Assembly (NCBI GenBank): GCA_964633875.1
Contig: CAZWKL010000006.1
Span: 19,144-83,143, forward strand
Source: an uncultured Pseudomonadales bacterium
Lineage (GTDB): Bacteria > Patescibacteriota > Microgenomatia > UBA1400 > PJMF01
DNA: 64,000 nt
Direction of reading: 5' to 3'
Shown: piece after piece, positions 1-64,000 of the stretch
Position numbering within the stretch: position 1 is the first letter of the stretch
Layout: each line of letters starts with the position of its first letter
Position numbers and translations under genes: made by a program
Notes under the pieces: generated by a model
The model's input: the letters and a program-made list of their open reading frames with translations, nothing else
Told to the model about the DNA's origin: nothing
Database searches by the model: none

Positions 1-161
1 GCAAACACTACAAGACCTATAAGCATGCCCATCGCTCGTTTTACGCCCACTTCCCCTTCGCCCAATTTAGAGGTAAGCGAGGGTGGCAACGCCGTTTGCA
101 AATCATCAAAGCTGGAAACTTTTGATAATATTGCGGCAAGATTTTCTTGTTTTTCTGACAT
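1..161 (-). CDS. hypothetical protein, N-terminal fragment (gene runs off window start)
   Basis: Reverse-strand ATG at 159-161; its translation (MSEKQENLAAILSKVSSFDDLQTALPP...) reads open to the window edge. No recognised motif. Confidence 0.25.
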   Translation of the reverse strand, partial: MSEKQENLAAILSKVSSFDDLQTALPPSLTSKLGEGEVGVKRAMGMLIGLVVF

Positions 162-335
162 ATGAAGGTATTTTACCACCATTAAGGTATAAATCTATTT
201 CAATCACTTGAAGTTTATTAACTATTAACAAGAATTAACAACAGTGAGTAAATGTTGTTAATCATTAACAAAGTCGAAGTGATTGCCGCGAAGCAAATAA
301 CCCGAGATCACAGCAAGAGATGTTATACTGAAACC

Positions 336-674
336 ATGAAACTACTGCGCATCATTATTGTCGCTATTATCTTGGCAGGACTGGGCCTATTTCTCCTAGC
401 CAGACAGGCGGAAAGCAGTTTTGTGCTGAAAATTCCCTTCCTCGAGAAAACCCTGCAAATCGATACTACTAAAATCAACCAATTATCTGAAAACGCTCCG
501 GAAGAGCTCAAAACTATCACTGAACGTGGCCAAGTTGTGGGTGAACACGTGCAGAATGTGCTTGGTTCATCGGTGAAAGTAAGCGACAGCGCCCCGCCTA
601 TTCACGAGCGCGCCCTCGAGTACGGCCGCTACCTCTACTGCCAGGAGGTGGTAAAAGAGTACGAGGCAAAATAG
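336..674 (+). CDS. hypothetical membrane-anchored/secreted protein
   Basis: ORF-track 252..674. The internal Met at 336 begins a hydrophobic segment (MKLLRIIIVAIILAGLGLFLLA) and sits 6 nt after a TGnTATACT box (321-329). Confidence 0.35.
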   Translation: MKLLRIIIVAIILAGLGLFLLARQAESSFVLKIPFLEKTLQIDTTKINQLSENAPEELKTITERGQVVGEHVQNVLGSSVKVSDSAPPIHERALEYGRYLYCQEVVKEYEAK

Positions 675-683
675 TAAAATCTC

Positions 684-3026
684 CTACAAATTACTCCGAC
701 TAGTAATCTCCGCCTCAACCACATCTTTGTCCTGACCGTATTTCAGCCTGGAGAGCTGCCTGATCATCTCAGCCTGCTTGGGGTTCATTCGTGCTTTCAC
801 AATATCCATATCCTTATACAGCGACATACTGAACGGCGGCACCGGCTCGTTGTTGACGATGGTATTGACATAAACGTGATACTTCTCGATGTTGGTCAAG
901 TCGGACTCGTTGAAAGTGGGTGCAAACTCATGCTGGAGGAAGTTGGCATCCGGCACACCCACTCGGAAAGCCACCATGGTGCCGACGTTGCCGAAAACCG
1001 CGTTCTTCACTTCCTCATCAATTTGAGAAACAAACTGGTTGGCCACAATCAAATTCAGCCGGTATTTGCGAGCCTCAGACAAAATCACCGCAAAATCCTC
1101 AGTGGCGTAGTTCTGGAACTCGTCGACATAGAGATAAAAGTCCTTGCGCTCCGCCATCGGCATATCCTGGCGGCTCATAGCGGCGGTGAGCACTTTCGGC
1201 ACCAAAATGAGCCCCAAAAACTTGGCATCTTCTTCGCCCAAAATACCTTTGGAAAGATTGCAGAGGACAATTTTTTGCTCATCCATAGCCTGGCGAAAAC
1301 TAAAAGAGCTCTGCGGCTGGCCAATGATATTGCGCATGGTTTTGTTGGTCACAAACCGGCCAAACTTCGACACAATGTAGTCCAAAACTTCGGACTTGTG
1401 GAAATCAGAAGTCTGGGCAATTTGGTCTGTCCAGTAACGGCGCACCACCGGATCTTTGACGTAGGGCAGCAATTCATCCACGTACTTGCTGTCAGTGAGA
1501 ATACGTACTAGTTCAATAAAAGTGCTGCCCTTTTTGTACATGATCGTGAGCATGGCGTTGCGAATAGCGTGCTCAAACCGCGGACCAATAATGCCGGTGC
1601 GATGCGGATCATAGAGCTTGTACATCAGACCAATGACCGAGCTAACCACAAAATGCCGCTGCTCTTCGGTTTCAGCTTCCATCATGTTGAGTCCCATCGG
1701 CCGGACCAAGTCTGAGGGGTTGAAATAAATGACGTCATCAGCGCGCTCGGGCGGCATTAGTTGCAGAATGTCCTCGACAAACTCGCCGTGCGGATCAATG
1801 GCACAAACACCCTTGCCTGCTTCAATGTCCTGCAAAATCATCTCTTTAAGAAACTCCGACTTACCAGTACCAGTTTTACCAACAATGTACATGTGCCGGC
1901 GGCGGTCATCATCGCCGATGTAAATTTTCCGCTCTTCACCGCGATACTTTGAAGTACCAAGGTAAAGACCTGCTGTGGGGATTTCGTGCGGTGCCGGCGC
2001 GTTTTTGGCATTGAGCCACCGAATATGATGAGTTTCTACCGTTTTGTTGGGAAAGTGCATCATTGTCGCCAACTCCTCGGTGTTGAGAATAAAAGTGTTG
2101 CGACCAAAAAGCGGCATGTAGCGGTAAATAAAGTCAATCATGAATAAATGTTTGAGAAAAATCCGGCCGCTTTTGAAAGAATTATAAGCAGAAGTAAACT
2201 GAGCAAAAGCGCCTTTGAGATTATCTAAATGAGTGTCTGCCTGGAATTTTTCCGGAGCGGAAACTACCAGGCGCAAAGAAACTCTAAAACCGGGTTTGTC
2301 TAGCTTGTTGCCGATACTTTCCATTTCTTTGGGATCGTGAGAGTAGGTGGCTTTTTCGGGGTCGGCCTCGCGCTTTTTCTCATTGGCAGTATATTTTCGG
2401 CCCTTCTTTTGCCACCTGTTTCCTTCCGGTTGAAGCAAAATTTGTAAGATCGCGCCCTCGCCGTCACTCATTTTGGAAAAAGCGGAAGTGAGCAGTGACA
2501 GTCCATCGGTCGGTAAGTCTTTGTAGGTTTTGATCGGATAAAAATTGTGCTTGGCCAACTTAAGAGAAGCAAACTCAACTCGGCCTTTTTCATTAAAAAT
2601 ATTGACTTCATCTACTTCCTTAATACTGGCGTTGGGATAAGCTCCGTAGATTTGTTTTTCCACCAAATCTTGAATTTTTCTGGAACAACTGACATAAAAA
2701 GCAATGTCTTCTTTGAGAGCCACAATTTCGAAGGCAAAAATATCTTCAGCTTTGATAAATGACCAAAAACCGCCTTTTTTGAGTGAGTAAAGACCGGCGA
2801 ACATCTGCTCGGCGGCATCAATTTTGATCTCGTTGTCGCGCGGCAGTTTCACCAGCAGAGTCACAAAATTGAGGGCATACTTTTCGCGATTACGATGTTT
2901 GTACCACTGAAAAAGCATGTAGCCAAAAACGGCCAAAATAGCAGCAGCCAACAACAACATCAATAAAGACAAAAAGAGCTGCAACAGCATTTGACTAAAA
3001 TTAGTAGTAGCGAGCGTGTCAAACAT
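684..3026 (-). CDS. type IV secretion coupling-protein-like ATPase (VirD4/TraD/TrwB family)
   Basis: N-terminal TM helix; Walker A IVGKTGTGKSEF; Walker B-like LYVDEFQNY; 780 aa. Architecture matches T4SS coupling proteins (TrwB_AAD_bind-type). Confidence 0.6.
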   Translation of the reverse strand: MFDTLATTNFSQMLLQLFLSLLMLLLAAAILAVFGYMLFQWYKHRNREKYALNFVTLLVKLPRDNEIKIDAAEQMFAGLYSLKKGGFWSFIKAEDIFAFEIVALKEDIAFYVSCSRKIQDLVEKQIYGAYPNASIKEVDEVNIFNEKGRVEFASLKLAKHNFYPIKTYKDLPTDGLSLLTSAFSKMSDGEGAILQILLQPEGNRWQKKGRKYTANEKKREADPEKATYSHDPKEMESIGNKLDKPGFRVSLRLVVSAPEKFQADTHLDNLKGAFAQFTSAYNSFKSGRIFLKHLFMIDFIYRYMPLFGRNTFILNTEELATMMHFPNKTVETHHIRWLNAKNAPAPHEIPTAGLYLGTSKYRGEERKIYIGDDDRRRHMYIVGKTGTGKSEFLKEMILQDIEAGKGVCAIDPHGEFVEDILQLMPPERADDVIYFNPSDLVRPMGLNMMEAETEEQRHFVVSSVIGLMYKLYDPHRTGIIGPRFEHAIRNAMLTIMYKKGSTFIELVRILTDSKYVDELLPYVKDPVVRRYWTDQIAQTSDFHKSEVLDYIVSKFGRFVTNKTMRNIIGQPQSSFSFRQAMDEQKIVLCNLSKGILGEEDAKFLGLILVPKVLTAAMSRQDMPMAERKDFYLYVDEFQNYATEDFAVILSEARKYRLNLIVANQFVSQIDEEVKNAVFGNVGTMVAFRVGVPDANFLQHEFAPTFNESDLTNIEKYHVYVNTIVNNEPVPPFSMSLYKDMDIVKARMNPKQAEMIRQLSRLKYGQDKDVVEAEITSRSNL

Positions 3027-3044
3027 ACTTAGATTATACTTTTT

Positions 3045-3584
3045 CTAGACTTTTTCTTGCCGGTAAATAACTTTGCCAGCAAACATTTTAATGATTTTCT
3101 GACTCCATTCTACCAACCAGCGAATACTAAAGGTGTGGTTCTTTTTCAGACCGGCATCTTCGATTTCTTCGGTGATGGGCAAAACGATGACCGGCCGGCT
3201 AGGATAGGTGGCGGTATCACTTTCTTGGGTGCCGTCGGCGATGAAAATTTCCGGCGGTTTTTGGTCGGCAATATCTTCAACTTTTTGCAAGTAGCCTTCT
3301 ACTTCTACCGGTATTTCGGGGGATTTTTCCTGCTCGACGTATTGAATGGCGCCAACGTCAAACGGGCTGAGATCCGGGCTGGTGTTGGCTTCAGCAGCTT
3401 CTTTGGCGCCAGTAGAGGTTGGTGCAGGTGGATTGAGTTGAACATCGGCTTGATCGAGTGAGTCGAGTACTTGAGAAAAAAGCGCCAGTTTTTGGGTATC
3501 AGACAAATTCCCGGCACCGGGGATGGGGTTGGGGCTGGCGGGACTAGCCGTCACTGATGATGGAACTTGGGCAGCGTTGTTCAT
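3045..3584 (-). CDS. hypothetical protein (Pro/Ser-rich N-terminus), co-directional with upstream lgt and downstream coupling ATPase
   Basis: 179-aa ORF in the same operon-like minus-strand run; no motif recognised. Confidence 0.35.
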   Translation of the reverse strand: MNNAAQVPSSVTASPASPNPIPGAGNLSDTQKLALFSQVLDSLDQADVQLNPPAPTSTGAKEAAEANTSPDLSPFDVGAIQYVEQEKSPEIPVEVEGYLQKVEDIADQKPPEIFIADGTQESDTATYPSRPVIVLPITEEIEDAGLKKNHTFSIRWLVEWSQKIIKMFAGKVIYRQEKV

Positions 3585-3613
3585 GAACTAAAGACAATGA
3601 TATCATCTCCAGG

Positions 3614-4852
3614 TTATTTAACCAAGAATACGGTGCTGCCGATGGCAATTCCCAGTTCGTGGGATTTGCCGGCAGGAATTTCCAAGACCATATCGGCTGC
3701 TGCTTGAGGAGAATATCGGGGGAGCTGGCTTAATGACACGTTTTTTTCGGGAATGGGGGCGCTGGGGGTGATTTCAATTACCTGATTTTCGGCAATCCAA
3801 ATTATGTCTATGGAAAATTTCATCTCTTTCATCCAAAAAGAAAGCGGTTGTTTCTCGGAGAAAATAAACAGCATGCCGTCGCTGCCAAGCTCATCTCTGC
3901 CGCTCAAGCCAAGCGCCATTTTTTCCGGCGTAGTCACTGTTTCAACTTGGAGTTCGTGATTATTGATGATTAGTTTAGTTGTGTTTAGTTGAGGTGTAGC
4001 AGGCGGAATAAATGATGCAGCTACAACAACCAACACGGTTAGGATTGTGGCGGCCGCGAGGACTTGGTGTTTTCGAGCGCGAAAATACTGCAAGTGTCTG
4101 CCAACAGCCAGTAAGACAACCGTCGCGGCCGCCATCACCACTTGATTGACACCCAAGCTCACATCTGCCAAAACTGCTTTATCTGGCCGCAAAAAATCCA
4201 GCCAAAATCTAACCAGAGAATAATACGTCAAGAAAGCCCAAAAATAAAAGCCGCTGCCAACTGGAGGCGAATTTTTAGCGTTGCCTTTCTCCCATATCCA
4301 AGCCAAAAAGCCGGTCATGAGGATCATTTCGTAAGCGAAGAGCGGATGATAATAGGCTTCAGCACTGAACTTTGCCAGCCTATTTTCGGGAGGAATAAAA
4401 ATTTTCCAAGGTAAGTTAGTGGGCAAACCATACAGTTCACCGTTAATCCAGTTGGCAACCCTGCCAATAATTTGCGCCAGCGGAAAACCAAAAACCGCCA
4501 AGTCAGCCAACTCAAGAAAGCTTCGCCCTCGGCACGCCGGCAACAATCTGGCTGCTAATTGCAAGCCCAAAGCTCCACCAACAACCGCGCCAAAAATACT
4601 TAAACCGCCTTGCCAGATTTGCCCAACTACAACCAAATTACCTTGATACAAAGGCCAATCTGTCAAAACATGCCAAAGCCGGGCACCAAAGAGACCAAAA
4701 ATTAAAGCCAGCGCACCCGCTTGCCAAACACCAGCCTGAGGAAACTGCTCTCGCACCGCTTTCTTTTCAATTAACCAAAAAGCCGCCAACACCGCCACAC
4801 CAAGAATTAAACCATACAGATGCCAAGTAACGCCTAAAAATGCAAAGCTCAT
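3614..4852 (-). CDS. lgt: prolipoprotein diacylglyceryl transferase fused to a C-terminal DUF192-like domain
   Basis: Lgt signature IGRVANWINGELYG with multiple TM helices. The C-terminal ~110 aa (GMLFIFSEKQPLSFWMKEMKFSIDIIWI) resembles DUF192. Confidence 0.7.
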   Translation of the reverse strand: MSFAFLGVTWHLYGLILGVAVLAAFWLIEKKAVREQFPQAGVWQAGALALIFGLFGARLWHVLTDWPLYQGNLVVVGQIWQGGLSIFGAVVGGALGLQLAARLLPACRGRSFLELADLAVFGFPLAQIIGRVANWINGELYGLPTNLPWKIFIPPENRLAKFSAEAYYHPLFAYEMILMTGFLAWIWEKGNAKNSPPVGSGFYFWAFLTYYSLVRFWLDFLRPDKAVLADVSLGVNQVVMAAATVVLLAVGRHLQYFRARKHQVLAAATILTVLVVVAASFIPPATPQLNTTKLIINNHELQVETVTTPEKMALGLSGRDELGSDGMLFIFSEKQPLSFWMKEMKFSIDIIWIAENQVIEITPSAPIPEKNVSLSQLPRYSPQAAADMVLEIPAGKSHELGIAIGSTVFLVK

Positions 4853-4853
4853 A

Positions 4854-5390
4854 TTAAAAAATAATTACTAAAATACTAAAAATCACCGCAAAAATGCCCA
4901 GTCCCCGTATGTACCACTCCACATCCACGGCAGTAGCCGGGCGATTGAGCTGGTACAAGTAGCGCTGTTTAAAATACTCAAGGTCTTTTTTAGCCAACAA
5001 AAATTCGACCAATAAAAATACCGCCAAACCTAACAACATCCCCACGCCTAGCGTGCTGCCGGTGGACGTCATCATAAAAACGCCGAGAGGCAAGAGGGAC
5101 AGAATGAAAAGCAGCGACCTGGTGATGAGTTTTTTAGCCGGCGCTGCTGGAGCTTCCGGCGCTTCTGACAGCTCCGGTGTTGGCGGCTGGCCCTCTTGTT
5201 CACGGTAATACTCGTAAAGCCAGTTTTCATCCATCCATAAAATCAGCGCTCCGGCATACATGCCAGCCGCCAGCATCACCGTGGCTAAAAGCGGCTCAAC
5301 CTCGGCCCCACTCTTCAGTAAATAAAAAAAACCTCCATACACCAGAGGAATAATAATTTGAATTAGGAGCAGGCGGAGATTTTTTTTCAT
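4854..5390 (-). CDS. hypothetical integral membrane protein
   Basis: 178 aa with four predicted hydrophobic helices; 1-nt gap to lgt. Confidence 0.4.
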   Translation of the reverse strand: MKKNLRLLLIQIIIPLVYGGFFYLLKSGAEVEPLLATVMLAAGMYAGALILWMDENWLYEYYREQEGQPPTPELSEAPEAPAAPAKKLITRSLLFILSLLPLGVFMMTSTGSTLGVGMLLGLAVFLLVEFLLAKKDLEYFKQRYLYQLNRPATAVDVEWYIRGLGIFAVIFSILVIIF

Positions 5391-5396
5391 TCTTCC

Positions 5397-6584
5397 CTAT
5401 TCGGCCGCAATTAAATCTAAAAACTCTTTATACAAAATGATTTTCTGCACACTATCATCCACATGTCTGGCAAAAACTGCATCAGTTTCATAATTTTCCA
5501 CCAAAATTGCCACAATTTCTGCCAAATCCTCATCCGACACAGCCTGATCATACAAAAGCACATCGTTGCCCGCTCTCACCGCCTGTGCGCTTACTTCAGC
5601 CAAAGTTTTCCTAGCTTCTCCTGCCTGAGAGTAAAAAACCGCTTCCATGGTCAAGCTATCGGTAAAAGTCAGCACCAAGGGAAAGTAGCGGTGCAGCGCG
5701 CCCACACATTCCGGACTGAGCGAACAGGGCGTGTTTGGATCACTACTATTACTCACTCCCGCATGAGTAATCATCACCCCCGCTTGCGGAAAGCGGTTCA
5801 GCAAGTTGTTGTAAAGCAGGCTGGTTTCGTCATCAACCGTCACTTGAGCAAAGTTAAAATGCAAGTCGCGAGTAGCGCTGCCAATACCAGGAAAATGCTT
5901 ATACACCGGCAAAATATTTTTGCTAATAAATGCCTCTGAAAACTCGGCCGAGCTTGAAGCCACCAGTTCCGAATCAGCTCCACAAACCCGGTTACCCAAA
6001 ATATGATTATTAACCGCCAGATCCAACACCGGTGCCAAAACAAAATTTACTCCTGTTTCAGCCAATTCCCGGCTTGATTGTTCCAACAGTTCTTGCCGCT
6101 CCGATTCTTCGGCTGCGCAGAGTTCCCGCCAGCTTGGCAACTCGGTATAACCAATACCGTTCAAGCGCTGTACCTCGCCACCCTCATGATCGACGGCAAC
6201 CGCCGGCAGCAACAACTTCCCCCTGGATTGAGGCAACGACCGAAGCGCGGCAATCACTTCAGTAATTTGAGACTTGCGAAGCTCATCACCAAAAACTAAC
6301 AAAAATCCGGGATTTTCGCGCTCAAGCCACTCCGTACTGACCGGCGCCGACTCCGTTGCTACCAATGGCACGGCCAACATTTGAGTTACTTTTTCCCTGG
6401 GAGTTAGGCTATTATAAGCCGCTGCAGTGGCCGGAATTTCCGGCTCCGGCTCTGCCACCACCACAGTTTCACCTGCACGTTGATTCCGGTTCGCAAAAGG
6501 CTTAGCAAAATAATTGTAGCCAAGCATCAGCATCAGGATAAACAATAAGAAAATAAATAAGCGAGTCCTTCGATGTTGAGGCAT
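5397..6584 (-). CDS. nagZ: glycoside hydrolase family 3 beta-N-acetylhexosaminidase-like (NagZ-like), membrane-anchored
   Basis: KHFPGIG motif (GH3 KHFPGHG), N-terminal TM helix, 395 aa. Confidence 0.6.
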   Translation of the reverse strand: MPQHRRTRLFIFLLFILMLMLGYNYFAKPFANRNQRAGETVVVAEPEPEIPATAAAYNSLTPREKVTQMLAVPLVATESAPVSTEWLERENPGFLLVFGDELRKSQITEVIAALRSLPQSRGKLLLPAVAVDHEGGEVQRLNGIGYTELPSWRELCAAEESERQELLEQSSRELAETGVNFVLAPVLDLAVNNHILGNRVCGADSELVASSSAEFSEAFISKNILPVYKHFPGIGSATRDLHFNFAQVTVDDETSLLYNNLLNRFPQAGVMITHAGVSNSSDPNTPCSLSPECVGALHRYFPLVLTFTDSLTMEAVFYSQAGEARKTLAEVSAQAVRAGNDVLLYDQAVSDEDLAEIVAILVENYETDAVFARHVDDSVQKIILYKEFLDLIAAE

Positions 6585-6596
6585 AGGTGTATTGTA

Positions 6597-6986
6597 CTAG
6601 AAAAGCTCTTGCTGTTCTTCCTCAAGCTCTTGTGACTGCTGTGACTTCTTCTTTTCGTCCAGCTCTTTTTTTAACTGAGACACTTTCCACATAAACAGCC
6701 TAGCTTTACTCTTGGCAGTGTCAGCGTCGCTCACAAAAGACAGCGCCCGCTCCAAAATCCCCCGGTCTTCCACTTTGGCCATCCGAATGTAAAGAGCTTT
6801 ATGTTCCAAATCATCAAGTTCAACCGCCAAACGGTAACCAAAATCTTGAAATTCCTGAGTGATGTAACCTTTAGATTGTTTAAATTGGTACCCCTTGATC
6901 AAAGAATCCAGTGAAGCAAATTTTTCCTCTTTTTGCTTAAGTTTTTTATCTTGAGTATTTGACTGGTGAGAAGAACCCCTGGCCAT
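6597..6986 (-). CDS. hypothetical coiled-coil protein
   Basis: ORF-track 6597..7004; charged, K/E-rich C-terminus. Start taken at the second Met. Confidence 0.3.
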   Translation of the reverse strand: MARGSSHQSNTQDKKLKQKEEKFASLDSLIKGYQFKQSKGYITQEFQDFGYRLAVELDDLEHKALYIRMAKVEDRGILERALSFVSDADTAKSKARLFMWKVSQLKKELDEKKKSQQSQELEEEQQELF

Positions 6987-7007
6987 AGCGCCATTATATA
7001 GCACTCA

Positions 7008-8249
7008 CTAAATCGGCGGCTCCAACTCTTTGTTTTCGCGCACCAACAAGCTAAACATGACACCAACACTGGCAAAAACAAAAATTCCGGTCCAACCGCC
7101 ATTCAACAAGAAGAAGATCACAAACGCCAACCAGAAAAATACCGCCGCCGTATTAACAATCACCTCGCGGTAAATAAAGTAAGAAAAGGCCCGGCTACCC
7201 TTGCCTCGCTTAATCACGGCTGTATCAAAGAAAAGTGCGTGAACATTAGCTGCCAACCGGTCAAAAGTATCCGACAAAATTATGCCCCAAACCGTAAAAA
7301 CTTGAGTCCGCAAAAGCCAAATAACTGAAAGCAAACCGCCAGACAGATAAAAAGGTTTTTTGTTGCGAGTTCTGTCAATATAAACACCGGTAAAGAAAGT
7401 CACCAACATCGCCAAGAAAAGCGAAATGGTGTAGAGATACCCGACTTTGTCGATGGTGCCCAGCAGCAAAAATACATAAAGTGGCCACAAAAAAACCGCG
7501 GCATCATAAATGTACTTCCCCATCATTGAGGCGGCCAGCCGGCCATACTGTCTTTCCTGCAACCAAGCAAAAAACTCTTGCCAACTCACTTGGAAGCGCG
7601 ACTCTTTCTCATCCATCAGCAAAACCAAACTCACCGAAATCAAAGTCATCACCATGCCCAGTAAGAAAAGTACTTCCATACCGATAAGATAAGCAATTAG
7701 ACCGCTGACGGCCGGTGCCACCACCCCCACCACCTGCAAAAGCAGCTGCAGCATACCCATATCCTGACCCATGCTGGCGCGCTTAGTATTTTTGCTCAAA
7801 ATAGTGAGGTAACTGGCCCAAAAAACCGGAGTTTGCAGACCATTGACCACCGCTACCAGCAAGTACAAACGCAAATTGGGAGCACTGCTCAAATAAAACA
7901 ACAAAATAAACTGCACCAGATAAAGAAGGTAGGAAAAGACAAAAGTTTTTTGATAGCCGATTTTGACAGCAAGCTTACCCGCCCAAATGCTAAAAAGGGC
8001 GCTGAGACTGGCGCTAATAATATAATAAACACCGATAGCCAACATACCCCGCTGCAAATTGGATACTGCCAAAAACTCAAAAATTGCCGTCTGGCTACCG
8101 ACTTGATAAAGAAAAATCGGCAGAAAAAACAGGGCAAACTTGCTCATTAAGTCGCGGCAAACTCTCAAGCCATACAAAATTTTGAGGTTGCGAGTGTGAT
8201 TGATGTGAAATCTGGGTAGAGGGAGGTAGCGACCTCTGCTTCTGGGCAT
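7008..8249 (-). CDS. polytopic membrane protein, transporter-like (possibly MFS)
   Basis: About 10-12 hydrophobic helices across 413 aa. Confidence 0.4.
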   Translation of the reverse strand: MPRSRGRYLPLPRFHINHTRNLKILYGLRVCRDLMSKFALFFLPIFLYQVGSQTAIFEFLAVSNLQRGMLAIGVYYIISASLSALFSIWAGKLAVKIGYQKTFVFSYLLYLVQFILLFYLSSAPNLRLYLLVAVVNGLQTPVFWASYLTILSKNTKRASMGQDMGMLQLLLQVVGVVAPAVSGLIAYLIGMEVLFLLGMVMTLISVSLVLLMDEKESRFQVSWQEFFAWLQERQYGRLAASMMGKYIYDAAVFLWPLYVFLLLGTIDKVGYLYTISLFLAMLVTFFTGVYIDRTRNKKPFYLSGGLLSVIWLLRTQVFTVWGIILSDTFDRLAANVHALFFDTAVIKRGKGSRAFSYFIYREVIVNTAAVFFWLAFVIFFLLNGGWTGIFVFASVGVMFSLLVRENKELEPPI

Positions 8250-8256
8250 AATAAAC

Positions 8257-8790
8257 TTAATGTTTCATCTGAATGTGGGCAAATAATTCTTGTGTTAATT
8301 CGTTGGTGGCGCGTTCAAATTTTGCTTTTTCATTGGTGGAAAAGCGCTCTAAAACATAATCACTTGAGTCCAGCAAGCGACTGCCATCCCTGGTGTCTAC
8401 GCCCACGCGCACATGCCAAAAATTTTTGGTGCCCAAGTGCTGATAGACAGAAAGCAGACCGTTGTGGCTCTGCGGACCAGTGCCAAACTGGATCTTGTAC
8501 TGGCCAAGTTCCAAATCCAGATCATCGTGAATTACATACAGGTCTTTGGTTTCCGCCTGGTAGTAATCCAAAATTGCCCTCACCGGCTGGCCTGAGAGGT
8601 TCATGTAGGTGGTGGGTTTGGCAAAAAGCAAAGTCTGTTTTTTGCAAATCTGGGCGGAAACCTTGGGTTGATTGGTGAAGTTATCGCAAACAAACTTGCT
8701 GGCAAGCTTATCCAAGACCACAAAACCGGCATTATGCCTGGTTCCCTTAAATGATTCTTCCGGGTTGCCTAGACCAACAATGACTTTCAT
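8257..8790 (-). CDS. pth: peptidyl-tRNA hydrolase
   Basis: Signature MKVIVGLGNPEESFKGTRHNAGF. Start moved to the internal Met (ORF-track start 8844 would overlap the divergent gene). Confidence 0.8.
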   Translation of the reverse strand: MKVIVGLGNPEESFKGTRHNAGFVVLDKLASKFVCDNFTNQPKVSAQICKKQTLLFAKPTTYMNLSGQPVRAILDYYQAETKDLYVIHDDLDLELGQYKIQFGTGPQSHNGLLSVYQHLGTKNFWHVRVGVDTRDGSRLLDSSDYVLERFSTNEKAKFERATNELTQELFAHIQMKH

Positions 8791-8837
8791 GCCTTCATTG
8801 TAACATTCATAGCCGCTTGCGGTATAATGGTCAAGAT

Positions 8838-9725
8838 ATGTCAAAAAGCATCACCAAAAATCAAGCGCGCCAGCCCTATTTTAGCATTATCATTCCTACC
8901 CTCAATGAAGAAAAATACTTACCCAAATTATTGGCAGATTTGGCAAAACAAACTAGCGACTCTTTTGAAGTGATTCACGTTGATGGCAGTTCCGAAGACA
9001 AGACCGTTTCAGAGGCTAAAAAATTCGCCAACAAAATTGCTCTTCAAAGCTTTGTGGTCAAAAAAAGAAATGTTGCTTTCCAGAGAAATTATGGCGCCAG
9101 CAAGGCCAAAGGAAAGTGGTTGGTATTTGTAGATGCTGATAACAATCTGCCCCGATATTTTCTTGACGGCCTCAAGTATCAGCTGGCTAAACGTGCAAAC
9201 GTTGACACTTTCACCACTTGGCTTGAGCTTGATAATGGCGGCCAACTCAACAAGGCTATAGAGCGTACTATTAACTACAGTTTCGAGCTTTACAAAGTTT
9301 TGGGTAAAGATGTGGCGATGGGAGCGATGATTGGCGCCCGCAGAGATATTTTTAACCGGTTTCAGTTTGACGAGCGGCAAAAAGTTTATGAAGACACTCT
9401 TTTCATTCAGCAGACAATCAAACATGGGTATAACTACGATATTTTCCATGAACCCAGATACAGCACTTCATTGAGAAGAATGGAAAAAGAAGGCAAGTTG
9501 AAAATGATTTTAATGATTGCGCTGATGAACCTGCGCTACCTGCAAGGAAAAGATTTTTCCTCTATCAATCACGGCTACGTGATGCAAGGAGGTGGTTATT
9601 ACGCTGAGGAAAGTAGCTCTCAGCTGCAAAATTTTCAGAAATTTATCAAAAATACTTCCAAAAAACAACTTTGGCAAGCCAGAAAAGTTTGGAATTACAT
9701 TAAGTCCGAGCTAGAAAACGACTGA
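8838..9725 (+). CDS. family 2 glycosyltransferase
   Basis: FSIIIPTLNEE ... VFVDADN motifs (GT2 DxD fold). The ORF-track start 8817 is a TTG overlapping a TATAAT box (8823-8828); the ATG at 8838 is preferred. Confidence 0.6.
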   Translation: MSKSITKNQARQPYFSIIIPTLNEEKYLPKLLADLAKQTSDSFEVIHVDGSSEDKTVSEAKKFANKIALQSFVVKKRNVAFQRNYGASKAKGKWLVFVDADNNLPRYFLDGLKYQLAKRANVDTFTTWLELDNGGQLNKAIERTINYSFELYKVLGKDVAMGAMIGARRDIFNRFQFDERQKVYEDTLFIQQTIKHGYNYDIFHEPRYSTSLRRMEKEGKLKMILMIALMNLRYLQGKDFSSINHGYVMQGGGYYAEESSSQLQNFQKFIKNTSKKQLWQARKVWNYIKSELEND

Positions 9726-9746
9726 AAATGACTATTGGTCTATCAT

Positions 9747-11615
9747 TTATTGGTGTATCATCAGCCCAATCTCTTTTAAAGAAGTAGCCTGATCCCATTT
9801 TTTGTCATCTCTGAACTTAATTAGCCTGGGAAAACGCAGCGCCACGCCGGCTGTATGCAAAGGAGATTTAGTGATTTCATCAGCGGCTATTTCCACCACT
9901 TGTTCAGGCGATACCCAAACGTCCGGTCGCAACTCTTTGGGAACTTGGTATTGAAAGGGCTTCTTGGTGGTTGCCAAATTATCCGCGCGGTTTTTCATTT
10001 CCCGGAACTGCTCATCGGTGAGACCGGTGCCAATTTTGGCAATGGTTTTGATTTCATTCTCATCATCCAGAGTGCCAACTAAAAACGCGCCAATTCCAAA
10101 GGCCGATCTTTTCCCTCTGCCAAAATAGTAACCCATCACTACCAAATCCAGCGTATCGGACAGCATGCCTGATGTACCCTCGGATTCTTTAATTTTAATC
10201 CAGCGCCAGCCCTTGCGACCACTTTGGTAATTGCCTGCGACTTTTTTTACCACCGCTCCTTCCAGTCCTTCGCTCAAAAATTGCTGGTGAAGCCGGCGTA
10301 CTTCTACCGGATCATCAGTTATTACCGCCGGAGTTGGCTGCAAAATCTCGTTTTTTTCAATCAGCTTTTCCAGCCTTTTTCGGCGCTGTTGCATCTCCTC
10401 ATCAATCAGCGGAGTGCTGTCTATTTTCAGCACATCAAAAACGTAAAATCTAATCGGCACAGTTTCCATAGCCGTATCGATATTATGTTTTCTTTTTCTG
10501 GTGATAGTTTGTTGGAATGGCAATAGTTTACCGCTTTTGGGATCATAACCAATCGCTTCGCCGTCAAGAATGCAGCGGTCGCAGTTGAGGTATTGACCAA
10601 TGCTTTCCAGTTCCGGAAACATGTGAGAAACATTTTCCAGATTTCTGGTAAAGGCTGTAATTTGGTCGGGAAGGGTGGTTTGATTGTCGGCATCTTGGCT
10701 GCCTCGGCCACGAATAAAATGTACTTGCACCCTCAAACCGTCATATTTAGGCTCAACTATGACTTGACCCATTTTGTCGATGATTTCTTGAGCGGAATTA
10801 AGCCGCTGAGTCAGCGCCGGCACTACCGGCACTCCGACTTCAACCGTGTATTGTTCCAGCAATTTTTTGGCGTCGGCTTCGGTTTGCAGTTCATCTTTAT
10901 GAGCCAGGTAAAATTTTGCCAATCCTCCGGCATCAGCGCGTTTTTGGTAGGCAGCTTCCAATAAATTCCGGTGATTTTTGCCACCAGTCACAGCCCACGA
11001 CAACGAATCCAAAATTGTCATCGTGGAAAACCCCAATCTCAACTTGCCTAAAATAATTCTCACTACGTATTTAGCGGCTACCGGCTCCAATTGGCTTAGT
11101 AACCCCACCAACTTAGCCACTTTTTGTTCTTGTGAGCCGGCGCCGGCATATTTAGCAATAACCGTCAACTCATCATAAACTTTTTGGAGGGACAAATTAT
11201 CGGTAATTGGTTTCGTTTGAGCAATCACATTATAAGCAGTAATTCCCAAATCTCCTTCTTTTTTGAACAATTCTGTTACTTTTTCTACGGCGCTGGTGGC
11301 TGCTTCTACTGTTTCTATTGTTTCCAAATTTCCTGCGTCGTCGCCAAACAAACCCTGATTGTTGTTTTCCACTTTTGCCAAATCTAATTCTTGCGGCCAC
11401 AAACGCGCTAAAGCTCTAATCACCATCTTGTTGGAAAGCTGAAACTCCAGCGACTGATATGACGGCACCAAGCTGCCTTGCATTAAGTAAGTAGCAATTT
11501 CTATTTCCGCGGTGGGAAGTTTTGAGTACAGTTCGGCCAATTTTTCGGTCATGATCAACCGAGAACTGACCTGCTCTAAATCTTCTAAATACTGGGCAAA
11601 AGTAAGGAATTGCAT
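9747..11615 (-). CDS. ATP-dependent DNA ligase with long N-terminal extension
   Basis: Adenylation motif I KYDGLRVQVH (KxDGxR); further nucleotidyltransferase motifs and a C-terminal OB region; 622 aa. Confidence 0.75.
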   Translation of the reverse strand: MQFLTFAQYLEDLEQVSSRLIMTEKLAELYSKLPTAEIEIATYLMQGSLVPSYQSLEFQLSNKMVIRALARLWPQELDLAKVENNNQGLFGDDAGNLETIETVEAATSAVEKVTELFKKEGDLGITAYNVIAQTKPITDNLSLQKVYDELTVIAKYAGAGSQEQKVAKLVGLLSQLEPVAAKYVVRIILGKLRLGFSTMTILDSLSWAVTGGKNHRNLLEAAYQKRADAGGLAKFYLAHKDELQTEADAKKLLEQYTVEVGVPVVPALTQRLNSAQEIIDKMGQVIVEPKYDGLRVQVHFIRGRGSQDADNQTTLPDQITAFTRNLENVSHMFPELESIGQYLNCDRCILDGEAIGYDPKSGKLLPFQQTITRKRKHNIDTAMETVPIRFYVFDVLKIDSTPLIDEEMQQRRKRLEKLIEKNEILQPTPAVITDDPVEVRRLHQQFLSEGLEGAVVKKVAGNYQSGRKGWRWIKIKESEGTSGMLSDTLDLVVMGYYFGRGKRSAFGIGAFLVGTLDDENEIKTIAKIGTGLTDEQFREMKNRADNLATTKKPFQYQVPKELRPDVWVSPEQVVEIAADEITKSPLHTAGVALRFPRLIKFRDDKKWDQATSLKEIGLMIHQ

Positions 11616-11630
11616 GCTGCTAGTGTATCA

Positions 11631-12722
11631 CTATTCAAGCAGTGAATACGTAACACCCTTAGTCACTCCGCGTTTCTTAATCACCCCTTTTTGAATCAAG
11701 TCTTTGACATCCCGCAAGATTGTGTCCACCGAAATGTTGGGCAGTACCCGCTGCATGTCATCGGAGGTAGCCGACTGTTGTTGTTGAAACAACTCCAACA
11801 AAAGAATCTGCCGTTCAGACAGGGCCACCTGCTCTCCCAGCTGCTTTTTGAGCTTGAGGTCTTGGGAAAGTTTGAGCACCTGCTGTTTGACTTTGTCGAT
11901 CTCAATAGCCAGACCATAGCAAAAATACTCCAGCCAGTAGGTGAGGTCTTGCTCGGCGGTTTGCTGGGCGGAAAGCAGCGCTTGGTAGTAGGCGTCAACA
12001 TCGCTGTCGAAGTACTGTTCGATGGAAAAAAAGCGCTTGAAATCGTAGCCAAGCGTGTAGAGAAGGAGCGTAGCCATGGCCCGGGCGGTGCGGCCATTGC
12101 CCTCAATAAACGGGTGGATATAGACCAACTGGTAGTGGGCAATGGCCGCCCGCAACACCGGGTGGGCCAACTTAACTTCATCGCCATGCGCCCAAGCAAA
12201 AAAATCAGTAATCAAGTAAGGAATCTCCACCGAAACCGGCGGCCGAAAAACCACCCCGCCGCCAGTAGCGCTGCGGACAATCACCTGCTTCTCACGGTAA
12301 CTGCCCTGATACTCCGGGTCAACCAAGCCCTGCACCGTCAGTTTGTGAACGGTTTTGAGCGTGTCTTCCGTGAAAACCTTACCAAAGTCCGGATTTCTTT
12401 GCGCGTCAATCCAATTAATGACGCTGCGATAATTGATCACCTCCTGAATGTCGCGCTCACGAGCCATAATACCGGTACGCTTAACCACCTCGTGAGTATC
12501 GGTGGTGTCAGTCATCCGCACCACCTGCATGGCTTGAGCTTCAGTCAAGTCGTTGCCTTCAATTTTGGTGCCAAAGTGAACCGTTCTGTTGATAGCATCA
12601 TCCCGGAACTTGGCTTCCCAAGCAGGCACCAGCGGCGCGTTCTCAATCAGCGCCTTAGCCGACTCAATTTTGGTAATGTAGGTGAGTAGATTGTTGGTAA
12701 TTGAGTATTGCGGCTGATACAT
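11631..12722 (-). CDS. Fic family protein (AMPylase/phosphotransferase-like) with C-terminal winged-helix domain
   Basis: Canonical Fic motif HPFIEGNGRTARAMATLLL. An N-terminal FGTKIEGN segment resembles the class II inhibitory xIEGN motif. Confidence 0.8.
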   Translation of the reverse strand: MYQPQYSITNNLLTYITKIESAKALIENAPLVPAWEAKFRDDAINRTVHFGTKIEGNDLTEAQAMQVVRMTDTTDTHEVVKRTGIMARERDIQEVINYRSVINWIDAQRNPDFGKVFTEDTLKTVHKLTVQGLVDPEYQGSYREKQVIVRSATGGGVVFRPPVSVEIPYLITDFFAWAHGDEVKLAHPVLRAAIAHYQLVYIHPFIEGNGRTARAMATLLLYTLGYDFKRFFSIEQYFDSDVDAYYQALLSAQQTAEQDLTYWLEYFCYGLAIEIDKVKQQVLKLSQDLKLKKQLGEQVALSERQILLLELFQQQQSATSDDMQRVLPNISVDTILRDVKDLIQKGVIKKRGVTKGVTYSLLE

Positions 12723-12776
12723 ACTAATACTAAGTATAACGCTATTCTTGCAAAATTTGCAGGGATAATTAATAAT

Positions 12777-12805
12777 TTGACAGCAGGCAGTTTTTGGAAT
12801 ATACT
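12777..12805 (+). promoter_or_regulatory. sigma70-type promoter TTGACA-17-TATACT upstream of the AbrB-like gene
   Basis: Perfect -35 TTGACA (12777-12782), 17-bp spacer, then TATACT (12800-12805). Confidence 0.55.
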
Positions 12806-12828
12806 ACGAAAGTTGGAAAGTTAGAATT

Positions 12829-13014
12829 ATGGAAAATCAAACCATCATTAAAGTCCAGAACAAAGGCTTAATTACTCTGCCAAAAAATATCCGCCAAGAG
12901 CTTGGCATTGTTGAGCAAGCATATGTCCAGATCATTACTAAAAAGGGCAAAGCCATTATTGAACCTGTCAGCATTTTGCCCTATTCCGTTCGCTCTTACA
13001 CTGATAAGGATTAG
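12829..13014 (+). CDS. AbrB/MazE/SpoVT-type DNA-binding protein
   Basis: 61 aa with a looped-hinge-helix-like KGLITLPKNIRQELGI segment; preceded by a consensus promoter and an RBS (ggaaag). Confidence 0.55.
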   Translation: MENQTIIKVQNKGLITLPKNIRQELGIVEQAYVQIITKKGKAIIEPVSILPYSVRSYTDKD

Positions 13015-13110
13015 TGCTTGCCTTAGCGAGTTTGGTGAAAGAATTTGATATTATAAGTCCGGGAGGATTATTAAAGAAAGTGCGGGCAATTTGAGCCTGA
13101 AGTTAAGTTT

Positions 13111-13437
13111 ATGTCAAAAATTCAAACACCAGAAAGAATCGGCGAATTGCCGCTTTCCGTAGTTAAAAATATGATCACTTTGGCCACCAGCGGTTTTGGT
13201 TTGGTGGTGGCTTTAGCCTGGAATGAGTTTATTAGAAACTTTGTCGACACCTACATCAACCCCTACTTGGGTAAAGAGGGCGGCACGGTTTCTCTGCTCA
13301 TTTATGCGGTAGTGATGACCTTGGTGGCGGTTTTGATTACTATGCAACTTACCGGCGTGCAGAGAAAGCTCGAACGGCTCAACGAAGTGGTGGGCGAAAC
13401 TGCCAAACCCAAGAAAAGTCAGAAAAAGACGCTTTAA
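13111..13437 (+). CDS. small two-helix membrane protein, hypothetical
   Basis: 108 aa with two hydrophobic helices and a basic C-terminus. Confidence 0.4.
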   Translation: MSKIQTPERIGELPLSVVKNMITLATSGFGLVVALAWNEFIRNFVDTYINPYLGKEGGTVSLLIYAVVMTLVAVLITMQLTGVQRKLERLNEVVGETAKPKKSQKKTL

Positions 13438-13441
13438 TTTC

Positions 13442-14410
13442 ATGTCAAGATCAAAAGTTGAAGTCGAAACTGCGCCAGTGGGCAAGTTTGAATACGCGGC
13501 TTTATTCGCACGGGCTTTGATGGCTCTACCCCGACTGCTGGCAGAACAAAAGTTGCCGCCCAAACTGCACCGGCCTTTTCAAACCCTGCCGGAGTTGCGG
13601 CAGGTGTTGATTCAAGAGGAAGCGGCGGTGCGGTCGATTTATGAATCTCTCAAGGAAAAGAAAATCGCCCTGGCGGGTTTGGAGCATTTTCCGGCATTGG
13701 CGGAGCATTTGCAAAACGGCGGCAAATTGTTTTTCCTCGGACCCCACTGGAGCGTGGTAGACATTATGGCGTTTGAGCTGGCGTTGGAACAGTTACGGGC
13801 GGTTAACCCGGAACAGCAGGAAGTCATTAACTTCTACGTGCCCACTTCTTCCAAGTTTTATGATGCTCGTCTGGGTACTTTGGGCGCTTTACTTAATTTA
13901 TTTGCTATTTCCCCCTTACCGGTGATTCAACCCGGAGACAAAAATTTTACCGAAAAAGAGGCCAGTGACAGAAACATGCAAACTTATCGGCAAATTATTA
14001 CTGCTCTCAAAAATCCCGGGCAAGCGGTGGGTTTTTTTCCTCAAACTACTCGTAATATTGGTCAGGCCACCACGCAGAAAGCTTACGAAGAAACGATGGC
14101 GATTATTAGGGGTAAATGGCGGGATGAAAATACGCTGGTGGTGCCTTTCGCGGTTCATGGCGCTTATGAAGTGGCCGGTAAGGGCAGAATTCCGGATTTG
14201 CGCCATCATTTGACTATTCAGTACTGCCCGCCCATCACTTATCCGCGGCTTGAGCAGCTTGCGGCTGAGTTGGGGGTGGGTCACGCAGAGGTGCCGGTGA
14301 TTATTGGTTTGGCTACCATGCCGCGGCAGTATTGGGGCATTTATGAGGAGGCGGTGGAGGGATATTTGCAGTTACAACAGTTTGTCAGCGGGGCAGGTGG
14401 GAAAAAATAG
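13442..14410 (+). CDS. lysophospholipid acyltransferase-like protein (PlsC/LPLAT superfamily)
   Basis: HxxxxD motif (GPHWSVVD) and an FFPQTTR block resembling the FPEGTR acyltransferase block. Confidence 0.45.
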   Translation: MSRSKVEVETAPVGKFEYAALFARALMALPRLLAEQKLPPKLHRPFQTLPELRQVLIQEEAAVRSIYESLKEKKIALAGLEHFPALAEHLQNGGKLFFLGPHWSVVDIMAFELALEQLRAVNPEQQEVINFYVPTSSKFYDARLGTLGALLNLFAISPLPVIQPGDKNFTEKEASDRNMQTYRQIITALKNPGQAVGFFPQTTRNIGQATTQKAYEETMAIIRGKWRDENTLVVPFAVHGAYEVAGKGRIPDLRHHLTIQYCPPITYPRLEQLAAELGVGHAEVPVIIGLATMPRQYWGIYEEAVEGYLQLQQFVSGAGGKK

Positions 14411-14417
14411 GGCAAGT

Positions 14418-15536
14418 TTATTTAAATTCCTCCAGAACAGAGCCAACAAAACGGAAAATTTTGCTATCCGTGGTTTGGGCAGCAATCTCCAACGCCACTT
14501 TTTCATCAATGGTAGTCACCAGTGACTGATAATCTTGGACCGCGGCCAGAGCCAGCTTTTTGCTATCTTTATCTAGTTCGGAAAGAATGTCGTCGAGTAG
14601 CAGCAGCGGTTTGTCGTTCAAAACAGCGGCGGCGTATTGGAGTTCGCAGAACTTCAGCCACAACACCGCCAGGCGCTGCTGGCCGCGCGAGCCGTAGGTA
14701 GCAATATCGCGATACTCACCTTCCATCGAAATGGTAATGTAGAAGTCATCTTTGTGCGGGCCGATGAGGGTGTGGCCAGCGGCAATTTCGCGGTTGGCGT
14801 ACTGGACCAAGCGTTCCGAGGAAATTACCGAAGGTTGATACTCGATGAGAAAGTTGACCGGAAATTTCACCTGGCGGAACTCTTGCAGTAGATCGCGCCG
14901 GTGTTGCTGCATCACTTGGCCGTGTTTGAGCAGGGAAAGATTCCAGTATTCCAGAGTGGTTTTGGGCTGTTCGCCGTCGCGAATTTGAGCGAGGAGTTTG
15001 TTGCGGCGCCGCAGCACTTTTTCATACTCGCCGGCGGCTCTTGAGTACTCCTGATGTAAAGCAGCCAGCGGCGTGTCCAAAAAGCTGCGGCGCCTCCCCG
15101 GAGAACCCTCCACCAGCCGCATATCCTCCGGCCGAAAGACCACGGAATAAAACTTGCCCACGACGTCCTTTTGCCGTCGCCGAATATTATTAACCGAAAA
15201 CAGCCGCTTAGCCGTTTTTTTGCCCTGCACTTCGCCATGCGTCAAGACCGCTTCAATTTCATCAGTACCTGACTCACTATCAGCCAAATCGGCCACCACC
15301 ACTTTAATTCTCCCCAACTCCTCATCAAAACTAATGATCTCCTCAATCTTGCCGGCCCGAAAACTTTCGCCTGTAGCAATCAGCGCCAGCGCCTCCACAA
15401 TCGTGGTCTTACCGCTGGCGTTCGGACCCAAAATAACCGTAGTTTGTTGTGGCAGCTTCAGCGTCAAAGAAGCAATTTTGCGAATATTCTGCAGCGAAAC
15501 ACCATTAATTTTCATGCTGTGAGTATTGTATGCCAC
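14418..15536 (-). CDS. recF: DNA replication and repair protein RecF
   Basis: Walker A GPNASGKTT; SMC-like signature and Walker B LLLLDDILSELD; 372 aa. Confidence 0.85.
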   Translation of the reverse strand: MAYNTHSMKINGVSLQNIRKIASLTLKLPQQTTVILGPNASGKTTIVEALALIATGESFRAGKIEEIISFDEELGRIKVVVADLADSESGTDEIEAVLTHGEVQGKKTAKRLFSVNNIRRRQKDVVGKFYSVVFRPEDMRLVEGSPGRRRSFLDTPLAALHQEYSRAAGEYEKVLRRRNKLLAQIRDGEQPKTTLEYWNLSLLKHGQVMQQHRRDLLQEFRQVKFPVNFLIEYQPSVISSERLVQYANREIAAGHTLIGPHKDDFYITISMEGEYRDIATYGSRGQQRLAVLWLKFCELQYAAAVLNDKPLLLLDDILSELDKDSKKLALAAVQDYQSLVTTIDEKVALEIAAQTTDSKIFRFVGSVLEEFK

Positions 15537-15575
15537 CAGGTGAAAATAACCAAATCAGTTCTGGCCAGCAAAAAC

Positions 15576-17291
15576 TTACTTCTTTTCGATGTTGAAAAAA
15601 GCAAAGCTGCTCTGGGGAATGCGAAGGTTGCCGGGTGCCCTTAAATTAAAAGCTTTCTTAAATTCCGCTCCGCTCATGCTAATGCCGTTGATCGTGACTG
15701 TGCTAGTTGAACCATTGCTCTGCTTGACTGAAACGCTAGTGGCTGAAGAAATCCCACCATGTTTTTTGGCCACTTCACGAAGTTCGCTGTGGCTGTAGGG
15801 ATCGCCACCCCAGCAAGAAGTCGTCACTGGTGAAATCCGCTTAGCTTCATTCGATGAGCCTTTCTTGAGTACCAAGTGAGCATTGACAATATCAGCCATT
15901 TCTTCGGGACTGAGCCAGGGGTTAGAGCGGCCGCAAGTGCTGCCGCTACTGCTGTAGCCCTCACGCCACCAGGCTTTATACAGCCACGGTGAGCCACCGA
16001 TTTTGTCATAGGCTTTGTCGATAAAATTACTGCCGCCACTGCCATCAGTAGTATCCCAACCAATTGGCGAAGCATAACCACCGTGCGTGGAAGCATAGTA
16101 AGTAACCACATCTTCAAGTATTTTGCCCTTAGTATCTTTAACCGCCTGCTTCCAGGCTTCCGGCGGATTGTCTGATTTGGACTTGTTAAACACCTGGCAA
16201 GCTTCGGTAGTGCAAATTTCCTTGCCGTCTTTTTTATAACGGTAAGCATAGGTGCGAGCAGCCACTGCCTGGGCTTTGAGCGCTTCTTTGTCCCAACTCG
16301 AAGGCATTTCGGCAATGCCATAAAGATAATCGGTTTCAAAATCCATGCTGCCGTGACCTGCCACCTTAATGCTGCCGCCCGTATCCTTTTCTACCGGCTC
16401 TTTGCCGTAATAAGCCTTAAGAATTTGCTTGTAATCCTGGCCACTCTTGGCCCGACCGCGAGCGCCATACTGACTCATGCCCTTACGGTGAGTGTAACCG
16501 CCAAAAGAAAAGACTGCAAAGTGACCTCCCGGCGCCGACTCACGAAAGCCCTTGATCGAGGCGTAATAGTCATCGGCCAGTTCACTGTTACCAATCGAGG
16601 CAGTAAACCCACCACTCCTGGCATTAATAATCTCCTGCTGTCTGGCGGAAAGTTCAGCAATCTGGCCGGAAAGCACCTGCTGATAATCTTGAGCTTTAGC
16701 TATCTCACCCTTGAAAAAATCCGCCTGCTCATCAAGTTGCTTTTCCAGACTGGCCAGAGTGATTTGATTCTCTTCCAGCCTGGCCTTGTCGGCTTCCAGT
16801 TGGGCAATGTCGGCCCCAAGCGCCTGAATTAGTTTGTTGTCTTGAGCTTTGGCGGAATTCCGGTAGGCCAAGTCTTTAGTCAACTCCTTGGCGTCATCGC
16901 TGGAAAAAATCAGCAACAGCGGTGAAAAAATGCGCAAACGCTTGTACTGCACCGCGATTCGCTTGGAAAGTACCTGGTATTGATAAGTCATGTCGGCTTC
17001 CCGCTGAGTGATTTCCTCAGCCAACTGGGCGCTCTCGGCCCTGGCACTGGCAATGCCTGCCCGGGCGTTGGCAATCCGCTGCTCCAGGGTTTTTACTTCC
17101 TGCTCCAGCGGGGTAGTGGCCGCCTCAGACAAACTCTTGAGGTGGGCCAGATCGTCAATTTGCTTTTGCAGTTCCTTGACTTGGTCGGCTTGGGCAATAC
17201 CACTAGAAAATAAAAGCGCGCCACTAACCGCAAAGACCATCAGCAGAAGGCTGAGAAATATCAAGAGCTGCTTTTTTTTCAAGATATACAT
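15576..17291 (-). CDS. SpoIID/LytB-domain cell-wall protein with N-terminal signal/TM and long coiled-coil
   Basis: GMSQYGARGRA motif typical of the SpoIID/LytB family. N-terminal hydrophobic segment, then a 250-aa coiled-coil (Q/A/E/L-rich). Confidence 0.55.
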   Translation of the reverse strand: MYILKKKQLLIFLSLLLMVFAVSGALLFSSGIAQADQVKELQKQIDDLAHLKSLSEAATTPLEQEVKTLEQRIANARAGIASARAESAQLAEEITQREADMTYQYQVLSKRIAVQYKRLRIFSPLLLIFSSDDAKELTKDLAYRNSAKAQDNKLIQALGADIAQLEADKARLEENQITLASLEKQLDEQADFFKGEIAKAQDYQQVLSGQIAELSARQQEIINARSGGFTASIGNSELADDYYASIKGFRESAPGGHFAVFSFGGYTHRKGMSQYGARGRAKSGQDYKQILKAYYGKEPVEKDTGGSIKVAGHGSMDFETDYLYGIAEMPSSWDKEALKAQAVAARTYAYRYKKDGKEICTTEACQVFNKSKSDNPPEAWKQAVKDTKGKILEDVVTYYASTHGGYASPIGWDTTDGSGGSNFIDKAYDKIGGSPWLYKAWWREGYSSSGSTCGRSNPWLSPEEMADIVNAHLVLKKGSSNEAKRISPVTTSCWGGDPYSHSELREVAKKHGGISSATSVSVKQSNGSTSTVTINGISMSGAEFKKAFNLRAPGNLRIPQSSFAFFNIEKK

Positions 17292-17367
17292 AAATTTTGT
17301 TCTGGGCTATAATGACTTTCGCCTGCAAGCTTTGCCGAACCCAAGTATTTAGTTTACAATAAAACCA

Positions 17368-18561
17368 ATGTTTCAGAGGCGCGCCTTGCTACTAATTATC
17401 TTTATCATAGCACTTGCTGTCAGCATTGTGACACCCCCTGGTGTGCATGCGGCAGACAGCTGTGAAGACTTTGGTGTGTCAGCCGTGGTGGGTCTGGGGG
17501 GAGTATATCAACTGAACCAAATAAATTCTTTGGAGGTGTCCCTAAATGTTACTGAGCCAAATGAATATTATCTTAATATTTTTAGAGGTATACATTGGAG
17601 AGTGATTGAAACAGAAACAAAACTTCCTGATAGCTCAGGTAGATTATCTTTCTTAATTACTGATCCAAGAGCATTTAATCCTGTTGGTCAGGATTGGCTT
17701 TTTACCAAAACTGCAACGTATCATGTTACTCTTAAAAGGTCAGCAGACGCAAACGCTGTCTGCAAGCTTGGAACATACAAAATTGTTTCTGAAAGAAGCT
17801 GTGAAAATATTCTTATCTACACCGAAAGAGGGGGTCAAATGTGCTATGGTGGAGCGGGCACTCAGGGCTGTTTGGCAAAAGATGATGCATTAAAGATACA
17901 AGTAGTGGGAGTAAGAGATGGAATAGATTACTACCAAGATAGAGTAGATATACAAGTAAATGGAACTGGTGCGCCAGGCAATAAAAATAATATTCCACTT
18001 GATTCTTCTGGTAGCACGCAGGTGATCGAATATGGATCGCTAAGGGCTGGTCATTACAGAGTTGTTGTAGAAAAAGCCAGTATTCTGAATGGGTTAGATT
18101 TTTGTACAAAAGACTTTGTAATTAATGACAAGTGTACTGTCTGCCAAGAACAAGCCCCAGATCCTACCATACCGGGAGAAGGACCAGATGAGGTTGCTTT
18201 TCAACTCTGCCGGCAATTACCGGAAGGATCAGATGCATACAACAACTGTATTGAGTGCGCTGAAGGAGAAGAGGGTCAAGAGGGTGTCTGGACTGCAGTG
18301 GGCTGTATTAAAAGAGAGCCGGAATCAATTCTAGCTGAACTGCTAAGTATCGGCCTGACCACAGGTGGTGGAATAGCACTCTTAATGATTCTTGGAGCTG
18401 GTTTTATCTTCAGCACTTCTGCCGGTGATCCCAAGCGTGTTGATCAAGCAAAAGAACTAATAACCAGCGCCGTGATTGGTTTGATTTTTATAATTTTTTC
18501 AATCGCGATGCTTGAATTTATAGGCTTTACAGTACTAAAAATACCTGGTTTTGGAGGTTGA
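17368..18561 (+). CDS. VirB2/TrbC-like T4SS pilin-family protein with large Cys-rich ectodomain (paralog 1 of 11)
   Basis: Signal peptide; about 300-aa Cys-rich extracellular region; C-terminus SAGDPKRVDQAKELITSAVIGLIFIIFSIAML with two TM helices flanking a basic loop. Confidence 0.5.
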   Translation: MFQRRALLLIIFIIALAVSIVTPPGVHAADSCEDFGVSAVVGLGGVYQLNQINSLEVSLNVTEPNEYYLNIFRGIHWRVIETETKLPDSSGRLSFLITDPRAFNPVGQDWLFTKTATYHVTLKRSADANAVCKLGTYKIVSERSCENILIYTERGGQMCYGGAGTQGCLAKDDALKIQVVGVRDGIDYYQDRVDIQVNGTGAPGNKNNIPLDSSGSTQVIEYGSLRAGHYRVVVEKASILNGLDFCTKDFVINDKCTVCQEQAPDPTIPGEGPDEVAFQLCRQLPEGSDAYNNCIECAEGEEGQEGVWTAVGCIKREPESILAELLSIGLTTGGGIALLMILGAGFIFSTSAGDPKRVDQAKELITSAVIGLIFIIFSIAMLEFIGFTVLKIPGFGG

Positions 18562-19133
18562 AACCTATGAAATCTTATTTCAAATATTTTTTCATATTTT
18601 CAGTTCTGACAGCAATTGTGCTGTTCAAATCTCCTGATGTGTTAGCTGAATGTGGATATGGTGTTACAACAGCAACAGGAGATGCGTGTGATCTTCAAAA
18701 CGGCCAAACAAAAAGCTCCGGTTATTTTTACTGTGATGCCGACATGACTCTCTGTTGCACAAAAGCCAGTGAATGTCCGGCAGGTTCTGACCCAATGCCT
18801 GTCAGCCTTAGTCCATATCAAGGCCCCACAACAGAATTTTTCAACGCACTCAACCCTTTATACACTCATGGCAACCAAGAAAGCGCCACCCTCACCACTC
18901 CCGGGGCAGTGGTATCACGTGTCTTGCGTTACGCCCTGCCAATAGCCGGTATGATCCTCTTCGTCATGCTCTTGTGGGGAGGTTTTGAGATCCTGGTTGG
19001 TTCGGCTGGCAAGAAATCCCTGGATGCCGGCAAGCAAAGAATTACCGCCGCTTTTGTTGGCTTCATCCTACTGTTCGTTTCCTACTGGATTATGCAAATT
19101 CTTGAAATTATTTTTGGAATTTCCATCGTTTAG
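18558..19133 (+). CDS. VirB2/TrbC-like T4SS pilin-family protein (paralog 2 of 11)
   Basis: Signal peptide; Cys-rich N-domain; conserved C-terminus GSAGKKSLDAGKQRITAAFVGFILLFVSYWIM. Start overlaps the stop of paralog 1 (ATGA). Confidence 0.5.
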   Translation: MKPMKSYFKYFFIFSVLTAIVLFKSPDVLAECGYGVTTATGDACDLQNGQTKSSGYFYCDADMTLCCTKASECPAGSDPMPVSLSPYQGPTTEFFNALNPLYTHGNQESATLTTPGAVVSRVLRYALPIAGMILFVMLLWGGFEILVGSAGKKSLDAGKQRITAAFVGFILLFVSYWIMQILEIIFGISIV

Positions 19134-19849
19134 TTGCCGCCAAACCGGCGGTTCCGGTGCTGAAATTCTTCCACCAACTCTCCCAATCTTTCAGGCGTAA
19201 AGTCCGGAAAACTAAATTCCGGAAAAAAATACTCGGCGTACTCACTTTGCCAGGACATAAAACCGGAAAGTCTGAATTCGCCGCTGGTTCTGATAATCAT
19301 ATCCGGACGAGGCAGGCCGGCGGTATCCAAATGCTGCTCAATCACTTGCTGGTTAATTTCGTCCGCCCCCACTTCTCCGGCAGACACCTTCTGCGCAATT
19401 TTAGTCATGGCCCGCACCAATTCGTCATGACCGCCATAATTCATGGCCAACGTCACTGTCAGAGTTTTGTTGTTTTTGGTTTCCTCTTCGCCTTTGGCAA
19501 TTCTTTCCTGAATATCCGGAGCCAAACCGGAGCGGTTACCAATCACCCTCACGCGAATATCTTTTTCGCCTAGTTTTTTAATCTTGTGATCAAACATGTA
19601 TCTGAATAAATTCATCAGCCACTCAATTTCTTCTTTGTCGCGATCCCAGTTTTCCGTGCTGAAAATCCAAAAAGTTATGTAGGGAATATTGAGATCAACG
19701 GCGGCATCAACCAATTTTTCAAAAGTTTCCTTAACTGCGAAATCGTGCCCTTTGAAAACCGGCAAGCCTTTGCCGCGCGCCCAACGGCGGTTACCATCGC
19801 AAATAATGGCTATATGTTGGGGATAATTATCTTTTTTTGTTTTTTTCAT
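19130..19849 (-). CDS. uppS: undecaprenyl diphosphate synthase (cis-isoprenyl transferase)
   Basis: IAIICDGNRRWAR motif and the conserved downstream blocks of cis-prenyltransferases. Confidence 0.85.
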   Translation of the reverse strand: MKKTKKDNYPQHIAIICDGNRRWARGKGLPVFKGHDFAVKETFEKLVDAAVDLNIPYITFWIFSTENWDRDKEEIEWLMNLFRYMFDHKIKKLGEKDIRVRVIGNRSGLAPDIQERIAKGEEETKNNKTLTVTLAMNYGGHDELVRAMTKIAQKVSAGEVGADEINQQVIEQHLDTAGLPRPDMIIRTSGEFRLSGFMSWQSEYAEYFFPEFSFPDFTPERLGELVEEFQHRNRRFGGN

Positions 19850-19858
19850 TTTAACCTT

Positions 19859-20734
19859 TTAGCTAATTAAGCCATTAGCTTTCTTGTATTTATAGCTAGC
19901 GAAACTGCTCGCCCCCTCAATACTACTAACCAAAGTACCCACAAATTCCTGGCCAACGAGGCAATTATAAAGATTTTTCGGCTGTAAACCAGAGATAATC
20001 ATCACCTCAATGCCGTTTTTTGCCTGGAGCAGCGACTCTTCAATCTTGTGACCCATGCCGCCGGTCACATCAAAGCCTCTGGTAGCAGCAATCGCCGAGC
20101 GCACCTCATCCAGATTGTTTTCCGAAATTTCCCGGATCACCCGGCCATTTTTGTCCATCACTCCAGGCACTTCGGTTACATGAATAATTTTGCTAATCTT
20201 AAAATCTGAAAACTTCGGCAACTCAACCGCAATATGCCCCAACACTTTTTCCGTCGACCAAATGGTGCAGCCGCGGCTGGTATCCACGATTACATCGCCA
20301 CCGGTTACCGGCAACAAGCCTTTGTGCAGATACTGGCGCAGCACTTCCGCGTTCCAGCTGGCGGCCTGTTGGTTTTCGGTCACCAAAGTATTGCTGTAGC
20401 AATAGCTAATGGCCGGCAAGTGCGCCGACAAAAACTCCCGCACCACAATTCGGTTAAGTTGTAGAGCACTGTCTTGAGTCACCGCCATGCCAAAAACGCT
20501 GTCCTCACGAATAAAACCCTCCTTTGTCTGATACTGCATTGCTGGCGCGTGGGCAAAACTACCTTGACCGTGGCCGACCAGATATTTCTGGCCAGTTTCA
20601 GCCTGCGCCAAAGCAATTTCCCGCACCAAGCGACTGAGATTTTCTTCCCGCACCATCATCGGCACTTCTTTATTGGTGATGACTGAACCGCCGAGTTTAA
20701 TTAAGGTAAGTTGCTGGTTCATATTCTCCTTCAC
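19859..20734 (-). CDS. isopentenyl phosphate kinase-like (amino acid kinase family)
   Basis: N-terminal LIKLGGSVITNK and HGQGSFAH motifs match the IPK family; operon context with uppS. Confidence 0.55.
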   Translation of the reverse strand: MKENMNQQLTLIKLGGSVITNKEVPMMVREENLSRLVREIALAQAETGQKYLVGHGQGSFAHAPAMQYQTKEGFIREDSVFGMAVTQDSALQLNRIVVREFLSAHLPAISYCYSNTLVTENQQAASWNAEVLRQYLHKGLLPVTGGDVIVDTSRGCTIWSTEKVLGHIAVELPKFSDFKISKIIHVTEVPGVMDKNGRVIREISENNLDEVRSAIAATRGFDVTGGMGHKIEESLLQAKNGIEVMIISGLQPKNLYNCLVGQEFVGTLVSSIEGASSFASYKYKKANGLIS

Positions 20735-21335
20735 TTAAATTTAGTTTGTTTAGGAAATCTGTCAGATAAATCAGGCCGTGAACATATGGTCTAAAGGTCA
20801 TGCCGCGCTCAACTGCTTGATTAATCTCAAAAATCAAATCATGATCCATTAAATAACGATGTTGTTCGTCAGAAAGCTCGACCACAAATTGATGCAATCT
20901 GTAAACTCCCCGCGGCTCATACTCGCCAGTTTCATTATTCTTTTTAATTTGATATACCAGGAAATTTTCAATTTTATCAGCTTCTTCACTCACCAAATTA
21001 AAAAACGCAAAAATTTGAGCAAAAGTTTCCGTATCATAGATTGCAGTTCTGACAAGAAGTTCTCGCAATTCCTCATGTAATTCACGAAAAAAAGCTTCGG
21101 TCAAGGACTCTCCTTCTTCGACTACTCCGCCGGGAAACTCCAAATTGGCATGGCCAGGAGAATAATCGTCCAGCACCACTCCCTTATCAATTCCTCCAGA
21201 CACAATTTTCTTTGGATACTCAAACTTGCCACCATTATCCTGGATGTTCGTTTTCATGGCATAGAAATCGCCATTGTGGCCAAAAACGCCAAAAACTCCA
21301 TCTTTAATTCTAATTCCCTCAGATTCTTGCTGCAT
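20697..21335 (-). CDS. NUDIX hydrolase (possibly IPP isomerase type 1-like given operon context)
   Basis: Nudix box GGVVEEGESLTEAFFRELHEELREL. Start taken at the internal Met; the ORF-track start is 21395. Confidence 0.5.
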   Translation of the reverse strand: MQQESEGIRIKDGVFGVFGHNGDFYAMKTNIQDNGGKFEYPKKIVSGGIDKGVVLDDYSPGHANLEFPGGVVEEGESLTEAFFRELHEELRELLVRTAIYDTETFAQIFAFFNLVSEEADKIENFLVYQIKKNNETGEYEPRGVYRLHQFVVELSDEQHRYLMDHDLIFEINQAVERGMTFRPYVHGLIYLTDFLNKLNLSEGEYEPATYLN

Positions 21336-21418
21336 AACAAAACTCCCCTTTGTGAGGCGATACATTAGTCGCAAAAAACAGCAGAAATCACGCAAATTGC
21401 TTTGAAAACTCCTTGCAA

Positions 21419-21763
21419 CTAGCCATAAATGCGGTCAAAACGAATCAGCAAATACAAAAGCAGCACTTGCCAATACAAGCAGAAAAAAGTAATCCAGTTA
21501 GAGAGAAAAGGCAGCCACTCGCAACTAAATGAGCTGGTGCTGCAGGTAAAAAACATTTGCACTACCGGCACCAGCAAAAACCGCCAACCAATAGTAATCA
21601 AGGCCAAAATCAGAGAAGGTAACAGCGTCATCCAGACGAAAACTTTGTCACGCACCAACGACTGCATGGTTTGGTAAGGGTGAAGCAGCAAACCGCCCGA
21701 AATTTGGGCAAGTGCATAAATTATGGAAGTAATTGCCTGGCCTGCGTGCATTTTATGTTTCAA
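21419..21763 (-). CDS. hypothetical membrane protein downstream of the sigma/anti-sigma pair
   Basis: 114 aa with three hydrophobic helices; overlaps the upstream ORF by 11 nt. Confidence 0.3.
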   Translation of the reverse strand: MKHKMHAGQAITSIIYALAQISGGLLLHPYQTMQSLVRDKVFVWMTLLPSLILALITIGWRFLLVPVVQMFFTCSTSSFSCEWLPFLSNWITFFCLYWQVLLLYLLIRFDRIYG

Positions 21764-21947
21764 ATCTCTTAAAAATTTCTAAAACCAAAGCAGAAATAAA
21801 GGATAGAGCTGCCAAAACTTGCCAAGCATAATTGCCAATAACGGCAGTAAGCGGATCAAGTTGGCGGGGTAACAGGCGCTCTTCATTTAGCCTGGCTTGT
21901 AACTTGGCTTCTTGCTGCAATTTAGTAATAAACTTGGTGTTTTTCAT
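21753..21947 (-). CDS. putative anti-sigma factor (small helical + TM protein)
   Basis: 64 aa starting 4 nt after the sigma-factor stop; C-terminal TM helix. Position is typical of ECF anti-sigma factors. Confidence 0.3.
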   Translation of the reverse strand: MKNTKFITKLQQEAKLQARLNEERLLPRQLDPLTAVIGNYAWQVLAALSFISALVLEIFKRFET

Positions 21948-21950
21948 GAT

Positions 21951-22535
21951 TTAGCTCTCCGTCCCATACTCAGCTTGCCACAGCACCCGAAATTCTTCTC
22001 TGGCTCTAAATAAATCGGACTCCACAGCCTTACTAGTCCTGTCCAGCTCCCGGGCAATAGCAGCTACTTTTTTGCCTTCGACATACTTCATCACCAGCAG
22101 ATTTTTGTAGCCGCGGCGCATTTTATTGAGCACAAGCCTGACTTGCTGGGAAATTTCATGCGAATCATGGACCTCTCTACTTAACAACCACTCATGAAGC
22201 GGTAACGTTTCCAAGGTTTTCTTGGCGTAAATTTTGCGGTAGTAATCGGCAACTTCATGCCTGGCAATAGAGTTCATCCAGGTCCAAATACTCGAGTCAC
22301 CCCGGAAAAGTGGCAAGTGTTTCAGGCAATTAAGAAAAGTTTCCTGAACTATTTCCTCAGCGTCTTTAGGATTGGAAACTTTCACCAAAACCACCGCCAG
22401 CAGCCGGTCATAATATGAATTGAACCACTCCTGCACCGCCAGTTTTTCACCTGCTCGCAAACGTTCAAGCAGCTGACTGTCTTTTTTAGTAGCTTTGTTG
22501 GTAGTGGCGCCTGTAGCGCCAATATTCCTAACCAT
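21951..22535 (-). CDS. ECF-type RNA polymerase sigma factor (sigma-70 family regions 2 and 4)
   Basis: Region 2-like EEIVQETFLNCLKHLPLF...WTWMNSIARHEVADYY and region 4 HTH LLVMKYVEGKKVAAIARELDRTSKAVESDLFRAR. Confidence 0.75.
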   Translation of the reverse strand: MVRNIGATGATTNKATKKDSQLLERLRAGEKLAVQEWFNSYYDRLLAVVLVKVSNPKDAEEIVQETFLNCLKHLPLFRGDSSIWTWMNSIARHEVADYYRKIYAKKTLETLPLHEWLLSREVHDSHEISQQVRLVLNKMRRGYKNLLVMKYVEGKKVAAIARELDRTSKAVESDLFRAREEFRVLWQAEYGTES

Positions 22536-22580
22536 AGGTACTAGTATACCTCAACTGTGCTGTAGTATAATATTTTGGTG

Positions 22581-22943
22581 ATGTTGAATAAGCTCGTGCG
22601 TCCGATCTATGCCCAATGTGATCCAGGAAAAGGCAATGTCAATTTGGGTGATTGTTTGGTTTTGAGAGATGACAGAACTATTGCCGAGGTGTATTCCGAA
22701 CCCGCCTTCCTCATTAACCTTCTAGCTCAGAACATTTTCGCCATCGCCGGCGTGGTGTTGTTTTTTATGCTTTTGTTAGCAGGATTTAAATTTGTGGCCG
22801 GCGGCAAAAAGGGTGCCGAAGACGCCAAGAGTATTCTTACCACAGCGATTATCGGCTTCATTATCATGTTTACCGCCTACTGGATTGTGGTGTTGGTAGA
22901 AATTATTACTGGGATAAATATTCCTGTTGGACCCGCGGGATAG
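22581..22943 (+). CDS. VirB2/TrbC-like T4SS pilin-family protein (paralog 3 of 11)
   Basis: Two TM helices flanking GGKKGAEDAKSILTTAIIGFIIM. The ORF-track start 22575 is TTG; the ATG at 22581 lies 9 nt after TATAAT (22566-22571). Confidence 0.5.
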   Translation: MLNKLVRPIYAQCDPGKGNVNLGDCLVLRDDRTIAEVYSEPAFLINLLAQNIFAIAGVVLFFMLLLAGFKFVAGGKKGAEDAKSILTTAIIGFIIMFTAYWIVVLVEIITGINIPVGPAG

Positions 22944-22954
22944 GGATATAAGGC

Positions 22955-23374
22955 ATGAGAGCATCAATTACAACCAAACTACTTCTACTGCTTGCTGTTT
23001 TTGTCTTTTTATTGCCCATGGCAACACCGGCATTTTCTCAAAATTTAGGTCACATTTTCCCCCCACCAGGAGTCAATCAATATCAAGCAGAAGCTGGACT
23101 CACCCATGACCAACCAGCCCTAATCTTCTTTCTTTCAAGAATGATTAGGCTAATTACCGTCGTTGTCGGGCTGTGGGTAATTGTTAATATTACCATAGCC
23201 GCCTTTCACTATATTTCTGGCAGTGGTAGCGCGGAAGCTCACGCTAAAGTACGCAATTTATTAACAATGAGTGTGGCAGGGCTGCTCTTAATAATTGCTT
23301 CCTACACTATTGGCGGTATCCTGGGACTGATTTTCTTTGGGGACGCCACTTATATTTTGAATCCGACGATATAG
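22955..23374 (+). CDS. VirB2/TrbC-like T4SS pilin-family protein (paralog 4 of 11)
   Basis: Signal peptide; C-terminal GSGSAEAHAKVRNLLTMSVAGLLLIIASYTI ... LIFFGDATYILNPT. Confidence 0.5.
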   Translation: MRASITTKLLLLLAVFVFLLPMATPAFSQNLGHIFPPPGVNQYQAEAGLTHDQPALIFFLSRMIRLITVVVGLWVIVNITIAAFHYISGSGSAEAHAKVRNLLTMSVAGLLLIIASYTIGGILGLIFFGDATYILNPTI

Positions 23375-23388
23375 AATAGAAAAACTAA

Positions 23389-23955
23389 ATGATAAAAATA
23401 CTGATAAAACTAACTTTAAGTCTAATTATCCTCGCTGGAGTTATGTTTTCTGTTCCAGCTTATGCCTATGCCCAATGTTCACCAGCTACTGAAGGAGATT
23501 GTGTCAATGGATACATTTGTGTTTGTGGAGAAATTGAAGAGTCCGACGGATCAACGCAAACATATTGCTATCGTGACTCCGCACAATACTGTGGTTCAGA
23601 AAAAGGATTGCAGGTAATTGGACCTATTAGGGCCCCTGATGCGGTTGCTCGATTTAACATTATTAGTACTTCGCATGTTGGTTTGGTGCCATTCCTCTCG
23701 ATCATCATCCGCCTCATCACCATTGTCGCCGGCATCTTTACCATGTTGAATTTTGTGGCTGCTGGGGCCAAATACGTGTTTTCCATGGGCAATACTAACG
23801 CCAATGTTGAAGTGCGGGACAAGTTGCTCTTTAGCGTCATTGGCCTGCTGATTATTGTGGCCTCCTACACCATTGCTGCTTTATTCGGACTGATTTTCTT
23901 TGGGGACGCCACTTTTATCTTGAGGCCAACCTTTACTGGAGCTCTTGACTTATAA
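23389..23955 (+). CDS. VirB2/TrbC-like T4SS pilin-family protein (paralog 5 of 11)
   Basis: Signal peptide; Cys-rich N-domain; C-terminal tail ...LIFFGDATFILRPT nearly identical to the tail of paralog 4. Confidence 0.5.
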   Translation: MIKILIKLTLSLIILAGVMFSVPAYAYAQCSPATEGDCVNGYICVCGEIEESDGSTQTYCYRDSAQYCGSEKGLQVIGPIRAPDAVARFNIISTSHVGLVPFLSIIIRLITIVAGIFTMLNFVAAGAKYVFSMGNTNANVEVRDKLLFSVIGLLIIVASYTIAALFGLIFFGDATFILRPTFTGALDL

Positions 23956-23976
23956 AAATAGGAAATATCAGGTAAA

Positions 23977-24384
23977 ATGAAACAAAAGAAAGCGCCTATG
24001 CCTTTTTGGACACTGATCGCACAAACAGAACTCGGTAGATTTGAGCCTCCTACTGATAGCTTTAGTGAAGGCTCTGACACCACCGAGGGAGCCTTGAGCA
24101 ACTTGGAGCTAATTATTTCCAATTCCTTGGGAGTGATCACTGTTTTAGCTGGGGTCTTCTTTATTTTCTATTTCATTATGGGCGCGTTTCAAATTTTGTC
24201 CGCCGGCGGCGATTCCGGCAAAGTCCAAAGCGGCCAGCAAAGAATTACTCAGGCAGTACTTGGCTTGGTGATTTTGGTAGCTGCTTACGCCATTATTGGT
24301 TTGATTAGCACCGTGCTCGGCCTCAGCCTACTCAATCCTGCTCAAGTCATTCAAGAAAGCTTAATTCCAGGAGGAGGATCATGA
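23977..24384 (+). CDS. VirB2/TrbC-like T4SS pilin-family protein (paralog 6 of 11)
   Basis: SAGGDSGKVQSGQQRITQAVLGLVILVAAYAII between two TM helices. Confidence 0.5.
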   Translation: MKQKKAPMPFWTLIAQTELGRFEPPTDSFSEGSDTTEGALSNLELIISNSLGVITVLAGVFFIFYFIMGAFQILSAGGDSGKVQSGQQRITQAVLGLVILVAAYAIIGLISTVLGLSLLNPAQVIQESLIPGGGS

Positions 24385-24797
24385 ACTTAAAGAAAACCGC
24401 CGCCCAAATTACCCTCTCCTTTAGCACCATGTTAGCTAGTACTTCAGCTGCTCTGGCTCAGATTACCAATCCCGCCATCGGCAACTTAAGTGACACTGAA
24501 GAAGCCGAATCGGGCACTTTGTTCGTGCGGATTTTTATTCAGCTCTGGAACGTCATCATTACTGTTGGCGCGATCATTGTAATTTTCATGTTTTTGTGGG
24601 GAGCGATTGAGTGGATTACCGCGGGCGGTGATTCCGGTAAAATTCAGAGCGCCCAAAAGCGGCTTACCCATGCAGCCTTAGGTCTTTTTCTGCTGGTAAT
24701 GTCTTTTGCTATTATTGAATACATTAGTTACATCTTCTTTGATGGAGAATTTAATATTCTTAACTTAACCCTACCAACAGTAGGTTCGGGAGACTAA
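24381..24797 (+). CDS. VirB2/TrbC-like T4SS pilin-family protein (paralog 7 of 11)
   Basis: Signal peptide; WGAIEWITAGGDSGKIQSAQKRLTHAALGLFLLVMSF; overlaps the previous gene by 4 nt. Confidence 0.5.
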   Translation: MNLKKTAAQITLSFSTMLASTSAALAQITNPAIGNLSDTEEAESGTLFVRIFIQLWNVIITVGAIIVIFMFLWGAIEWITAGGDSGKIQSAQKRLTHAALGLFLLVMSFAIIEYISYIFFDGEFNILNLTLPTVGSGD

Positions 24798-24800
24798 ATT

Positions 24801-25307
24801 ATGTTTAAAAAGAAATTGCTAATAATTTTTACCGCTCTGGCTTTGACACTGACTTCGATCTCAGCGCTAATGATCTCTCCGGAGCCAATGCTGGCGGCCG
24901 ACGAGGCTGGCGCTGGCTTTGGTGGTGGAAGCCAGGATGAAAGCAACAAGAGTATTCAGCTCAATCTGGGTCAGGAAGCCATCGAAAAGGAACTTCCTGG
25001 CAGCGCCAGTTCCGAGGAAGGCAGCCAGACTGCTGGGTTTAGTTATTGGCTTGGTCGAGCCATGTCTATTATTTTAATTGTCGCTGCGCTGCTGGTTTTG
25101 GTCAATTTACTTATGGGCGCCATCAAGTGGATTACCGCGGGCGGTGATTCTGGTAAATTGTCTGAGGCACAAAAACAAATCACCAGCTCCATTATTGGTC
25201 TGATCGTGTTGGCAGCGGTAGTCGCCATCTTCCAGCTGTTGACGGATTTTTTACAGTTAGACTTTATTACTTTTACTAACTCTAGTCCGCAGACAGAGCT
25301 TGACTAA
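24801..25307 (+). CDS. VirB2/TrbC-like T4SS pilin-family protein (paralog 8 of 11)
   Basis: Signal peptide; MGAIKWITAGGDSGKLSEAQKQITSSIIGLIVLAAV. Confidence 0.5.
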   Translation: MFKKKLLIIFTALALTLTSISALMISPEPMLAADEAGAGFGGGSQDESNKSIQLNLGQEAIEKELPGSASSEEGSQTAGFSYWLGRAMSIILIVAALLVLVNLLMGAIKWITAGGDSGKLSEAQKQITSSIIGLIVLAAVVAIFQLLTDFLQLDFITFTNSSPQTELD

Positions 25308-25371
25308 GCACTTCAAGTACTAGTATAATTTTGGTATCGTCTGTATCTTGTAAAATTAACAAAAGGAGATT

Positions 25372-25773
25372 ATGACACAAAACCTTAAACGAATTGCTGT
25401 TGGCGCCGGAGCCTTAGCAACCTCAGCAACAGCTGTTTTTGCAGCAGATGAAATAAGTATTAGAACACCTACCGGATTTTTTGATAACATGGGAACCCTG
25501 ATCAGCGGCCTGCTGAACTTTGTGATAATCATCGCCGCTCTCCTGGTATTCATTTACCTACTGTGGGGAGGAATTGAATGGATCACCTCAGGTGGTGATA
25601 AAGGCAAAACCGAGAGCGCTCGGAATAAGATCACCTCTGCTATTATTGGGTTGATCGTCTTAGCCGCCGCCTGGGCGCTACTGACTATCATTCTCAACTT
25701 CCTTGGTTATGACAACCTCCAACAAGTGTTCAACTTAAACATTGAAGAAGCTACTAGCGGAAATCAGAATTAA
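25372..25773 (+). CDS. VirB2/TrbC-like T4SS pilin-family protein (paralog 9 of 11)
   Basis: Signal peptide; WGGIEWITSGGDKGKTESARNKITSAIIGLIVLAAAWALL. Own TATAAT (25324-25329) and RBS AGGAG (25364-25368); followed by an intrinsic terminator. Confidence 0.55.
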   Translation: MTQNLKRIAVGAGALATSATAVFAADEISIRTPTGFFDNMGTLISGLLNFVIIIAALLVFIYLLWGGIEWITSGGDKGKTESARNKITSAIIGLIVLAAAWALLTIILNFLGYDNLQQVFNLNIEEATSGNQN

Positions 25774-25795
25774 GAAGAACTAGTAATAGTTTCGC

Positions 25796-25825
25796 AAAAA
25801 CCCCCTTTTACTAGGGGGTTTTTGG
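25796..25825 (+). terminator. Rho-independent terminator after pilin paralog 9
   Basis: AAAAACCCCCT-tttact-AGGGGGTTTTT: 6-bp GC stem, 6-nt loop, T-run downstream and A-run upstream (potentially bidirectional). Confidence 0.6.
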
Positions 25826-25848
25826 TTAAAATAGGTTATAATAACTCC

Positions 25849-26409
25849 ATGAAACAAATGTTATTGCTACTTATTCTGGCGGCAGCCGTGGTATTTTTAG
25901 CTGGCAACGCTAACGCTGATAGTCCTGAAAATTTAGCCAGCAACCGCCTGTACACGATTGTGGATCAAGAAACCGGAGAAGTGGTGAGCACCACCTCCGC
26001 GGAAACTATTTACTATGCTACCACTTCTGCCTTAAGGGCCGATTCCACCTCTGTGCCTACAACTACTACGCCTAGACGAGGACTTTTTTACCCGATTGAC
26101 ATTATCATTCCACGGGGTTTCTTCGATAACATTTCTGAACTAATCAATGGCCTTCTCCGGCTCTTAATGATTGTTGCCGCTCTTTTGGTTTTTGTTTACC
26201 TGCTTTGGGGAGGGATAGAGTGGATTACTTCCGGCGGTGACAAAGGCAAAACCGAGAGCGCTCGGAATAAAATTACCTCTGCTATTATTGGTTTGATTAT
26301 TATGGCTGCCGCCTGGGCACTGCTGACTATCGTGTTGAATTTCCTGGGCTACGCCGGTTTGGAAGACGTGCTCAACCAAAACATCAATGAAGCCGTGTCA
26401 AGACAGTAG
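25849..26409 (+). CDS. VirB2/TrbC-like T4SS pilin-family protein (paralog 10 of 11)
   Basis: ORF-track 25822..26409 starts inside the terminator; the Met at 25849 begins signal peptide MKQMLLLLILAAAVVFLAG. The C-terminal 80 aa are about 85% identical to paralog 9. Confidence 0.55.
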   Translation: MKQMLLLLILAAAVVFLAGNANADSPENLASNRLYTIVDQETGEVVSTTSAETIYYATTSALRADSTSVPTTTTPRRGLFYPIDIIIPRGFFDNISELINGLLRLLMIVAALLVFVYLLWGGIEWITSGGDKGKTESARNKITSAIIGLIIMAAAWALLTIVLNFLGYAGLEDVLNQNINEAVSRQ

Positions 26410-26831
26410 TGTTATACTATAGCTATATGTTTAAGCGCCTTGCTTTCACTTTGTTCACATTTCTCACTGCCAGTGCGTTGCTACTAAGCGTGCCGGCTCA
26501 AGCCGCCGCCCAATCGCAGGTGTGGGATGGTGTCTGCGTAGAAGAAGGAGATGTCGCTACCATCCAGGGCCTAGAGTGCTTGATTGCTAACATTTTTGCC
26601 GTGATTATCACTCTGATTGGCTTTGCCGGCTTTGTGATGTTCATTATTGGTTCTTTTCGTTGGATGCTGTCAGGTGGCAGCAGTAAAGGCGTGGAAACCG
26701 CCCGCAACACTATGACTTACGCGGTGGTGGGATTGGTAGTAGCCCTCAGTGCTTTTATTATTCTGAACCTAATTGCCGACTTTACCGGAGTAGGAGTGAT
26801 TACTAAATTTTTCATCCCCAGGTCCAATTAA
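26409..26831 (+). CDS. VirB2/TrbC-like T4SS pilin-family protein (paralog 11 of 11)
   Basis: Signal peptide; IGSFRWMLSGGSSKGVETARNTMTYAVVGLVVALSAFIIL; start overlaps the previous stop. Confidence 0.5.
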   Translation: MLYYSYMFKRLAFTLFTFLTASALLLSVPAQAAAQSQVWDGVCVEEGDVATIQGLECLIANIFAVIITLIGFAGFVMFIIGSFRWMLSGGSSKGVETARNTMTYAVVGLVVALSAFIILNLIADFTGVGVITKFFIPRSN

Positions 26832-27069
26832 TTTATAAATTAGCAATAGAGTTCAAATACACCGGCGCATAAAAAAGACACACTATTGATTTTCTCTTAA
26901 TATGGTATGCAGTCATTTTCAATGTAAACCATATTAAGGCCAGACAAGGGAAGTTTGAGGGTCGCAATTGGCTTTCCAGTAAAGAGGCGCTGCAGCGGTA
27001 TGTCAAAAATAGAGAACGAATGAGGTAAGGGGTTGGTTCCACCCCACCAATACCTGATATAATTGGCTT

Positions 27070-30000
27070 GTGTCAAAACACAGAATTTTTCTTGCCAGCC
27101 TGTGGTTGTTTATCTGTGCTGCGGTAGTGAGCGCCGGGTTTTTGCCGGCGGCTGCCAAGGCTCAGGTGGTGGGATCACACTTGGGCGTGGGTGATATTGG
27201 CGGCCAGATCAATAATATTCAAATTCTGCAGCAAAATGGCGCCGGCAGCGGTTTTCCCGTTACGATGATGTTGAATATTAATATGGCTGGTCAGGATCAA
27301 CAGGCTATGCACAATCTGGCAGCAGCCGTGGAAAGCGCCGGGTTTCTGCCCATTGTCAGACTAACGCACGTCTGTTCTGCTTTTGAAAGCGGCGTCACCC
27401 CCAGCAATGCGGTGCAAAACGCCAAAAATGCCTTTGGATCCAGTGCGTTGATTGTTTACGGCAACGAAGTCAACAATCGCGAGGCAGAGTGTCCGAACTG
27501 GACCAAGTACGTTGCTGATTACAACAGCATCGCCGACAAAACCAACGTTTCTCCCGCGGCTCTAGATTATTACATGGGCAATCCTGCTTATACCGTAGAG
27601 GTCTTTTTTAATTCCACTCCCGGAGCCAGAGAAATCTATGAAAACTCAACCATCAATGCGGCCAACGCCTATGAATGCGTCGGCACCTCCGATCAAAACA
27701 CGATGGCGTGTGAGTCTCCCTGGGAAGCCAATACTATGGCAGTAGGCTACCAGGCTTACAGTGGGCAAATTTTTCTAACCGAGTTCTCTCTTTCTCCGGA
27801 AGGCCGGGTGCCCAACTCCCCAGACACCGACTTGCAAAAAGTCGCTCAGTTTATCCAGGAAAAAGCGGCTGACACCGGCGCCAGCCTGATCACTCCGCTG
27901 GTGCGCAACGTTTGTAACAACGAAGGCGAGTGGCTGTTGTATGTGAACGGACGCTTGTTTACCATTGTGGGCACTGATGTGACTGAGAATTGTGAGGGCC
28001 GGGCCGGGGTGGGTGAGGGCTATGATTTGAGTGATTTTCCCGACTATGGCTATAATCAGTCGTATTATTATTTACATCCAATTAGAGGTATTCACCCCGA
28101 CACCGATCCTGACGGCAGAAAGGTGTCTGTAACCCGAGCTGATCTGGCCAGCCAAGGCTATGAAGCTTACTGCGCGGCTGAGCCAACCACCATCAAGTTG
28201 GACGTCAACACCAGAGATCTTATCAATAGATTTTTAGCCAGTAATCCCACCGGTGTGAGTGCAACCAGAGACTCAACCTACGTGCTAGACTCCAGCAGCG
28301 GGCAATTCCCACTTTTTCGCGATACAACAGGAAAAAAATATCTTACTACCTCGATTGAAGAGTTTTTTGGCTTCAAAGATGTTTACACCGACGACGGCTA
28401 CTCGGTCATGGAACTCAATACCGCCCCCATCAATACTCTGCTTTCGCAAGAGCAAAAATGTATCCAGGGAGTGGACATTCTCCGAAATATTCAACTGATG
28501 TGTGAGCGGCTGGAGGATCCTCGTGCTAACTGCGCTCTCCTGGAAAACCAAATTCCCGGGACAAATTATAATGTAAGCACCCTTTTGGACGATGTAGCTA
28601 AAGTCATTCCTGGCTACAGAGCGGGCAAAATCGGCGAACAGTGCCGGATGCTCTTTTCAGACCAAATCCCCGAGTTTGCTATGGAAGATCCCGAGCTACC
28701 AGTTTTCAAAAAAGCCATCACCAACGTGCCACTCAACATTGACCGTTCTTTCCGCCTGGCGTTTTTGGTGGCCTCAATTGAACAGCGGCCACAAACCAGC
28801 GCTTTCAACTTTTTTTCTTTTTCAGAAGCTGCTCAACCAAAACATGAAGTGCTGATTGTGGCTTTCAAAATCCCTGATATTCTCACCAACAAAGGTGGCG
28901 GTGAAGCCTCCGGACACCAATTTTTTAATGATTCTGCCACTCTAACCAGAGATGCCTTGGTACCACAACAATTTAGAACGGCTTTTTCCGATCCTAATGA
29001 AGATGAAGTTGACAGCTGCCATGACCAAATTCAAGGAAACGACTTTACCAAATATGGTTTTGACCAGCAGAGTCTTAATCGCAAAATTTGTACCGGCATC
29101 AATGCGCACAATGCCTCGGTGCAAAATCCTGATAGTCCGATTTACTGCTTGAGTGGTAGCGGCGACACGCCAGAGGAGCTGGAGGGTTTGGAAGGATCAG
29201 CTGCTTGTAAAGATATTCTGGGTAAAGCCGTGGTGGACCTAATCAACGGCAATACACCCAGCTGCAACAACATGCAATCCGAGCCGGTTTTAGAAGTGCT
29301 GCAGGCAGCTAACATTATTCCGCCAGATTTGAACGACGGCTCGCGCCTCTTTAATCCTGGCTACGGTTTTGGCAATGACGTGCTCAACTACATTTTTACG
29401 CAAAATCTCACTCCTCAGCGTGATGAAAGCACTTTTACCTCAATTTTTAATATTGTTGGCAGCGCTTTTGATAATGCGGAAAACGAAACAGCGGCGGTGG
29501 ATTTTTTCCTGGTCTATCCGGTGGGCTATGAGCTGGACTCGGTGACTGAAGTGCTGAAAAATACTTTTTTTACTGTTCACCAGATTGCTGAACTCGAGGA
29601 AAGTACCAACCGCTCGCGCTTTGAGGCCAAAGGCTTTGCTTCCGGCTTGAGCGGTGCCACTTTCAGTCACACTTTTAATGAATTGCCTTCCAGCGGCAAC
29701 TGCCAGGAGTCTACTATCTTGCTTGAGGAAGACCCTCTTACAGGGCTGCCAATCAACCCTCCTCAGGTAATAACAGTCCTCAACTGTGAACAAACTTTCA
29801 ATATTTCGGTCAATGAAGAAGGTGCTGGGGGGCTGAGTGTGTTGGGTGCCAGGCTGGGTTTTTGGATGAGAAATATTCAACAAACTCTTAACGGTCATTT
29901 TAGCAACGCTTCCGCTTACATCGCTTCCTGCGCTACCACTGAGGAGTTTTTGCTGGGCCGGTGTGCTGGCCGGGCAGTGGCTTCGCCTCCAGGCTCAAAC

Positions 30001-30498
30001 TTGGGCGGTTCGGAAATAGTCAGCCCGCTTTGCGGCCGCGATTATCCCATCAAAGCCGATGACATCGTGCCGGATTACCATTCGCAAACCATTCTTAATC
30101 GCAGCAGCGCTGCTTATCGCACCCAAGTACCAACAGAACCCGATGTCGGTCGCGCCATGTACTACGCTGCCGGAGTGATGAACCGGGTACTGCAAAACCG
30201 CATTGCCTGGAAGCAAATTCCTCCTGGCGCTGTTTCTGACTGTGAAGGTGGCGATAGTAAGTACCGCGGCTGTGTGGCGCTCCTGCGGGCTGGCGATATC
30301 GGGCGGGAAGTTTATCTCAAAAGACCTGGCCAAAATGCTGAAGGTCCGTACTTGGTCATTGATGTAGCAGCAGAAAAAGATATTGCTTGCTTATTGGAAC
30401 GCAACTGGATAGTAGATGTAGACTGGGGTACGGCGCAAAGATGGAACATGAAAGGGCCGGTGGATGCGCAGATTTGCGAAACCGCCGCTTGTCCGTAG
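27070..30498 (+). CDS. large secreted Cys-containing protein of unknown function (1142 aa)
   Basis: GTG start 6 nt after an extended -10 TGATATAAT (27055-27063); N-terminal signal peptide; many Cys; no recognised catalytic motif. Confidence 0.45.
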   Translation: MSKHRIFLASLWLFICAAVVSAGFLPAAAKAQVVGSHLGVGDIGGQINNIQILQQNGAGSGFPVTMMLNINMAGQDQQAMHNLAAAVESAGFLPIVRLTHVCSAFESGVTPSNAVQNAKNAFGSSALIVYGNEVNNREAECPNWTKYVADYNSIADKTNVSPAALDYYMGNPAYTVEVFFNSTPGAREIYENSTINAANAYECVGTSDQNTMACESPWEANTMAVGYQAYSGQIFLTEFSLSPEGRVPNSPDTDLQKVAQFIQEKAADTGASLITPLVRNVCNNEGEWLLYVNGRLFTIVGTDVTENCEGRAGVGEGYDLSDFPDYGYNQSYYYLHPIRGIHPDTDPDGRKVSVTRADLASQGYEAYCAAEPTTIKLDVNTRDLINRFLASNPTGVSATRDSTYVLDSSSGQFPLFRDTTGKKYLTTSIEEFFGFKDVYTDDGYSVMELNTAPINTLLSQEQKCIQGVDILRNIQLMCERLEDPRANCALLENQIPGTNYNVSTLLDDVAKVIPGYRAGKIGEQCRMLFSDQIPEFAMEDPELPVFKKAITNVPLNIDRSFRLAFLVASIEQRPQTSAFNFFSFSEAAQPKHEVLIVAFKIPDILTNKGGGEASGHQFFNDSATLTRDALVPQQFRTAFSDPNEDEVDSCHDQIQGNDFTKYGFDQQSLNRKICTGINAHNASVQNPDSPIYCLSGSGDTPEELEGLEGSAACKDILGKAVVDLINGNTPSCNNMQSEPVLEVLQAANIIPPDLNDGSRLFNPGYGFGNDVLNYIFTQNLTPQRDESTFTSIFNIVGSAFDNAENETAAVDFFLVYPVGYELDSVTEVLKNTFFTVHQIAELEESTNRSRFEAKGFASGLSGATFSHTFNELPSSGNCQESTILLEEDPLTGLPINPPQVITVLNCEQTFNISVNEEGAGGLSVLGARLGFWMRNIQQTLNGHFSNASAYIASCATTEEFLLGRCAGRAVASPPGSNLGGSEIVSPLCGRDYPIKADDIVPDYHSQTILNRSSAAYRTQVPTEPDVGRAMYYAAGVMNRVLQNRIAWKQIPPGAVSDCEGGDSKYRGCVALLRAGDIGREVYLKRPGQNAEGPYLVIDVAAEKDIACLLERNWIVDVDWGTAQRWNMKGPVDAQICETAACP

Positions 30499-30506
30499 CC
30501 GGTGCG

Positions 30507-31487
30507 CTATTTTTTGCTGATCTCGCCGGGGGAATGATTGAGACCGCCTTTGGGCTTTCTGCCCTGCTTTTTCTTTTGCGGACCGTTTGGTCTTGATTCT
30601 GGTACCACCGGCTGCCCTTGTTTTTGCCGGCTTGGTTGGCGCATCACTTTCATTTCTGTTTCCGTTTGATCTGCCTTTTGCCAACCAGCAATTTGGTACT
30701 CTTTTACCGGAGCTGGTTGCTGACCCGCTGGTTGAGCCGGTTGGGGCTGCTCTTGAGGCAGAGCTTGCCTTTCGGCCCCGCTTCTCATCAAAAACGCCAC
30801 CGTTTCAAAAGTATCGGCGGTTACATCCGGTGATTGCAGACCGTTGGTGGCCTCTTCAATACCAGCCAACAAAAAGGTGGCCGCGGTTGGATCCACACCA
30901 AGCTGCAGATTTTTAATCAATCCGGCGGTGAGCTCGCTAATGACACCAGTGCTAGCACTCAGATTAATACTTCCCACCGTAGCCGGCATGGCGGTCAAAG
31001 CAACAGCCGGGGTGTTGCGGAAAAGCTCTTCATAACCAAAATAAAGTTGCTCGAGGTTTTCCAAATTGTAAATACCAATGAGAAAAATTAGGTCGGCCTC
31101 GGCGCCAGTATAAGAAAATTCCACGCTGTCGGTACTCAGTGGCTCCTGGCCGCGCTGAGGTTTGATGGTGAGATAAAACTTGTTGGTTTCTTCTCCAATA
31201 TGGTAGCTGACTTTATCCACCGCTTCCGGAGAGTAATCAAAACTAACCACCAAATTTTGGTTGCCCACTTCTATTCTGGTAATTTCAGCCACCTGCGTCA
31301 TTTCCTGAAGCTGCGGCTGCCTGGGCGAGTAAAGAGTGGCGTCTTTGCCGGCCTGCCTCAAAGCCTGCTGCAGAGCAAAAGCGCTGGCCAGCTCGTCTTT
31401 GCTAGGATTGGCGGCGTACATGATTAAAATGGTACGGGCATTTTCCAGCAGGGCTTGAATTTGAGGGAGTTGTTCGCGGTCTGTCAT
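30507..31487 (-). CDS. DHH-phosphoesterase-like protein with degenerate active-site motifs and Q/P-rich basic C-terminal tail
   Basis: The N-terminus ILIMYAANPSKDELASAFAL aligns to the NrnA-type motif ILITGHxNPDGDALGS, but the His/Asp positions are substituted. The DHH position reads GIY. Judged from memory of the family. Confidence 0.3.
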   Translation of the reverse strand: MTDREQLPQIQALLENARTILIMYAANPSKDELASAFALQQALRQAGKDATLYSPRQPQLQEMTQVAEITRIEVGNQNLVVSFDYSPEAVDKVSYHIGEETNKFYLTIKPQRGQEPLSTDSVEFSYTGAEADLIFLIGIYNLENLEQLYFGYEELFRNTPAVALTAMPATVGSINLSASTGVISELTAGLIKNLQLGVDPTAATFLLAGIEEATNGLQSPDVTADTFETVAFLMRSGAERQALPQEQPQPAQPAGQQPAPVKEYQIAGWQKADQTETEMKVMRQPSRQKQGQPVVPESRPNGPQKKKQGRKPKGGLNHSPGEISKK

Positions 31488-31604
31488 AAGAAAAGTATAT
31501 CACAATATATCGGTAGTTGTAGGTTTGAGTTTTGTACCCTGCATTGAACTGCCCTGTCAAGTTACGCTCTGTCATCATCAATCAATTGTTGTTATAATAT
31601 CGCC

Positions 31605-33464
31605 ATGGCAAAGCGTATGCTTCTGCTAGCTGTTGTTTTTATTGCCCTGTTTTCCCTGGGAAGTGTTGTGGTATCCGCACAGGATGAAAGTGAAGAAACT
31701 TTACCAATAACTGAAGACGTGGGCTTTACCACTGATGTCGCGCTCATCAAGCAGTACACTGAAGCAACTAAGAGGTGTGATTCTCCGTCTCTGGAGTGTC
31801 TAGTGTATTACGTTGTTAATTATACCGCCATTGAAATCACCAACAGCATCGCGCCAATTGCGGGTGTGGAAGATCCAAATGATAGCGCCGCGCCAATTAA
31901 CCAACTGCCAAATTCAGAATATCGCGGCCCAGTTATTGCCGGCAGAAAAGGCGTAGTGCCGGGACTCAGCTATTTAATTGTCCAAATGTACGGCAATCCC
32001 CCTGCCACCACAGACATGTATGTTGCAGATGTACTTAATTCCGCCGGAGTGGCGGTAGCGCCACCCGCTTATGCTCAGGGCCTGGGTTTTGTAGCCCTCA
32101 ATCCGGTGCTTGAATTATGGAAAACTTTTCGCAATGTTGCTTACATTTTTTATGTGCTGATGTTTGTGGTGATTGGTTTTATGATCATGCTCAGGCAAAA
32201 GGTGGGCCAACACGCCATCACTGCTCAACAAGCTATTCCCAGCATTATTGTCAGCTTAATTTTTGTGACCTTTTCCTATGCCATTGCCGGATTTTTAATT
32301 GACCTGATGTATTTGAGCATGTTTTTGATTGTCGGTATCTTTGAGAGTGTGACCGAAATAGGCTCAGAGGTAATTGGTTACAACATCTTTCAACTTGGTA
32401 AGGAATTTATTAACCAAGGTTATTTCAGCGGGAAAGACGCCGCTTATAACATGGTTCCTGAAATGATTCAGGCAGCACTTAATAGTGGCAATTTTGTTGG
32501 CCAAAGTGCTGTTAGTTGGGTGTCAGGCATAACTGTGGGTTTGATTGTCGCGGTGGCGGTGCTAATCGCCACCTTCAAGCTCTTTTTTGAGCTGCTTAAA
32601 TCCTACGCTACCATTGTGTTGATGGTGGTAACCGCGCCCATTCAATTAATGATTGGCGCCATTCCCGGCAAAAATACCGTGAGCTCTTGGATAAAAAGCC
32701 TGGTTGGCAATCTGTCGGCATTCCCGGTAGTTCTCATGGGGTTCATTATGTTTAGAATTTTTGTGGACGGAGCTATGGGCACCCAGTCGGGTGGATTTAT
32801 GCCGCCATTCTTGCTCAGCAATGGCACCGCAAACTCCATCACTGCTCTGATGGGCTTGGCTATCTTGCTGGCAATTCCCGAAATTGTGAAAAAAGTTAAA
32901 GATTCTCTGGGAGCTGGAGGAGGGTTTGGGGAGATGATTGCCCAAGAAGCCATGGGTAAAACTAAACAAGCATTGCCACTGGGTGGAAGACTTGGCACCG
33001 GCGTATGGATGGGTCCTGGAGGGGCAATCATAAGCGGTGGCGCAGCTGGTCTTTCTAGAGGGGGAAGTCAGGCAGCTCAAGTAATACGTAATGTTTGGAG
33101 TGGTCAATCAAGACCTTCTGCATTGCTTTCAACTGTTCCAAGATTTTTGGGTGGTTTTGGATCTGGTGCACTTTTGGGGGATAGTTTCGGAAGCACTCAA
33201 AGAGATGCTCAAGGGCGCGAAATACGTAGAGGCGGGGTTATAAGAGGATTTAGAACTGGAATAAATTTGGGAGCGAGAGCTACTAATAGGGTGGCAACTT
33301 CTGCTGGAGCCAACCAACCGGATTGGCTAAGTCCAGTTACAAATCTATATGATCGAGCCGCTTTAACCGAAGAGCAAAGAGCTGAAATCAGAGAAAATCA
33401 GCGTTGGGAAGACAGAATGGATAGAACGGGCTGGATCAGGAGAAGAAGTCGCGGGGAAGTGTAA
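31605..33464 (+). CDS. polytopic membrane protein, candidate VirB6/TrbL-like T4SS channel component
   Basis: Signal peptide, ~130-aa ectodomain, six or more TM helices and a Gly-rich C-terminal tail. Assignment is by topology and context only. ATG lies 6 nt after TGTTATAAT (31590-31598). Confidence 0.4.
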   Translation: MAKRMLLLAVVFIALFSLGSVVVSAQDESEETLPITEDVGFTTDVALIKQYTEATKRCDSPSLECLVYYVVNYTAIEITNSIAPIAGVEDPNDSAAPINQLPNSEYRGPVIAGRKGVVPGLSYLIVQMYGNPPATTDMYVADVLNSAGVAVAPPAYAQGLGFVALNPVLELWKTFRNVAYIFYVLMFVVIGFMIMLRQKVGQHAITAQQAIPSIIVSLIFVTFSYAIAGFLIDLMYLSMFLIVGIFESVTEIGSEVIGYNIFQLGKEFINQGYFSGKDAAYNMVPEMIQAALNSGNFVGQSAVSWVSGITVGLIVAVAVLIATFKLFFELLKSYATIVLMVVTAPIQLMIGAIPGKNTVSSWIKSLVGNLSAFPVVLMGFIMFRIFVDGAMGTQSGGFMPPFLLSNGTANSITALMGLAILLAIPEIVKKVKDSLGAGGGFGEMIAQEAMGKTKQALPLGGRLGTGVWMGPGGAIISGGAAGLSRGGSQAAQVIRNVWSGQSRPSALLSTVPRFLGGFGSGALLGDSFGSTQRDAQGREIRRGGVIRGFRTGINLGARATNRVATSAGANQPDWLSPVTNLYDRAALTEEQRAEIRENQRWEDRMDRTGWIRRRSRGEV

Positions 33465-33484
33465 AAACGCTTCTTTATTTAGTT

Positions 33485-36400
33485 TTACTTATTAGGATCT
33501 TGCTCCTCAATTGTGGGCTCTCTAAGCCAATTGTCATATATTGTTTTAAATTCTGGACCCCACATATTTTCAAAAGTCCTGCTCAAATCATGTGATCTGA
33601 CCTCTCTCTCATCATCAAAGAACAATCGCCACGGTCTTCCAATTGAATGCCAGCCATCTAATTGCTCAATTACTTTCTGTAACGGATGGTCTCCTTTAGA
33701 ATATACCTCTTGTGGCAAAGTGGCAGCAGAACCCAAAACTTTCTGGGCCACTTCTGCAAAGCGCTTTGCTTTAGGTTTTAAATTTTCTCTCCTAAACCTA
33801 ACACTGGGAGGAGCTCCTTCAGGAACGCCCTCGCCTAAAAGTGCCGAATATTTATTATAAATCTTTTTCAAATAGACAACACTCATTAATTGAATGGTGT
33901 TTGCAAAGGTTCTCTCTCCCTTAGGCAGACATATCCACATGCCCTTAAAATTTTTAATCCTATCAACCAACTGGCCCATTGCCGTATCTAGTTGATCAAC
34001 ACTATGAATGGTACCAAAATCACCATCAACAAATTTATCAAATTCTCGAATTTCTTCCTGCATGGTCCTAAACTGATAATATGTGGGGACATCTTTCATC
34101 TTTTCTCCACGCCATTGGCCATTAATCCAGTCCCAAAGTGTAGGTTGAAATTTCAGATCTTCATGAAGTTGAACATAATCAATGCCATATGGAGAGAAGT
34201 CTGCAATCATCCGATTTCTTACCATAACAAACGTTTCTAGATTCTTAACGCTTTTATTACTGCTTTTCTTCTCCCTCTCCGTTGAGTTTGGTGGCTCCAT
34301 AGCCGCATATATGGAGCGCTCATACACCACCTCAGTTGCACTAAACTTTTCCTTCAACGGGGAAAACGTTTTGTTCATCCAACTTCTAAACCCGGACGGC
34401 AATCCTGAAGGAATAGGGAGACTGTACCTAGTAATAGAAGAAACCTTTTCTGGTAACCGAGTAACCATTGAATAAACTCTGTATTTGGGAAGCGAGGCGC
34501 CTGATTGAGCCTTATAAAGTATGGCTGCCATTGGTGAAGCATCAGCCGAAGCGGTTGCATCAAAACCAGGAACGGGTGATCCTTGATACATTGCGTATTC
34601 AGGAATATATGCATCAGATCTCATTTCAGACACAACTACAAAACGCCTCATAGCCAACTTGATGAAGTCTGGAAAATGGGCTAATTCCGGAAACTCTCGC
34701 TCTAAAACTTGATTAATAGTAAACACTCCATTTGGGTTGGTGTGTTCATCATAGACCAAATTACCTGTTGGATTACCTTTTGCAGCGTAATTCCAGTGTC
34801 TATCTTTCTCATCCTGAACATCAGCGTCGTGTTTCCTACTTCTTGTAAAAGGCCCATTGAAAAGTTCATTTCTGAGAAAATCCACAACTTCTTTAATATT
34901 AATTTTGTGTTCAACTCCCAATTTGTCTTTTATAGCAAAATCACCAAAGTGCCGAAACTTTCGGAGATGATCCATTAGAATAAATGATCCCGCCGCTTCT
35001 CTGGCTTTTGTGACATCTGCCCACGCCAACAGCGCTGGCCAGTCACTCCCTCCAGCCTCATCAACGGCATCGCGAAGAAGAATGGAGATATCAAGAAGCT
35101 CTCTTTCTTCTTCATTATTAAAATGCTCCTTGGCAATGCGCTTCATTGCGTCAACAGCATCGGTAACTTTGTTGTCTCCCCTAGTTCCACGCATTTTGTC
35201 GTTGTCTTCTAACATCTGCCAAAGCTCATCCATCTTTTTTATTTGATCCGTTTTCAAAACTTCGCTTTTAGCAGTTTCAATTGCTTCATTGATTCTCCTT
35301 ACTGCTTCACCATAACGTCCTCCAAGCTTGGTGGGACCAACAAGTTTTTCGATTGCGTCAGTGGTAGAACTATGACTGTAATTGGTTTGATCAAGATAGC
35401 CAGCAGCATCTATTGCTTTATAAGCATTTTCAAGGTTAGTTTTGAGAGCCTCTAAATCATCTTTTTCGTGCGCCCCGGGAGCAGAGCTATGAGGCGCAAT
35501 GTTATTAAGGTCTATTGCCTCAACCTTCTCAATTTCATCCACAAAGAGTTTAACATCCGCATTCCACTGATCAGTTTCTTTTTTAGCCTCAGCTTCTTCT
35601 TTCTTTTTGTCAATCTCCTTCAGCAAGGAGCGCATTTTTTCCAACAAATCTTCTGCCTGTCTTGAAGCATTTCTTAAGGCAACTAGTCTATTTACTTGTT
35701 CTGAATTTATTCTTTCGTTGGCATGCTCAACATGAATATTTACCAGTTCTTGCAGATGAACGATTTTGTCAATATTAGTATTTAAGTCCGCCTCAATAGC
35801 ATTAATTCTAGCCTGACTCACAGAGTAATCCAGTCCCCTCAGCTCAGTTTCATATGCGGCTATTCTGGGATTTTCTAATGCCATGAGCTCCAACAACTCG
35901 GTTAAATATTTTGGCGGCCAATCGTTATCATCCTCGGCTTTGGGTGGTTGTTCTGGTGGGGGAGGTTGTTGCGGAGGTTGCTCCTGACCGCCTTGGGCTT
36001 TCTTCTCAGCCTGCCCTAGATAAAAAAGTCGTTGCTCACGAAGTTTTTTTACTAAAGCGCTGGCGAAATTTGAGGGCAATACATCTCTTTTTTCAACATA
36101 GTACTCCTGAGCAATTTCGCGTAGCCTTTCAATTGCTATCTCTTCAGGATTATCGCCCAATAAATCAAGGTCATATTCGTGACGAAGATTTACAACTTTT
36201 TCTCGGACAGAGCGAATTATTTGCTCAGGAGTGCTGTTTTCTTCTTCTGCCTTCGGTTCAGCCTCTTCATTGATGGGTTGCTGTTCTTTTTCCGAATCGT
36301 CTTCTTCCATCTCGGCCCCACCGAGTGGCTCTTCCCCAATTTCAGTTTCTGGTTCTGTTTGAGGCTCATCTTCAAGAGCAGATGCTTCGTCGTGAAGATC

Positions 36401-36628
36401 TCCTAAGTCTATTGAGTCAGTTACAGCAAAAAAGTTTGCATTGTCTTTGAGAAACTTTTCAGCTGCTGCTATTGCTTTAAGCGCGGCGGATTTTTTTTGA
36501 TCTTTAATAAGCTGTTTGACCTCTTCCACATAAGCATCAAACTCGACAGAAGGATTAGAAAATTCAACAGGTTCATTGTCAGGCTGAATATCAGGCTGAT
36601 GGTCGGGACGAGGTTGTTCGGACATCAA
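33485..36628 (-). CDS. large acidic coiled-coil protein of unknown function (1047 aa)
   Basis: Long uninterrupted ORF with an E/D-rich N-terminus, a PPQQPPPPEQPP tract and extended helical regions; no enzymatic motif seen. Confidence 0.4.
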   Translation of the reverse strand: MMSEQPRPDHQPDIQPDNEPVEFSNPSVEFDAYVEEVKQLIKDQKKSAALKAIAAAEKFLKDNANFFAVTDSIDLGDLHDEASALEDEPQTEPETEIGEEPLGGAEMEEDDSEKEQQPINEEAEPKAEEENSTPEQIIRSVREKVVNLRHEYDLDLLGDNPEEIAIERLREIAQEYYVEKRDVLPSNFASALVKKLREQRLFYLGQAEKKAQGGQEQPPQQPPPPEQPPKAEDDNDWPPKYLTELLELMALENPRIAAYETELRGLDYSVSQARINAIEADLNTNIDKIVHLQELVNIHVEHANERINSEQVNRLVALRNASRQAEDLLEKMRSLLKEIDKKKEEAEAKKETDQWNADVKLFVDEIEKVEAIDLNNIAPHSSAPGAHEKDDLEALKTNLENAYKAIDAAGYLDQTNYSHSSTTDAIEKLVGPTKLGGRYGEAVRRINEAIETAKSEVLKTDQIKKMDELWQMLEDNDKMRGTRGDNKVTDAVDAMKRIAKEHFNNEEERELLDISILLRDAVDEAGGSDWPALLAWADVTKAREAAGSFILMDHLRKFRHFGDFAIKDKLGVEHKINIKEVVDFLRNELFNGPFTRSRKHDADVQDEKDRHWNYAAKGNPTGNLVYDEHTNPNGVFTINQVLEREFPELAHFPDFIKLAMRRFVVVSEMRSDAYIPEYAMYQGSPVPGFDATASADASPMAAILYKAQSGASLPKYRVYSMVTRLPEKVSSITRYSLPIPSGLPSGFRSWMNKTFSPLKEKFSATEVVYERSIYAAMEPPNSTEREKKSSNKSVKNLETFVMVRNRMIADFSPYGIDYVQLHEDLKFQPTLWDWINGQWRGEKMKDVPTYYQFRTMQEEIREFDKFVDGDFGTIHSVDQLDTAMGQLVDRIKNFKGMWICLPKGERTFANTIQLMSVVYLKKIYNKYSALLGEGVPEGAPPSVRFRRENLKPKAKRFAEVAQKVLGSAATLPQEVYSKGDHPLQKVIEQLDGWHSIGRPWRLFFDDEREVRSHDLSRTFENMWGPEFKTIYDNWLREPTIEEQDPNK

Positions 36629-36719
36629 AAAGAATTATACCACCACTTGAGAAATTACGCACATAAGCAATAGCTTTTTATGCCAACCGCGCCAACCGTG
36701 TTTGCGGTATAATTGCCTC

Positions 36720-39700
36720 ATGGCTAATGCGGACGCACCTGCTCTACCCTTAACCAAACTCGAGAATGTAAAATACTTCAAGACCGACGTTTCTCCAGAG
36801 GATTTTAAGGAATTTCTCACCACCCTCCCTCAAGCCATTTCCGGCAGTGGCGAACTGCAAAAAGGGGTGAAGGTTTTTGTACCAGGCAACGAAAAATTTA
36901 ACAGCAGAAAACTTGAGGCCGCTGACGATTCTGATTTGGTTTCAGAAGAACACAGTGCTGAAGCGCTTTATTATTCCGATATCGTCCGGCTCATTTCCGA
37001 CTCGATGAGATGGCTCATGGAAAATGGCACTCATGAAGAAATTGGGAACTTAAGAGACCGGTTTGACCACCTAAACAGAAATCCCAACGCCATCTTAACC
37101 CAGTGGGGAGGGGTTAAGGCTGGTGGCGAAAGCGCTGTTTCCGAAATAGAAATTCAGAAATTTAGAGGTGACATTCCGGAGCTGATCAACTATGTTTTGT
37201 ATTTTGCCAAAAAAGAGTTTAGCGACCTGGCTACGGAGCCATCGGAAAAAGATGGGGCGGCAGCGGCTCCAGGGAAACCGGCTAAAGGCGATGATCAGGC
37301 TGTCGTTGGGGGAAAGCCAGAGGCAGACGGAGGGGCTGATCAAGCTGGCTCAGCAGAGCCGGATGAGCAACGCCCTCAACCTCCCAGTCCGGAACAAGAA
37401 GAAGCCCACAAGAAAAAAATCCTCTACGAAGCCACCTGGATCTACAACCAGGCGCTGCACGATTTTTTCATCACTCACGGCATTGATTACGACTATCTCG
37501 AAACTCACCCAGAGTTGCGCGATCTAATTCTCTCCGAAACTGTCAAAATCCTGGAAAGCCGCTCCGAGCGCGAGCTGATGATTCTTTTCGCCAACCCAGG
37601 CAGAAGGTTGGAAATACTCAGAGAGCTTTACATCAACCTGGCCCAATCGCCGCAACTTGCCGTTGGCTTGCAAAATTTTTACGACACCTACGCGCAAGCG
37701 CTACCCGAGGAGGCTCGCCAGGAATTTCTGGCTAGCTTGTCCCGCTCTGAAAACGTTCTTTCCCAGGCCATTCAAGGCAAAATGGTTTCCAACGATTACC
37801 AACTGCGCCAACAAGTCGCGGCAGTTTTGGGCACCGACAGCCCCACCTTGATTGGCGTGGGTTCATCGGAGTTCACCCAAATTATGGGCTCGATTCAGAT
37901 TAATATTGATGCGCTCCTAATCGGTCAGGGTGTTGATTTCCTGATAGTTAGCTCTGATGGAAACGTCGAAAAGACTAGCGAAAATCCCCACAACGCCATT
38001 TGGCTGATTCAAAAAATGAGCGATGACCATTTGCTGTTGATGCTCGGTGTTCCTCCCGATATCCGTCTTTCCGCGGAAGCAGTAGAGCGGTTGAGAAAAA
38101 TCGTCATCAATTACGCCAGAATGAGGGCGATTTATCTGGCTGAGCGCGCGGAAAATCTGGCGATTGCCGAGGGAATCAATCCGCTGAATGAGGCAGATGC
38201 TAATGCTATCGCCGCCAATGACACGGTCACTGCCAAGCGAGCACTACTAGCGCCTCATCAAGATACGGCTGGATTAATCAAGGCAGAAGAAGACTCGGGA
38301 AATGGCGGCGAAGTCGTTTATGGAGCTTTAACCCAAAATATTAAACAGCTTGAGGCCAAACGGCAAGCTCAATGGCACTCACTTTCCAAGGAAGAACAAG
38401 AGCTCATCCTGGTATTTTTGGGCAAAGAAATTGGGGCAGAGTATTACGAAGTCCCTTTTGAAATCGGGCTGTTTAGACTGCAAGCGCTGATAGCTGAAGC
38501 TGAAAAAACCGCGGTTTCACAGGCAGAACTGCTCAAATACCAGGCAACCTCACAAGCGATGATGAGTGAGGCTTTGTACGCCTTTGCCTACGAACAAGAA
38601 ATTGCTGCTAGGCAGGAGTTTCTGCGCCAGGAAATTTTAGGAGAGTACTTCGCCGCCGTTGATGAAGCAGAGCTGGCTGCCATGGCTGAAGAACTTGACT
38701 ACGAGAATGAGGCGCAACTCTATGAAGAAAGTCTGAGTAATGTTGTGCGCGCTCATGAAGGTGCGGGAGAGCGAGCTGAGGCAGGAGCAGCGGGCGGGCG
38801 TTTCGGCAGGTTGGGAAGAATCGGCGATCGTTTTAGAAACCGGTTTGCAAAAGAAGGCCGCTTTTCTCCAAAACAAAAGTTGCTTGGTGCTATTAAAAAA
38901 ACCGGAGCTAGAAAACTGGGCAGTGCGGCGGCTCAAAAACTAGGTGGTTTGATCGGTGGCCCAGTGGGCGCGGCGCTTGCCAAAGCGCTAACAGGAAAAA
39001 ACAGAAAGTGGGTGGGTGGCGCTCTGGCTGGAGCCGGGTTGTTGGCCTTAAAAGGCCTTGCCGCGATGTTGCAGGGCGGTAAAGCCTTGCTGATTGGCTT
39101 GGGAGCTGGCGGCGCTACTGGGGGAGCGCTGTTGTTGTTGGGTTTAACCGGGCCGGTTGGAGCGGTGATCCTTGGTGTTGGTGCGGGTTTAGCTGCCGCT
39201 GGCGGGTATAGTTTATTGAGCGGAGCTGGAACCGCAGAAGGAGCGGCCGGTCTTGGCGGCGGTGGCTTGATTGGAGGAGCGGGCGGAGTTCCGCCTGCCG
39301 CTTACACCGCTATGCCAGCAGAAGCTGTAAGTGGCGCGGAGGCCACAACTGGCGGCGCGGCGGCGGCCGCTATCACCACAACTACCGCTACAGCCGCCGG
39401 CGCCGCCAGTTGGACTACAGTCGCTAGCTTCCCCACTGCGGTCTTAATTCCCATTTTAAGCCTAGCGCTGACAGCAGTAGCCAGCCTCATCGTCATCCTC
39501 ATCATCCAAGGCTCCTTCCTCATCACCCTGCCGCCGTCTCTTAGTAGCAGAACTTACACCAGCAACTTGAGCGGTTTTGAGGGCTGTTGGCCCACCACCG
39601 GCAGAATAACTTCATATCGCACCTACATGATCGGTGGTGGTGGTAGCAACCATGCCACTGTGGGTGCTGGTAAGTACTTACATGGCTACGAGGGTCCGGG

Positions 39701-40940
39701 TATTGCCTTGGACATTGGCGCCGGAGGCAATTCTGAGGCTGAGGGCGGCTCTAATCCGCCGGTTTTCTCTCCTTTTTCGGGGACGGCCACTTTTTATCCT
39801 GAAGGGACCGGAGTGTATTGTGCCAGCTGCGCTCATAAATATCCCTACGGTAATTACGTGGTGGTAGACACGGGTGATTTTGCTCTGATTTTTGCTCATC
39901 TACTGCATTTTCCGGACCCAAACGTTCAATACCCCATTGTTGGCACCAATCAGATGACCTCTATCAGTTGGACGCAAAAAACGGAAAACGTTCAAATTAC
40001 GGCGGGCAATCTTCTAGGACTGATGAACAGCACCGGCAACTCCACCGGCAATCATCTTCACTATGAAGTAGTGGGTGGTGGTGTGGATATTATTGATCTG
40101 GTTCCGCTAACAGACGCAGAAAAAGCTGAGGCTAAAGCAGATGAATACACAATTTTTGGCATGCGAGTCAATTCACAAGAGTGTTCCCGTGCAAATGTTG
40201 ATGAAGAAGAAGGCATTTCTGGCTACATCGCTATTGGCCCTCAGAATCCCGACAACTTAGTGGTAACTCCTTCCAGCATGTTCCAAAGTCCGGTTCATCC
40301 TTGCACTTGGTTTGATCAAAATCAAAACTTGGCCGTGGCAATTAATGCCAATTATTACAATAGCTCGTCTGAGCCAATTGGCCCTGCCGGCAGTGATCCG
40401 GTTAGATATCTAGCCAATGCCAATGACAGATCTTCAGCCTACATGTCGGAGACAATGCGCTATCTTGGGGTGACTACCGGCGGCGCCTTGCAGTTTGGAC
40501 CAGTGCCTCCCGCTTGGTACAACAATCCCAACAAGCCTTTTAATATCGACAGCTTGACTAAAGCCATTACCGGAACACTTTCCACCCATCCCGATGATAA
40601 CCAATTTAGAAATCGGGTGGCCCTTGGTTTTGGGAGCGTTAATGGCCAGTGCACTGATTACAGCGGACCAGCCTTTATTGTTGGCGGCATGCGGGCCGCT
40701 TCTTATTCTGATTTAGCAAAAATGATGACCGCTTGTGGCGCTGAAGAGTTCATCTTCCTGGATGGCGGCGGCTCCGCTTCTTTCTGCTCTGAAAATCTCA
40801 ATATTACCGGCAGTAGAGTCATGCCGGTGAGCGTGGGCTTGATTCAAGCCGAAGTAGAAACCTACAGCTCGAACGAAGAAGAAGAGGGCGTAGGTATTCA
40901 ACCTCCTCCCGGCGGTTTCCCTGGGCCACAACCAATTTAG
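36720..40940 (+). CDS. giant envelope hydrolase: N-terminal helical region, Gly/Ala-rich TM segment, M23 (LytM) metallopeptidase domain, C-terminal phosphodiester glycosidase-like domain
   Basis: M23 motifs HxxxD...GNSTGNHLHYEV; C-terminal FIFLDGGGSASF resembles the LDGGGS motif of phosphodiester glycosidase (DUF2233-like). The ORF-track start 36702 is a TTG overlapping TATAAT (36708-36713); the ATG at 36720 is preferred. Confidence 0.55.
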   Translation: MANADAPALPLTKLENVKYFKTDVSPEDFKEFLTTLPQAISGSGELQKGVKVFVPGNEKFNSRKLEAADDSDLVSEEHSAEALYYSDIVRLISDSMRWLMENGTHEEIGNLRDRFDHLNRNPNAILTQWGGVKAGGESAVSEIEIQKFRGDIPELINYVLYFAKKEFSDLATEPSEKDGAAAAPGKPAKGDDQAVVGGKPEADGGADQAGSAEPDEQRPQPPSPEQEEAHKKKILYEATWIYNQALHDFFITHGIDYDYLETHPELRDLILSETVKILESRSERELMILFANPGRRLEILRELYINLAQSPQLAVGLQNFYDTYAQALPEEARQEFLASLSRSENVLSQAIQGKMVSNDYQLRQQVAAVLGTDSPTLIGVGSSEFTQIMGSIQINIDALLIGQGVDFLIVSSDGNVEKTSENPHNAIWLIQKMSDDHLLLMLGVPPDIRLSAEAVERLRKIVINYARMRAIYLAERAENLAIAEGINPLNEADANAIAANDTVTAKRALLAPHQDTAGLIKAEEDSGNGGEVVYGALTQNIKQLEAKRQAQWHSLSKEEQELILVFLGKEIGAEYYEVPFEIGLFRLQALIAEAEKTAVSQAELLKYQATSQAMMSEALYAFAYEQEIAARQEFLRQEILGEYFAAVDEAELAAMAEELDYENEAQLYEESLSNVVRAHEGAGERAEAGAAGGRFGRLGRIGDRFRNRFAKEGRFSPKQKLLGAIKKTGARKLGSAAAQKLGGLIGGPVGAALAKALTGKNRKWVGGALAGAGLLALKGLAAMLQGGKALLIGLGAGGATGGALLLLGLTGPVGAVILGVGAGLAAAGGYSLLSGAGTAEGAAGLGGGGLIGGAGGVPPAAYTAMPAEAVSGAEATTGGAAAAAITTTTATAAGAASWTTVASFPTAVLIPILSLALTAVASLIVILIIQGSFLITLPPSLSSRTYTSNLSGFEGCWPTTGRITSYRTYMIGGGGSNHATVGAGKYLHGYEGPGIALDIGAGGNSEAEGGSNPPVFSPFSGTATFYPEGTGVYCASCAHKYPYGNYVVVDTGDFALIFAHLLHFPDPNVQYPIVGTNQMTSISWTQKTENVQITAGNLLGLMNSTGNSTGNHLHYEVVGGGVDIIDLVPLTDAEKAEAKADEYTIFGMRVNSQECSRANVDEEEGISGYIAIGPQNPDNLVVTPSSMFQSPVHPCTWFDQNQNLAVAINANYYNSSSEPIGPAGSDPVRYLANANDRSSAYMSETMRYLGVTTGGALQFGPVPPAWYNNPNKPFNIDSLTKAITGTLSTHPDDNQFRNRVALGFGSVNGQCTDYSGPAFIVGGMRAASYSDLAKMMTACGAEEFIFLDGGGSASFCSENLNITGSRVMPVSVGLIQAEVETYSSNEEEEGVGIQPPPGGFPGPQPI

Positions 40941-41016
40941 AATTCTAGTATAATAAAAATAATAAAAGCAGAGGGGTGCTTAACGCCAACAATAATTAGC
41001 AGATAGTAAAATCAAA

Positions 41017-42141
41017 ATGGACTTCGAAAACCCAGAATACCAGCAAGGCTTCCCTGAGCCGCCGCCGCCAAAGCCGCCGGGTAAGTTCGAGAGGCGCGCC
41101 CAGGCTACGGCCACTTTCATCCGCCAGCACGCCTTCAAAATTTTTCTGGTTTTGCTGGCGGCGGCGCTGATAATTTCCGCCATCATTGCCGCTCTCACCC
41201 CCACCTTGCCAGAGGCAATCCCTACTCCGCTCAATCCCATCAGCTCAGGAGTAGCAGATTCGCCCACCGGTATGCGGGTGAGCTTTCAGAATCCCAACCC
41301 CAACCTCCCCGATAAGCTGCCCATTCATCAAGCCACCTCCAGAGTGCAAAGCTCAGAGCAAGTCATCGCCAATCTCTCCAGTCAAATGGATATTCCCAAA
41401 GACCCTTCGCCCTATTCCAACAATATTTGGACTAATTTTGCCACCAGCGAACAACTTCTACTCCATCCGCAAAGCGGCAAAATCACTTACCTGGCCGGAA
41501 CAGATGAGGAGGAGTTTTTGCCCGAAACAGAAGGCGCCAATAATTTAAATGAGCCCTTCAATGTTGACGAGGCCATCAGCATCGCGGAAGAATTTATTGG
41601 CAAATTGTCGAATTTTTCCGGTCTAACCGCTCAGCGCCACAGTGTTGCTTATCTAGGGGATGAGGGCGAGCTGGAAATCAGCGTTGGTGCTAAAGTTATT
41701 TCCATTCCCTTTGTCTTCAACCTCAGCAATTATCCTGTTTATTTTTCGGGAGAAAGAGAGGCTTACGTCACCATTCAAATCAATAAAAATTATCAAATCA
41801 ATAAGGCCGATTTTTATCCGCCGCCACCCAACACCCAGGTGGTTTCAGAAAAAATTATCATTTCTTTAGATGAAGCCAGCCAATTAATCGCGGCTGGCCA
41901 GGCCACTGTCATCGCGGCCGGCAGTAGCACGGGGGTTTTTGACGTCAAAACAATTAACAATCTGAGGATCACCGACACTCAACTTGAGTATCGTCTCAAC
42001 CCGGAAAATCAGCTTATTATTCCTTATTTCCGTTTTGAAGCAGAGGGAAGCGCAGCCAATCAAAGCGCCCAAACGCCGCCCACCAACCTCACCCTTATTC
42101 TCCCTGCGATTCCCACCCTCGAACCCACCACCCTCAACTAG
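41017..42141 (+). CDS. bitopic membrane protein (short cytoplasmic N-term, one TM, ~300-aa ectodomain); VirB8-like topology
   Basis: Single TM helix FKIFLVLLAAALIISAIIAAL after a Pro-rich N-terminus. VirB8-likeness is inferred from topology and gene context only. Confidence 0.3.
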   Translation: MDFENPEYQQGFPEPPPPKPPGKFERRAQATATFIRQHAFKIFLVLLAAALIISAIIAALTPTLPEAIPTPLNPISSGVADSPTGMRVSFQNPNPNLPDKLPIHQATSRVQSSEQVIANLSSQMDIPKDPSPYSNNIWTNFATSEQLLLHPQSGKITYLAGTDEEEFLPETEGANNLNEPFNVDEAISIAEEFIGKLSNFSGLTAQRHSVAYLGDEGELEISVGAKVISIPFVFNLSNYPVYFSGEREAYVTIQINKNYQINKADFYPPPPNTQVVSEKIIISLDEASQLIAAGQATVIAAGSSTGVFDVKTINNLRITDTQLEYRLNPENQLIIPYFRFEAEGSAANQSAQTPPTNLTLILPAIPTLEPTTLN

Positions 42142-42194
42142 CCCTACTCAAGAAGGGTAATTACCTGATATCATGATGGCACAAGAATCGGCTT

Positions 42195-43460
42195 ATGAGA
42201 GAACACCCAATCCCTCAGGATATTACCAACTACCGCTTTCATATTATCGGCAGCATGACGCTCAAACAATTTGCGGAGATTTTTTTGGGTGTAATTGCTG
42301 CGATTATAATTTACAGCACCAACCTGCCTGACGTTATTAAATGGCCGCTGATTGCTATTTCGGTGGGACTGGGCGCGGCGGCGGCTTTTGTGCCAATTGA
42401 AGAAAGGCCCCTTGATCACTGGATTATTACTTTTTTCAGAGTGCTTTACAAACCCACTCGCTTTTTTTGGAAACGCGAACCACACATTCCCGAGCCTTTT
42501 GCTTATGTTCCGCGCAGTGATCAGCAAAATCTCGAACCGGAACTTGATTTAACCCCAGCAAAACGAGCTCGAATTAAAGAATACATCACTTCCGTTAACA
42601 CTCCATCTGAATACCAAACCGACCTGACTGACTGGGAAACCAACAGAATGCAGCAAATTACGGAAATTTTTAGCACCGAGCTGGTCGCGACACCACCGGC
42701 CACAGTTAAAAAACAAATACCGCAAGTCAAACCAAACATCACCGTGAGAGTTCGCAGCCTTAGAAGCGGCTCCGTTTCAGCTGACGGCCAGACAAATCAA
42801 ACAAGCCAAGTAAGTCAAACAGGCCAAACCAATCAAGAAAATCAACCAGACAGCGCTGACAATCAAGCCGAAGAAATCACCATCTACGCCAACACCACTA
42901 TTCAACAAGCCCCGCCGTTGGAAGCGCCGCAACCAACCTCGCAACCAACCTCACCGCCGGAAACGCCACCGGCAGAACAAAAACCAGAGGGCACCAACTA
43001 TCCGGAAAGGGTTGGTAACATCCCCAGGGTTTCTCAGCCGCAAATTGAATCACCACCAGAGGCCGAGCCTCAAGAACAGGCCGTGGAAGAAGCGCGGCCA
43101 GCCTACGCCTATGTACAAAACCAGGCAATGGCGCCAAAAGAAGAAAGGCAAACCAGCGGCGCGGCCTTTAACCTCGATCTGCCCTTTCCCGATCCTCCCA
43201 CAGAGCCAAACAAAATTGTGGGCATGGTACAAACTCCCAACAACGAACTTATCACCAGTGCTATCGTAGAAATCCAGACGGAGTCCGGCCAAATTGTTCG
43301 GGCGGTTAAAACCAATGCCCTTGGTCAATTTTTCATCACCACTCCGCTTAACAATGGAACTTATGTGGTATCGGTAGAAAAAGACGGCTATACTTTTGTC
43401 CCGCAAAAAATTGTATTATCAGGCGAGCCGGTTGCTCCTCTGGAATTTAGGAGCACATAG
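42195..43460 (+). CDS. PrgI/VirB3-like membrane protein fused to low-complexity linker and C-terminal carboxypeptidase-regulatory-like beta-sandwich
   Basis: The N-terminus IPQDITNYRFHIIGSMTLKQFAEIFLGVIAAIIIY with two TM helices matches the PrgI-family pattern. C-terminal segment VGMVQTPNNELITSAIVEIQTESGQIVRAVKTNALGQFFI...GTYVVSVEKDGYTF. Confidence 0.45.
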   Translation: MREHPIPQDITNYRFHIIGSMTLKQFAEIFLGVIAAIIIYSTNLPDVIKWPLIAISVGLGAAAAFVPIEERPLDHWIITFFRVLYKPTRFFWKREPHIPEPFAYVPRSDQQNLEPELDLTPAKRARIKEYITSVNTPSEYQTDLTDWETNRMQQITEIFSTELVATPPATVKKQIPQVKPNITVRVRSLRSGSVSADGQTNQTSQVSQTGQTNQENQPDSADNQAEEITIYANTTIQQAPPLEAPQPTSQPTSPPETPPAEQKPEGTNYPERVGNIPRVSQPQIESPPEAEPQEQAVEEARPAYAYVQNQAMAPKEERQTSGAAFNLDLPFPDPPTEPNKIVGMVQTPNNELITSAIVEIQTESGQIVRAVKTNALGQFFITTPLNNGTYVVSVEKDGYTFVPQKIVLSGEPVAPLEFRST

Positions 43461-43499
43461 TATTCTTGAAGTCAGACTACAAACCAGATAAGATGAAAA

Positions 43500-44807
43500 G
43501 TGAGCATGGCTGATAACAACTCTCAATCAACTACACAAGAATTTCTAGACATTCATGATATTACCAACGATCTGGTAATTATGAAGGATGGCACCACCTC
43601 GTTGGTGCTCACCGTTGATGCCATGAACTTTGGGCTGCTGGCTGAAGAAGAGCAAGACAGCATTATTTATGCTTATGCTGGCTTGTTGAATTCGCTCAAC
43701 TACCCCATTCAAGTACTGGTGAAATCGCAAACCAAAGACGTCACTTCTTATCTCAGGCTTTTGGAAGAGCAGGAAATGCAAGCCAACACACCGGAAAATC
43801 GCCAGCGTATCCGTCGCTACCGCGAGTTTGTGGCCAACCTTATTCATGAGCGTAATGTTTTGGACAAAAAGTTTTATGTAGTTATTCCCGCTTCGCCGCT
43901 GGAACTGGGTTTGCTTACCGCCGATAGCGTTATTCCAGGCAGACAAACTTTTGATGTTACCAGCGTGGAAAGAAGTGTTTTGTTGGAAAAAGCTAAAAAC
44001 ATTCTGGAGCCAAAGCGCGATCATCTCATTTCTCAGTTTGCCAGAATTGGTTTGTTTTCCAGACAGCTCGCCACTCAAGAAATCATTCAGTACTTTTATA
44101 CCAGTTATAATCCTGAGGCTTCAGAAGGTCAGGAAATTGCCGACAGCAACAGTTATTCGACTCCACTAGTAAAAGCTAGCTTTGAAGGATTTGCTATGCA
44201 GCAAAGCGATTCAACCAACACTAATTTGCAACAGCCGGGAACACCAGAGGTGGCGCCTCAAATGCCGCCGACTTCGCAAGAGCCGATTTTACCGCAAGAG
44301 CCGGAGGTGGCGCCGGAGCCGCCACCAGAGCCAGTGGCCGAAGCTCCCGTGATTCCAACTGAGCCTGTTGCTCCTACTGAGCCAACCGCGCCGCCAGCGG
44401 AGCCTCAGCCCGCAATTGAAGCGCCGCCAATTCTAACTGGGCTGATGATGGAACCACCACCACCTGTTGAGTCGCCCGTCGTGCCGGCTGTTCCAACCGC
44501 TCCCACTCTGCCCACCGAGCCAGTTTTGCCAACCGCTCCCACTCTGCCCACCGAGCCGGTAGTTCCGCCCAACAGCAACCTGCTCGATCTGGGATCAGAC
44601 CAAGCAACGCCAGGCATTCCTGTGGAAAATAATGTTGAGTTACAAAAAGCCCCGTTAGATGCTGACGTGGCCGCGCCGGAACAAACTGCTCCTCCAGTCG
44701 CTCCTCAAACAGAACCGCAGCCATCCGAGGACCAGGCAAGCTCAGCAAGTTCAGAAAATGAAGAGGGCGGCGGCAACACCCCGCCGCCAATCGCGGAAAT
44801 TCAGTAG
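43500..44807 (+). CDS. hypothetical protein with Pro-rich tandem-repeat C-terminal half
   Basis: N-terminal ~230-aa globular region; C-terminal PEPV/PTEP repeats (PTAPTLPTEPV twice). Confidence 0.4.
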   Translation: MSMADNNSQSTTQEFLDIHDITNDLVIMKDGTTSLVLTVDAMNFGLLAEEEQDSIIYAYAGLLNSLNYPIQVLVKSQTKDVTSYLRLLEEQEMQANTPENRQRIRRYREFVANLIHERNVLDKKFYVVIPASPLELGLLTADSVIPGRQTFDVTSVERSVLLEKAKNILEPKRDHLISQFARIGLFSRQLATQEIIQYFYTSYNPEASEGQEIADSNSYSTPLVKASFEGFAMQQSDSTNTNLQQPGTPEVAPQMPPTSQEPILPQEPEVAPEPPPEPVAEAPVIPTEPVAPTEPTAPPAEPQPAIEAPPILTGLMMEPPPPVESPVVPAVPTAPTLPTEPVLPTAPTLPTEPVVPPNSNLLDLGSDQATPGIPVENNVELQKAPLDADVAAPEQTAPPVAPQTEPQPSEDQASSASSENEEGGGNTPPPIAEIQ

Positions 44808-44901
44808 ACCCCAAGTCCGGGTCTCAGGTTTGGGCAGAAGCAAACTTGGCTTTTAAGGCCGGTCTTTATCAGTCCGTGCAATTAAAGTACAATGTCAATT
44901 G

Positions 44902-46965
44902 ATGTCGAATTTGCTGTCCAACCTACCACTACCTTTCGGAAAGAAAAAGTCCGCCAACAACGCGGACGGGACTAGCGAAACCGATTACGAGCAACGCAAC
45001 CTAGAAAAGCTCAAAGAGTTCTCTCGCGGCCTGGTCACCATTCAAGATATTATTGCCCCCGAAGCAATTGAGGTGGATTTCACCTACCAAAAAATCAATT
45101 CCACCTACACTAGAACTTTGTTTGTGGCCGGCTATCCGCGTGCGGTTCCGGCCAACTGGCTCTCGCCGTTGATCAATTTCCCCTGGCAACTGGCGGTTTC
45201 CATGTTTATTTTTCCGGTTGATTCCGCCGAAATTCTCGACAACCTCAAGCGGAAAATCACAGAAATGGAAGCGGAAATTCAATCAGATCTTCGCTCGGGC
45301 AAAATCAGCAACATCAACACCGAGGTCAAGCTTGAAGACGCCCGCTTTATCCGTGAGGAATTGGCCAAAGGCAGTGAACGCTTTTACCAATTTGGCCTCT
45401 ATGTTACTCTTCAGGCTCAAAACAAAGACGATCTCGACAGAGTTACCAAAGCGGTGCAGTCTTCGCTGGGCTCGCTGTTGATCGTCTCAAAAAAAGCCAC
45501 CCTCCAGATGGATGAGGGCTTCAAAACCACCCTGCCTATGGGCACCGACAAGCTACTGGTCACACGTAACATGGACACCACCTCGCTGGCCACCACTTTT
45601 CCTTTCACTTCTTCTGAGCTAACCATGGAAACCGGCATCATGTACGGCATCAACGAGCATAACGATTCGCTGGTTATTTTTGACCGTTTCAAAATGGAAA
45701 ACGCCAACATGGTGATTTTTGCCAAGTCTGGTGCGGGTAAGTCTTACACGGTTAAACTGGAAATTCTCCGCCAGCTGATGTTTGGCGCCGAAGTGCTGGT
45801 GATGGACCCAGAGCATGAGTATGAAGAACTGACCAAGGCTGTGGGCGGCGAGTATATCAATTTCACCTTTGATTCAAACACCAAGATCAACCCCTTCGAC
45901 CTCTCCAACCTTTACGAAGAAGGAGAAAATGAACTGGGTCAGAAAATTATTTCGCTGCACGGACTGCTTAAAGTGATGTTGGGCAGCATGACGCCGCAGC
46001 AAGACGCCATGCTGGACCGGGCGCTGGTGGCTGCTTACAAAGCCAAAGGTATTACTCCTGATCCAGCCACCCAAACCAACGAGCCGCCGCTGATGGAAGA
46101 TGTTTACAAGGCTCTGATTGGCATGGAGGACAAGGACGCCGACGACATCGCCGTGCGCCTGGAAAAATTCATCACCGGCTCGTTTCGCGGCATCTTTGAC
46201 CAGCCGTCCAATCTCGACATTCGAAACCAACTAACAGTTTTTTCCGTCAAGGAAATGGAAGAAGATCTCCGCCCGATAGCCATGTATATTATTTTAGACT
46301 TCATCTGGACCAGAATTAAAAAAGATCTCAAAAGGCGCATTTTGGTGGTTGATGAGGCTTGGTATTTCATGAAGCATCAAGATTCTGCTTCTTTTCTGCA
46401 CTCAATGGTGAAGCGGGCCAGAAAATACTATCTTGGTATTACCACCATTACTCAGGATGTAGAAGACTTTTTACACAACGACTACGGCCGGGCCATCGTC
46501 ACTAACGCCTCTATTCAGTTTTTGATGAAGCAGTCTACCGCCTCCATTCCGATTTTGGCCGAAACCTTTTATCTCTCACAGGGTGAAAGGCAGCTATTGG
46601 TCACTTCAGACATTGGTGAGGGCATTTTCTTTTCCGGTCAAAACCACGTGGCCATGCGGGTTGTCGCCAGTCAAGAAGAACATGATTTAATCACCACCAA
46701 CCCCGAGGAAATTTTGAGGCGCCGGCAAGAGCAGCAGGCCCGGGCGGCTCAAGGGCTAAATGACAGCGGCAACCCGCCTCAAAACTCTCGGCCGGCACCT
46801 TTTCAGGCGGCTCAGGGCGGATTAATGGGAGGAAATCAGGAGCAATCGCCAGCTCAAAACGATCGGCCTGCACCCGAATCAGAGCCTTCCAGACAATCTC
46901 CGCGCCAGGCTGGCTCTCACACCATCGAAGATTACACCGCGCCAACAACTCGAAGTGAAGATTGA
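44902..46965 (+). CDS. VirB4/TrbE/PrgJ-like T4SS ATPase
   Basis: N-domain ...RTLFVAGYPRAVPANWLSPLINF...; Walker A FAKSGAGKSY; Walker B ILVVDEAWYF; 688 aa. ATG lies 8 nt after TACAAT (44888-44893). Confidence 0.75.
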   Translation: MSNLLSNLPLPFGKKKSANNADGTSETDYEQRNLEKLKEFSRGLVTIQDIIAPEAIEVDFTYQKINSTYTRTLFVAGYPRAVPANWLSPLINFPWQLAVSMFIFPVDSAEILDNLKRKITEMEAEIQSDLRSGKISNINTEVKLEDARFIREELAKGSERFYQFGLYVTLQAQNKDDLDRVTKAVQSSLGSLLIVSKKATLQMDEGFKTTLPMGTDKLLVTRNMDTTSLATTFPFTSSELTMETGIMYGINEHNDSLVIFDRFKMENANMVIFAKSGAGKSYTVKLEILRQLMFGAEVLVMDPEHEYEELTKAVGGEYINFTFDSNTKINPFDLSNLYEEGENELGQKIISLHGLLKVMLGSMTPQQDAMLDRALVAAYKAKGITPDPATQTNEPPLMEDVYKALIGMEDKDADDIAVRLEKFITGSFRGIFDQPSNLDIRNQLTVFSVKEMEEDLRPIAMYIILDFIWTRIKKDLKRRILVVDEAWYFMKHQDSASFLHSMVKRARKYYLGITTITQDVEDFLHNDYGRAIVTNASIQFLMKQSTASIPILAETFYLSQGERQLLVTSDIGEGIFFSGQNHVAMRVVASQEEHDLITTNPEEILRRRQEQQARAAQGLNDSGNPPQNSRPAPFQAAQGGLMGGNQEQSPAQNDRPAPESEPSRQSPRQAGSHTIEDYTAPTTRSED

Positions 46966-47163
46966 TAAATCAAGCCTTTTCTCTACTTGCTTAATGTGGA
47001 AAACTTTGTGTATAAAGTGAGTTGAATTTCATTAAGTCTTTTTAGACTAACCTGCCCCTGAGTTTTAACCAATGTCCTGGAGAATTAGCTCACGGGTTGT
47101 AGCTTCGACTAAGTTTTGGCTTCGACTAAAAAAAATACAAACAAAACGAACAAGAGAAGGAAA

Positions 47164-48738
47164 ATGTTACAAACCGCACTACCCGCCGCAGAAACAAAAA
47201 AAATTTGGCAGCAAACCTGTTCACAGTTACAACTACAGCTTTCTCCCGCGGTGTACAGCACCTGGATTATTTCCAACCCCATTACCAGCATTGTTTATCA
47301 AGATGAAAATACAGCTGAAATAATCATCACCAGCCCCACCGCCTTCCACTCCACCAATCTCAAAAAAAACCTGCACATTCATCTCAAAAACGCCCTCGAC
47401 AGAATCATTGGTCGAGATACCACCATCATTTACAAAGTGGGTGATCCGTCAGCGTCTTCGTCGGAGCCCAAAAATCAGCAAGGTTTTCAGGCCATCAGGG
47501 CCACCATTCTTCCCGATCCCCCTCAACAAAACGCCCCAGAAACAGCGGGTTTTGTAGAGGGAGCGGAACAAGTTGGTTTTTCAACTCAAGACCAAGCGCC
47601 TTTTTCCTCAGCCAGCGCTTCGGGAGCGGCTTCTCCGCGGGTGGAGGATCTTTTTTCCGAAGACATTATGAAGTCGGCCGCCCTCGATCGCACTCAGGCC
47701 ATTGCCAGAAAAGTGGGGCTGCGGGCGGATTATACCTTCACCACCTTTGCTGTTTCCACCACCAACGAAATGGCCCACGCGGCGGCTACCGCCGTTTCCA
47801 ACCGCCCCGGCCAGTCGTACAACCCACTTTTTCTTTACGGCGGGGTGGGGGTGGGCAAAACTCACTTGATGCACGCCATCGGTTTTAACATCCTTTCCAA
47901 CAACCCCAACACCCGGATTATCTACTGCACCGGCGAGGAGTTCACCAACGAAATTGTTCACGCCATCCAGACTAAAAAAGCCAACACCTTTAAATCAAAG
48001 TACCGCAACGCCGACGTGCTATTAATTGACGACGTCCAGTTCATCGCCGGCAAAAACGCGGTTCAGGAGGAGTTTTTCCATACCTTCAACGCCCTCACCA
48101 AACAACAAAGTCAAATTGTTTTGACCTCAGACCGCCCGCCCTACGAAATCACCCTCCTTGAGGACCGGCTGCGCTCGCGCTTTGAAGCGGGGTTGATGAT
48201 TGACATTCAGCAGCCATCTTTTGAACTGCGCACCGCCATTTTGCTGGTCAAAGCCAAGGCTGCCAAACTACAAATTCCCATCGAGTTGGCCAAAACCATT
48301 GCTTCGCAAGTGGAAAGTGCAAGGAAAATAGAAGGAATTATCACTAGTATTAGATCAGCGGTGGAGTTGAGAAACAGAGAAATTACTCCTGAGCTGATCG
48401 AGGAAATTCTCAAGGTTGAGATTACCGACAAGCGGCCGCCCATCAAGGCCTCGCCCCAGGATGTAATCAGAACCGTGGCCAACCACTACCACCTCAAGCA
48501 AACGGCCATCAAGGGCAAAAGGCGGGTAAAATCATTGGTGCAAGCCAGGCACGTAGCCATGTATTTGCTCAAAGAAGAACTTGACTTGCCGCTGGTGGAG
48601 ATCGGTAAGTGGTTCTCCAACCGCGACCACACCACCGTGCTGCACGCGGTCAACAAAATTGAAGACTTAATTGTGGGAGATATCAGGATGCAAAGGGATG
48701 TTTCCGCCCTCAGAATGACTTTGGCGGCCACTAACTAG
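47164..48738 (+). CDS. dnaA: chromosomal replication initiator protein DnaA
   Basis: AAA+ Walker A NPLFLYGGVGVGKTHL; IDDVQFIAGK; C-terminal DNA-binding signature VAMYLLKEELDLPLVEIGKWFSNRDHTTVLHAVNKIE. The ORF-track start 47116 is possible; the ATG at 47164 has an RBS (agaagga). Confidence 0.9.
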   Translation: MLQTALPAAETKKIWQQTCSQLQLQLSPAVYSTWIISNPITSIVYQDENTAEIIITSPTAFHSTNLKKNLHIHLKNALDRIIGRDTTIIYKVGDPSASSSEPKNQQGFQAIRATILPDPPQQNAPETAGFVEGAEQVGFSTQDQAPFSSASASGAASPRVEDLFSEDIMKSAALDRTQAIARKVGLRADYTFTTFAVSTTNEMAHAAATAVSNRPGQSYNPLFLYGGVGVGKTHLMHAIGFNILSNNPNTRIIYCTGEEFTNEIVHAIQTKKANTFKSKYRNADVLLIDDVQFIAGKNAVQEEFFHTFNALTKQQSQIVLTSDRPPYEITLLEDRLRSRFEAGLMIDIQQPSFELRTAILLVKAKAAKLQIPIELAKTIASQVESARKIEGIITSIRSAVELRNREITPELIEEILKVEITDKRPPIKASPQDVIRTVANHYHLKQTAIKGKRRVKSLVQARHVAMYLLKEELDLPLVEIGKWFSNRDHTTVLHAVNKIEDLIVGDIRMQRDVSALRMTLAATN

Positions 48739-49034
48739 GGGCAGCCGGTCACCAAGATTTCCACAAATGTGGAAAAGTCTGTTGAAAACGTGAGGATTGT
48801 AATGTGAACAGTTGTGAAGAAAGTGATTACAATGTGGATTGCGGGACTAAGTTCTCCAAATTACCAACAACAATCCAAAGTGATTGTTCACAACTGTCGC
48901 CAGAGGAATATCAACAATCAGTCCACGCCAGTTTTTCCAGAGGTGAAAACCGGCTTTTTCCACGTTTACCAATTCCTCTACTACTAACACAACTAGATTA
49001 ATATATATACTAAAAATAATTATTAGAAGAACTT
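48739..49034. other. putative oriC: DnaA-box cluster plus AT-rich unwinding element between dnaA and dnaN
   Basis: Inverted DnaA-box-like pair TTCCACAaaTGTGGAA (48759-48774); TGTGGATTG (48833-48841); TTGTTCACA (48894-48902); TTTTCCACG (48955-48963); AT-rich 48996-49030. Confidence 0.6.
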
Positions 49035-50159
49035 ATGAAAATTAAAGTTTTACAAGAAAACCTTAGTCAGTCGCTCAACTACCTGCAAAAGGCTATTCCT
49101 AACAAACCTCAGCTGCCGATTCTCTCGTCCATTCATATCCAGGTTAAGAAAAATGAATGCATTTTTTCTGCTACCGATTTATATCTGGGTGTTAGGTCTT
49201 CTGCGCAGGCAGAAGCAGATCAAACGGGAGAGATAGTAATTCCGGGAAAAGAGTTTCGAGAAATTATTACCTCTCTTCCTCCTGGAGTAATTACTCTTGA
49301 GTATGTAGACGGAACCCTAAGGATTAAGTCAAAGAAAACCAAAGTTGCTCTGCAGTGCTATAACAGCGAAGAATATCCGGACTTTCCTGCAGTAGAAGGA
49401 GATGAATATGCTCTTTCAGGTGATTATCTGAAAAAAATTGAGCAATACCTTTTATTTAGCGCCTCTAGCGACCAAGCAAGGCCGGTACTAACGGCAATTC
49501 TCTTTGATTTTGACGAAAGCGGTCTGAGAGTAGTGAGCACGGACGGCTTCAGGCTAAGCCTGATGCAATTAGGAGCAGACGCTGGAGTAAAAAATCGAGA
49601 CGACTCTGGCGGTCAGCTACTAGTGCCTGCAAAAGCGCTTGGTGAGGCATTTCGCATCAGCAGCCAGCTAGGTGTAGATGAGGTCCGTTTTAAAGTGTCT
49701 GAGGAGCTTAAACAAGTGTTTTTTTCCATCAACAGCGTTGAGATGTATGTGCGGCTGATTGAAGGCAGTTATCCTCCTTATGAAAAAATTATTCCCTCGT
49801 CTTCTTCCACCGAGGTTTCGTTCGATACTCAGGAGTTGACGAATAATATTAAGCAGGCGATGATTTTTGCCAGAGAATCTTCAAACATTGTTAAGTTCGA
49901 GTTTTCTTCTAAAAACTGCTCTGTTTTGGCTGAATCTCCTACCCTAGGATCTTTTGTCGGAGACCTGGAGCAGGCGGTTGTTAGTGGCGATCGGGCGGAA
50001 ATTGCTTTTAATGCCAGATATTTGTTGGATTTTCTTCAGGCAGTTAAGTCTGAAACGGTTAAATTTTCCATGACGGACAGCTTGAAACCGGCCACTTTCA
50101 CCACCGACGATTTGAGTAATTATCAGTATGTAGTTATGCCGTTCAAAGTGAACCGCTAA
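49035..50159 (+). CDS. dnaN: DNA polymerase III beta subunit (sliding clamp)
   Basis: 374 aa; N-terminal MKIKVLQENLSQSLNYLQKAIPNKPQLPIL pattern typical of DnaN; located after dnaA/oriC. Confidence 0.85.
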   Translation: MKIKVLQENLSQSLNYLQKAIPNKPQLPILSSIHIQVKKNECIFSATDLYLGVRSSAQAEADQTGEIVIPGKEFREIITSLPPGVITLEYVDGTLRIKSKKTKVALQCYNSEEYPDFPAVEGDEYALSGDYLKKIEQYLLFSASSDQARPVLTAILFDFDESGLRVVSTDGFRLSLMQLGADAGVKNRDDSGGQLLVPAKALGEAFRISSQLGVDEVRFKVSEELKQVFFSINSVEMYVRLIEGSYPPYEKIIPSSSSTEVSFDTQELTNNIKQAMIFARESSNIVKFEFSSKNCSVLAESPTLGSFVGDLEQAVVSGDRAEIAFNARYLLDFLQAVKSETVKFSMTDSLKPATFTTDDLSNYQYVVMPFKVNR

Positions 50160-50192
50160 CAATGGAGATAGTTCTAGCACACCTGAAAAGCT

Positions 50193-50201
50193 ATGCTATA
50201 A
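50193..50201 (+). promoter_or_regulatory. extended -10 promoter element TGCTATAAT upstream of rpmH
   Basis: TGnTATAAT match 10 nt upstream of the rpmH ATG. Confidence 0.4.
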
Positions 50202-50211
50202 TGTCGACCCT

Positions 50212-50346
50212 ATGCCAAAGAGAACCTGGAATCCTAAACAAAAAAAACGAGTGCGCAAATTTGGTTTTCGCAACAGAGCCAAGGGTGTGTTAAAAAACAG
50301 ACGCGCTAAGGGCCGCACTAAGTTAGCTCACTCCAAGAAACGGTAA
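50212..50346 (+). CDS. rpmH: 50S ribosomal protein L34
   Basis: 44-aa ORF MPKRTWNPKQKKRVRKFGFRNRAKGVLKNRRAKGRTKLAHSKKR, below the 60-aa ORF-track cutoff. Classic rpmH-rnpA context. Confidence 0.85.
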   Translation: MPKRTWNPKQKKRVRKFGFRNRAKGVLKNRRAKGRTKLAHSKKR

Positions 50347-50384
50347 TTTCAACTTCTTCGAGAGAATGAGATAATACACTTAAT

Positions 50385-50732
50385 ATGCTTCCTAAAAAGT
50401 TGAAGTTGAAATTGCGCGACGAGACGGATTTTTTTAAAAAAGCCAAGCGCGGTTTTTCAAAATCTTTCACTGTTTTTTATCAAAAGAGCCTTGCTGGCCC
50501 TCGGGTAGCCGTGGTGGTGCCTAAAAAAGTTTCCGCAAAAGCTGTAGAAAGAAACAGGATCAAAAGGCTGATGAGCGCGGTGGCGAGTGGCGTTGTAGCA
50601 ACCAGCCCAGATGTCCCCTACTCCATGGTCCTGGTGGCAAAAGCTACTGCCGGGAAAATGGACGATAGCGAACTTTTTGAAGAGATGAAACAAATGATTG
50701 AGAAAATAATCGAAGAACATGAAAAAAAATGA
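50385..50732 (+). CDS. rnpA: ribonuclease P protein component
   Basis: KAVERNRIKRLMSA motif (RnpA RNR-motif region); 115 aa. Confidence 0.75.
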   Translation: MLPKKLKLKLRDETDFFKKAKRGFSKSFTVFYQKSLAGPRVAVVVPKKVSAKAVERNRIKRLMSAVASGVVATSPDVPYSMVLVAKATAGKMDDSELFEEMKQMIEKIIEEHEKK

Positions 50733-50943
50733 AAAAACGACCGGGAACCAGTTTAAAATCATCCTGAGAGGATATCAGTTTTTCAGAACCGCCAGATACA
50801 ACTTTCTTTACAGCGCCTTTGGCTACGTCAGTCACTGCCGGCACCGGCCAGCTTGTGGTACGTATTTGCTGAGAAAAATCCAAAAAGAAGGCTTGCTCTT
50901 GGGAGGAGCTAAGGGTATACTGCGTGTTCTGCGCTGCTGGTAA
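50719..50943 (+). CDS. yidD: membrane protein insertion efficiency factor YidD
   Basis: CRHRPACGTY ... RVLRC matches the YidD Cys motif (CRFxPTCSxY...RC). Confidence 0.7.
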   Translation: MKKNEKTTGNQFKIILRGYQFFRTARYNFLYSAFGYVSHCRHRPACGTYLLRKIQKEGLLLGGAKGILRVLRCW

Positions 50944-51015
50944 TTTAGCTGATAACTTGGCACCAGTGGCACGTGGTACAATAAATACTTAGAACCGATT
51001 GAACAGAACCAGAGC

Positions 51016-51774
51016 ATGCAAGTTTTCTCAGAATTCCTTCTTAATATTTTGCTGTTTTTGACCGATATAACGGGCAATTTAGGCTTTTCTATTATTGTTT
51101 TTACGATTATCATTCGCACGGCTTTGCTGCCAGTGACAGTCCCCTCTCTTAAAGCCAGTCGCAAAATGCAAAGTCTGCAGCCGGAGATTAAGAAACTCAA
51201 GGCAAAATTCGGCAAAGACAAACAGGGTCTGCAGGCCGCCCAGATGGAGCTCTACAAAAAATATAACGTCAATCCCCTGGCGGGATGCTTGCCGCAAGTG
51301 GTTCAACTGGTGGTGCTGATTTTCCTCTATCGAGTGTTGATAAATTTCTTGGGTAATCCGGAGCTGAATGGCAACGGCATTAACACCAGCTTCCTTTGGC
51401 TTGACCTAACCCAAGCAGACAAACTTTTTATCCTGCCGGTTTTGGCTGCAACCACCCAGTTGGTGCTTTCAATTATGATTTCTCCGGGAGCAGAAAAGGC
51501 GGACGCTGTCCCCAACACCTCAAAGAAAAAAGCGGTCCAGGAAGCCAACAAAAAAGAAGAGGATTTTGCCGAGATGGCCCAGTCCATGCAGCAGCAGATG
51601 ATTTACATTATGCCGGTTTTTACCGGTATTATTGCCGCCACTTTTCCGTCTGGCCTGGCCCTTTATTGGGTAAGCACCACGGTCTTTAGTATTATTCAGC
51701 AGTTTTTTATTTCCGGGCCAGGAGGTCTGAAAATTTACGCCAACCGGACGTTAGCTTTATTGTCTAAGAATTAA
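51016..51774 (+). CDS. yidC: membrane protein insertase YidC/Oxa1 family (short form)
   Basis: ALLPVTVPSLKASRKMQSLQPEIKKLKAKFG...AQMELYKKYNVNPLAGCLP hallmark; five TM helices. Confidence 0.75.
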   Translation: MQVFSEFLLNILLFLTDITGNLGFSIIVFTIIIRTALLPVTVPSLKASRKMQSLQPEIKKLKAKFGKDKQGLQAAQMELYKKYNVNPLAGCLPQVVQLVVLIFLYRVLINFLGNPELNGNGINTSFLWLDLTQADKLFILPVLAATTQLVLSIMISPGAEKADAVPNTSKKKAVQEANKKEEDFAEMAQSMQQQMIYIMPVFTGIIAATFPSGLALYWVSTTVFSIIQQFFISGPGGLKIYANRTLALLSKN

Positions 51775-51792
51775 AAACATTGAAGGGTAGGT

Positions 51793-52251
51793 ATGACGAT
51801 TCCAGACTTTTTGCTCCAACTAACTGAACACTGCGGTTTAAGCGCGGAAGAAGCGAGTGTTTCCATGGAGGAAGACGGAGAAAACCTCTTGGTGCAACTG
51901 GATTTACCCGAGGTAGACTCCGGGCTTTTTATTGGCTATCATGGCGAAACCCTCAACTCGATCCAAAGAATTCTAAGACTAACTTTTCAGCGGGAAATTG
52001 ACAAGCGCATTAAACTCAACATCAACCAATATCGCGAAGGCAGGGAAGAAAAGCTGGTGGAAATGGCTAATAGCGCCGCCAAAAAGGTTTTGGAAACTGG
52101 CGAACGGCATGTTTTCAATTATTACCTTCCACCTCACGAAAGGTATGTGATCCACAGCACAATCTCTGATAATCCGGATTATACCGAACTGGAAAGTGTA
52201 TCAAGTGGTGAAGGAAAGGACCGCAAACTAGTCGTACAGTTGAGACGATGA
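51793..52251 (+). CDS. Jag/KhpB-like RNA-binding protein (KH + R3H)
   Basis: R3H-like segment ...YLPPHERYVIHSTISDNPDYTELESVSSGEGKDRKLVV; conserved position after yidC. Confidence 0.6.
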   Translation: MTIPDFLLQLTEHCGLSAEEASVSMEEDGENLLVQLDLPEVDSGLFIGYHGETLNSIQRILRLTFQREIDKRIKLNINQYREGREEKLVEMANSAAKKVLETGERHVFNYYLPPHERYVIHSTISDNPDYTELESVSSGEGKDRKLVVQLRR

Positions 52252-52382
52252 AAACACAATAAGATTTGGTTGGTTCCCACTAGTTTATAAGTACATTCAT
52301 AAGAAAAAAAGCCCGATGTATTGGTAAATTTTTACTATTCGGATACAAATATAATTCAAAAATTAATGGTTAAAGCAGTAAT

Positions 52383-52811
52383 ATGAGCATTGTTATTCAC
52401 ACCGACGGAGGGTCGAGAGGTAATCCCGGAAAAGCCGCCATCGGCGTTGTGGTTTTTGAGGGCGGCGAGGTCGTTTATGAGCTGTCTTCCTATATAGGCA
52501 TTGCCACCAACAACGAAGCCGAGTATCAAGCCCTCATTGCGGCCCTGGAGTGGTTGCGGGCCAATCAGGAAAAACTTGGGGAGAGAGCGGCCGGCCCGGT
52601 TGTTTTCAAATTGGATTCCAAGTTGGTAGTTGAGCAGGTGAATAAAAGATGGAAAATCAAAGAAGCAAGACTGAGAAACCTGGCAGAAAAATGCTGGGCG
52701 CTATTGGCGACAATTACCATACCAACCAAAATTACCCATGTTTTGCGATCTAGAAATGCCGACGCCGATGCCCTGGCTAATCAAGCCCTTGATGCCCAAG
52801 CCGGGCCGTAG
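52383..52811 (+). CDS. rnhA: ribonuclease H (RNase HI-like)
   Basis: IHTDGGSRGNPGKAAIGVV ... NNEAEYQALIAALEW catalytic-motif pattern (DEDD fold). Confidence 0.65.
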   Translation: MSIVIHTDGGSRGNPGKAAIGVVVFEGGEVVYELSSYIGIATNNEAEYQALIAALEWLRANQEKLGERAAGPVVFKLDSKLVVEQVNKRWKIKEARLRNLAEKCWALLATITIPTKITHVLRSRNADADALANQALDAQAGP

Positions 52812-52885
52812 TCGCCCTTTATCTGCCCCAAATTTTCCTCTAGAATACGTTTAGTACTAGTACAATTTTATTTTACAGCCTGCCT

Positions 52886-55849
52886 ATGTCGAAGCAGTAC
52901 ATTACTGAATTTGTTGCCGACAAACCTCTAATCGTGGTTTGCGGTATTCCCTCGAGGCTAACCAAAAGCATTGGCGAGGCTGTTGCTGCCGGCGGCGTTC
53001 AAAGCGTGGTGGTGGACCTGTTTTCAGAGCAACTCAGCCGGAGCTTGCTTGATGCCGCCTACAAGGTGGTGTGGGTTAATGAAGAGCAGGATGTAGAAAG
53101 CGATTTTTATCAGGTTGCAATTTCCCAACTAATCAGAGCTGAAAACAAATGTGTTGTGATACAACCTCTTAAAACCGCGGTGAAATCTCCTCGAAACAGC
53201 GCCGATTTTGGCTTTGAGTGGGCTGAAAACAGCGAAAACTTGCGAAATTTAATTTTGGACATTAATTATCGCTTACCAAGAGCGTCTTTTATTTTTGGTC
53301 AGGATATCTTGGATCCGGCCAACCCAGCCCTATCTCCTCTCGACTACGCCCTGACCAAGCTCCAGTCTGGCTATATTTATGATCCGGATATTGATTGGCG
53401 CCTACAAAGCGCGGAAGATTTTGCCAGGGTCGCGGCGGAACTGATTTTTAGGCCACAAAACGCTGGCAGCTACCTAGTTTCTTCTCCCCCGCAGGGAAGT
53501 ACAGCACTTCTCCATCAGATTAGAAACAAGTATGAGCAGTATCATTCGGTGGCGATTATGATTCAGGACAAGCCTCAGGTTGAGGATGAAAGCCTGCCCT
53601 TTTCAGCGACACAAGTTGAGGGAAACGGGATTAATACCGATGATCTGACCAAGTTTGTGAGAGCGCTCCCCACTCCGGCTTTTGCTGATTTGCCGAGGGT
53701 TGAGAGCGTTTTGAAAAATGAGCTGAACAAGCCGGTTGAGCCAGGGGCTGGGTTGATGGCTGATCCGGTGGCCAAACCAGAGGTAGAACCAAATGTGGCG
53801 CCGCCACCAACGCCCGCGCCCACACCCACGCTTCAACCAATCCCCTCTCCACCGGCAAAAAACGCCAAAAAAGCCGTTTCCCTCAAAAAGAACAAGGATA
53901 TCGATGTGAGCGATGAGTTGCAAAAAATATTTTCTACCACCAGAGCAACTCAGCGGGTGAGCCGCATCAACAACAAGGCAAAAACGGAGAAAAAACAGCG
54001 CCGGAAGAAGAAACAAAGAACCGCTTTGTTTTGGGGAGGAATGGCGAGCATCGTCACTGCCTCAATTGTGCTGATTCTGACGGCAGTTTTCTTTACCACC
54101 CAGCTCCTGATGAAGCGTTCACTCCTGGCGGTAATAATCGACGCTTCTCAAGTTCAAGCCTCAGAATTGGTAGAAAAGAAATCTTGGGAAAACTTGGTTA
54201 AAATCAACAAAGCCATGGCGCTTCAAACTAACGCCTACTCAAATCTTCTCTCTGCCAACATGTTTTCTCAGGCTAATTTACTGCTCCAACTAACCGAGCA
54301 AATTGAAGAAATGGCCAATTCCGTGGACCAAACCCGTGAAATGAGCAAGGCGCTGGTTTTGCAAGTTTTGGGCATAGAGGGCGGAGATAGTATTGAAACA
54401 GCGCAAAAACTGCAGTCACAGGCCGTTAGAACCTACGAAAACCTCTCTTTGTTGCAGGCGGGACTAAGTCAGGTGAAGATTGATAAGGACGATATCGCCG
54501 TTTCTGACTTGTTCAAGCAGTACGAAACTCAAGTAAAAGAAGTGCGCCAAGGTTTGGCTACCGCCCAGCAGATTGATCCACACCTAAGTGAGCTCACCGG
54601 CAGAAACGGCAAAAAAACCTATGCCCTACTGCTGCAAAACAACCAAGAGTTGAGGCCAACTGGCGGCTTTATTCAGGCGGTGGCCCTATTGAGCTTCGAC
54701 CGCGGCTCTTTGGTTTCCTACCAGGTGTTTAGCAGCTACGAGCTGGATGACCGCTTTGTCGGCGAAGTCACTCCTCCGGAGGAAATTACTGAATATCTAA
54801 ATGAAAACAACTGGTTTTTCCGTGACAGCAACTGGAATCCCCACTTTCCGGATACTGCCAGGCAAACGGCTTGGTTTCTTGAAAAAACCACAGAAACCAA
54901 AATAGATGGAGTGATGGGCATGAATTTGTTGGTAATGGAAGACTTAATTGAGTCTCTCGGACCCCTGGAAGTAGAGGAATATGACGAGTTGATCACCCAC
55001 AGAAACTTGCAGGAAAGAATGGAATTTCACTCGGAGGTGATTTTGGTGCCGGAAAACGGCAAAAAAGATTATGGGGTGATTATTTTAGAAAAAATGATTG
55101 GAAAAATGAAAAACTTGCAGGGCCAAAAAGTACCGGGATTTTTGGCCGCGCTCAGCCAAAACCTCGAGTCTCAACAACTCACAATCACTATTTTTGACGA
55201 AAATATTCAAGACACTTTTAGTACTTTGGGTTGGACCGGCGCCATTATTGAACCGCAATGCCCTGCTCAATTAAGTGTGGCTGATTGCCACGTGGACACC
55301 ATTGCACAGGTAGAGGCCAATGTTGGGGTGAATAAAGCCAATTTTTACTTGAAAAGATCGGTGAACCACACTATTTCACTTGGGCCGGAGGCGGCCGAGC
55401 ATCAGCGGGTGGTAACTTTTCAAAACACTGCCAAAACCAATTCTTGGCCCAAGGGCAGTTACAAGTCTTATGTGAGGTTTTACTTGCCGGAGGCGGCTGA
55501 GCTGAGCGGTATTGATCTTGACGGCAAAAATGTGCCCGCGGACAAAATTAAACAGTATCAGGAAAGCGGCAAAAAAGTGGTGGGACTTTTGCTGGAGGTA
55601 CCGGTGGATTCCACTGCTCGGCTTGAGTTGAATTACTCCTCTCCTCTGTCGAGTGAGACGCCATTTTCCTATGTTTTCTTTAATCAAAAACAGTCGGGTA
55701 CGGCAGAAACTCCTATCACCATTAAGATTGTTGCCCCATCCAGGCTGATGCCGGCGCTAATTGCCCCTCAGGCCGAGGTGTCGGACAACACTATTATTTT
55801 TGATGACATTCAGGAGAAGCACTCGATTGTGGGTGTGACCTATCAGTAA
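52886..55849 (+). CDS. large membrane-anchored protein, DUF4012-like
   Basis: Single TM around residue 370; NNQELRPTGGFIQAVA motif resembles the conserved DUF4012 PTGG block (memory-based). Confidence 0.35.
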   Translation: MSKQYITEFVADKPLIVVCGIPSRLTKSIGEAVAAGGVQSVVVDLFSEQLSRSLLDAAYKVVWVNEEQDVESDFYQVAISQLIRAENKCVVIQPLKTAVKSPRNSADFGFEWAENSENLRNLILDINYRLPRASFIFGQDILDPANPALSPLDYALTKLQSGYIYDPDIDWRLQSAEDFARVAAELIFRPQNAGSYLVSSPPQGSTALLHQIRNKYEQYHSVAIMIQDKPQVEDESLPFSATQVEGNGINTDDLTKFVRALPTPAFADLPRVESVLKNELNKPVEPGAGLMADPVAKPEVEPNVAPPPTPAPTPTLQPIPSPPAKNAKKAVSLKKNKDIDVSDELQKIFSTTRATQRVSRINNKAKTEKKQRRKKKQRTALFWGGMASIVTASIVLILTAVFFTTQLLMKRSLLAVIIDASQVQASELVEKKSWENLVKINKAMALQTNAYSNLLSANMFSQANLLLQLTEQIEEMANSVDQTREMSKALVLQVLGIEGGDSIETAQKLQSQAVRTYENLSLLQAGLSQVKIDKDDIAVSDLFKQYETQVKEVRQGLATAQQIDPHLSELTGRNGKKTYALLLQNNQELRPTGGFIQAVALLSFDRGSLVSYQVFSSYELDDRFVGEVTPPEEITEYLNENNWFFRDSNWNPHFPDTARQTAWFLEKTTETKIDGVMGMNLLVMEDLIESLGPLEVEEYDELITHRNLQERMEFHSEVILVPENGKKDYGVIILEKMIGKMKNLQGQKVPGFLAALSQNLESQQLTITIFDENIQDTFSTLGWTGAIIEPQCPAQLSVADCHVDTIAQVEANVGVNKANFYLKRSVNHTISLGPEAAEHQRVVTFQNTAKTNSWPKGSYKSYVRFYLPEAAELSGIDLDGKNVPADKIKQYQESGKKVVGLLLEVPVDSTARLELNYSSPLSSETPFSYVFFNQKQSGTAETPITIKIVAPSRLMPALIAPQAEVSDNTIIFDDIQEKHSIVGVTYQ

Positions 55850-55932
55850 TTTGATGAGCGAATCAATTTGCCCCACCACAACCACTTCGACGTTGTTAAT
55901 AACTAACAGCATTTACTAACTGTTGTTAGTTA

Positions 55933-55949
55933 TTGTTAATAGTTAACAA
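55933..55949. promoter_or_regulatory. 7-3-7 palindrome TTGTTAA-tag-TTAACAA upstream of rplY, with additional half-sites at 55893-55929
   Basis: Perfect inverted repeat; the same arms occur at 255-271. Confidence 0.45.
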
Positions 55950-56029
55950 AACTCAAGGGATTCCGCTGCGTCGGCTTGCTAAAGGGTCGGCAGGCCAATC
56001 AAAAACAGCTAGAATTAATCCGCAAACCC

Positions 56030-56038
56030 TGGTATAAT
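56030..56038 (+). promoter_or_regulatory. extended -10 TGGTATAAT upstream of rplY
   Basis: TGnTATAAT 32 nt upstream of the rplY ATG; the leader has RBS aggaaagg. Confidence 0.45.
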
Positions 56039-56070
56039 CACTGCTCTATTGCCAGAGGAAAGGACAATTT

Positions 56071-56784
56071 ATGAACGCTGCCAAGAATGAAAAGACTATT
56101 TTTCATATTAAAAATCGTGACGTAGTGGGCAAAAAAGTTTCTCAATTACGGGCCAAGGGTATGCTGCCGGCCAATATTTATGGCTTGGGAGCAACGTCTC
56201 AGCCAGTGATGGTGGAAACTAAAGCCTTTAGCAAACTTTATGAAGAAGAGGGCGATACCGGCCTGATTTATCTCAGTCTTGAGGGGGAAAAAGAGCAAAT
56301 TCCTGTTTTAATTGATGAGGTTGATTATCACTCGGTGACGGGTGAAGTTTTACACGCGGTTTTCCGCCGGGTGAACTTGAGTGAAAAAATTACTGCCGAA
56401 GTGCCGGTTGAGCTGGTCGGTGAAAACGACGTGCCGGGGGCAACAGTGGTGATGGTCCGCGACATGCTGGAAGTGAGCGCTCTGCCCGCAGAACTGCCGG
56501 AGAACTTTGAGGTTGATATTGCTGCCCTCAAGGAAATTGGCGACTCTATTGCTATTAAAGATTTGGTGATTGATAAAGAAAAAGTCGAGATTGTGATGAC
56601 TGGCGATATGGACGAAGAATCGCCGCTGGTGATCTTGCAAGAAGTTAAGGAAGAGGAAGAGCCGGAAGAAGTTAGCGTGGATGATGTTGAGCTGGTGGGT
56701 GAAGAGGGCGAAGGGGGCGAAGGGGGCGAAAAAGCAACTGAAGAAGGCGCGCCAGAGGCTCAGGAAGAGAAGAGCGAGGAATAA
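56071..56784 (+). CDS. rplY: 50S ribosomal protein L25/general stress protein Ctc with acidic C-terminal extension
   Basis: N-terminal L25 signature ...HIKNRDVVGKKVSQLRAKGMLPANIYG; the C-terminal E-rich tail contains GEGGEGGE. Confidence 0.8.
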   Translation: MNAAKNEKTIFHIKNRDVVGKKVSQLRAKGMLPANIYGLGATSQPVMVETKAFSKLYEEEGDTGLIYLSLEGEKEQIPVLIDEVDYHSVTGEVLHAVFRRVNLSEKITAEVPVELVGENDVPGATVVMVRDMLEVSALPAELPENFEVDIAALKEIGDSIAIKDLVIDKEKVEIVMTGDMDEESPLVILQEVKEEEEPEEVSVDDVELVGEEGEGGEGGEKATEEGAPEAQEEKSEE

Positions 56785-56816
56785 GGTTGGTTTTGAGTTT
56801 GAAGGTTTGGGAGTTT

Positions 56817-56846
56817 GGGGCCCGCGCGTGCCGCGCGGGCCTTTTT
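56817..56846. terminator. Rho-independent terminator between convergent rplY and the downstream minus-strand gene
   Basis: GGCCCGCGCG-tgc-CGCGCGGGCC stem followed by TTTTT. Confidence 0.65.
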
Positions 56847-56852
56847 AATGGC

Positions 56853-57278
56853 CTAATCAAAAAACTGATGGTTGGGGTTGACCGCCCGGGCCTGAGCAAA
56901 ATACTCATCAGCAACTTCCTGATGATCTAAAGCCTGATGAAGTAGGGCGGCGTTAATCAAAAGATCGAAGTGGGTGGGTTGCTGACCCAAAAGCTCTTCC
57001 ACCTTCTCCAGCCGGGCCTCAATTTCTTCCAGGCTCAATTTTTCCTCCTGCAGCTCCGCTCCAAAAGCCGGCCGTGGCGCCGCGATAGTTTCTTCCACCT
57101 GAATCACCGCCGCCCCCGGAGAGGTAATTTGACTCAACAGCAACCCCATAGTCATGGCGAACAACAAAGCAATGGAAATAAAAGCAGCGCGCCGTTTAGC
57201 CACCACCAATTGGTTTTCCAAAATCATCAGCACCAAGGAAAAACTCAGCCGCAGCTGGAACAGGCGATAACTCAGCAT
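56853..57278 (-). CDS. hypothetical membrane protein
   Basis: 141 aa with an N-terminal hydrophobic region and a helical C-terminal part. Confidence 0.3.
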   Translation of the reverse strand: MLSYRLFQLRLSFSLVLMILENQLVVAKRRAAFISIALLFAMTMGLLLSQITSPGAAVIQVEETIAAPRPAFGAELQEEKLSLEEIEARLEKVEELLGQQPTHFDLLINAALLHQALDHQEVADEYFAQARAVNPNHQFFD

Positions 57279-57285
57279 GAGGCCA

Positions 57286-59544
57286 TTATACCCCCGGCCA
57301 AGCTGCTGTCACCAGCAGGTCTTCAGCCAGCAAATTTTGCTGCCTTAACTCTTGCCAAACAGCTTCTGTGACAAACGGCACAAACGGGTGCAGGAGTTTG
57401 AGAAACACGGTCAGCCCCTCAAGTAGAGCAGTATTGGAAAGCTTGCCCGCCTTAGCACTTTCAATGCACTCGTCGCAATACCAGTGCCAAAATTCGTTGT
57501 AAACGGTTTCCGCCGCCAAACCAATTTGCAGCTTCTCCATATTTTCCGTAACTTTAGCAACTACACTTTGTAGTTTGTTCTGGAATTCCTGATCATCTTC
57601 AGAAGTTTTGCTTGATATATCGGCAAATTCACCCTTATTATTCTCATTCTGCAAACCCACAAACCGGCTAGCATTCCAAATTTTATTAGTCAAGTTGCGC
57701 ATGGCTTTAATATCACTCACCCCCACATTTTTGTCTTGGCCGGGAGTAGAACGAATCATCAGCGCCATTCTCAATGCGTCCGCGCCAAACTCGGCAATAA
57801 CATCCAGCGGATTGATGGTGTTGCCCTTGCTTTTGCTCATTTTTTGGCCTTTTTCATCCCTAATCAAACCGTGCAGGTAAACCTGCCGGAAAGGAGCCTG
57901 ATCTGTCAGGTAAGCGCCCATCATCATCATGCGCATCACCCAAAACATCAGGATGTCGTAGGCCGTTTCCATGACACTGGTGGGGTAGAAGCGGCTGAAA
58001 TCGCTCTCTTGGTTGGTTTTGAGAGTCACTACTGGCCACTGGGAAGAAGAAAACCAAGTATCGAAAGTATCTGTTTCCGGCAGCCAATTGCCGGTTGCCG
58101 GCTGGGTGCGCGAAACAGAGTAAGGCACACCGGCAAAAGCGTTGGTTTGTTGGAGGCCGCTTAATATTTCTTCCAGCGAGTGCTTGGCCAGCACTGCCGC
58201 CAAAATTCCCTGAGTGTACTGGCCGTTTTTGTCAATAAAACTAACTTGAATTTGCCCTTCATAGCCGTCAATTTCGTACCAAACCGGAATGGGAATGCCC
58301 CAAACAATCTGGCGGCTGATATTCCAGTCTTTAAGATTGCCTAGCCAATGCCTGAGAATTTTTTCTTGGCCAGCGCCGTGAACTTTGGTTTCACCCGAAT
58401 CCAGCATTTTGAGCGCTTTTTTAGTCAGGCTGTTGGCGCCATCATTCACTTTAATAAAAAACTGCGCCAGTGGCAGTGGCTCAATCACCCGGCCGCAGCG
58501 ATAACAAGTGCCGACGCGGTTTTGATACTTTTCATTAATTTTTTCGATCAAACCTTGGGCTTGCAAGTCTGCCACTACCGCTTCTCGGGCATTTTTCACC
58601 GACATACCCGCATATTTCCCACCCGCCTCAGTAATTTTACCTTGCGTATTGATGGCTTGATTGATTGGCAAACCGTGGCGTTTGGCCACCTCAAAATCAT
58701 GCGGATCGTGGGCGGGCGTCAGCTTGACAATGCCGGTGCCAAAATCCGGATCAACGTACTCATCGGCAATAATTGGCATTTCGGCGCCGGTAAGCGGATT
58801 GAGCACCAGCTGGCCAACTAAGTGCTGCCGCTCTGGATCATGGGGATTGACCGCCAAGTGAGTGTCGGCAAAAATCGGCTCAGGCCGCACCGTCGCCACC
58901 GTCACGAATTCATCCAGCTTGTCTTTGAGAGGATATTTTACATAATAAAGCGGCGTTTGCTGATCCTGATAAACCACCTCTAGTTCAGAGTAGCTGGTGC
59001 CGCATTTGGTGCAGTAATTCACCAGTTGCAGATCGCGATAAACCAAATTATCCTGATGCATTTTTTCAAAAGTACTCAGCACAAAATCCACCACGTCCTC
59101 ATCCAGGGTAAACTTGTAGCGGCTCCAGTCCGCGCTGGCGCCGATTTTTTTCATCTGCTCCACTGCCACGCCGGAATTTTCCTGCACGTACTCCCAAATC
59201 TGGTTGAAAAGCGTTTGGCGGTCAAAATTAAAGCGGCTCTTGCCCTCTTTTTGCAGCTTTTTTTCAAAAACAAACTGAGTTTCGATGCCTGCGTGATCGG
59301 TGCCGGGAATCCAGGCAGTGTCGTCGCCCTTCATCCGGTGATAGCGGATCAGAGCATCCTCAAGCGACACAAACATGGCGTGACCCACATGGAGCGGATC
59401 ATTGGCATTGGGCGGCGGCATGATGATAGTAAAAGGCCGGCCGTTTTGCTTGTTGGCGCTGCGGTCGGGATTAAAAGCCTGCCGCTTTTCCCAAAGTTGG
59501 TAGATATTTGCTTCGTGGGCGTGGTAATCGTAGCGCTTGTCCAT
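57286..59544 (-). CDS. valS: valine--tRNA ligase (compact form lacking C-terminal coiled-coil)
   Basis: Class I HIGH region PPPNANDPLHVGHA (ValRS-type PPPN); KMSKSKGN motif; 752 aa. Confidence 0.8.
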   Translation of the reverse strand: MDKRYDYHAHEANIYQLWEKRQAFNPDRSANKQNGRPFTIIMPPPNANDPLHVGHAMFVSLEDALIRYHRMKGDDTAWIPGTDHAGIETQFVFEKKLQKEGKSRFNFDRQTLFNQIWEYVQENSGVAVEQMKKIGASADWSRYKFTLDEDVVDFVLSTFEKMHQDNLVYRDLQLVNYCTKCGTSYSELEVVYQDQQTPLYYVKYPLKDKLDEFVTVATVRPEPIFADTHLAVNPHDPERQHLVGQLVLNPLTGAEMPIIADEYVDPDFGTGIVKLTPAHDPHDFEVAKRHGLPINQAINTQGKITEAGGKYAGMSVKNAREAVVADLQAQGLIEKINEKYQNRVGTCYRCGRVIEPLPLAQFFIKVNDGANSLTKKALKMLDSGETKVHGAGQEKILRHWLGNLKDWNISRQIVWGIPIPVWYEIDGYEGQIQVSFIDKNGQYTQGILAAVLAKHSLEEILSGLQQTNAFAGVPYSVSRTQPATGNWLPETDTFDTWFSSSQWPVVTLKTNQESDFSRFYPTSVMETAYDILMFWVMRMMMMGAYLTDQAPFRQVYLHGLIRDEKGQKMSKSKGNTINPLDVIAEFGADALRMALMIRSTPGQDKNVGVSDIKAMRNLTNKIWNASRFVGLQNENNKGEFADISSKTSEDDQEFQNKLQSVVAKVTENMEKLQIGLAAETVYNEFWHWYCDECIESAKAGKLSNTALLEGLTVFLKLLHPFVPFVTEAVWQELRQQNLLAEDLLVTAAWPGV

Positions 59545-59595
59545 AACCCTTAGATTATAGCACCTTGAGGGGAAGGTGGGGGCTAATGTTGGTCG

Positions 59596-59805
59596 CTAAC
59601 GGTTGACTTTTCTATTCTTAATGATTTCTGTTGCCTCATCATATTTTTCAGCAACTTCTTTCGGCGTCATGCTTTTTTGAATTTCGCTCGGAGAAACAGG
59701 CACATTATACGCCTCCAAAAGAGCCAAGCTTAGCAGTCGTGCGGCTTCGCCACTTACTTCCTCTCCCTTGCCGGGTGTCTGTTCCGGTCCTTGTGGCGTT
59801 GTCAT
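59596..59805 (-). CDS. small hypothetical protein
   Basis: Internal Met of ORF-track 59596..60024 (MTTPQGPEQ...); the upstream part overlaps a promoter-like AT-rich palindrome. Confidence 0.2.
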   Translation of the reverse strand: MTTPQGPEQTPGKGEEVSGEAARLLSLALLEAYNVPVSPSEIQKSMTPKEVAEKYDEATEIIKNRKVNR

Positions 59806-59905
59806 GTATTGCTCCTTTTGGTTGTTATTAATAGTGTTGATAATAACTATAATACTTTTATTTTCAAAAATTGTTGTAATTGTGTAAGAAAAGTTGCGCG
59901 GTTTG

Positions 59906-60262
59906 TTATGATTCTTTGTTATCGCTAGTGATAATCCACTTTCCCCTTGTTGCATTCCAGGCAAGTTTTCTCTCTTGGGCGGCCACAAGGTATGTGTCCA
60001 GGTATGCGCTACATTCACCACCATCCAAAGCTATTGCTTTAGGAGGATTTTTCATTATTTCTTCTACATTTTCTGGTGTTGGCGGCTTACCATGGGCTGC
60101 GAGGTACGCACCTATTCTATCACCCGATACTTGCTCAGAACCTTCTTTTTGTCTACGAAACAATCGCGCCAAGATACCACCTTTTCTTGGTTTTTCCATA
60201 TCAACTTCTTGACCAAAACCAATGGTTGGCCGCTTATCAATAGTAGTTTCTGGATTGTTCAT
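59906..60262 (-). CDS. hypothetical protein
   Basis: 118-aa ORF; no motif recognised. Confidence 0.3.
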   Translation of the reverse strand: MNNPETTIDKRPTIGFGQEVDMEKPRKGGILARLFRRQKEGSEQVSGDRIGAYLAAHGKPPTPENVEEIMKNPPKAIALDGGECSAYLDTYLVAAQERKLAWNATRGKWIITSDNKES

Positions 60263-60655
60263 TTTGCGCCTTTTTTGCTTGTGACTGATACGCTACAATA
60301 CTGATTATAAGCCCAAATACTTGAGAGCGAAAGGAGTGCTTGGGGTATTTGGCACAGAGCTTGCCCGCGAATGTTGCTTGAAAGGGCAAAGGTGTGTTTT
60401 TGGTTGTAATCAAACTTTGTAGAAAGAGGGGTTTATATGACAGAAAAAAGGTACGGAAATGAACACTTTGCAAGAGATAGAAAGCCTCGCATCAAAAATT
60501 TTGATGCAGAAGCAGAAAAGTGGCGTGGCCCAGTTACTCAAAAAGCCGACACAGAGAAACCCCAGGATTTTTGGCAAAAAATATCAAACATAGTGAGACA
60601 CCTTTTTACAGGCAGGCCTCAATAGCGATCAGCTTGTCCAAAAAAGCAAACCCAT

Positions 60656-62410
60656 TTACCCGCCCGGCCCAACCACAAACTTGGCCGACCAGGGCCGGTA
60701 GTTGGAATAATACTCCTTTTCCTCAATAATATTGCCATCTTGGTCGCGAACCACGTTAGTGAACCTGGCCTTGATGCCGGCAGCCGACCAATCAACCTGT
60801 TCCCGATAGCCAACCGGCTTTTCCGGATCTTCAAAGTATTCCGGCGCCGGTGGTGGCCGGTAATCCCAAACTTCATGATTGACAATCTCGCTGGTCCGGC
60901 CGTCGCTGGTGCCGTAAATTTCGATATACATATATAAATTATTACTATCTGCCTGGCCATGGAGGAGCAAGTGTTGGCCGGTGTCGTTTTTAAAACGAAA
61001 ATCGACATTACCGCTGTAAACAGTGGCATCAATGCCGGGCTTGCTATCGAGTTCATAATAACTAACGCGGTAACTGTGTGGCAGCCTCAGCGTCACCGGC
61101 AGTCCGGCGTTCAGCACCGAGCGGAAAACCGTGGTACTTACCTGGCAAACTCCGCCGCCATCCCCAAGCTCAGTCCGGCCGTTTTTAATGACGTAAGCGG
61201 AGCGATAGCCGGTACGAGCGGAAACTTCACCTAGTGTTTTGTTGAAAGAAAATTCTCCTTCTGGAGGAATGATGATATTGGAAATCCGGTCGGTGGTAAT
61301 TTTGACGTTATGAACCCGGTTGGGAATCGAGTGAGCGTACTCACTGTCGCCAAAACCAATCCGCTCGACAATGCCCAAATCATTGGTGTCGGCCAGGGTA
61401 ATTTCCGGCAGCGCCTCGGCTACCGGCAGGGGGTGAGAAATAGTGGTACCTTCAATAGCGCCATCCTCAATCAGGCGCAGGGTGTGAGTGGTCAGTCCCA
61501 CCGCTTCCTCCAGGTTTAGTTTGAGGCCATTTTTGTGAGGCAGAAACTCATTGACCTCGAGTGTTTCCGGATTGTAGTCGAAAACCGCGTTTTGCGGCTC
61601 GCGATTGACGTTTTCGGCCCACTCGTCAAAAATATTTTCCAAATCTTGAGGATCGTAGCCTTTGGGGAAAGTGAGCGCGGCCACCAACTCCCGGTCGGGG
61701 AGAGCATAGGTCCGGGTGTCGGTAGTGAACTCAATGCGGTAGCCCACAAATTTTTCGGCCCTTTCTTTGGCGGCTTCAATTTGCTCTTCGTTCAGGACCG
61801 CGCTGGTGGAAGCCACTTGGCCGCTGGAAGCAAACTCACCCTGAGCGATGTTGGCTTGAATGGCAGCCACCGTCGGCTCAACCTCGAGAATTCTGCCCGG
61901 ACTGCCGGGGTTGATGGTCAGAGTGGCGGCATTGCCGCTGGTGCTGAGGGTGGCGTGTGGAGCTTCGCCAATAATATCTACTTTGAGTTGTAAATCGGTG
62001 AGCAGTTGTTCGAGTTTCTCTTCATCAAAAGTGGGGTAGGCGGTGAGGTTTTTGGCTGAAAAAAGCGAGAAAAACATATTTTTTAAGCGATTGAAAATAT
62101 TGCCATCTTTGCCTTTGAGATAAGCAGCTCTGGCAATTTCTTCGTATTTATAGGTTAGCCCCAACTCAGCGCTGGTTGAGGCAACCTCAATGTCATCAAC
62201 TACCACCACCACTTTTCCGGTAGGAGCCTCAAATTTGGCGGCAGCAAGCTTGGCTGTGGCTTCTTCAATGCTCAAGCCACCCACAGCGATACTATTTATA
62301 TAGGTGCGGGGAAAAATTCTGGCGTTATAAAACTCATAACCTTTAATCACCATTAAACCAAAAATCAGGGCAATGGCGAAAATAATTCCGAATACAGCAG
62401 ACTTTTTCAT
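60656..62410 (-). CDS. VanW/YoaR family protein (PG-binding + VanW domain), membrane-anchored
   Basis: GGGVCQVSTTVFRSVLNAGLPV...GIDATVYSGNVDFRFKNDTGQ VanW signature. Start at the internal Met preceding TM FGIIFAIALIFGLMV. Confidence 0.7.
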   Translation of the reverse strand: MKKSAVFGIIFAIALIFGLMVIKGYEFYNARIFPRTYINSIAVGGLSIEEATAKLAAAKFEAPTGKVVVVVDDIEVASTSAELGLTYKYEEIARAAYLKGKDGNIFNRLKNMFFSLFSAKNLTAYPTFDEEKLEQLLTDLQLKVDIIGEAPHATLSTSGNAATLTINPGSPGRILEVEPTVAAIQANIAQGEFASSGQVASTSAVLNEEQIEAAKERAEKFVGYRIEFTTDTRTYALPDRELVAALTFPKGYDPQDLENIFDEWAENVNREPQNAVFDYNPETLEVNEFLPHKNGLKLNLEEAVGLTTHTLRLIEDGAIEGTTISHPLPVAEALPEITLADTNDLGIVERIGFGDSEYAHSIPNRVHNVKITTDRISNIIIPPEGEFSFNKTLGEVSARTGYRSAYVIKNGRTELGDGGGVCQVSTTVFRSVLNAGLPVTLRLPHSYRVSYYELDSKPGIDATVYSGNVDFRFKNDTGQHLLLHGQADSNNLYMYIEIYGTSDGRTSEIVNHEVWDYRPPPAPEYFEDPEKPVGYREQVDWSAAGIKARFTNVVRDQDGNIIEEKEYYSNYRPWSAKFVVGPGG

Positions 62411-62541
62411 TGTGCTATTATAACCATTGTACGGCTCTGTTGTATTGTGGCAAGTTTGTATCCATTTGTCATCTATACGACTCTTGAGTACAATTGCTAT
62501 ACTGATGTTAGTGTCCATGAATTATTGGTAACTTGGTACCC

Positions 62542-64000
62542 ATGAACGATAATCAACTGCCCAAACCAACTCCGCCAACCCCTTCTGGTTCAACCGTGCC
62601 GCCAGCGGCTCAAGGCAACCAGGGTATTTTGCGAGAAAATCAACCATCTCAGGTGAGTGCGCCAGCAGCAGTTGGGTCCGTGCCGCCCCCACCCGCACCA
62701 CCAACTCGACCAATTGGCGCGCCACCAGTACCGCCGGGGGCACCAACACCAACAGCGGCAGCGACACCACCACCAACCCCAACAGCGGCAGCCAGCCAAA
62801 CTGCCGGTCAAACTACCGGCCAAACCGAGACCCCACCACCGTCGGCCATGAGGCAGCAAAGTCAGCTGAAAACGCCGTTACCACCAACTTCACTAAGCGC
62901 CCTTTCATCCATGACCAGCACCAATTTGCCTGAAGACAGAAACGAAAATCCTGAACAACCAGCGGCGCCAGCCTCCTCGCGCCAGGGTGATATTAGAGCT
63001 CAGGTAGGGTTGCCTAATTCGCCTGGTGCGCCACCGGCTCCGGCAGTAAAGAAAGATGCTGCCGCGCCGCCCGGCTATCCCAACAGCAAAGCTCAGCCCA
63101 AACTAGCCAAAACCAAAAACCCGCTGATGAAGTATCTGCCATTCGTGATTGGCGGCGTTCTGGTTTTAGCGCTAGCAATTTTTGCTGCCATGAGATTTTT
63201 GGGCGGCGGCAGTAGTGGCGGTTCGGTGACTCAAAACCCAGCTGGCAGTCCGGACGGCACAGGCGGTGCGCCGGCTCAACGCACCACCATCGAGTATTGG
63301 GGACTTTGGGAGCCTGACGCGGTGATGCAGGAGGTGATTGCTGATTTTGAAAACAACAATCCTGGCATTACCGTCAATTATGTCAATCAATCTCACAAAG
63401 ATTATCGCCAAAGACTGGAAACAGCAATTGCTTCCGGCAATGGCCCGGATTTATTCCGTTATCACGCCACTTGGGTGCCGATGCTAGGGGAAGATTTAGC
63501 GCCGATTCCGTCATCGGTGATTAGCACGGCAGATTTTAGACAAAAATATTATCCCATCGCCAGCCAACAACTACAAAGAAACGGACAGATTGTGGGAATT
63601 CCGGCCATGTATGATGGGTTGGCGCTGCTTTACAACAAAGAAGTGATGACTTCAGTCAATGAACAGCCACCGCAAACTTGGGCGGAGTTGAGGATTTTAG
63701 CCAATAAACTCACGGTCAGATCGGGCAATACTCTCACGCGGGCCGGGATCGCGCTGGGTACCACCAGCAACGTTGACCATTTTTCCGACATTCTGGCGGT
63801 GTTGATGTTGCAAAACGGCGCTGATCTCACGGCGCCAAACTCCGCCTACACCAGAGACGCGCTGCTTTTTTACACTAATTTTGCTAAGCAAGATCGAGTT
63901 TGGGATGAAACTTTGCCCAACTCCACCGTGGCTTTTGCCCGCGGCGACGTAGTGATGATTTTTGCTCCCTCTTGGAGAATCCACGAAATTTTGGTGATGA
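62542..64000 (+). CDS. extracellular solute-binding protein (ABC transporter SBP, family 1-like), membrane-anchored, 3' partial
   Basis: ATG at 62542; ~190-aa Pro/Ala-rich N-terminus; TM LPFVIGGVLVLALAIFAAM; then an SBP-like domain (IEYWGLWEP...GNGPDLF...). Reads open to the window end; not in the ORF track because no stop is present. Confidence 0.55.
   Translation, partial: MNDNQLPKPTPPTPSGSTVPPAAQGNQGILRENQPSQVSAPAAVGSVPPPPAPPTRPIGAPPVPPGAPTPTAAATPPPTPTAAASQTAGQTTGQTETPPPSAMRQQSQLKTPLPPTSLSALSSMTSTNLPEDRNENPEQPAAPASSRQGDIRAQVGLPNSPGAPPAPAVKKDAAAPPGYPNSKAQPKLAKTKNPLMKYLPFVIGGVLVLALAIFAAMRFLGGGSSGGSVTQNPAGSPDGTGGAPAQRTTIEYWGLWEPDAVMQEVIADFENNNPGITVNYVNQSHKDYRQRLETAIASGNGPDLFRYHATWVPMLGEDLAPIPSSVISTADFRQKYYPIASQQLQRNGQIVGIPAMYDGLALLYNKEVMTSVNEQPPQTWAELRILANKLTVRSGNTLTRAGIALGTTSNVDHFSDILAVLMLQNGADLTAPNSAYTRDALLFYTNFAKQDRVWDETLPNSTVAFARGDVVMIFAPSWRIHEILVM

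Follow-up and report, generated by a model that had tools for sequence, protein, structure and literature searches.

Results

Organisation of the pilin array

The window, i.e. the whole 64-kb stretch of DNA that was analysed, comes from the genome (W) of an ultra-small, uncultured member of the Patescibacteria of the Microgenomates/Pacebacteria type. Nine small genes (p1 to p9, numbered along the array) are arranged in tandem on the plus strand at 22575..26831: p1 (22575-22943), p2 (22955-23374), p3 (23389-23955), p4 (23977-24384), p5 (24381-24797), p6 (24801-25307), p7 (25372..25773), p8 (25849..26409) and p9 (26409-26831). Each has its own start codon, and matches to PF18895 together with synteny mark the products as VirB2-like pilin paralogues of a type IV secretion system (T4SS). 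Seven of the nine pass the Pfam gathering score for PF18895, p2 scores below it and p3 gives no match; TrbC/VirB2 (PF04956) is found at sub-threshold scores only (15-16 bits). Two further sub-threshold pilin copies are present upstream of the nine genes.

A gene for an ECF-type sigma factor (21951..22535, minus strand; Pfam Sigma70_r2, Sigma70_r4_2 and Sigma70_ECF) adjoins the array in divergent orientation. T4SS core genes (42195..46965, plus strand; Pfam PrgI, P-loop_TraG and AAA_10) lie approximately 16-18 kb downstream of the array on the same strand, namely a PrgI/VirB3-like gene (42195-43460, plus strand) and a gene for a VirB4-like ATPase (44899-46965, plus strand), and are followed by dnaA (47116-48738; Bac_DnaA) and dnaN (49035-50159; DNA_pol3_beta). 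Judged from its sequence, the array consists of VirB2-like (PF18895) pilin genes in a chromosomal type IV secretion locus, and filament formation is predicted.

Comparisons were made with the loci of L168 (a strain of the same species; reads SRR13001968), L001 (the nearest other species) and L002 and L005 (related, from different lineages). The order and content of p1-p9 are syntenic in L001, L005 and L168, as are those of p7-p9 in L002, and the sigma factor gene has the same position beside the array in L001, L005 and L168. Outside the p3 ectodomain, L168 and W are 98-100% identical. The similarity of p7 and p8 described below is no assembly artefact, because the sequences of both genes are reproduced in L168, which is an independent assembly. 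L001 is the sole outgroup species near enough to time the event in W; a scan of metagenome contigs for nearer relatives of p8 gave none above 73% over part of the protein, in results from which the source contig itself was absent.

The p7 and p8 genes and their products

The p7 and p8 genes, both on the plus strand, encode proteins of 133 and 186 amino acids, which match PF18895 at 45.4 and 47.8 bits, respectively (cut-off 26.6); a TTG at 25822 is an alternative start of p8. The p7 protein, probably the major pilin, has a signal-peptide-like N-terminus and two long helices with a short basic loop, SGGDKGKTESARNK. In the AF2 models the helices span residues 40-72 and 77-111 of p7 (pLDDT 85-95) and residues 95-127 and 132-165 of p8, giving the same helical hairpin, with the loop SGGDKGK joining the two helices in both. 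This loop is nearly invariant across 28 p7 orthologues. Signal peptides were called by eye only (AVFA/AD in p7 and ANA/DS in p8). Behind its signal peptide, p8 carries a Thr/Ser-rich N-terminal extension of approximately 60 residues (12 Thr and 7 Ser per 59 residues when mature), modelled at low confidence (pLDDT 32-49) with three short strands and no assignable fold. The p8 orthologue of L001 (P0002) is 86% identical over its full length; its extension is collinear with that of W and orthologous to it, and L002 and L005 have a recognisable counterpart. Of the 83 scored loci (the window and fetched loci), 28 have a p7-like gene with a p8-like gene after it.

A Foldseek search of the PDB with the p7 model gave no match at E<=0.001; the conjugation pilus of Aeropyrum pernix (8dfu) appeared at a non-significant E=5.1 with a TM(target) of 0.65, and helical hairpins do not discriminate in such comparisons. 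Searching PDB sequences by profile returned 0 matches.

Upstream of p7 there is a promoter-like site, TTGACT-18-TATAAT (25300..25329, plus strand; 11/12 consensus positions), followed by the Shine-Dalgarno sequence AAAGGAG, with no change in either hexamer or in the Shine-Dalgarno sequence among W, L001, L002 and L005. The strong intrinsic terminator that had been predicted between p7 and p8 was recovered (25795..25824, plus strand; a hairpin and then a T-run, called by the scan at 25802-25818 plus the T-run); the 57-nt stretch folds at -23.7 kcal/mol (z -4.7), and the CCCCC/GGGGG hairpin with its T-run is kept in W, L001, L002 and L005. A fresh promoter had also been proposed between the genes. 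Its -10 half holds, with a TATAAT at 25837..25842 (plus strand), 6 nt upstream of the p8 ATG, conserved 6-8 nt ahead of that codon in W, L001, L002 and L005, but there is no -35 element and no Shine-Dalgarno sequence, and a canonical sigma-70 promoter for p8, which the promoter scan did not call, was rejected. The p8 transcript may be leaderless, with the TATAAT as its -10 box.

Age of the shared 3' module

An alignment of 102 codons without gaps joins residues 28-129 of p7 (25453..25758, plus strand) to residues 83-184 of p8 (26095-26400, plus strand), with identities of 75.5% (amino acid) and 69.3% (nucleotide). A separate repeat search returned 25498-25751 against 26140-26393 at 74%. The original prediction put protein identity at approximately 85% over the last 80 or so codons, a fair estimate: the final 73-76 aligned residues have 83% identity, and the two strings then quoted have 93% (53/57 residues). 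It was also right that the N-terminal domains are wholly different and that of p8 Thr-rich, the 27 (p7) and 82 (p8) residues ahead of the homologous module being unrelated; about 56 and 111 residues, respectively, precede the near-identical core.

With 75.5% amino acid identity, p7/p8 is the most similar pair of the array, the others having at most 53%. This likeness had been attributed to a recent duplication, an origin contradicted at synonymous sites. Nei-Gojobori estimates over the module are pS 0.71-0.72, dS about 2.3-2.4 and dN 0.18-0.20 (the values pS 0.71 and dN 0.18 being computed on the first 100 module codons), third-position identity is 43%, and synonymous saturation is the same as in every other paralogue pair of the array (pS of at least 0.60 in all 36). 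The arrangement of p7, terminator and p8 is kept in L001, L002, L005 and L168, and the p7 and p8 orthologues of W and these genomes are separated by a dS of 1 or more. Nucleotide identity over the module is 69% for p7/p8 against 40-55% in the other array pairs, and is thus not down at the level of the other paralogues, which had been named as the sign of an ancient duplication; the excess is due to amino acid conservation (dN 0.18-0.20) and not to recency. On these sequence data, p7 and p8 are old tandem paralogues and not recent copies.

A probably converted tract within the module

A tract coding for KGKTESARNKITSAIIG (p7 25600..25649 and p8 26242..26291, both plus strand) is identical at 47/50 nt between the two genes. 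Its first 29 nt (25600-25628 and 26242-26270) are an exact match, as originally reported. Within the tract pS is 0.24 between the W paralogues, compared with 0.86 in the adjoining 24 codons and 0.74 for both W/L001 orthologue pairs, and the distance to L001 is equal for the two W copies. The p7/p8 values for three segments of the module beyond the tract are 0.94, 0.86 and 0.68. The tract signal of W rests on 9+5 consecutive identical codons in an invariant peptide, and the 29-nt run exceeds chance at p=0.003-0.004 (codon-column shuffle) and p=0.01 (same-codon run), in tests that were post hoc. The same-codon baseline within a genome is 30-50% of identical residues and is raised by genome-specific codon bias.

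In L001, p7 and p8 share an exact run of 116 nt (shuffle p<5e-5) with synonymous codons other than those of W: the peptide is the same, 5/9 codons differ from W, and the two L001 paralogues match each other exactly. The copies of this run are at 7680-7795 and 8334-8449 of the L001 locus (GCA_964515115.1, CAZESB010000015.1). In the same analysis the 29-nt run of W had p=0.0036, and the cross-genome controls gave 20 nt for W_p7/L001_p8 (p=0.17) and 17 nt for L001_p7/W_p8 (p=0.26). Sites at which W_p7 = W_p8 is unlike L001_p7 = L001_p8 number 11 in the module; nine fall in its central region (nt 93-189, where nt 1 is window position 25453 in p7), and seven of these nine are inside the tract. All 28 sites that support orthology are found outside module nt 66-204, leaving 0 in the central region. 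This partition was down-weighted, as it is driven mostly by the L001 event, which precludes orthology-type sites inside the L001 tract; the region-wise pS is the cleaner test of conversion. The greater conservation of the p7 loop across 28 genomes hints at a direction from p7 to p8.

Tracts in other pairs and loci

The common tail LIFFGDAT(Y/F)IL(N/R)PT noted previously is real and is found in p2 and p3. It includes an exact match of 28 nt coding for GLIFFGDAT (p2 23324..23351, plus strand; p3 23887-23914; shuffle p<5e-5), set against a background identity of 57%. In L001, p2 and p3 have a common tract of 45 nt with three different synonymous states, and the p3 tail is of the p2 type (ATYILNPTI). 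The direction in L001, as read from the sequences, is p2 to p3, because the outgroups W, L168 and L005 keep ATFILRPT in p3. A third pair, p5 and p6, shows the same signature, an exact tract of 25 nt coding for WITAGGDS (p5 24610..24634, plus strand; p6 25126-25150; shuffle p<5e-5) against a background of 53%.

Exact repeats of at least 20 nt between array members occur in 52 of the 121 non-redundant loci and reach 260 nt, mostly within the stretch coding for WITSGGDKGK...ARNKIT; as a control, any common 20-mer was found in 19% of GC-matched cross-genome locus pairs, with orthologues counted. All of the tracts found are within the anchor or tail, and none crosses the junction of ectodomain and anchor.

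Replacement of the p3 ectodomain between strains

The segment coding for the signal peptide and Cys-rich ectodomain of p3 (23375..23700, plus strand) is replaced in L168. Identity between W and L168 is 48% (nucleotide) and 36% (amino acid) in this segment, but the p3 anchor is 100% identical (nucleotide) and the flanks are 98-100% identical; the breakpoint is at the start of helix 1. A tblastn search found no second copy of either ectodomain type in the 64-kb window or the L168 locus. It is an ectodomain replacement of the sort originally envisaged, except that it is between strains and not between paralogues; the remainder of the 64-kb window contains no copy of the replacement allele, so the donor was not another array member. 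A search for p3 alleles in the close clade yielded four sequences only (the W, L001, L168 and L005 types).

Discussion

Origin of the similarity between p7 and p8

The duplication of p7 and p8 is old, the module is a mosaic of near-identical and diverged stretches, and synonymous states are common to the paralogues within a genome and not to the orthologues. We consider it likely (probability about 0.8) that p7 and p8 are old paralogues with a module mainly under purifying selection, to which short-tract gene conversion between the adjacent copies has been added. The gene conversion originally proposed for the 3' module is supported in an internal tract of approximately 50 nt and not in the remainder.

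The absence of any recombination, with the 29-nt identity arising from chance and codon bias in a peptide that is invariant and under strong selection, is unlikely. Such an origin would fit the complete amino acid identity of the tract, the permutation values of only about 0.004 to 0.01, computed once the tract had been noticed, and the high same-codon baseline within a genome. L001, however, uses different codons for this peptide at 5/9 positions and its paralogues still match exactly, the tract pS of 0.24 contrasts with 0.74 between orthologues, the controls pairing p7 and p8 across genomes are non-significant, and two further pairs of the window (p2/p3 and p5/p6) reach p<5e-5. Selection in both genes for a conserved RNA or DNA element, such as the palindrome CCGAG-AGCG-CTCGG, has a negligible probability. 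A minus-strand terminator scan does flag CCGAGCGCTCTCGG and TTTTGCCTTT in p7 and p8, but the stem is just 5 bp and the palindrome is broken in both L001 copies (ACTGAAAGCGCTCGC), in L002 and in L005 with the protein unchanged; the terminator-like palindrome inside the 29-mer was rejected as a candidate since the orthologues do not conserve it.

A copy of the p8 3' module, or of the whole gene, taken recently from p7 with later replacement of the N-terminus is scarcely credible. It would account for p7/p8 being the most similar pair (75.5% against at most 53%), but not for a pS of 0.68-0.94 outside the 50-nt tract, for the third-position identity of 43%, or for the presence of both genes, the terminator and the p8 extension in L001, L002, L005 and L168 at an orthologue dS of 1 or more. 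Shuffling among array members, with recombination at the junction moving N-terminal domains from one paralogue to another, is very unlikely. Unrelated N-termini on similar anchors, and the p3 replacement with its breakpoint at the start of helix 1, are what such shuffling would leave. Against it, the N-termini of p7 and p8 are stably orthologous across lineages, every tract found is within the anchor or tail with none spanning the junction, and the p3 replacement allele lacks a copy elsewhere in the 64-kb window. The swapping of ectodomains onto a constant anchor that had been suggested for p7/p8 does not agree with these data, as the p8 extension is orthologous in L001 and the tract is inside the anchor and off the junction.

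Proposed mechanism

Under the favoured reading, purifying selection with short-tract conversion, the 3' module would encode a helix-loop-helix that provides the membrane anchor and the packing of the subunit in the filament, and its similarity would be kept chiefly by purifying selection (dN/dS about 0.08). Non-reciprocal homologous recombination between adjacent copies would now and then overwrite a few tens to about 130 nt, in events centred on the stretch of highest conservation, which runs from the end of helix 1 through the basic loop into the start of helix 2. The surviving W tract of approximately 50 nt is probably younger than the split from the L001 lineage and older than that from L168, and the L001 lineage appears to have had a separate, more recent event of 116-129 nt. 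Recombination may be of the RecA type and seeded on conserved codons, with the flanking divergence blocking heteroduplex extension and so keeping the tracts short. A lumen-facing loop kept identical in co-assembling subunits, with surface N-termini left free to diverge, could be of functional benefit.

Relation to known systems

Short-tract gene conversion drives the concerted evolution of bacterial duplicates such as Salmonella tufA/tufB and the rRNA operons. As in these, synonymous states in W are common within the genome and differ between species, and converted and diverged stretches form a mosaic; unlike in these, the W tracts are only 25-130 nt and cover only the most conserved codons of saturated paralogues, so that homogenisation is local. 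In the type IV pilus system pilE/pilS of Neisseria, a single expression locus receives variable regions from silent cassettes that lack promoters. W resembles it in having pilin genes, non-reciprocal recombination, and constant and variable surface-exposed regions. The family in W, however, is VirB2-like and not a type IV pilin, conversion affects the constant region, and all copies look expressible, with no silent cassette found in the 64-kb window. Cassette-based antigenic variation of the pilE/pilS type finds no support, there being no silent copy of the p3 ectodomain in the 64-kb window or the L168 locus.

Tandem arrays of VirB2-like pilin genes in T4SS loci of the Patescibacteria have been published already, are widespread in the phylum and include one reported to be essential in a cultured Saccharibacterium (Microb Genom 2025, PMC12102498). 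The array of W matches that description in its small PF18895/TrbC-like proteins encoded in tandem, its highly divergent paralogues, its VirB4 and PrgI/VirB3 genes by dnaA/dnaN and its Microgenomates-type lineage (PMC12102498). The maximum within-array identity in that survey is 54% and the phrase gene conversion occurs in it 0 times, whereas W has one pair at 75.5% over the shared module and demonstrable short conversion tracts. The VirB2 paralogues of Anaplasma phagocytophilum and the trwL arrays of Bartonella, for which a role in host-surface interaction or variation has been proposed (PMC12102498), are likened to W by description, since there too T4SS pilin genes have been amplified in tandem and have diversified. 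They differ in belonging to diderm intracellular pathogens with MPF-T-type systems. Conversion within a VirB2-like array adds a new detail to a system already known, and the process itself is ordinary population genetics.

Implications for the array

The array might evolve in two ways, with conversion keeping the lumen-loop and anchor identical and whole ectodomain alleles being exchanged between strains, as with p3, a view that is put forward tentatively and is more doubtful than not. If true, recombination in the array would give episymbionts a means of varying how they recognise hosts or of escaping phage or host surveillance. The two results, tract exchange and p3 replacement, bear on why these arrays hold so many paralogues. 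The trading of tracts in exactly the helix-loop-helix by ancient, individually conserved paralogues speaks for a joint constraint on them, which might come from assembly into the same filament or from common assembly machinery, and against their being redundant spares. As for diversifying pressure, the strain-level replacement of the p3 ectodomain suggests that it acts on the surface-exposed N-termini.

Genomic setting of the pilin array

The window contains an array of nine small same-strand genes (p1–p9, 22575–26831, forward strand), seven of which exceed the gathering score of the Pfam family PF18895, "Type IV secretion system pilin", with the top scores in the array obtained for p7 (25372–25773; 45.4 bits) and p8 (25849–26409; 47.8 bits). 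Two genes upstream of the array, 17368–18561 (397 aa) and 18558–19133 (191 aa), have C-terminal PF18895 matches that are sub-threshold, which brings the window total to 11 pilin-like genes; as a result, the "paralogs 4 and 5" of the original prediction are p2 and p3 here. Both genes are syntenic in the nearest other species (locus L001), and uppS and an amino-acid kinase gene lie downstream of them.

A divergent ECF sigma factor gene (21951–22535, reverse strand) is found upstream of the array. Between the array and the VirB4-like ATPase gene are genes for large proteins of 1142 aa (27070–30498) and 1047 aa (33485–36628), both without a Pfam domain, and of 1412 aa (36702–40940), which has weak sub-threshold matches (M23 peptidase, 26.3 bits with a cut-off of 28.7; NAGPA, 23.0 bits with a cut-off of 25). 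A homologue of the 1142-aa protein (1085–1124 aa) directly follows p9 in all relatives. Beyond the large proteins are the PrgI/VirB3-like gene (42195–43460, forward strand) and the VirB4-like ATPase gene (44899–46965, forward strand), followed by dnaA and dnaN. This is a chromosomal, origin-proximal type IV secretion system locus with a tandem VirB2-like array, as described for Patescibacteria. The array is of a kind already published, a survey having reported 441 VirB2-like arrays of 2–11 genes each, abundant in Microgenomatia, with a within-array identity of 25% on average and 54% at most (PMC12102498).

The search with p8 retrieved metagenome-assembled genomes titled Pacebacteria, Woesebacteria, Collierbacteria or Patescibacteria. 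Among loci L008–L087, many third-party metagenome-assembled genome records with this Patescibacteria-type locus bear the title 'uncultured Pseudomonadales bacterium', and a single record the title 'Limisphaerales'; these look like mislabelled taxonomy in public records.

Similarity and age of p7 and p8

The near-identical 3' module that had been noted in p7 and p8 is real. An ungapped alignment of p7 residues 28–129 with p8 residues 83–184 (25453–25758 and 26095–26400) gives 75.5% amino acid and 69.3% nucleotide identity, the 57-residue cores originally quoted match at 53 positions, and the final ~75 aligned residues are 83% identical. The 29-nt exact match is located at 25600–25628 in p7 and 26242–26270 in p8, while the N-termini are indeed unrelated, with a Thr/Ser-rich extension on p8. 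A strain of the same species that was assembled independently, L168 (98–100% nucleotide identity), yields the same two sequences. AlphaFold2 models predict a helical hairpin for both with high confidence; Foldseek and PDB sequence searches gave no significant match.

The observation was thus confirmed overall, and its interpretation, namely recent duplication or gene conversion with swapping of ectodomains (the N-terminal parts preceding the helix-loop-helix anchor), proved right in part. Recent duplication is contradicted by the module, where third-position identity is 43%, Nei-Gojobori pS is 0.71–0.72 and dN is 0.18–0.20, and where synonymous saturation equals that of all other 35 paralogue pairs in the array; the close similarity of the two proteins is thus a product of purifying selection and not of a young age. 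It is also contradicted by conservation of both genes and their order in relatives, since the arrangement of sigma factor, p1–p9 and ~1100-aa protein is kept in L001 (GCA_964515115.1), L168 and the related locus L005, and p7–p9 are kept in L002. The dS between window and L001 orthologues is about 1.1–1.7. Across the window and fetched loci, a p7-like gene is followed by a longer p8-like gene in 28 of 83 scored loci. No shuffling of ectodomains between paralogues was seen for p7/p8, the L001 p8 orthologue being 86% identical over its full length, including the extension.

Gene conversion between p7 and p8

Gene conversion held for a short tract, while the rest of the module is saturated. The module was divided into four codon regions, and pS was compared within the window, within L001 and between orthologues. 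In the tract, KGKTESARNKITSAIIG (codons 50–66; 25600–25649 and 26242–26291), pS is 0.24 for the window pair and 0.08 for the L001 pair, as against 0.74 for both sets of orthologues. The respective values for the window pair, the L001 pair, p7 orthologues and p8 orthologues are 0.94, 0.81, 0.51 and 0.87 in the 5' part (codons 1–25), 0.86, 0.00, 0.66 and 0.50 at the end of helix 1 (codons 26–49), and 0.68, 0.79, 0.46 and 0.63 in helix 2 and the tail (codons 67–100). Within the 29-mer, both window genes use GGC, ACC, GAG, CGG and AAT, and both L001 genes use GGT, ACT, GAA, CGC and AAC. The L001 genes are identical over 116 nt and match at 128 of 129 nt over a longer stretch.

Shuffling of codon columns gave p = 0.0036 for the exact run in the window and p < 5e-5 in L001, and the runs in the cross-genome p7-by-p8 controls were 20 nt (p = 0.17) and 17 nt (p = 0.26) long. 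Eleven sites in the module agree within a genome and differ between genomes, nine of them in nt 93–189 (nt 1 = 25453) and seven inside the tract, and all 28 orthology-type sites fall in the module flanks. This partition was down-weighted for the window because much of it follows from the L001 event alone, and the region-wise pS contrast was used instead. A conserved nucleic-acid element as the source of the identity was rejected, the palindrome CCGAGAGCGCTCGG being absent from the orthologues. The pS contrast indicates that the p7/p8 conversion tract is genuine, and the comparisons show old paralogues with local homogenisation and independent events in sister lineages.

Conversion elsewhere in the array and family

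Exact tracts are shared by p2 and p3 (28 nt, 23324–23351 and 23887–23914, coding GLIFFGDAT) and by p5 and p6 (25 nt, 24610–24634 and 25126–25150), each with a shuffle p < 5e-5. The p2/p3 tract in L001 is 45 nt, with three different synonymous states. The p3 tail is p2-type in L001 and p3-type in the window, L168 and L005, giving a direction of conversion from p2 to p3. Exact direct repeats of at least 20 nt between array members, up to 260 nt long, occur in 52 of 121 non-redundant related loci, mostly within the stretch coding WITSGGDKGK...ARNKIT; as a rough control, GC-matched pairs of loci from different genomes were compared, and just 19% of them had any 20-mer in common, even with orthologues counted in.

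Much longer exact repeats between neighbouring pilin genes were observed in other Patescibacteria arrays, namely L123 (260 nt, 2098–2357 and 2552–2811), L129 (a chain of 32, 80, 29, 56 and 20 nt, 2409–2635 and 3087–3313) and L059 (93 nt, 3–95 and 367–459). They stem either from conversion in the very recent past or from genuine recent duplication.

Ectodomain replacement between strains

The p3 segment 23375–23700, encoding the signal peptide and Cys-rich ectodomain, shares 48% nucleotide and 36% amino acid identity with L168 4030–4340, while the anchor downstream is 100% identical and L168 is otherwise 98–100% identical to the window. In L168 an unrelated allele stands in place of the window's type, and the breakpoints lie just past the stop codon of p2 and where helix 1 begins. 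The window allele is of the L001 type (91% nucleotide identity) and that of L168 is distantly L005-like (47% amino acid identity). No copy of the L168-type allele was found in the 64-kb window, and a search for additional p3 alleles found none beyond those known. In the N-terminal region of p4 (~24037–24150), the window and L168 are 80% identical over about 110 nt, compared with 98–100% around it. The differences clustered here number about 20 and are mostly synonymous, and L168 matches L001 at several of them, which suggests a small patch of DNA imported by recombination.

Expression signals around p7 and p8

The predicted strong terminator between p7 and p8 was found as a hairpin and T-run (25795–25824), conserved in L001, L002 and L005, which are different lineages. 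Of the fresh p8 promoter predicted beside it, only a conserved TATAAT (25837–25842) is present in the interval from the terminator to the ATG of p8, and there is no -35 element. In the window, L001, L002 and L005 this TATAAT lies 6–8 nt 5' of the ATG, without a Shine-Dalgarno sequence, which suggests that the p8 mRNA is leaderless and starts just past the p7 terminator. Only p7 combines a near-consensus promoter (25300–25329, TTGACT-18-TATAAT, 11/12 consensus) and a strong Shine-Dalgarno sequence, both invariant in four genomes, with a terminator of its own that is conserved in these genomes too. Its loop is the most conserved in the family; these features suggest that p7 encodes the major subunit and is highly expressed.

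Proposed mechanism

Adjacent copies may recombine homologously, seeded where selection on the peptide preserves sufficient nucleotide identity, and the saturated flanks would limit how far the exchange extends. Both conversion within arrays of this kind and the replacement of an ectodomain between strains add new detail to what has been published. In solved F- and T-pilus structures, VirB2-type subunits turn the loop between their helices towards the lumen and their termini outward. If this topology applies here, conversion would keep the inward, machine-contacting part of the pilins uniform, while the N-terminal extensions remain distinct.

Follow-up and report, generated by a model that had tools for sequence, protein, structure and literature searches.

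A Sec-exported three-module protein, a candidate envelope glycosidase, encoded beside the pilin array of a Microgenomates T4SS cluster

In a 64,000-nucleotide stretch of contig CAZWKL010000006.1 (the window), a single large gene stands directly behind an array of nine VirB2-like pilin genes. A first-pass annotation had described its product as a secreted, Cys-containing orphan with no recognisable motif and had proposed, by position, that it is a pilus-tip adhesin or a secreted substrate of the T4SS-like system. We asked what kind of protein is encoded here and what it might do next to the pilins. Feature coordinates are collected in Table 1.

Table 1. Features of the locus, in window coordinates
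Feature	Position	Strand	Description and basis
Nine VirB2-like T4SS pilin genes	22575..26831	+	ORFs, translations, partly Pfam; directly upstream of target gene
Intergenic spacer	26832..27069	+	Exactly 238 bp; ~200 bp is lineage-specific extra sequence
Local hairpin	26895..26939 (about)	+	12-bp stem, of which 11 bp (26896-26938) form a perfect inverted repeat
Extended -10 element TGaTATAAT	27055..27063	+	Ends 6 nt before start codon; sequence
Target gene	27070..30498	+	1142-aa three-module secreted protein, GTG start
Sec-type signal peptide, residues 1-31	27070..27162	+	Predicted cleavage between AKA and Q
(beta/alpha)8 TIM-barrel module, residues ~33-310	27166..27999	+	AF2 and fold searches
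Candidate catalytic residues E133; E238	27466-27468; 27781-27783	+	
Conserved core, residues ~320-970	28027..29979	+	Part shared most widely within the family
Double-psi beta-barrel (DPBB) module, residues ~1022-1137	30133..30480	+	Domain model, Foldseek
Convergent conserved gene	30507..31487	-	326 aa; no signal peptide seen; no Pfam match
Second conserved downstream gene	31605..33464	+	619 aa; TATAAT-N6-ATG
Giant cluster protein gene	36702..40940	+	Sub-threshold Pfam: Peptidase_M23, NAGPA
PrgI/VirB3-like gene	42195-43460	+	Pfam; T4SS core 42195..46965
435-aa protein gene among T4SS core genes	43500-44807	+	ORF
VirB4-type ATPase gene	44899-46965	+	Pfam
dnaA; dnaN	47116; 49035		After T4SS core genes

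The gene, its promoter and its neighbours

The open reading frame proved to be as first described. GTG 27070 is the earliest possible start after the in-frame stop, and of the product's 27 Cys, 26 belong to the mature chain. Many of them are near-invariant across homologues. Read directly from the sequence, the N-terminus, MSKHRIFLASLWLFICAAVVSAGFLPAAAKA followed by Q, shows the tripartite layout of a Sec signal peptide together with an A-x-A site. Homologues begin with comparable n-h-c regions and A-x-A motifs, as do the proteins of 43 related loci. The public gene call (P0001) uses a TTG start 24 codons later, which would remove the signal peptide.

A leaderless start at the GTG had also been proposed, and comparison with related loci supported it. 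The TATAAT-N6-GTG arrangement recurs in four related loci (L006, L001, L003, and L004), while TATAAT-N6/7-start followed by a signal peptide was found in 43 of 45 related GTDB loci, each a species-level genome, with GTG as the start in 34 of these 43. The same promoter geometry at internal control offsets was detected in 0-1 of 45 loci. With the -10 element placed in this way, transcription should start on the GTG or no more than one base away, and the mRNA is probably leaderless. The target gene is preceded by its own conserved promoter, separate from the pilin operon. Many other genes in the window share the TATAAT-N6-start geometry; within the extended ORF at 36702..40940, TATAAT-N6-ATG suggests that the true start of this giant gene is probably ATG 36720.

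The region between the last pilin gene and the GTG had been called a 238-bp structured spacer. Its length is exact, but the structure did not hold for the spacer as a whole, which folds no better than shuffled sequence (MFE z = -0.05). One local hairpin stands out, with a z of -4.2 and none of 200 shuffles as stable; it occurs once in the window, where 0 copies are expected by chance, and no T-run follows it. No DNA similar to the spacer was found in the window or in fetched related loci, and the spacer is not conserved among relatives. The pilin-to-target gap is 39 bp in L006, an 87%-identical relative, 22 bp in L001, 43 bp in L003, and mostly below 125 bp among the GTDB loci.

Four of the nine upstream genes were scanned against Pfam, and three passed the PF18895 (T4SS_pilin) cut-off; the fourth, 23389-23952, matched nothing, and the remaining five are called pilin-like from their translations only. 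Pilin ORFs lie upstream of the target orthologue in all 45 GTDB loci with upstream sequence, as well as in L001 and L003-L006. The proposed linkage to the pilin array and T4SS-like cluster was therefore found in every related locus examined, rather than being absent from related genomes. On the downstream side, orthologues of the convergent gene (32-43% identity) are found at this position in L001, L003, L004, and L005, independent of the tail type of the target, and an orthologue is present in 40 of 40 GTDB loci with enough downstream sequence. The second downstream gene has orthologues of 39-45% identity in all four loci compared.

The target lies within a T4SS gene cluster that is common to related loci, with the PrgI/VirB3-like and VirB4 genes 12-14 kb downstream. 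The cluster adjoins dnaA, an arrangement described for Patescibacteria (PMC12102498). Between the target and the T4SS core genes, the giant cluster protein has Pfam scores just under the curated cut-offs (26.3 versus 28.7 bits; 23 versus 25), and a gene matching M23 is kept at the equivalent position in L001 and L004. A SpoIID-like protein is also encoded near the target.

A barrel, a core and an exchangeable tail

As a single-sequence query, the target had no Pfam, NCBIfam, or PDB-sequence match, with none in Pfam even at E <= 10. The label of orphan nevertheless had to be abandoned, as we collected 64 close full-length homologues and 501 relatives in a representative library, and the folds are clear for two of its three modules. 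All library relatives are ~800-1960 aa and, where named, come from Patescibacteria/Microgenomates MAGs; the target belongs to a secreted protein family conserved among ultrasmall Microgenomates bacteria. Its three modules each define a sequence family outside Pfam, namely those of the divergent GH-like barrel, the large core, and the DPBB cassette.

The N-terminal module was modelled by AF2 with pLDDT mostly above 90 and an alternating strand/helix pattern, and the structural matches listed for it were TIM barrels only. The best PDB match in Foldseek was the GH79 heparanase 7pr9 (E 1.8e-4), with GH30, GH128, and GH1 among the matches listed, alongside generic TIM barrels. These scores are modest, and generic non-hydrolase barrels (OYE, aldolases) reach scores only slightly below those of the glycosidases. 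The top BFVD matches were phage glycosyl hydrolases and GH5 proteins.

Two conserved sites add to this picture. G131-N132-E133 lies just after the strand at 127-130 and T237-E238 lies within the strand at 233-241, all of them at least 90% conserved. With strands numbered by reading the DSSP string, this places a near-invariant N-E after strand 4 and a T-E in strand 7, ~105 residues apart, which is the pattern of clan GH-A (GH5 cellulase/mannanase, GH79, GH30, GH128); the module thus shares both the (beta/alpha)8 barrel and the N-E and E positions with that clan. It differs from the clan in having no match to Pfam Cellulase (PF00150), and its family profile found no PDB glycosidase. PF00150 (Cellulase/GH5) is matched only by relatives in which another N-module takes this position, P0069 above the cut-off; P0061 has a GH5 module in addition, and EEP phosphoesterase or extra GH5 modules occur in some relatives. 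Profile comparison between the target N-module and the GH5-like N-modules gave an hhalign probability of 6%. Overall, the modelled N-terminal module looks like a glycoside-hydrolase-like TIM barrel, resembling retaining glycoside hydrolases.

The core spans ~650 aa, more than half of the protein. It is the best-matched stretch in most of the distant relatives and is present in 164 collected proteins, with R417, S428, E430, C478, C488, P817, and C965 invariant. It was modelled confidently by AF2 as a mixed alpha/beta fold; searches of Pfam, PHROG, and PDB sequences found nothing for it, and the structural matches listed include none to it.

The C-terminal module, as modelled (pLDDT 87.5), is a DPBB of barwin/expansin/kiwellin-like type. 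Its top PDB matches in Foldseek were nearly all DPBB proteins (target-normalised TM up to 0.68), with barwin-like 4jp6 the best (E 6.9e-4), along with kiwellin, the bacterial expansin 9ms5, designed DPBBs, and VCP-type N domains. Among the nearest folds, those of barwin, kiwellin, and expansin, are proteins that bind without catalysis. In the alignment, D1098 and D1118 are invariant and E1091, D1076, and D1116 reach at least 90% conservation, as alignment positions rather than residues superposed on known catalytic ones. With the DPBB superfamily (RlpA, MltA lytic transglycosylases, EXLX1, barwin, kiwellin), the module shares the fold, a G-x-A-x-Y-Y first strand, and conserved acidic residues; a low-confidence alignment sets D-R-G-P of RlpA opposite the near-invariant E1091-G-P.

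The module forms a family of its own. Neither the target nor 14 carriers of the domain matched any Pfam model for it, including DPBB_1 (PF03330) and 3D, and profile similarity to E. coli RlpA or to a 114-sequence RlpA alignment was not significant (hhalign probability 0.2% and 4.5%). The family comprises at least 297 proteins, all without a name; its stand-alone members, where their source is named, are mostly Caldilineaceae/Chloroflexota. In another CPR T4SS cluster (L009), the equivalent place behind the pilins is taken by a non-homologous protein of 1189 aa that also terminates in this cassette.

In many relatives, a different module takes the place of the DPBB. SLT_3 occupied the C-terminal position in 13/36 and 5/38 scanned relatives and SLT in 5/38, and these tails carry the catalytic E-S motif; the target itself has no Pfam match to this lysozyme-like domain (PF01464 / PF18896). 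Among 159 tails, we counted 43 SLT_3, 49 'ESG', 18 'EIEGS..GPLQI', 21 DPBB, 2 pilin, and 26 other. Pfam supports the SLT_3/SLT assignments only; for the 'ESG' and 'EIEGS' tails, the lysozyme-like label comes just from motifs, and profile searches of the PDB with these two types gave no relevant match. On an NJ tree of the core from these 159 sequences, tail type changed at least 54 times among at least five types. In two cluster representatives, P0042 (in a 532-kb contig) and P0169, a T4SS pilin domain replaces the C-terminal module, which points to a physical association with pilins.

A predicted role at the pilus or T4SS

A conserved N-terminal region followed by a highly variable enzymatic C-terminal domain is the classic layout of polymorphic toxins, and the bacteria-killing T4SSs of Xanthomonas deliver peptidoglycan hydrolases. 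The target could by this analogy be an effector sent by the T4SS into competitor or host cells and paired with a cognate immunity protein. However, its cleavable Sec signal peptide would route it outside independently of the T4SS, which equally argues against the earlier suggestion of a classical translocated substrate. In addition, the adjacent downstream gene is conserved, at the identities given above, across four tail types; since it is orthologous regardless of the tail, there is no co-varying immunity gene, and a toxin is hardly credible here. The likeness extends to phage tail-associated lysins and depolymerases, which like polymorphic toxins join a conserved delivery or anchoring part to interchangeable enzymatic heads and, like the target, combine a polysaccharide-cutting with a wall-cutting module. 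The target differs in being chromosomal, next to the replication origin, with no phage genes and no PHROG match.

The muralytic-type tails in the family, and the SpoIID-like and sub-threshold M23-like proteins encoded nearby, would also suit a housekeeping autolysin of the SpoIID, RlpA, or M23 kind, one that serves the cell's own growth or division and is not specifically linked to secretion. A core division enzyme would not usually change its tail so often, the family occurs only in Microgenomates-type genomes and always beside pilins, and pilin fusions exist, making this role very improbable. The same fusions weigh against an exo-enzyme that degrades polysaccharide and wall to feed an auxotrophic cell and is merely co-located with T4SS genes. 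Sec secretion, a promoter apart from the pilin operon, the GH-like barrel with phage depolymerase-type GH5 proteins as its best viral matches, and the extra GH5 or EEP phosphoesterase modules of some relatives would all suit such scavenging. We nevertheless consider it improbable, as all 45 species-level genomes keep the synteny with the pilins and two partner genes, which is unexpected for a free-standing digestive enzyme, and an unrelated protein encoded at the equivalent point of a cluster bears the DPBB tail too.

The pilus-tip adhesin of the first-pass annotation fared little better. Neither AF2 secondary structure nor fold searches revealed Ig-like, beta-solenoid, or lectin repeat architecture; the confident part of the model (residues 30-970) has no beta-solenoid or Ig fold, and a GH-like barrel and a DPBB, parts that look enzymatic, were found instead. 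A modified version, in which barrel and DPBB are catalytically dead and bind a host surface glycan to attach the pilus or cell, would fit the fixed position behind the pilin array, the fusion of N-module and core to a pilin domain in P0042 and P0169, the non-catalytic expansin, kiwellin, and barwin among the closest DPBB folds, and a disulfide content like that of many surface proteins. We regard it as unlikely, since at least 90% conservation of the N-E/T-E acid pair is hard to explain for a pure binder, alternative tails include SLT_3/SLT with the catalytic E-S motif, and the confident model is devoid of typical adhesin repeats.

We favour, as the probable reading, that the target is a Sec-secreted, disulfide-rich, three-module envelope glycosidase and a fixed part of the Microgenomates T4SS/pilin cluster. 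Its hydrolytic activity is predicted, and the Foldseek scores of barrel and DPBB are modest (best E 1.8e-4 and 6.9e-4). By analogy, its best reading would be a VirB1-like (VirB1/PrgK-like) role in a new architecture. Like VirB1 (Agrobacterium), PrgK (pCF10), TraG (pIP501), and CwlT (ICEBs1), it is exported and encoded within a T4SS cluster; like the peptidoglycan hydrolases of monoderm T4SSs, it is multi-domain; many of its relatives share their SLT_3/SLT lysozyme-like domains; and local opening of the wall for the apparatus is the proposed job common to both. In contrast to these hydrolases, the target lacks SLT, CHAP, NlpC/P60, and M23 domains, with the DPBB as its muralytic candidate, and it adds a GH-like TIM barrel and the 650-aa core. 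It is also fixed beside the pilin array rather than beside virB4, and its tail is exchanged at high frequency.

As an envelope glycosidase of this kind, the protein would be exported by Sec and then stay at the cell surface near the pilus or T4SS, where the conserved core may dock it. The TIM barrel could cut a polysaccharide locally and the DPBB tail could cut, or bind, peptidoglycan strands, with local glycan cutting letting the pilus or channel through a cell wall. This wall might belong to the bacterium itself or to a host cell, and the rapid swapping of tails favours the host. The T4SS and its pilins are essential in a cultured saccharibacterium, and the system is needed for epibiotic growth in the only lineage tested (PMC10633639). 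A bolder proposal, which we offer tentatively as possible, is that the protein acts as the host-wall-breaching 'warhead' of the T4SS pilus, mounted on the surface or on the pilus itself. In that case, the barrel would clear host polysaccharide, the tail (DPBB, SLT_3, or other) would fit host wall chemistry, the DPBB would have been borrowed from Chloroflexota (Caldilineaceae), and the core would be a new fold docking to pilins. If so, Chloroflexota (Caldilineaceae) would be candidate hosts.

The target family is also a clear case, among CPR bacteria, of conserved genes that begin with GUG and are probably leaderless. In a recent survey, most Patescibacteria T4SS clusters had no recognisable VirB1 for opening the wall (PMC12102498). 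As pilin-linked, exported proteins with enzyme-like modules, members of this family are concrete candidates for the missing VirB1 activity in Microgenomatia, and three of their traits, namely the rapid tail exchange, the fusions to pilin domains, and a DPBB cassette with Chloroflexota affinity, provide handles on a possible attack on a host wall and perhaps on host identity.

Start site and upstream region of the target gene

The target gene opens with a GTG codon and encodes 1142 residues, and by inspection its N-terminus (MSKHRIFLASLWLFICAAVVSAGFLPAAAKA, followed by Q) has a basic n-region, a hydrophobic core, and an A-x-A site, and so reads as a Sec signal peptide. Inspection of the sequence thus bore out the first-pass annotation in its length, GTG start, and signal peptide. 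Of its 27 cysteines, 26 lie in the mature part. We found no paralogues of the target within the window, and tRNA and Rfam scans of the window were empty. Coordinates of the features discussed here are collected in the table.

Features of the window, in window coordinates
Feature	Coordinates	Strand	Remark
Target ORF	27070..30498	+	1142 codons; GTG is the first possible start past an in-frame stop
TGaTATAAT	27055-27063	+	ends six bases ahead of the GTG
Leading gene	684-3026	-	shares box geometry
Leading gene	5397-6584	-	shares box geometry
397-aa protein	17368-18561	+	leading gene, shares box geometry; C-terminal T4SS pilin domain (Pfam match below threshold)
ECF-type sigma factor gene	21951-22535	-	leading gene, shares box geometry; divergent from first pilin gene
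326-aa partner	30507-31487	-	leading gene, shares box geometry
619-aa partner	31605-33464	+	leading gene, shares box geometry
Leading gene	36720	+	shares box geometry
Internal operon genes	24381, 25372		GGAGG-like sites present
SpoIID-like gene	15576-17291	-	divergent from the 397-aa gene
Nine small pilin-like genes	22575-26831		upstream of the target
Pilin gene pair	25372-25773, 25822-26409		related C-terminal pilin domains
Hairpin	~26895-26939		12-bp stem
Genes with longest-ORF TTG starts	36702-40940, 8817-9725		TATAAT box inside the ORF extension

The same annotation had proposed leaderless transcription from the GTG. The TATAAT-N6-GTG arrangement also occurs in loci whose proteins are merely 29-87% identical. 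A TATAAT box (at most one mismatch) followed by 6 or 7 bases, an in-frame start, and a signal peptide was present in 43 of 45 loci, with 34 GTG and 9 ATG starts, compared to 0-1 of 45 in a control scan at internal offsets. Many other operon-leading genes of the window share this geometry, with TATAAT, TACAAT, or TATACT boxes 6-7 nt 5' of the start codon and no Shine-Dalgarno sequence, and internal operon genes such as those tabulated carry GGAGG-like sites. Because so many leading genes have the box and lack a Shine-Dalgarno sequence, leaderless mRNAs look like a genome-wide habit. Together with the conserved box-to-start distance, this gives a leaderless GTG start of the target good sequence-level support; P0001, the public gene call starting 24 codons downstream, is probably wrong.

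The use of GTG over ATG in 34 of the 43 inferred leaderless starts (L011-L057) amounts to a striking 5'-GUG preference, kept across 22-87% protein identity. The target promoter looks like a housekeeping -10 box, although the nearby ECF-type sigma factor gene is a candidate regulator of the cluster. For the two genes with longest-ORF TTG starts, the box lies inside the extension (TTGCGGTATAAT...), and the 36702 gene probably starts at ATG 36720, which lies 6 nt past the box.

The gap between the last pilin gene and the target is exactly 238 bp, as had been annotated; three related loci have gaps of 39, 22, and 43 bp. Its description as a structured spacer held only for one local hairpin: the whole spacer folds no better than shuffled sequence, so we rejected it as a structured element, and no relatives of it were found in any fetched locus. 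The hairpin (z = -4.2) is single-copy, has no T-run after it, and is without relatives among the fetched loci; it sits in ~200 bp of intergenic DNA that is missing from the closest relative (L006). An operator is one thing it might be, an insertion remnant another.

A modular protein with an enzyme-like N-terminus and exchangeable tails

The target had been called an orphan; this did not survive database searches. A word-indexed search gave 64 full-length homologues (1075-1495 aa, 26-100% identity), the named ones from Woesebacteria, Pacebacteria, or Microgenomates MAGs, and HMMER, run exhaustively over 1.84 billion cluster representatives, gave 501 relatives, 102 of them below 1e-30. The pattern of matches splits the protein into three modules: an N-module (residues ~30-310) common to only part of the family, a core (~310-975) in nearly all large matches, and a tail (~1015-1135) that numerous small proteins contain too and that other large proteins carry C-terminally. 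The earlier statement that the protein has no recognisable motif stands for single-sequence searches, as Pfam, NCBIfam, PDB-sequence, and PHROG searches gave no match, but fold searches matched the N-module to TIM barrels and the tail to double-psi beta-barrels (DPBBs).

A full-length AlphaFold2 model built from a 64-sequence alignment had a mean pLDDT of 83.4 and was confident over residues 30-970; Foldseek against the PDB returned only TIM barrels among the matches listed. The best structural match of the N-module was the GH79 heparanase 7pr9 (E 1.8e-4), with GH30, GH128, and GH1 also listed, and OYE reductases and aldolases scored nearly equal to the glycosidases. Against viral structures, phage glycosyl hydrolases and GH5-domain proteins came out on top. 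By strand order in the model, the fourth strand (127-130) leads into G131-N132-E133 and the seventh (233-241) contains T237-E238, with each motif at least 90% conserved. An N-E after strand 4 and an E in strand 7 make up the established acid/base and nucleophile arrangement of clan GH-A. From the fold matches and this conserved pattern, the N-module is probably a divergent, active glycoside hydrolase; one rival reading of the whole protein is that it is a pure adhesin.

By sequence the N-module is not GH5, with no Pfam match and none from the family profile against PDB sequences, where that profile (A2) gave nothing meaningful. A profile of distant relatives (A5) gave only weak GH5 mannanase matches against PDB sequences, falling in those relatives' different N-module, and hhalign comparisons of the target's N-module with the alternative or GH5-like N-modules of relatives were not significant. 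Among 164 core-bearing proteins collected, 72 had the target-type N-module, 64 a different one (one of these, P0069, scoring above the Pfam GH5 Cellulase cut-off), 9 a third, and about 15 only a signal peptide and core. The core matched nothing in the PDB profile and PHROG searches, and fold searches of the full model returned TIM barrels only, among the matches listed. Its invariant residues are R417, S428, E430, C478, C488, P817, and C965, and it carries a striking motif, AFKIPDIxTNKGG.

The full-length run modelled the tail poorly, as only a minority of its input alignment carries this module; a separate model from 23 small homologues (alignment A3) reached a pLDDT of 87.5. Its Foldseek matches in the PDB were nearly all DPBBs, including a papaya barwin-like protein (4jp6, E 6.9e-4), kiwellins, a Streptomyces expansin, designed DPBBs, and VCP/NSF N-domains. 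Within the DPBB family, D1098 and D1118 are invariant and E1091, D1076, and D1116 near-invariant. No Pfam model matches this module, the A3 profile gave only spurious HisF matches against PDB sequences, and hhalign against RlpA was not significant with either the single E. coli RlpA or a 114-sequence alignment; the low-confidence RlpA alignment has a sensible topology, with E1091-G-P facing the D-R-G-P of RlpA. A profile search found at least 297 family members, all unnamed, and cluster look-ups named carriers of the domain only as 'hypothetical protein'. The cassette is 40-50% identical to abundant, unnamed, Pfam-less small secreted proteins (P0161-P0304; L008). Stand-alone members with a named source are mostly from Caldilineaceae/Chloroflexota, an affinity that could reflect horizontal origin or give a clue to host identity.

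Sorting 159 tails after the core gave 49 'ESG' tails (ALAMWGEESGF / SITESGG; motif only), 43 SLT_3 tails (PF18896; by a local profile from a seed, with PF18896 itself matching in 13 of 36 and 5 of 38 scanned relatives), 21 target-type DPBB tails (fold search), 18 'EIEGSPY...GPLQI' tails (motif only), 2 Pfam-supported T4SS pilin domains, and 26 unassigned others. Pfam SLT also matched in a few relatives. Tail type changes at least 54 times on a neighbour-joining tree of the core (555 columns), where the minimum possible is 5. Close relatives already differ: P0002, P0003, and P0004 (87-54% identity to the target) have the DPBB tail, P0005 (55%) the 'ESG' tail, and P0006, P0008, and P0009 (54-49%) the SLT_3 tail. 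Because DPBB and lysozyme-like domains alternate on the same body, we infer that the DPBB is their equivalent and directed at glycan strands. The 'ESG' and 'EIEGS' tails would be lysozyme-like by motifs only; their profiles gave nothing relevant against the PDB, and eight such proteins, when scanned against Pfam, showed a single sub-threshold GH73 Glucosaminidase match and nothing else. One relative, P0111 (1959 aa), carries an Exo_endo_phos domain (EEP nuclease/phosphatase, PF03372, E 2.3e-18) between core and DPBB tail, which indicates that non-glycosidase enzymatic modules are also grafted onto the scaffold.

Linkage to pilins and a proposed role at the secretion system

The target had been placed immediately after a pilin array, and this was confirmed in the window. 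Of the nine pilin-like genes, four were scanned against Pfam, with three above the PF18895 (T4SS_pilin) cut-off and one without a match; the other five were recognized from their translations. Five loci fetched via individual homologues share one gene order: pilins lead to the target, after which come an opposite-strand gene of ~320-365 aa and a same-strand gene of ~560-650 aa. Most of these loci continue with an opposite-strand gene of ~1030-1500 aa and an M23-matching giant. Scanning a single genome for each GTDB species yielded 47 loci, titled mostly as Patescibacteria-type MAGs (Patescibacteria group, Pacebacteria, Paceibacterota, Woesebacteria, Microgenomates), many as generic 'uncultured Pseudomonadales', and two as Methylococcaceae and Limisphaerales. 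Linkage to pilins, absence of which would have counted against the first-pass annotation, was universal: same-strand pilin-like ORFs lay upstream in 45/45 loci having upstream sequence, with a pilin ORF ending within ~125 bp of the target ORF in 43, and the 326-aa partner lay directly downstream in 40/40 loci with enough sequence.

Two more findings link the target to pilins. P0042 (L004, 10001-13231) and P0169 have, in place of the muralytic tail, a T4SS pilin domain at the C-terminus that contains two transmembrane helices, so that the enzyme body would in effect become a pilin ectodomain. P0194 (L009, 10001-13570; 1189 aa), from another CPR lineage, is not detectably homologous to the target over its first ~1070 residues, ends in the same DPBB cassette, and occupies the same slot between pilins and M23 / PrgI / VirB4 genes; the L009 order is SpoIID, pilins, P0194, a 339-aa gene, M23, PrgI, TraC-like, and VirB4.

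The 326-aa partner (32-43% identity across loci) has no visible signal peptide and no Pfam match, and ends in a long low-complexity Lys/Gln/Pro-rich tail. The ECF-type sigma factor gene, a candidate regulator of the cluster, keeps its arrangement in L001, L003, and L006. The tabulated pilin gene pair is 77.5% identical over 218 nt of the C-terminal pilin domain with unrelated N-terminal parts, which looks like gene conversion or a recent tandem duplication within the array. The window pairs its SpoIID-like gene with the gene for the 397-aa protein that ends in a pilin domain. L004, L005, L006, and L009 likewise have a SpoIID gene with at least one pilin gene after it, the first being comparably large in L004 and L006 (359-366 aa), which suggests a second conserved wall-enzyme/pilin unit of the system.

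Patescibacteria T4SSs descend from monoderm conjugation systems, lie near dnaA, have VirB2-like pilin arrays that are especially abundant in Microgenomatia, and usually lack a detectable VirB1 (PMC12102498). A cultured saccharibacterium requires its T4SS genes and pilins for epibiotic growth (PMC10633639). Our favoured reading, held with moderate confidence from sequence and models, is that the target is a wall-opening glycosidase of the Microgenomates T4SS. A translocated toxin is a rival reading; the partner genes do not track tail type, which argues against a toxin-immunity pair, and we rejected such a pair. A digestive exo-enzyme and a housekeeping autolysin are further rivals to a T4SS-linked glycosidase.

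T4SS-associated wall hydrolases are a known kind of protein. The architecture seen here, a GH-like barrel with a large unassigned core and a swappable tail, is not described in the literature searched, nor are a DPBB cassette without a Pfam model, the pilin fusions, or the fixed post-pilin position. As a wall-opening glycosidase, the target would leave the cell through Sec, remain close to the pilus/T4SS, and cut glycans using its two enzyme-like modules. Conserved synteny and the analogy to VirB1 allow that the wall may be the cell's own, but we lean towards the wall of a host, given how frequently tails are exchanged, how the barrel resembles phage depolymerases, and the affinity of the DPBB cassette to Chloroflexota.

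Follow-up and report, generated by a model that had tools for sequence, protein, structure and literature searches.

The closest described counterparts of the protein reported here are PrgK (pCF10) and TraG (pIP501), both of them multidomain peptidoglycan hydrolases of the VirB1 type that belong to Gram-positive conjugative T4SSs (classes DELTA and ALPHA). The hallmark of VirB1 is an SLT or muramidase domain. In Gram-positive bacteria, VirB1-type hydrolases are anchored in the membrane, with part of the protein inside the cell and between one and three enzyme domains outside it (PMC12857230). In Patescibacteria, VirB1 homologues are reported to be mostly unassociated with virB4, and other glycosidases might serve instead (PMC12102498); the frequent absence of VirB1 beside virB4 leaves a need for such a protein. 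Here, we describe a large membrane protein that is encoded by an ultrasmall, uncultured bacterium of the Patescibacteria/CPR and has an M23 peptidase domain and a NAGPA-type glycosidase domain, both predicted to lie on the cell surface. We consider it likely that, in a Patescibacteria (Microgenomates-like) T4SS, this protein serves as the subunit that remodels the cell wall and is a functional analogue of the PrgK and TraG hydrolases. It is probably the previously unrecognised wall-opening enzyme of the lineage's T4SS.

Gene and domain architecture

The gene is on the plus strand of the window, i.e., the whole 64,000-nucleotide stretch that was analysed. It runs from an ATG at 36720 to a stop codon ending at 40940 and encodes 1406 aa; the public gene call uses the same ATG and has an identical translation. 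An in-frame TTG at 36702 gives a 1412-aa ORF (36702..40940). The first-pass annotation had mixed the two, with coordinates matching the ATG start and a length, 1412 aa, matching the TTG start. The protein is divided into four parts: a ~690-aa N-terminal region, a membrane region that is first Lys/Arg-rich and then Gly/Ala-rich, an M23 domain, and a NAGPA/DUF2233 domain. This order, proposed at first pass from sequence strings that are all found where expected, is borne out by Pfam, hydropathy, AF2 and Foldseek. At E<1e-30, 17 cluster representatives from other metagenome assemblies are homologues with the same architecture, which argues that the architecture of the ORF is not due to chance.

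The N-terminal region, predicted to be cytoplasmic, begins without a signal peptide or hydrophobic segment, as judged by hydropathy. Its first domain, N1 (aa 1–170; 36720..37229), has an alpha/beta fold (AF2 pLDDT about 90) and is confined to the closest relatives. A disordered, acidic, Gly/Ala/Pro-rich linker (aa 172–220; 37233..37379; pLDDT 31–37) connects N1 to N2, an all-helical domain (aa 224–686; 37389..38777; pLDDT 80–95). N2, common to about 40 cluster representatives, serves as the family's conserved scaffold domain and has no fold relatives in Pfam, PDB or BFVD.

The membrane region starts with a Lys/Arg-rich juxtamembrane segment (aa 690–764; 38787..39011), which has 19 K/R residues and 2 D/E residues and is predicted to face the cytoplasm. 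Next are Gly/Ala-rich, glycine-zipper-like hydrophobic segments (aa 765–834; 39012..39221), which recur in all family members and within which aa 789–809 and 813–834 probably form a TM hairpin. A Gly/Ala/Thr-rich low-complexity loop (aa 835–902; 39222..39425) leads to a strongly hydrophobic TM helix, SFPTAVLIPILSLALTAVASLIVILIIQ (aa 903–930; 39426..39509), which had already been picked out at first pass. Hydropathy leaves the number of TM passes ambiguous, since four hydrophobic segments can be counted, and four passes would place the enzyme domains inside the cell. We infer an N-in/C-out orientation from the positive-inside rule, the missing signal peptide and the position of the Cys residues, all eight of which lie C-terminal to the last TM helix. 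An acidic, Pro/Gly-rich, disordered tail (aa 1386–1406; 40875..40937; pLDDT about 40) ends the protein.

Two enzyme domains and their active sites

The M23 metallopeptidase domain spans aa 952–1125 (39573..40094), and the NAGPA/DUF2233-type phosphodiester glycosidase domain spans aa 1165–1382 (40212..40865). Searched with the whole protein, Pfam matches both, in each case under the curated cut-off: Peptidase_M23 with E=8e-6 and 26.4 bits (cut-off 28.7), the match being limited to the model's C-terminal third, and NAGPA (PF09992) with E=1e-4 and 23 bits (cut-off 25). More refined searches are significant for both. A profile of the family's M23 domains matches 35 solved M23 structures in the PDB (best E=3.5e-20). 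The NAGPA domain in isolation scores 27.6 bits against PF09992, exceeding the cut-off, and PF09992 is matched by 14/20 family members (best E=3.9e-14). The AF2 model of aa 945–1406 (pLDDT 84.4) shows both folds; in Foldseek it matches the M23 enzymes LytM, lysostaphin, LytU, Csd2 and EnpA, as well as NAGPA structures 6PKU, 6PKY, 6U11 and 6PKG (E about 1e-6, probability 1.0). The M23/LytM and NAGPA-like domains read from the sequence at first pass are therefore both present.

An invariant, family-specific CWPxxG signature, which includes C956, opens the M23 domain. The other key residues are H978, D998, H1060 and the HLH of GNSTGNHLHYEV (H1112-L-H1114). D998, H1060, H1112 and H1114 are invariant across 50 family representatives, and the upstream His is also conserved. 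The expectation that the catalytic His and Asp residues would be retained holds with one exception: the first His is not at its canonical spacing, and G994 takes the place of the Hx3D histidine. H978 is the probable first zinc ligand, which would give a variant H(x)19D motif; the loop bearing it is modelled with low confidence (pLDDT about 52). This His-to-Asp spacing ranges from 6 to about 25 residues among family members, and H(x)nD spacing also varies among M23 enzymes, with n=12 in LasA and n=7 in gp13 (PMC9662197). In the NAGPA domain, an AINANYYN motif (aa 1207–1214) precedes an exact DGGGS (aa 1348–1352; nt 40761–40775) within FIFLDGGGSASF. NAGPA catalysis requires the DGGGS motif (PMC13474241), of which the Asp and Ser are invariant among 20 relatives.

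These data bear on whether the ectodomains are enzymes at all. One or both could instead be non-catalytic regulators or wall-binding modules, with another enzyme doing the cutting, by analogy with PrgK's LytM and CHAP domains or with EnvC and NlpD, which are degenerate LytM factors. The glycine at the canonical first zinc-ligand position, the whole-protein Pfam scores under the cut-offs and the SpoIID-like lytic enzyme encoded at 15576–17291 all fit such a role, and in PrgK both LytM and CHAP appear to be regulatory (PMC12857230). Against this, the M23 Asp, His and HxH residues are invariant, with the upstream His conserved, even though the 50 representatives are divergent; DGGGS is intact; and the conserved core of the gene cluster has no other recognisable hydrolase domain. 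Degenerate LytM domains have usually lost several ligands. On balance, non-catalytic ectodomains seem decidedly improbable, and we treat both domains as candidate enzymes of the T4SS.

Genomic context

The gene lies within a T4SS-like cluster, as the first-pass annotation had placed it. Four partners follow on the plus strand: a bitopic 374-aa protein (41017–42141), a PrgI/VirB3-like protein fused to CarboxypepD_reg (42195–43460), a TraC-like protein (43500–44807) and the VirB4 ATPase (44899–46965), with dnaA and dnaN next. Upstream, synteny is kept for T4SS pilins (24801–25307 and 25822–26409), a 1142-aa anchored protein (27070–30498), a 326-aa protein (30507–31487, minus strand), a polytopic 619-aa protein (31605–33464) and a 1047-aa cytoplasmic protein (33485–36628, minus strand). 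Further upstream is a SpoIID-like lytic enzyme. Six related Patescibacteria loci have one gene order: the target gene, a gene for a protein of 320–374 aa, PrgI (VirB3), the TraC-like gene, VirB4, then dnaA and/or dnaN. Among these loci, VirB4 is 72–93% identical and the target protein 34–87% identical.

Proximity to the replication origin raises the question of whether the protein is a housekeeping autolysin that merely adjoins T4SS genes. The dnaA neighbourhood is rich in housekeeping genes (dnaN, yidC, rnpA), and growth and division are common roles of M23 enzymes (PMC9662197). Nonetheless, the gene sits between T4SS-specific genes rather than at the edge of the cluster, a position kept in 6/6 loci, and the N2 scaffold domain was seen in family searches solely in large proteins of this architecture. 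A growth or division role is very unlikely in our judgement, and the context favors a T4SS subunit.

A modular family

In relatives, the N2 and TM scaffold bears M23, CHAP, zincin-like HExxH or NAGPA ectodomains, i.e., the family is modular, and this set comprises the enzyme types of Gram-positive T4SS hydrolases (PMC12857230). Homologue searches found the combination of M23 and NAGPA of this type in this Patescibacteria family only, and public records label its members just "M23 family metallopeptidase" or "MepM/NlpD"; the initial description of the combination as unusual was fair. NAGPA together with another wall peptidase, NlpC/P60, has already been described in Bacillota (PMC12419801).

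Swapping of ectodomains is also what might be seen in a host-directed weapon, whose ectodomains would attack the envelope of the cell, host or prey, that carries the attached epibiont. Such an attack would require very tight contact, proteolytic release or T4SS delivery of the whole protein as a penetration protein, akin to phage tape-measure/ejection proteins with their long helical part, Gly-rich membrane segments and M23 lysin. Cultivated Patescibacteria are obligate epibionts whose T4SS is essential for on-host growth (PMC10633639, PMC12102498), NAGPA domains are known from predicted inter-bacterial conflict proteins and prophage depolymerases (PMC12419801, PMC9862828), the M23 part also matches phage tape-measure/ejectosome proteins (phrog_10030, 9K2V, 9M7N), and the protein lacks a signal peptide. 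However, the enzymes begin only about 20 residues past the strong TM helix, so that the anchored protein would hardly reach beyond its own wall. The enzyme domains are also the best conserved (43–62% identity for M23 and 33–50% for NAGPA, against 24–39% for N2), contrary to what an arms race predicts for them. Moreover, the N-terminal fold does not significantly resemble phage proteins (best BFVD match E=0.03, TM 0.1), and neither a cleavage site nor a secretion signal was found in the protein. We regard a host-directed function as unlikely.

Proposed role and comparison with known systems

As a T4SS subunit, the protein would keep its N-terminal 690 aa in the cytoplasm, presumably docked on, or regulated by, the T4SS ATPase/translocon; because this region lacks detectable relatives, such docking is a guess. 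The Gly/Ala-rich hairpin and the final TM helix would form the N-in/C-out anchor, with both ectodomains at the secretion apparatus, immediately against the membrane's outer face. There, the M23 domain, as a zinc endopeptidase with the variant H(x)19D and HxH motifs, may cut peptide cross-links of the cell's own peptidoglycan. The NAGPA-type domain, with its sugar-phosphate loop intact, may hydrolyse GlcNAc-alpha-1-phosphodiester bonds; the most plausible putative substrate is the kind of bond by which MurNAc-6-OH carries secondary wall polymers, or else a polymer that contains GlcNAc-1-P. Teichoic-acid-like or host polymers, suggested at first pass, are a further putative target. Jointly, the two domains could clear the wall locally to let the channel and VirB2-like pili through.

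The M23 domain has the fold of LasA, phi29 gp13, LytM and lysostaphin, with the HxH, the Asp and the extra catalytic His before HxH all present. It differs in its longer H(x)nD (n=19, compared with 12 in LasA and 7 in gp13), in the CWPxxG signature and in being tethered to the membrane in a 1406-aa protein. Similarly, the NAGPA-type domain has the fold and the PF09992 match of NAGPA (the enzyme that uncovers mannose-6-phosphate) and the DUF2233 proteins 3OHG, Slr0280 (5H3K) and BPSS2145 (6OZD), at only about 14–16% identity. It has their exact DGGGS sugar-phosphate loop and, in common with Slr0280, an upstream INAxFFN-type motif. Unlike NAGPA, it has no propeptide or EGF stalk, and a lysosomal-enzyme glycan is excluded as its natural substrate; unlike all of these proteins, it is fused to an M23 peptidase and a T4SS-linked scaffold. 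Two further NAGPA groups are comparable: the Bacillota conflict proteins of the lipocone study, which combine prok-TelC and NAGPA, sometimes with NlpC/P60 (PMC12419801), and prophage NAGPA-like depolymerases (PMC9862828). There too, NAGPA and a peptidase acting on peptidoglycan share one extracellular, envelope-aimed protein. These proteins are secreted or phage-borne, have ligand-binding domains and lack the T4SS context, M23 domain and cytoplasmic scaffold found here.

Like PrgK and TraG, the protein is encoded, together with PrgI/VirB3 and VirB4, in an MPF_FATA-like T4SS cluster, has no cleavable signal peptide, and is predicted to have an intracellular N-terminal part and a membrane anchor followed by two or three extracellular wall-active domains. 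A LytM/M23 domain is also found in PrgK, and CHAP occurs in relatives of our protein as it does in TraG and PrgK. There are several differences. First, whole-protein Pfam and Foldseek of aa 945–1406 revealed no glycan-strand-cleaving domain (SLT or muramidase), which counts against a VirB1-type role and means that there is no homology to VirB1 itself; the slot of the second enzyme is occupied by the NAGPA-type glycosidase. Second, M23 catalytic residues are kept, whereas the LytM domain of PrgK is described as regulatory. Third, at about 690 aa, the predicted cytoplasmic part is of very large size and has no recognisable fold, and anchoring is by a Gly/Ala-rich region of several segments instead of one TM helix. 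The best reading of the likeness to PrgK and TraG is that of a functional analogue, not a homologue, an interpretation that the first-pass annotation had suggested and that agrees with the literature on T4SS hydrolases (PMC12857230, PMC12102498).

Layout of the gene and its product

The membrane protein carrying M23 and NAGPA domains is encoded by a single long ORF on the + strand, which runs from a TTG codon at 36702 to 40940 and comprises 1412 aa. Counted from the first ATG, at 36720, the product has 1406 aa, and an identical 1406-aa product is recorded on a 61-kb Logan contig. The first-pass annotation had combined coordinates that fit the ATG start with a length that fits the TTG start; the peptide strings that it cited are all found where it located them. 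A perfect TATAAT match lies at 36708-36713, 6 nt upstream of the ATG, a hint that the transcript may have no leader or only a very short one. A full sigma-70 site was not called at this position by the promoter scan, and the promoter and terminator scans gave nothing exceeding shuffled expectation.

Hydropathy and composition divide the protein into several regions. Residues 1-690 are acidic and lack a hydrophobic N-terminus. They are followed by a segment with 19 K/R and only 2 D/E (aa 690-764, by composition), and then by Gly/Ala-rich hydrophobic segments (aa 765-834). Next come a loop rich in Gly/Ala/Thr, with zero basic residues by composition (aa 835-902), and a very hydrophobic helix that by hydropathy is a strong TM segment (aa 903-930). 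The globular part comprises the last 460 aa.

The M23 and NAGPA domains

In Pfam scans of the full-length protein, Peptidase_M23 (PF01551) matches with E=8e-6 and 26.4 bits against a curated cut-off of 28.7, over the last third of the model only, and NAGPA (PF09992) matches with E=1e-4 and 23 bits, slightly below its cut-off of 25. Because both whole-protein scores fall slightly below the cut-offs, each domain was checked by independent methods. For M23, a profile built from 18 M23 domains of the family matched 35 M23 chains of known structure (best E=3.5e-20), and a relative sharing the scaffold scores 59 bits against Peptidase_M23. For NAGPA, the domain scanned alone reaches 27.6 bits (E=4e-6), above the cut-off, and PF09992 is matched by 14 of 20 family members (best E=3.9e-14).

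An AlphaFold2 model of aa 945-1406, built from an alignment of 26 homologues (mean pLDDT 84.4), was compared with the PDB using Foldseek. The M23 enzymes matched were LytM 2B13, lysostaphin 4QPB, LytU 5KQB, EnpA 6SMK and Csd2 5J1K (E 1e-4 to 2e-3, probability 1.0), as well as Pgp3 6JMZ. The model also matched the vertebrate NAGPA catalytic domains 6PKU, 6PKY, 6U11, 6PKG and 6PKI (E 9e-7 to 2e-5, probability 1.0; target TM-scores of about 0.5) and the bacterial NAGPA relatives 5H3K and 6OZD. Both assignments, which the first-pass annotation had proposed from sequence, are secure: the M23 domain by its fold match and the family profile, and the NAGPA-like domain by the score of the isolated domain and its fold matches.

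The M23 domain departs from the canonical arrangement of catalytic residues. D998, H1060 (the additional catalytic His ahead of the HxH motif) and H1112-x-H1114 (x being L1113) are invariant in family alignments; the canonical Hx3D His is not kept, its position four residues before the Asp being G994. In HMMER alignments the canonical His of 5J1L (HNHTGLD) and 3SLU (HTGID) falls on the G994 column. A His further upstream is retained in nearly all of 50 representatives. Here it is H978, giving H(x)19D, and across the family the H(x)nD spacing ranges from n = 6 to about 25. By definition, members of the M23 family combine an HxH motif with H(x)nD, where n is 12 in LasA and 7 in phi29 gp13 (PMC9662197). 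Judged from the alignments, the domain is probably a spacing variant of H(x)nD rather than a degenerate domain, and H978, whose loop is modelled at a pLDDT of about 52, would act as the zinc ligand. A degenerate LytM domain was considered and set aside, since four of five catalytic positions are invariant and the substitute His is conserved. The ectodomains could instead be regulatory and non-catalytic, as the LytM domain of PrgK appears to be; conservation of the motifs across the family speaks against this. At the start of the M23 domain is a CWPxxG motif that is invariant in, and specific to, the family. C956 was considered as a lipobox cysteine and ruled out: it lies ~25 residues past the TM helix and belongs to the CWPxxG of the first M23 strand.

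In NAGPA, the sugar-phosphate is bound by the loop 286-DGGGS-290 (human numbering), which is reported not to vary at all between bacteria and humans and in which every residue, when mutated, costs the enzyme its activity (PMC13474241). The motif is exact in our protein, as D1348-G-G-G-S1352, and aligns to the same motif in 5H3K, 3OHG and 6PKU. In 20 relatives its D, third G and S are invariant, as are N1209 and N1211 (AINANYYN), W1197 and C1356. Further GlcNAc- and phosphate-binding residues of human NAGPA are E226, T227, T260 and R316. The nearly conserved R1366, located 18 residues after D1348, is a putative counterpart of R316.

N-terminal region and membrane topology

An AlphaFold2 model of the N-terminal 690 aa (pLDDT 81, from a 37-sequence alignment) comprises an alpha/beta domain (aa 1-170), an acidic disordered linker (aa 172-220) and an all-helical region, which we refer to as N2 (aa 224-686). 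The N-terminal part has zero matches in the PDB by phmmer, and zero in PHROGs and Pfam; the 460-aa helical, presumably cytoplasmic domain, being without detectable relatives, is a candidate new fold.

The TM helix at 903-930, the positive segment before the membrane region and the C-terminal location of all cysteines frame the topology, with the number of TM passes ambiguous; we infer the order N-in, hairpin, loop, TM, C-out. The ectodomain holds every one of the eight cysteines, at aa 956-1356 (window 39585-40787), and C956, C1155, C1195 and C1356 are conserved. This pattern is suggestive of disulfide bonds and speaks for a location outside the cytoplasm.

A family with exchangeable ectodomains

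Relatives of this protein are easily missed. Word-indexed searches gave two matches for the C-terminal half and none for the N-terminal 690 aa, and three with the family profile; finding the family required an exhaustive search of representatives. When aa 207-1406 were compared with 1.84 billion cluster representatives, 104 proteins were recovered at E<1e-3, 17 of them at E<1e-30. A locus search of GTDB species representatives using the family alignment returned only three true relatives, plus generic M23 genes. The possibility that the homologues are low-complexity artefacts was ruled out, as the N2, M23 and NAGPA regions each align separately. In public records, family members are named only “M23 family metallopeptidase” or “MepM/NlpD”.

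We mapped the segments of the protein onto the 104 representatives and scanned their ectodomains with Pfam. N2 is common to about 40 representatives; after it come the membrane region rich in Gly/Ala and a last TM helix. What lies beyond that helix varies: (i) M23 plus NAGPA (e.g., P0001, P0004, P0006-8, P0010, P0013 and P0014, with P0009, P0011, P0012 and P0016 more divergent); (ii) M23 alone (P0005, P0023 and P0027); (iii) CHAP (P0019; 30.5 bits in Pfam); (iv) an HExxH zincin-like module (P0021, P0032 and P0033); and (v) zincin plus NAGPA (P0022). Since P0005 occupies the same locus position without a NAGPA domain, NAGPA is an accessory module. Identity to orthologues is 43-62% for M23, 33-50% for NAGPA and 24-39% for N2, compared with 72-80% for VirB4. 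The family presents a modular scaffold whose wall enzymes are swapped between members.

Two records in this comparison, a related locus (L005, CAZESB010000013.1) and P0016 (MCB9813470.1), are labeled “Pseudomonadales bacterium” yet carry a Patescibacteria-type T4SS/dnaA cluster. One of them lies on a 1.08-Mb contig, as large as a complete CPR genome. The label is probably a taxonomic mislabel.

Genomic context

The gene is positioned between pilin and polytopic genes on one side and genes for PrgI, a TraC-like protein and VirB4 on the other, and this position is conserved in six loci. The related loci come from a Microgenomates-group MAG, the Patescibacteria MAGs UBA1370 and JTS-RE179, and others. 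In all six the order is kept as our gene, a 320-374-aa bitopic protein, PrgI, TraC-like, VirB4, and dnaA and/or dnaN, and the upstream genes are also retained wherever contigs extend that far. With PrgI, VirB4 and pilin neighbors identified by Pfam, the T4SS-like setting originally suggested for the gene holds. A housekeeping autolysin that merely happens to be encoded here is another way to read an M23 protein; the embedding of the gene in the cluster at a conserved position argues against it.

Upstream, five small or medium-sized proteins are encoded in an array on the + strand (17368-18561, 18558-19133, 23389-23955, 24801-25307 and 25822-26409). They show a VirB2-like pilin pattern of a signal/TM segment plus two TM segments, and three of the five match T4SS_pilin (PF18895) in Pfam: 24801-25307, 25822-26409 and the tail of 17368-18561, a 397-aa protein whose pilin module is C-terminal. 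Downstream are a PrgI/VirB3-like protein with a CarboxypepD_reg (Ig-like) domain at its C-terminus (42195-43460, +; Pfam), a fusion also present in related loci, a TraC-like protein (43500-44807) and the VirB4 ATPase (44899-46965; Pfam). Beyond 46965, Pfam identifies dnaA, dnaN, rnpA and yidC. The neighbor at 41017-42141 has no sequence relatives in the PDB.

Several larger proteins accompany these components. A 619-aa polytopic protein with about seven hydrophobic segments (31605-33464, +) has no Pfam match but is syntenic, with 58-87% identity in three related loci (L003, L005 and L006), and is a plausible candidate for an analogue of the VirB6 translocon subunit. A 1142-aa protein with one N-terminal hydrophobic segment (27070-30498, +) has no Pfam or PDB sequence matches; it is kept in the cluster, with 55% identity in L003, and possibly belongs to the cell surface or is associated with the pilus. 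Divergently oriented from our gene is one for a 1047-aa acidic protein without TM segments (33485-36628, −), which has no family or PDB matches. Related loci have at this position a gene that resembles it in length and orientation, but hardly any sequence similarity can be recognized (only 30% over 257 aa in L007); it is evolving extremely fast. Neither of the last two proteins is similar to ours (BLASTP, E<1).

Searches of the core cluster turned up no further hydrolase. A SpoIID-domain protein, of a lytic transglycosylase family, is encoded next to the first pilin-domain gene (15576-17291, −) and could be the source of the glycan-cleaving activity absent from our protein. Further upstream of the secretion region are an ATP-dependent DNA ligase of archaeal/eukaryotic type (9747-11615, −) and a Fic-domain protein (11631-12722, −). 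A 780-aa T4CP-like ATPase with TrwB_AAD_bind, DUF87 and TraG-D_C matches (684-3026, −) lies ~40 kb from virB4. Coupling proteins are reported to be unrecognizable in Saccharibacteria T4SSs.

Proposed role in secretion

Because the protein shares its genomic setting, and apparently its design, with Gram-positive VirB1-type hydrolases, we read it, by analogy, as a candidate wall-remodeling subunit of the Patescibacteria T4SS. The M23 domain would cut the peptide cross-links of peptidoglycan, the NAGPA domain would hydrolyze GlcNAc-alpha-1-phosphodiesters, and the cytoplasmic domain would serve to place the enzyme at the apparatus or to control it there. The bond that NAGPA cleaves in GlcNAc-P-6-Man is of the type by which secondary polymers, wall teichoic acids among them, are tied to MurNAc-6-OH. 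As to the substrate of the NAGPA domain, the simplest assumption is that it clears polymers of this sort.

The ectodomains may instead act on the host: bacteria of this kind are epibionts, NAGPA and M23 domains are known from proteins of conflict and of phage penetration, and relatives swap their ectodomains. The short tether from the TM helix to the enzymes points to the producer's own wall, as does the fact that the catalytic domains are comparatively well conserved. We think it improbable that the protein is a tape-measure- or ejectosome-like, host-breaching element of an essential epibiont T4SS, rather than a housekeeping opener of the cell's own wall, with glycine-zipper segments entering while M23 and NAGPA dissolve the host envelope. 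Were it so, the polymers dissolved would include GlcNAc-1-P-anchored wall polymers (for instance teichoic acids or arabinogalactan linkers), the swapped M23, CHAP, zincin and NAGPA ectodomains would fit different host wall chemistries, and the N-terminal domain of novel fold would provide the link to the secretion ATPases.

Patescibacteria have few conserved machines in their envelope, T4SSs being among them, and the family provides a concrete candidate for the missing wall-remodeling subunit of these systems. If the NAGPA domain is active, building a T4SS through a Gram-positive-type envelope would include clearing phosphodiester-linked secondary wall polymers, in addition to cutting peptidoglycan, and bacterial DUF2233 proteins would gain a physiological setting.

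Comparison with known systems

Published Patescibacteria T4SSs are MPF_FATA-like and adjoin dnaA/dnaN, with pilin arrays (PMC12102498), a description that the present cluster matches. The same 2025 survey found VirB1-type hydrolases and their homologues in Patescibacteria to be mostly unlinked to virB4, and in Microgenomatia VirB6 to be scarce and several recognizable T4SS components to be missing (PMC12102498). In the one member of the Patescibacteria tested, the T4SS is essential for growth on the host (PMC10633639).

VirB1-type hydrolases of Gram-positive bacteria are membrane-anchored, and their N-terminal part is often intracellular; outside, they display one to three enzyme domains, which breach the thick wall surrounding the channel (PMC12857230). 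Their enzyme sets differ from ours: PrgK has LytM, muramidase and CHAP domains and TraG has SLT and CHAP (PMC12857230), whereas the present protein has M23 and NAGPA. No SLT, lysozyme or muramidase domain was detected in it by Pfam, NCBIfam, PDB sequence search or fold search. As it has no lytic transglycosylase or muramidase domain with homology to VirB1, it is an analogue of the VirB1-type hydrolases and not a member of them. The functional analogy to VirB1/PrgK drawn at first pass is retained in this sense, the genomic setting being the same and the design apparently so.

Our literature search found no paper that joins NAGPA or DUF2233 with T4SSs or Patescibacteria and, as far as we found, an NAGPA-type phosphodiester glycosidase within a secretion-system cluster has no earlier description. 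The T4SS-associated, anchored, multidomain wall hydrolase is already known as a kind of protein. What is new here is the enzyme combination of M23 with NAGPA, an apparent H(x)19D/CWPxxG subfamily of M23, a large scaffold without fold relatives, and the modular family built around that scaffold.
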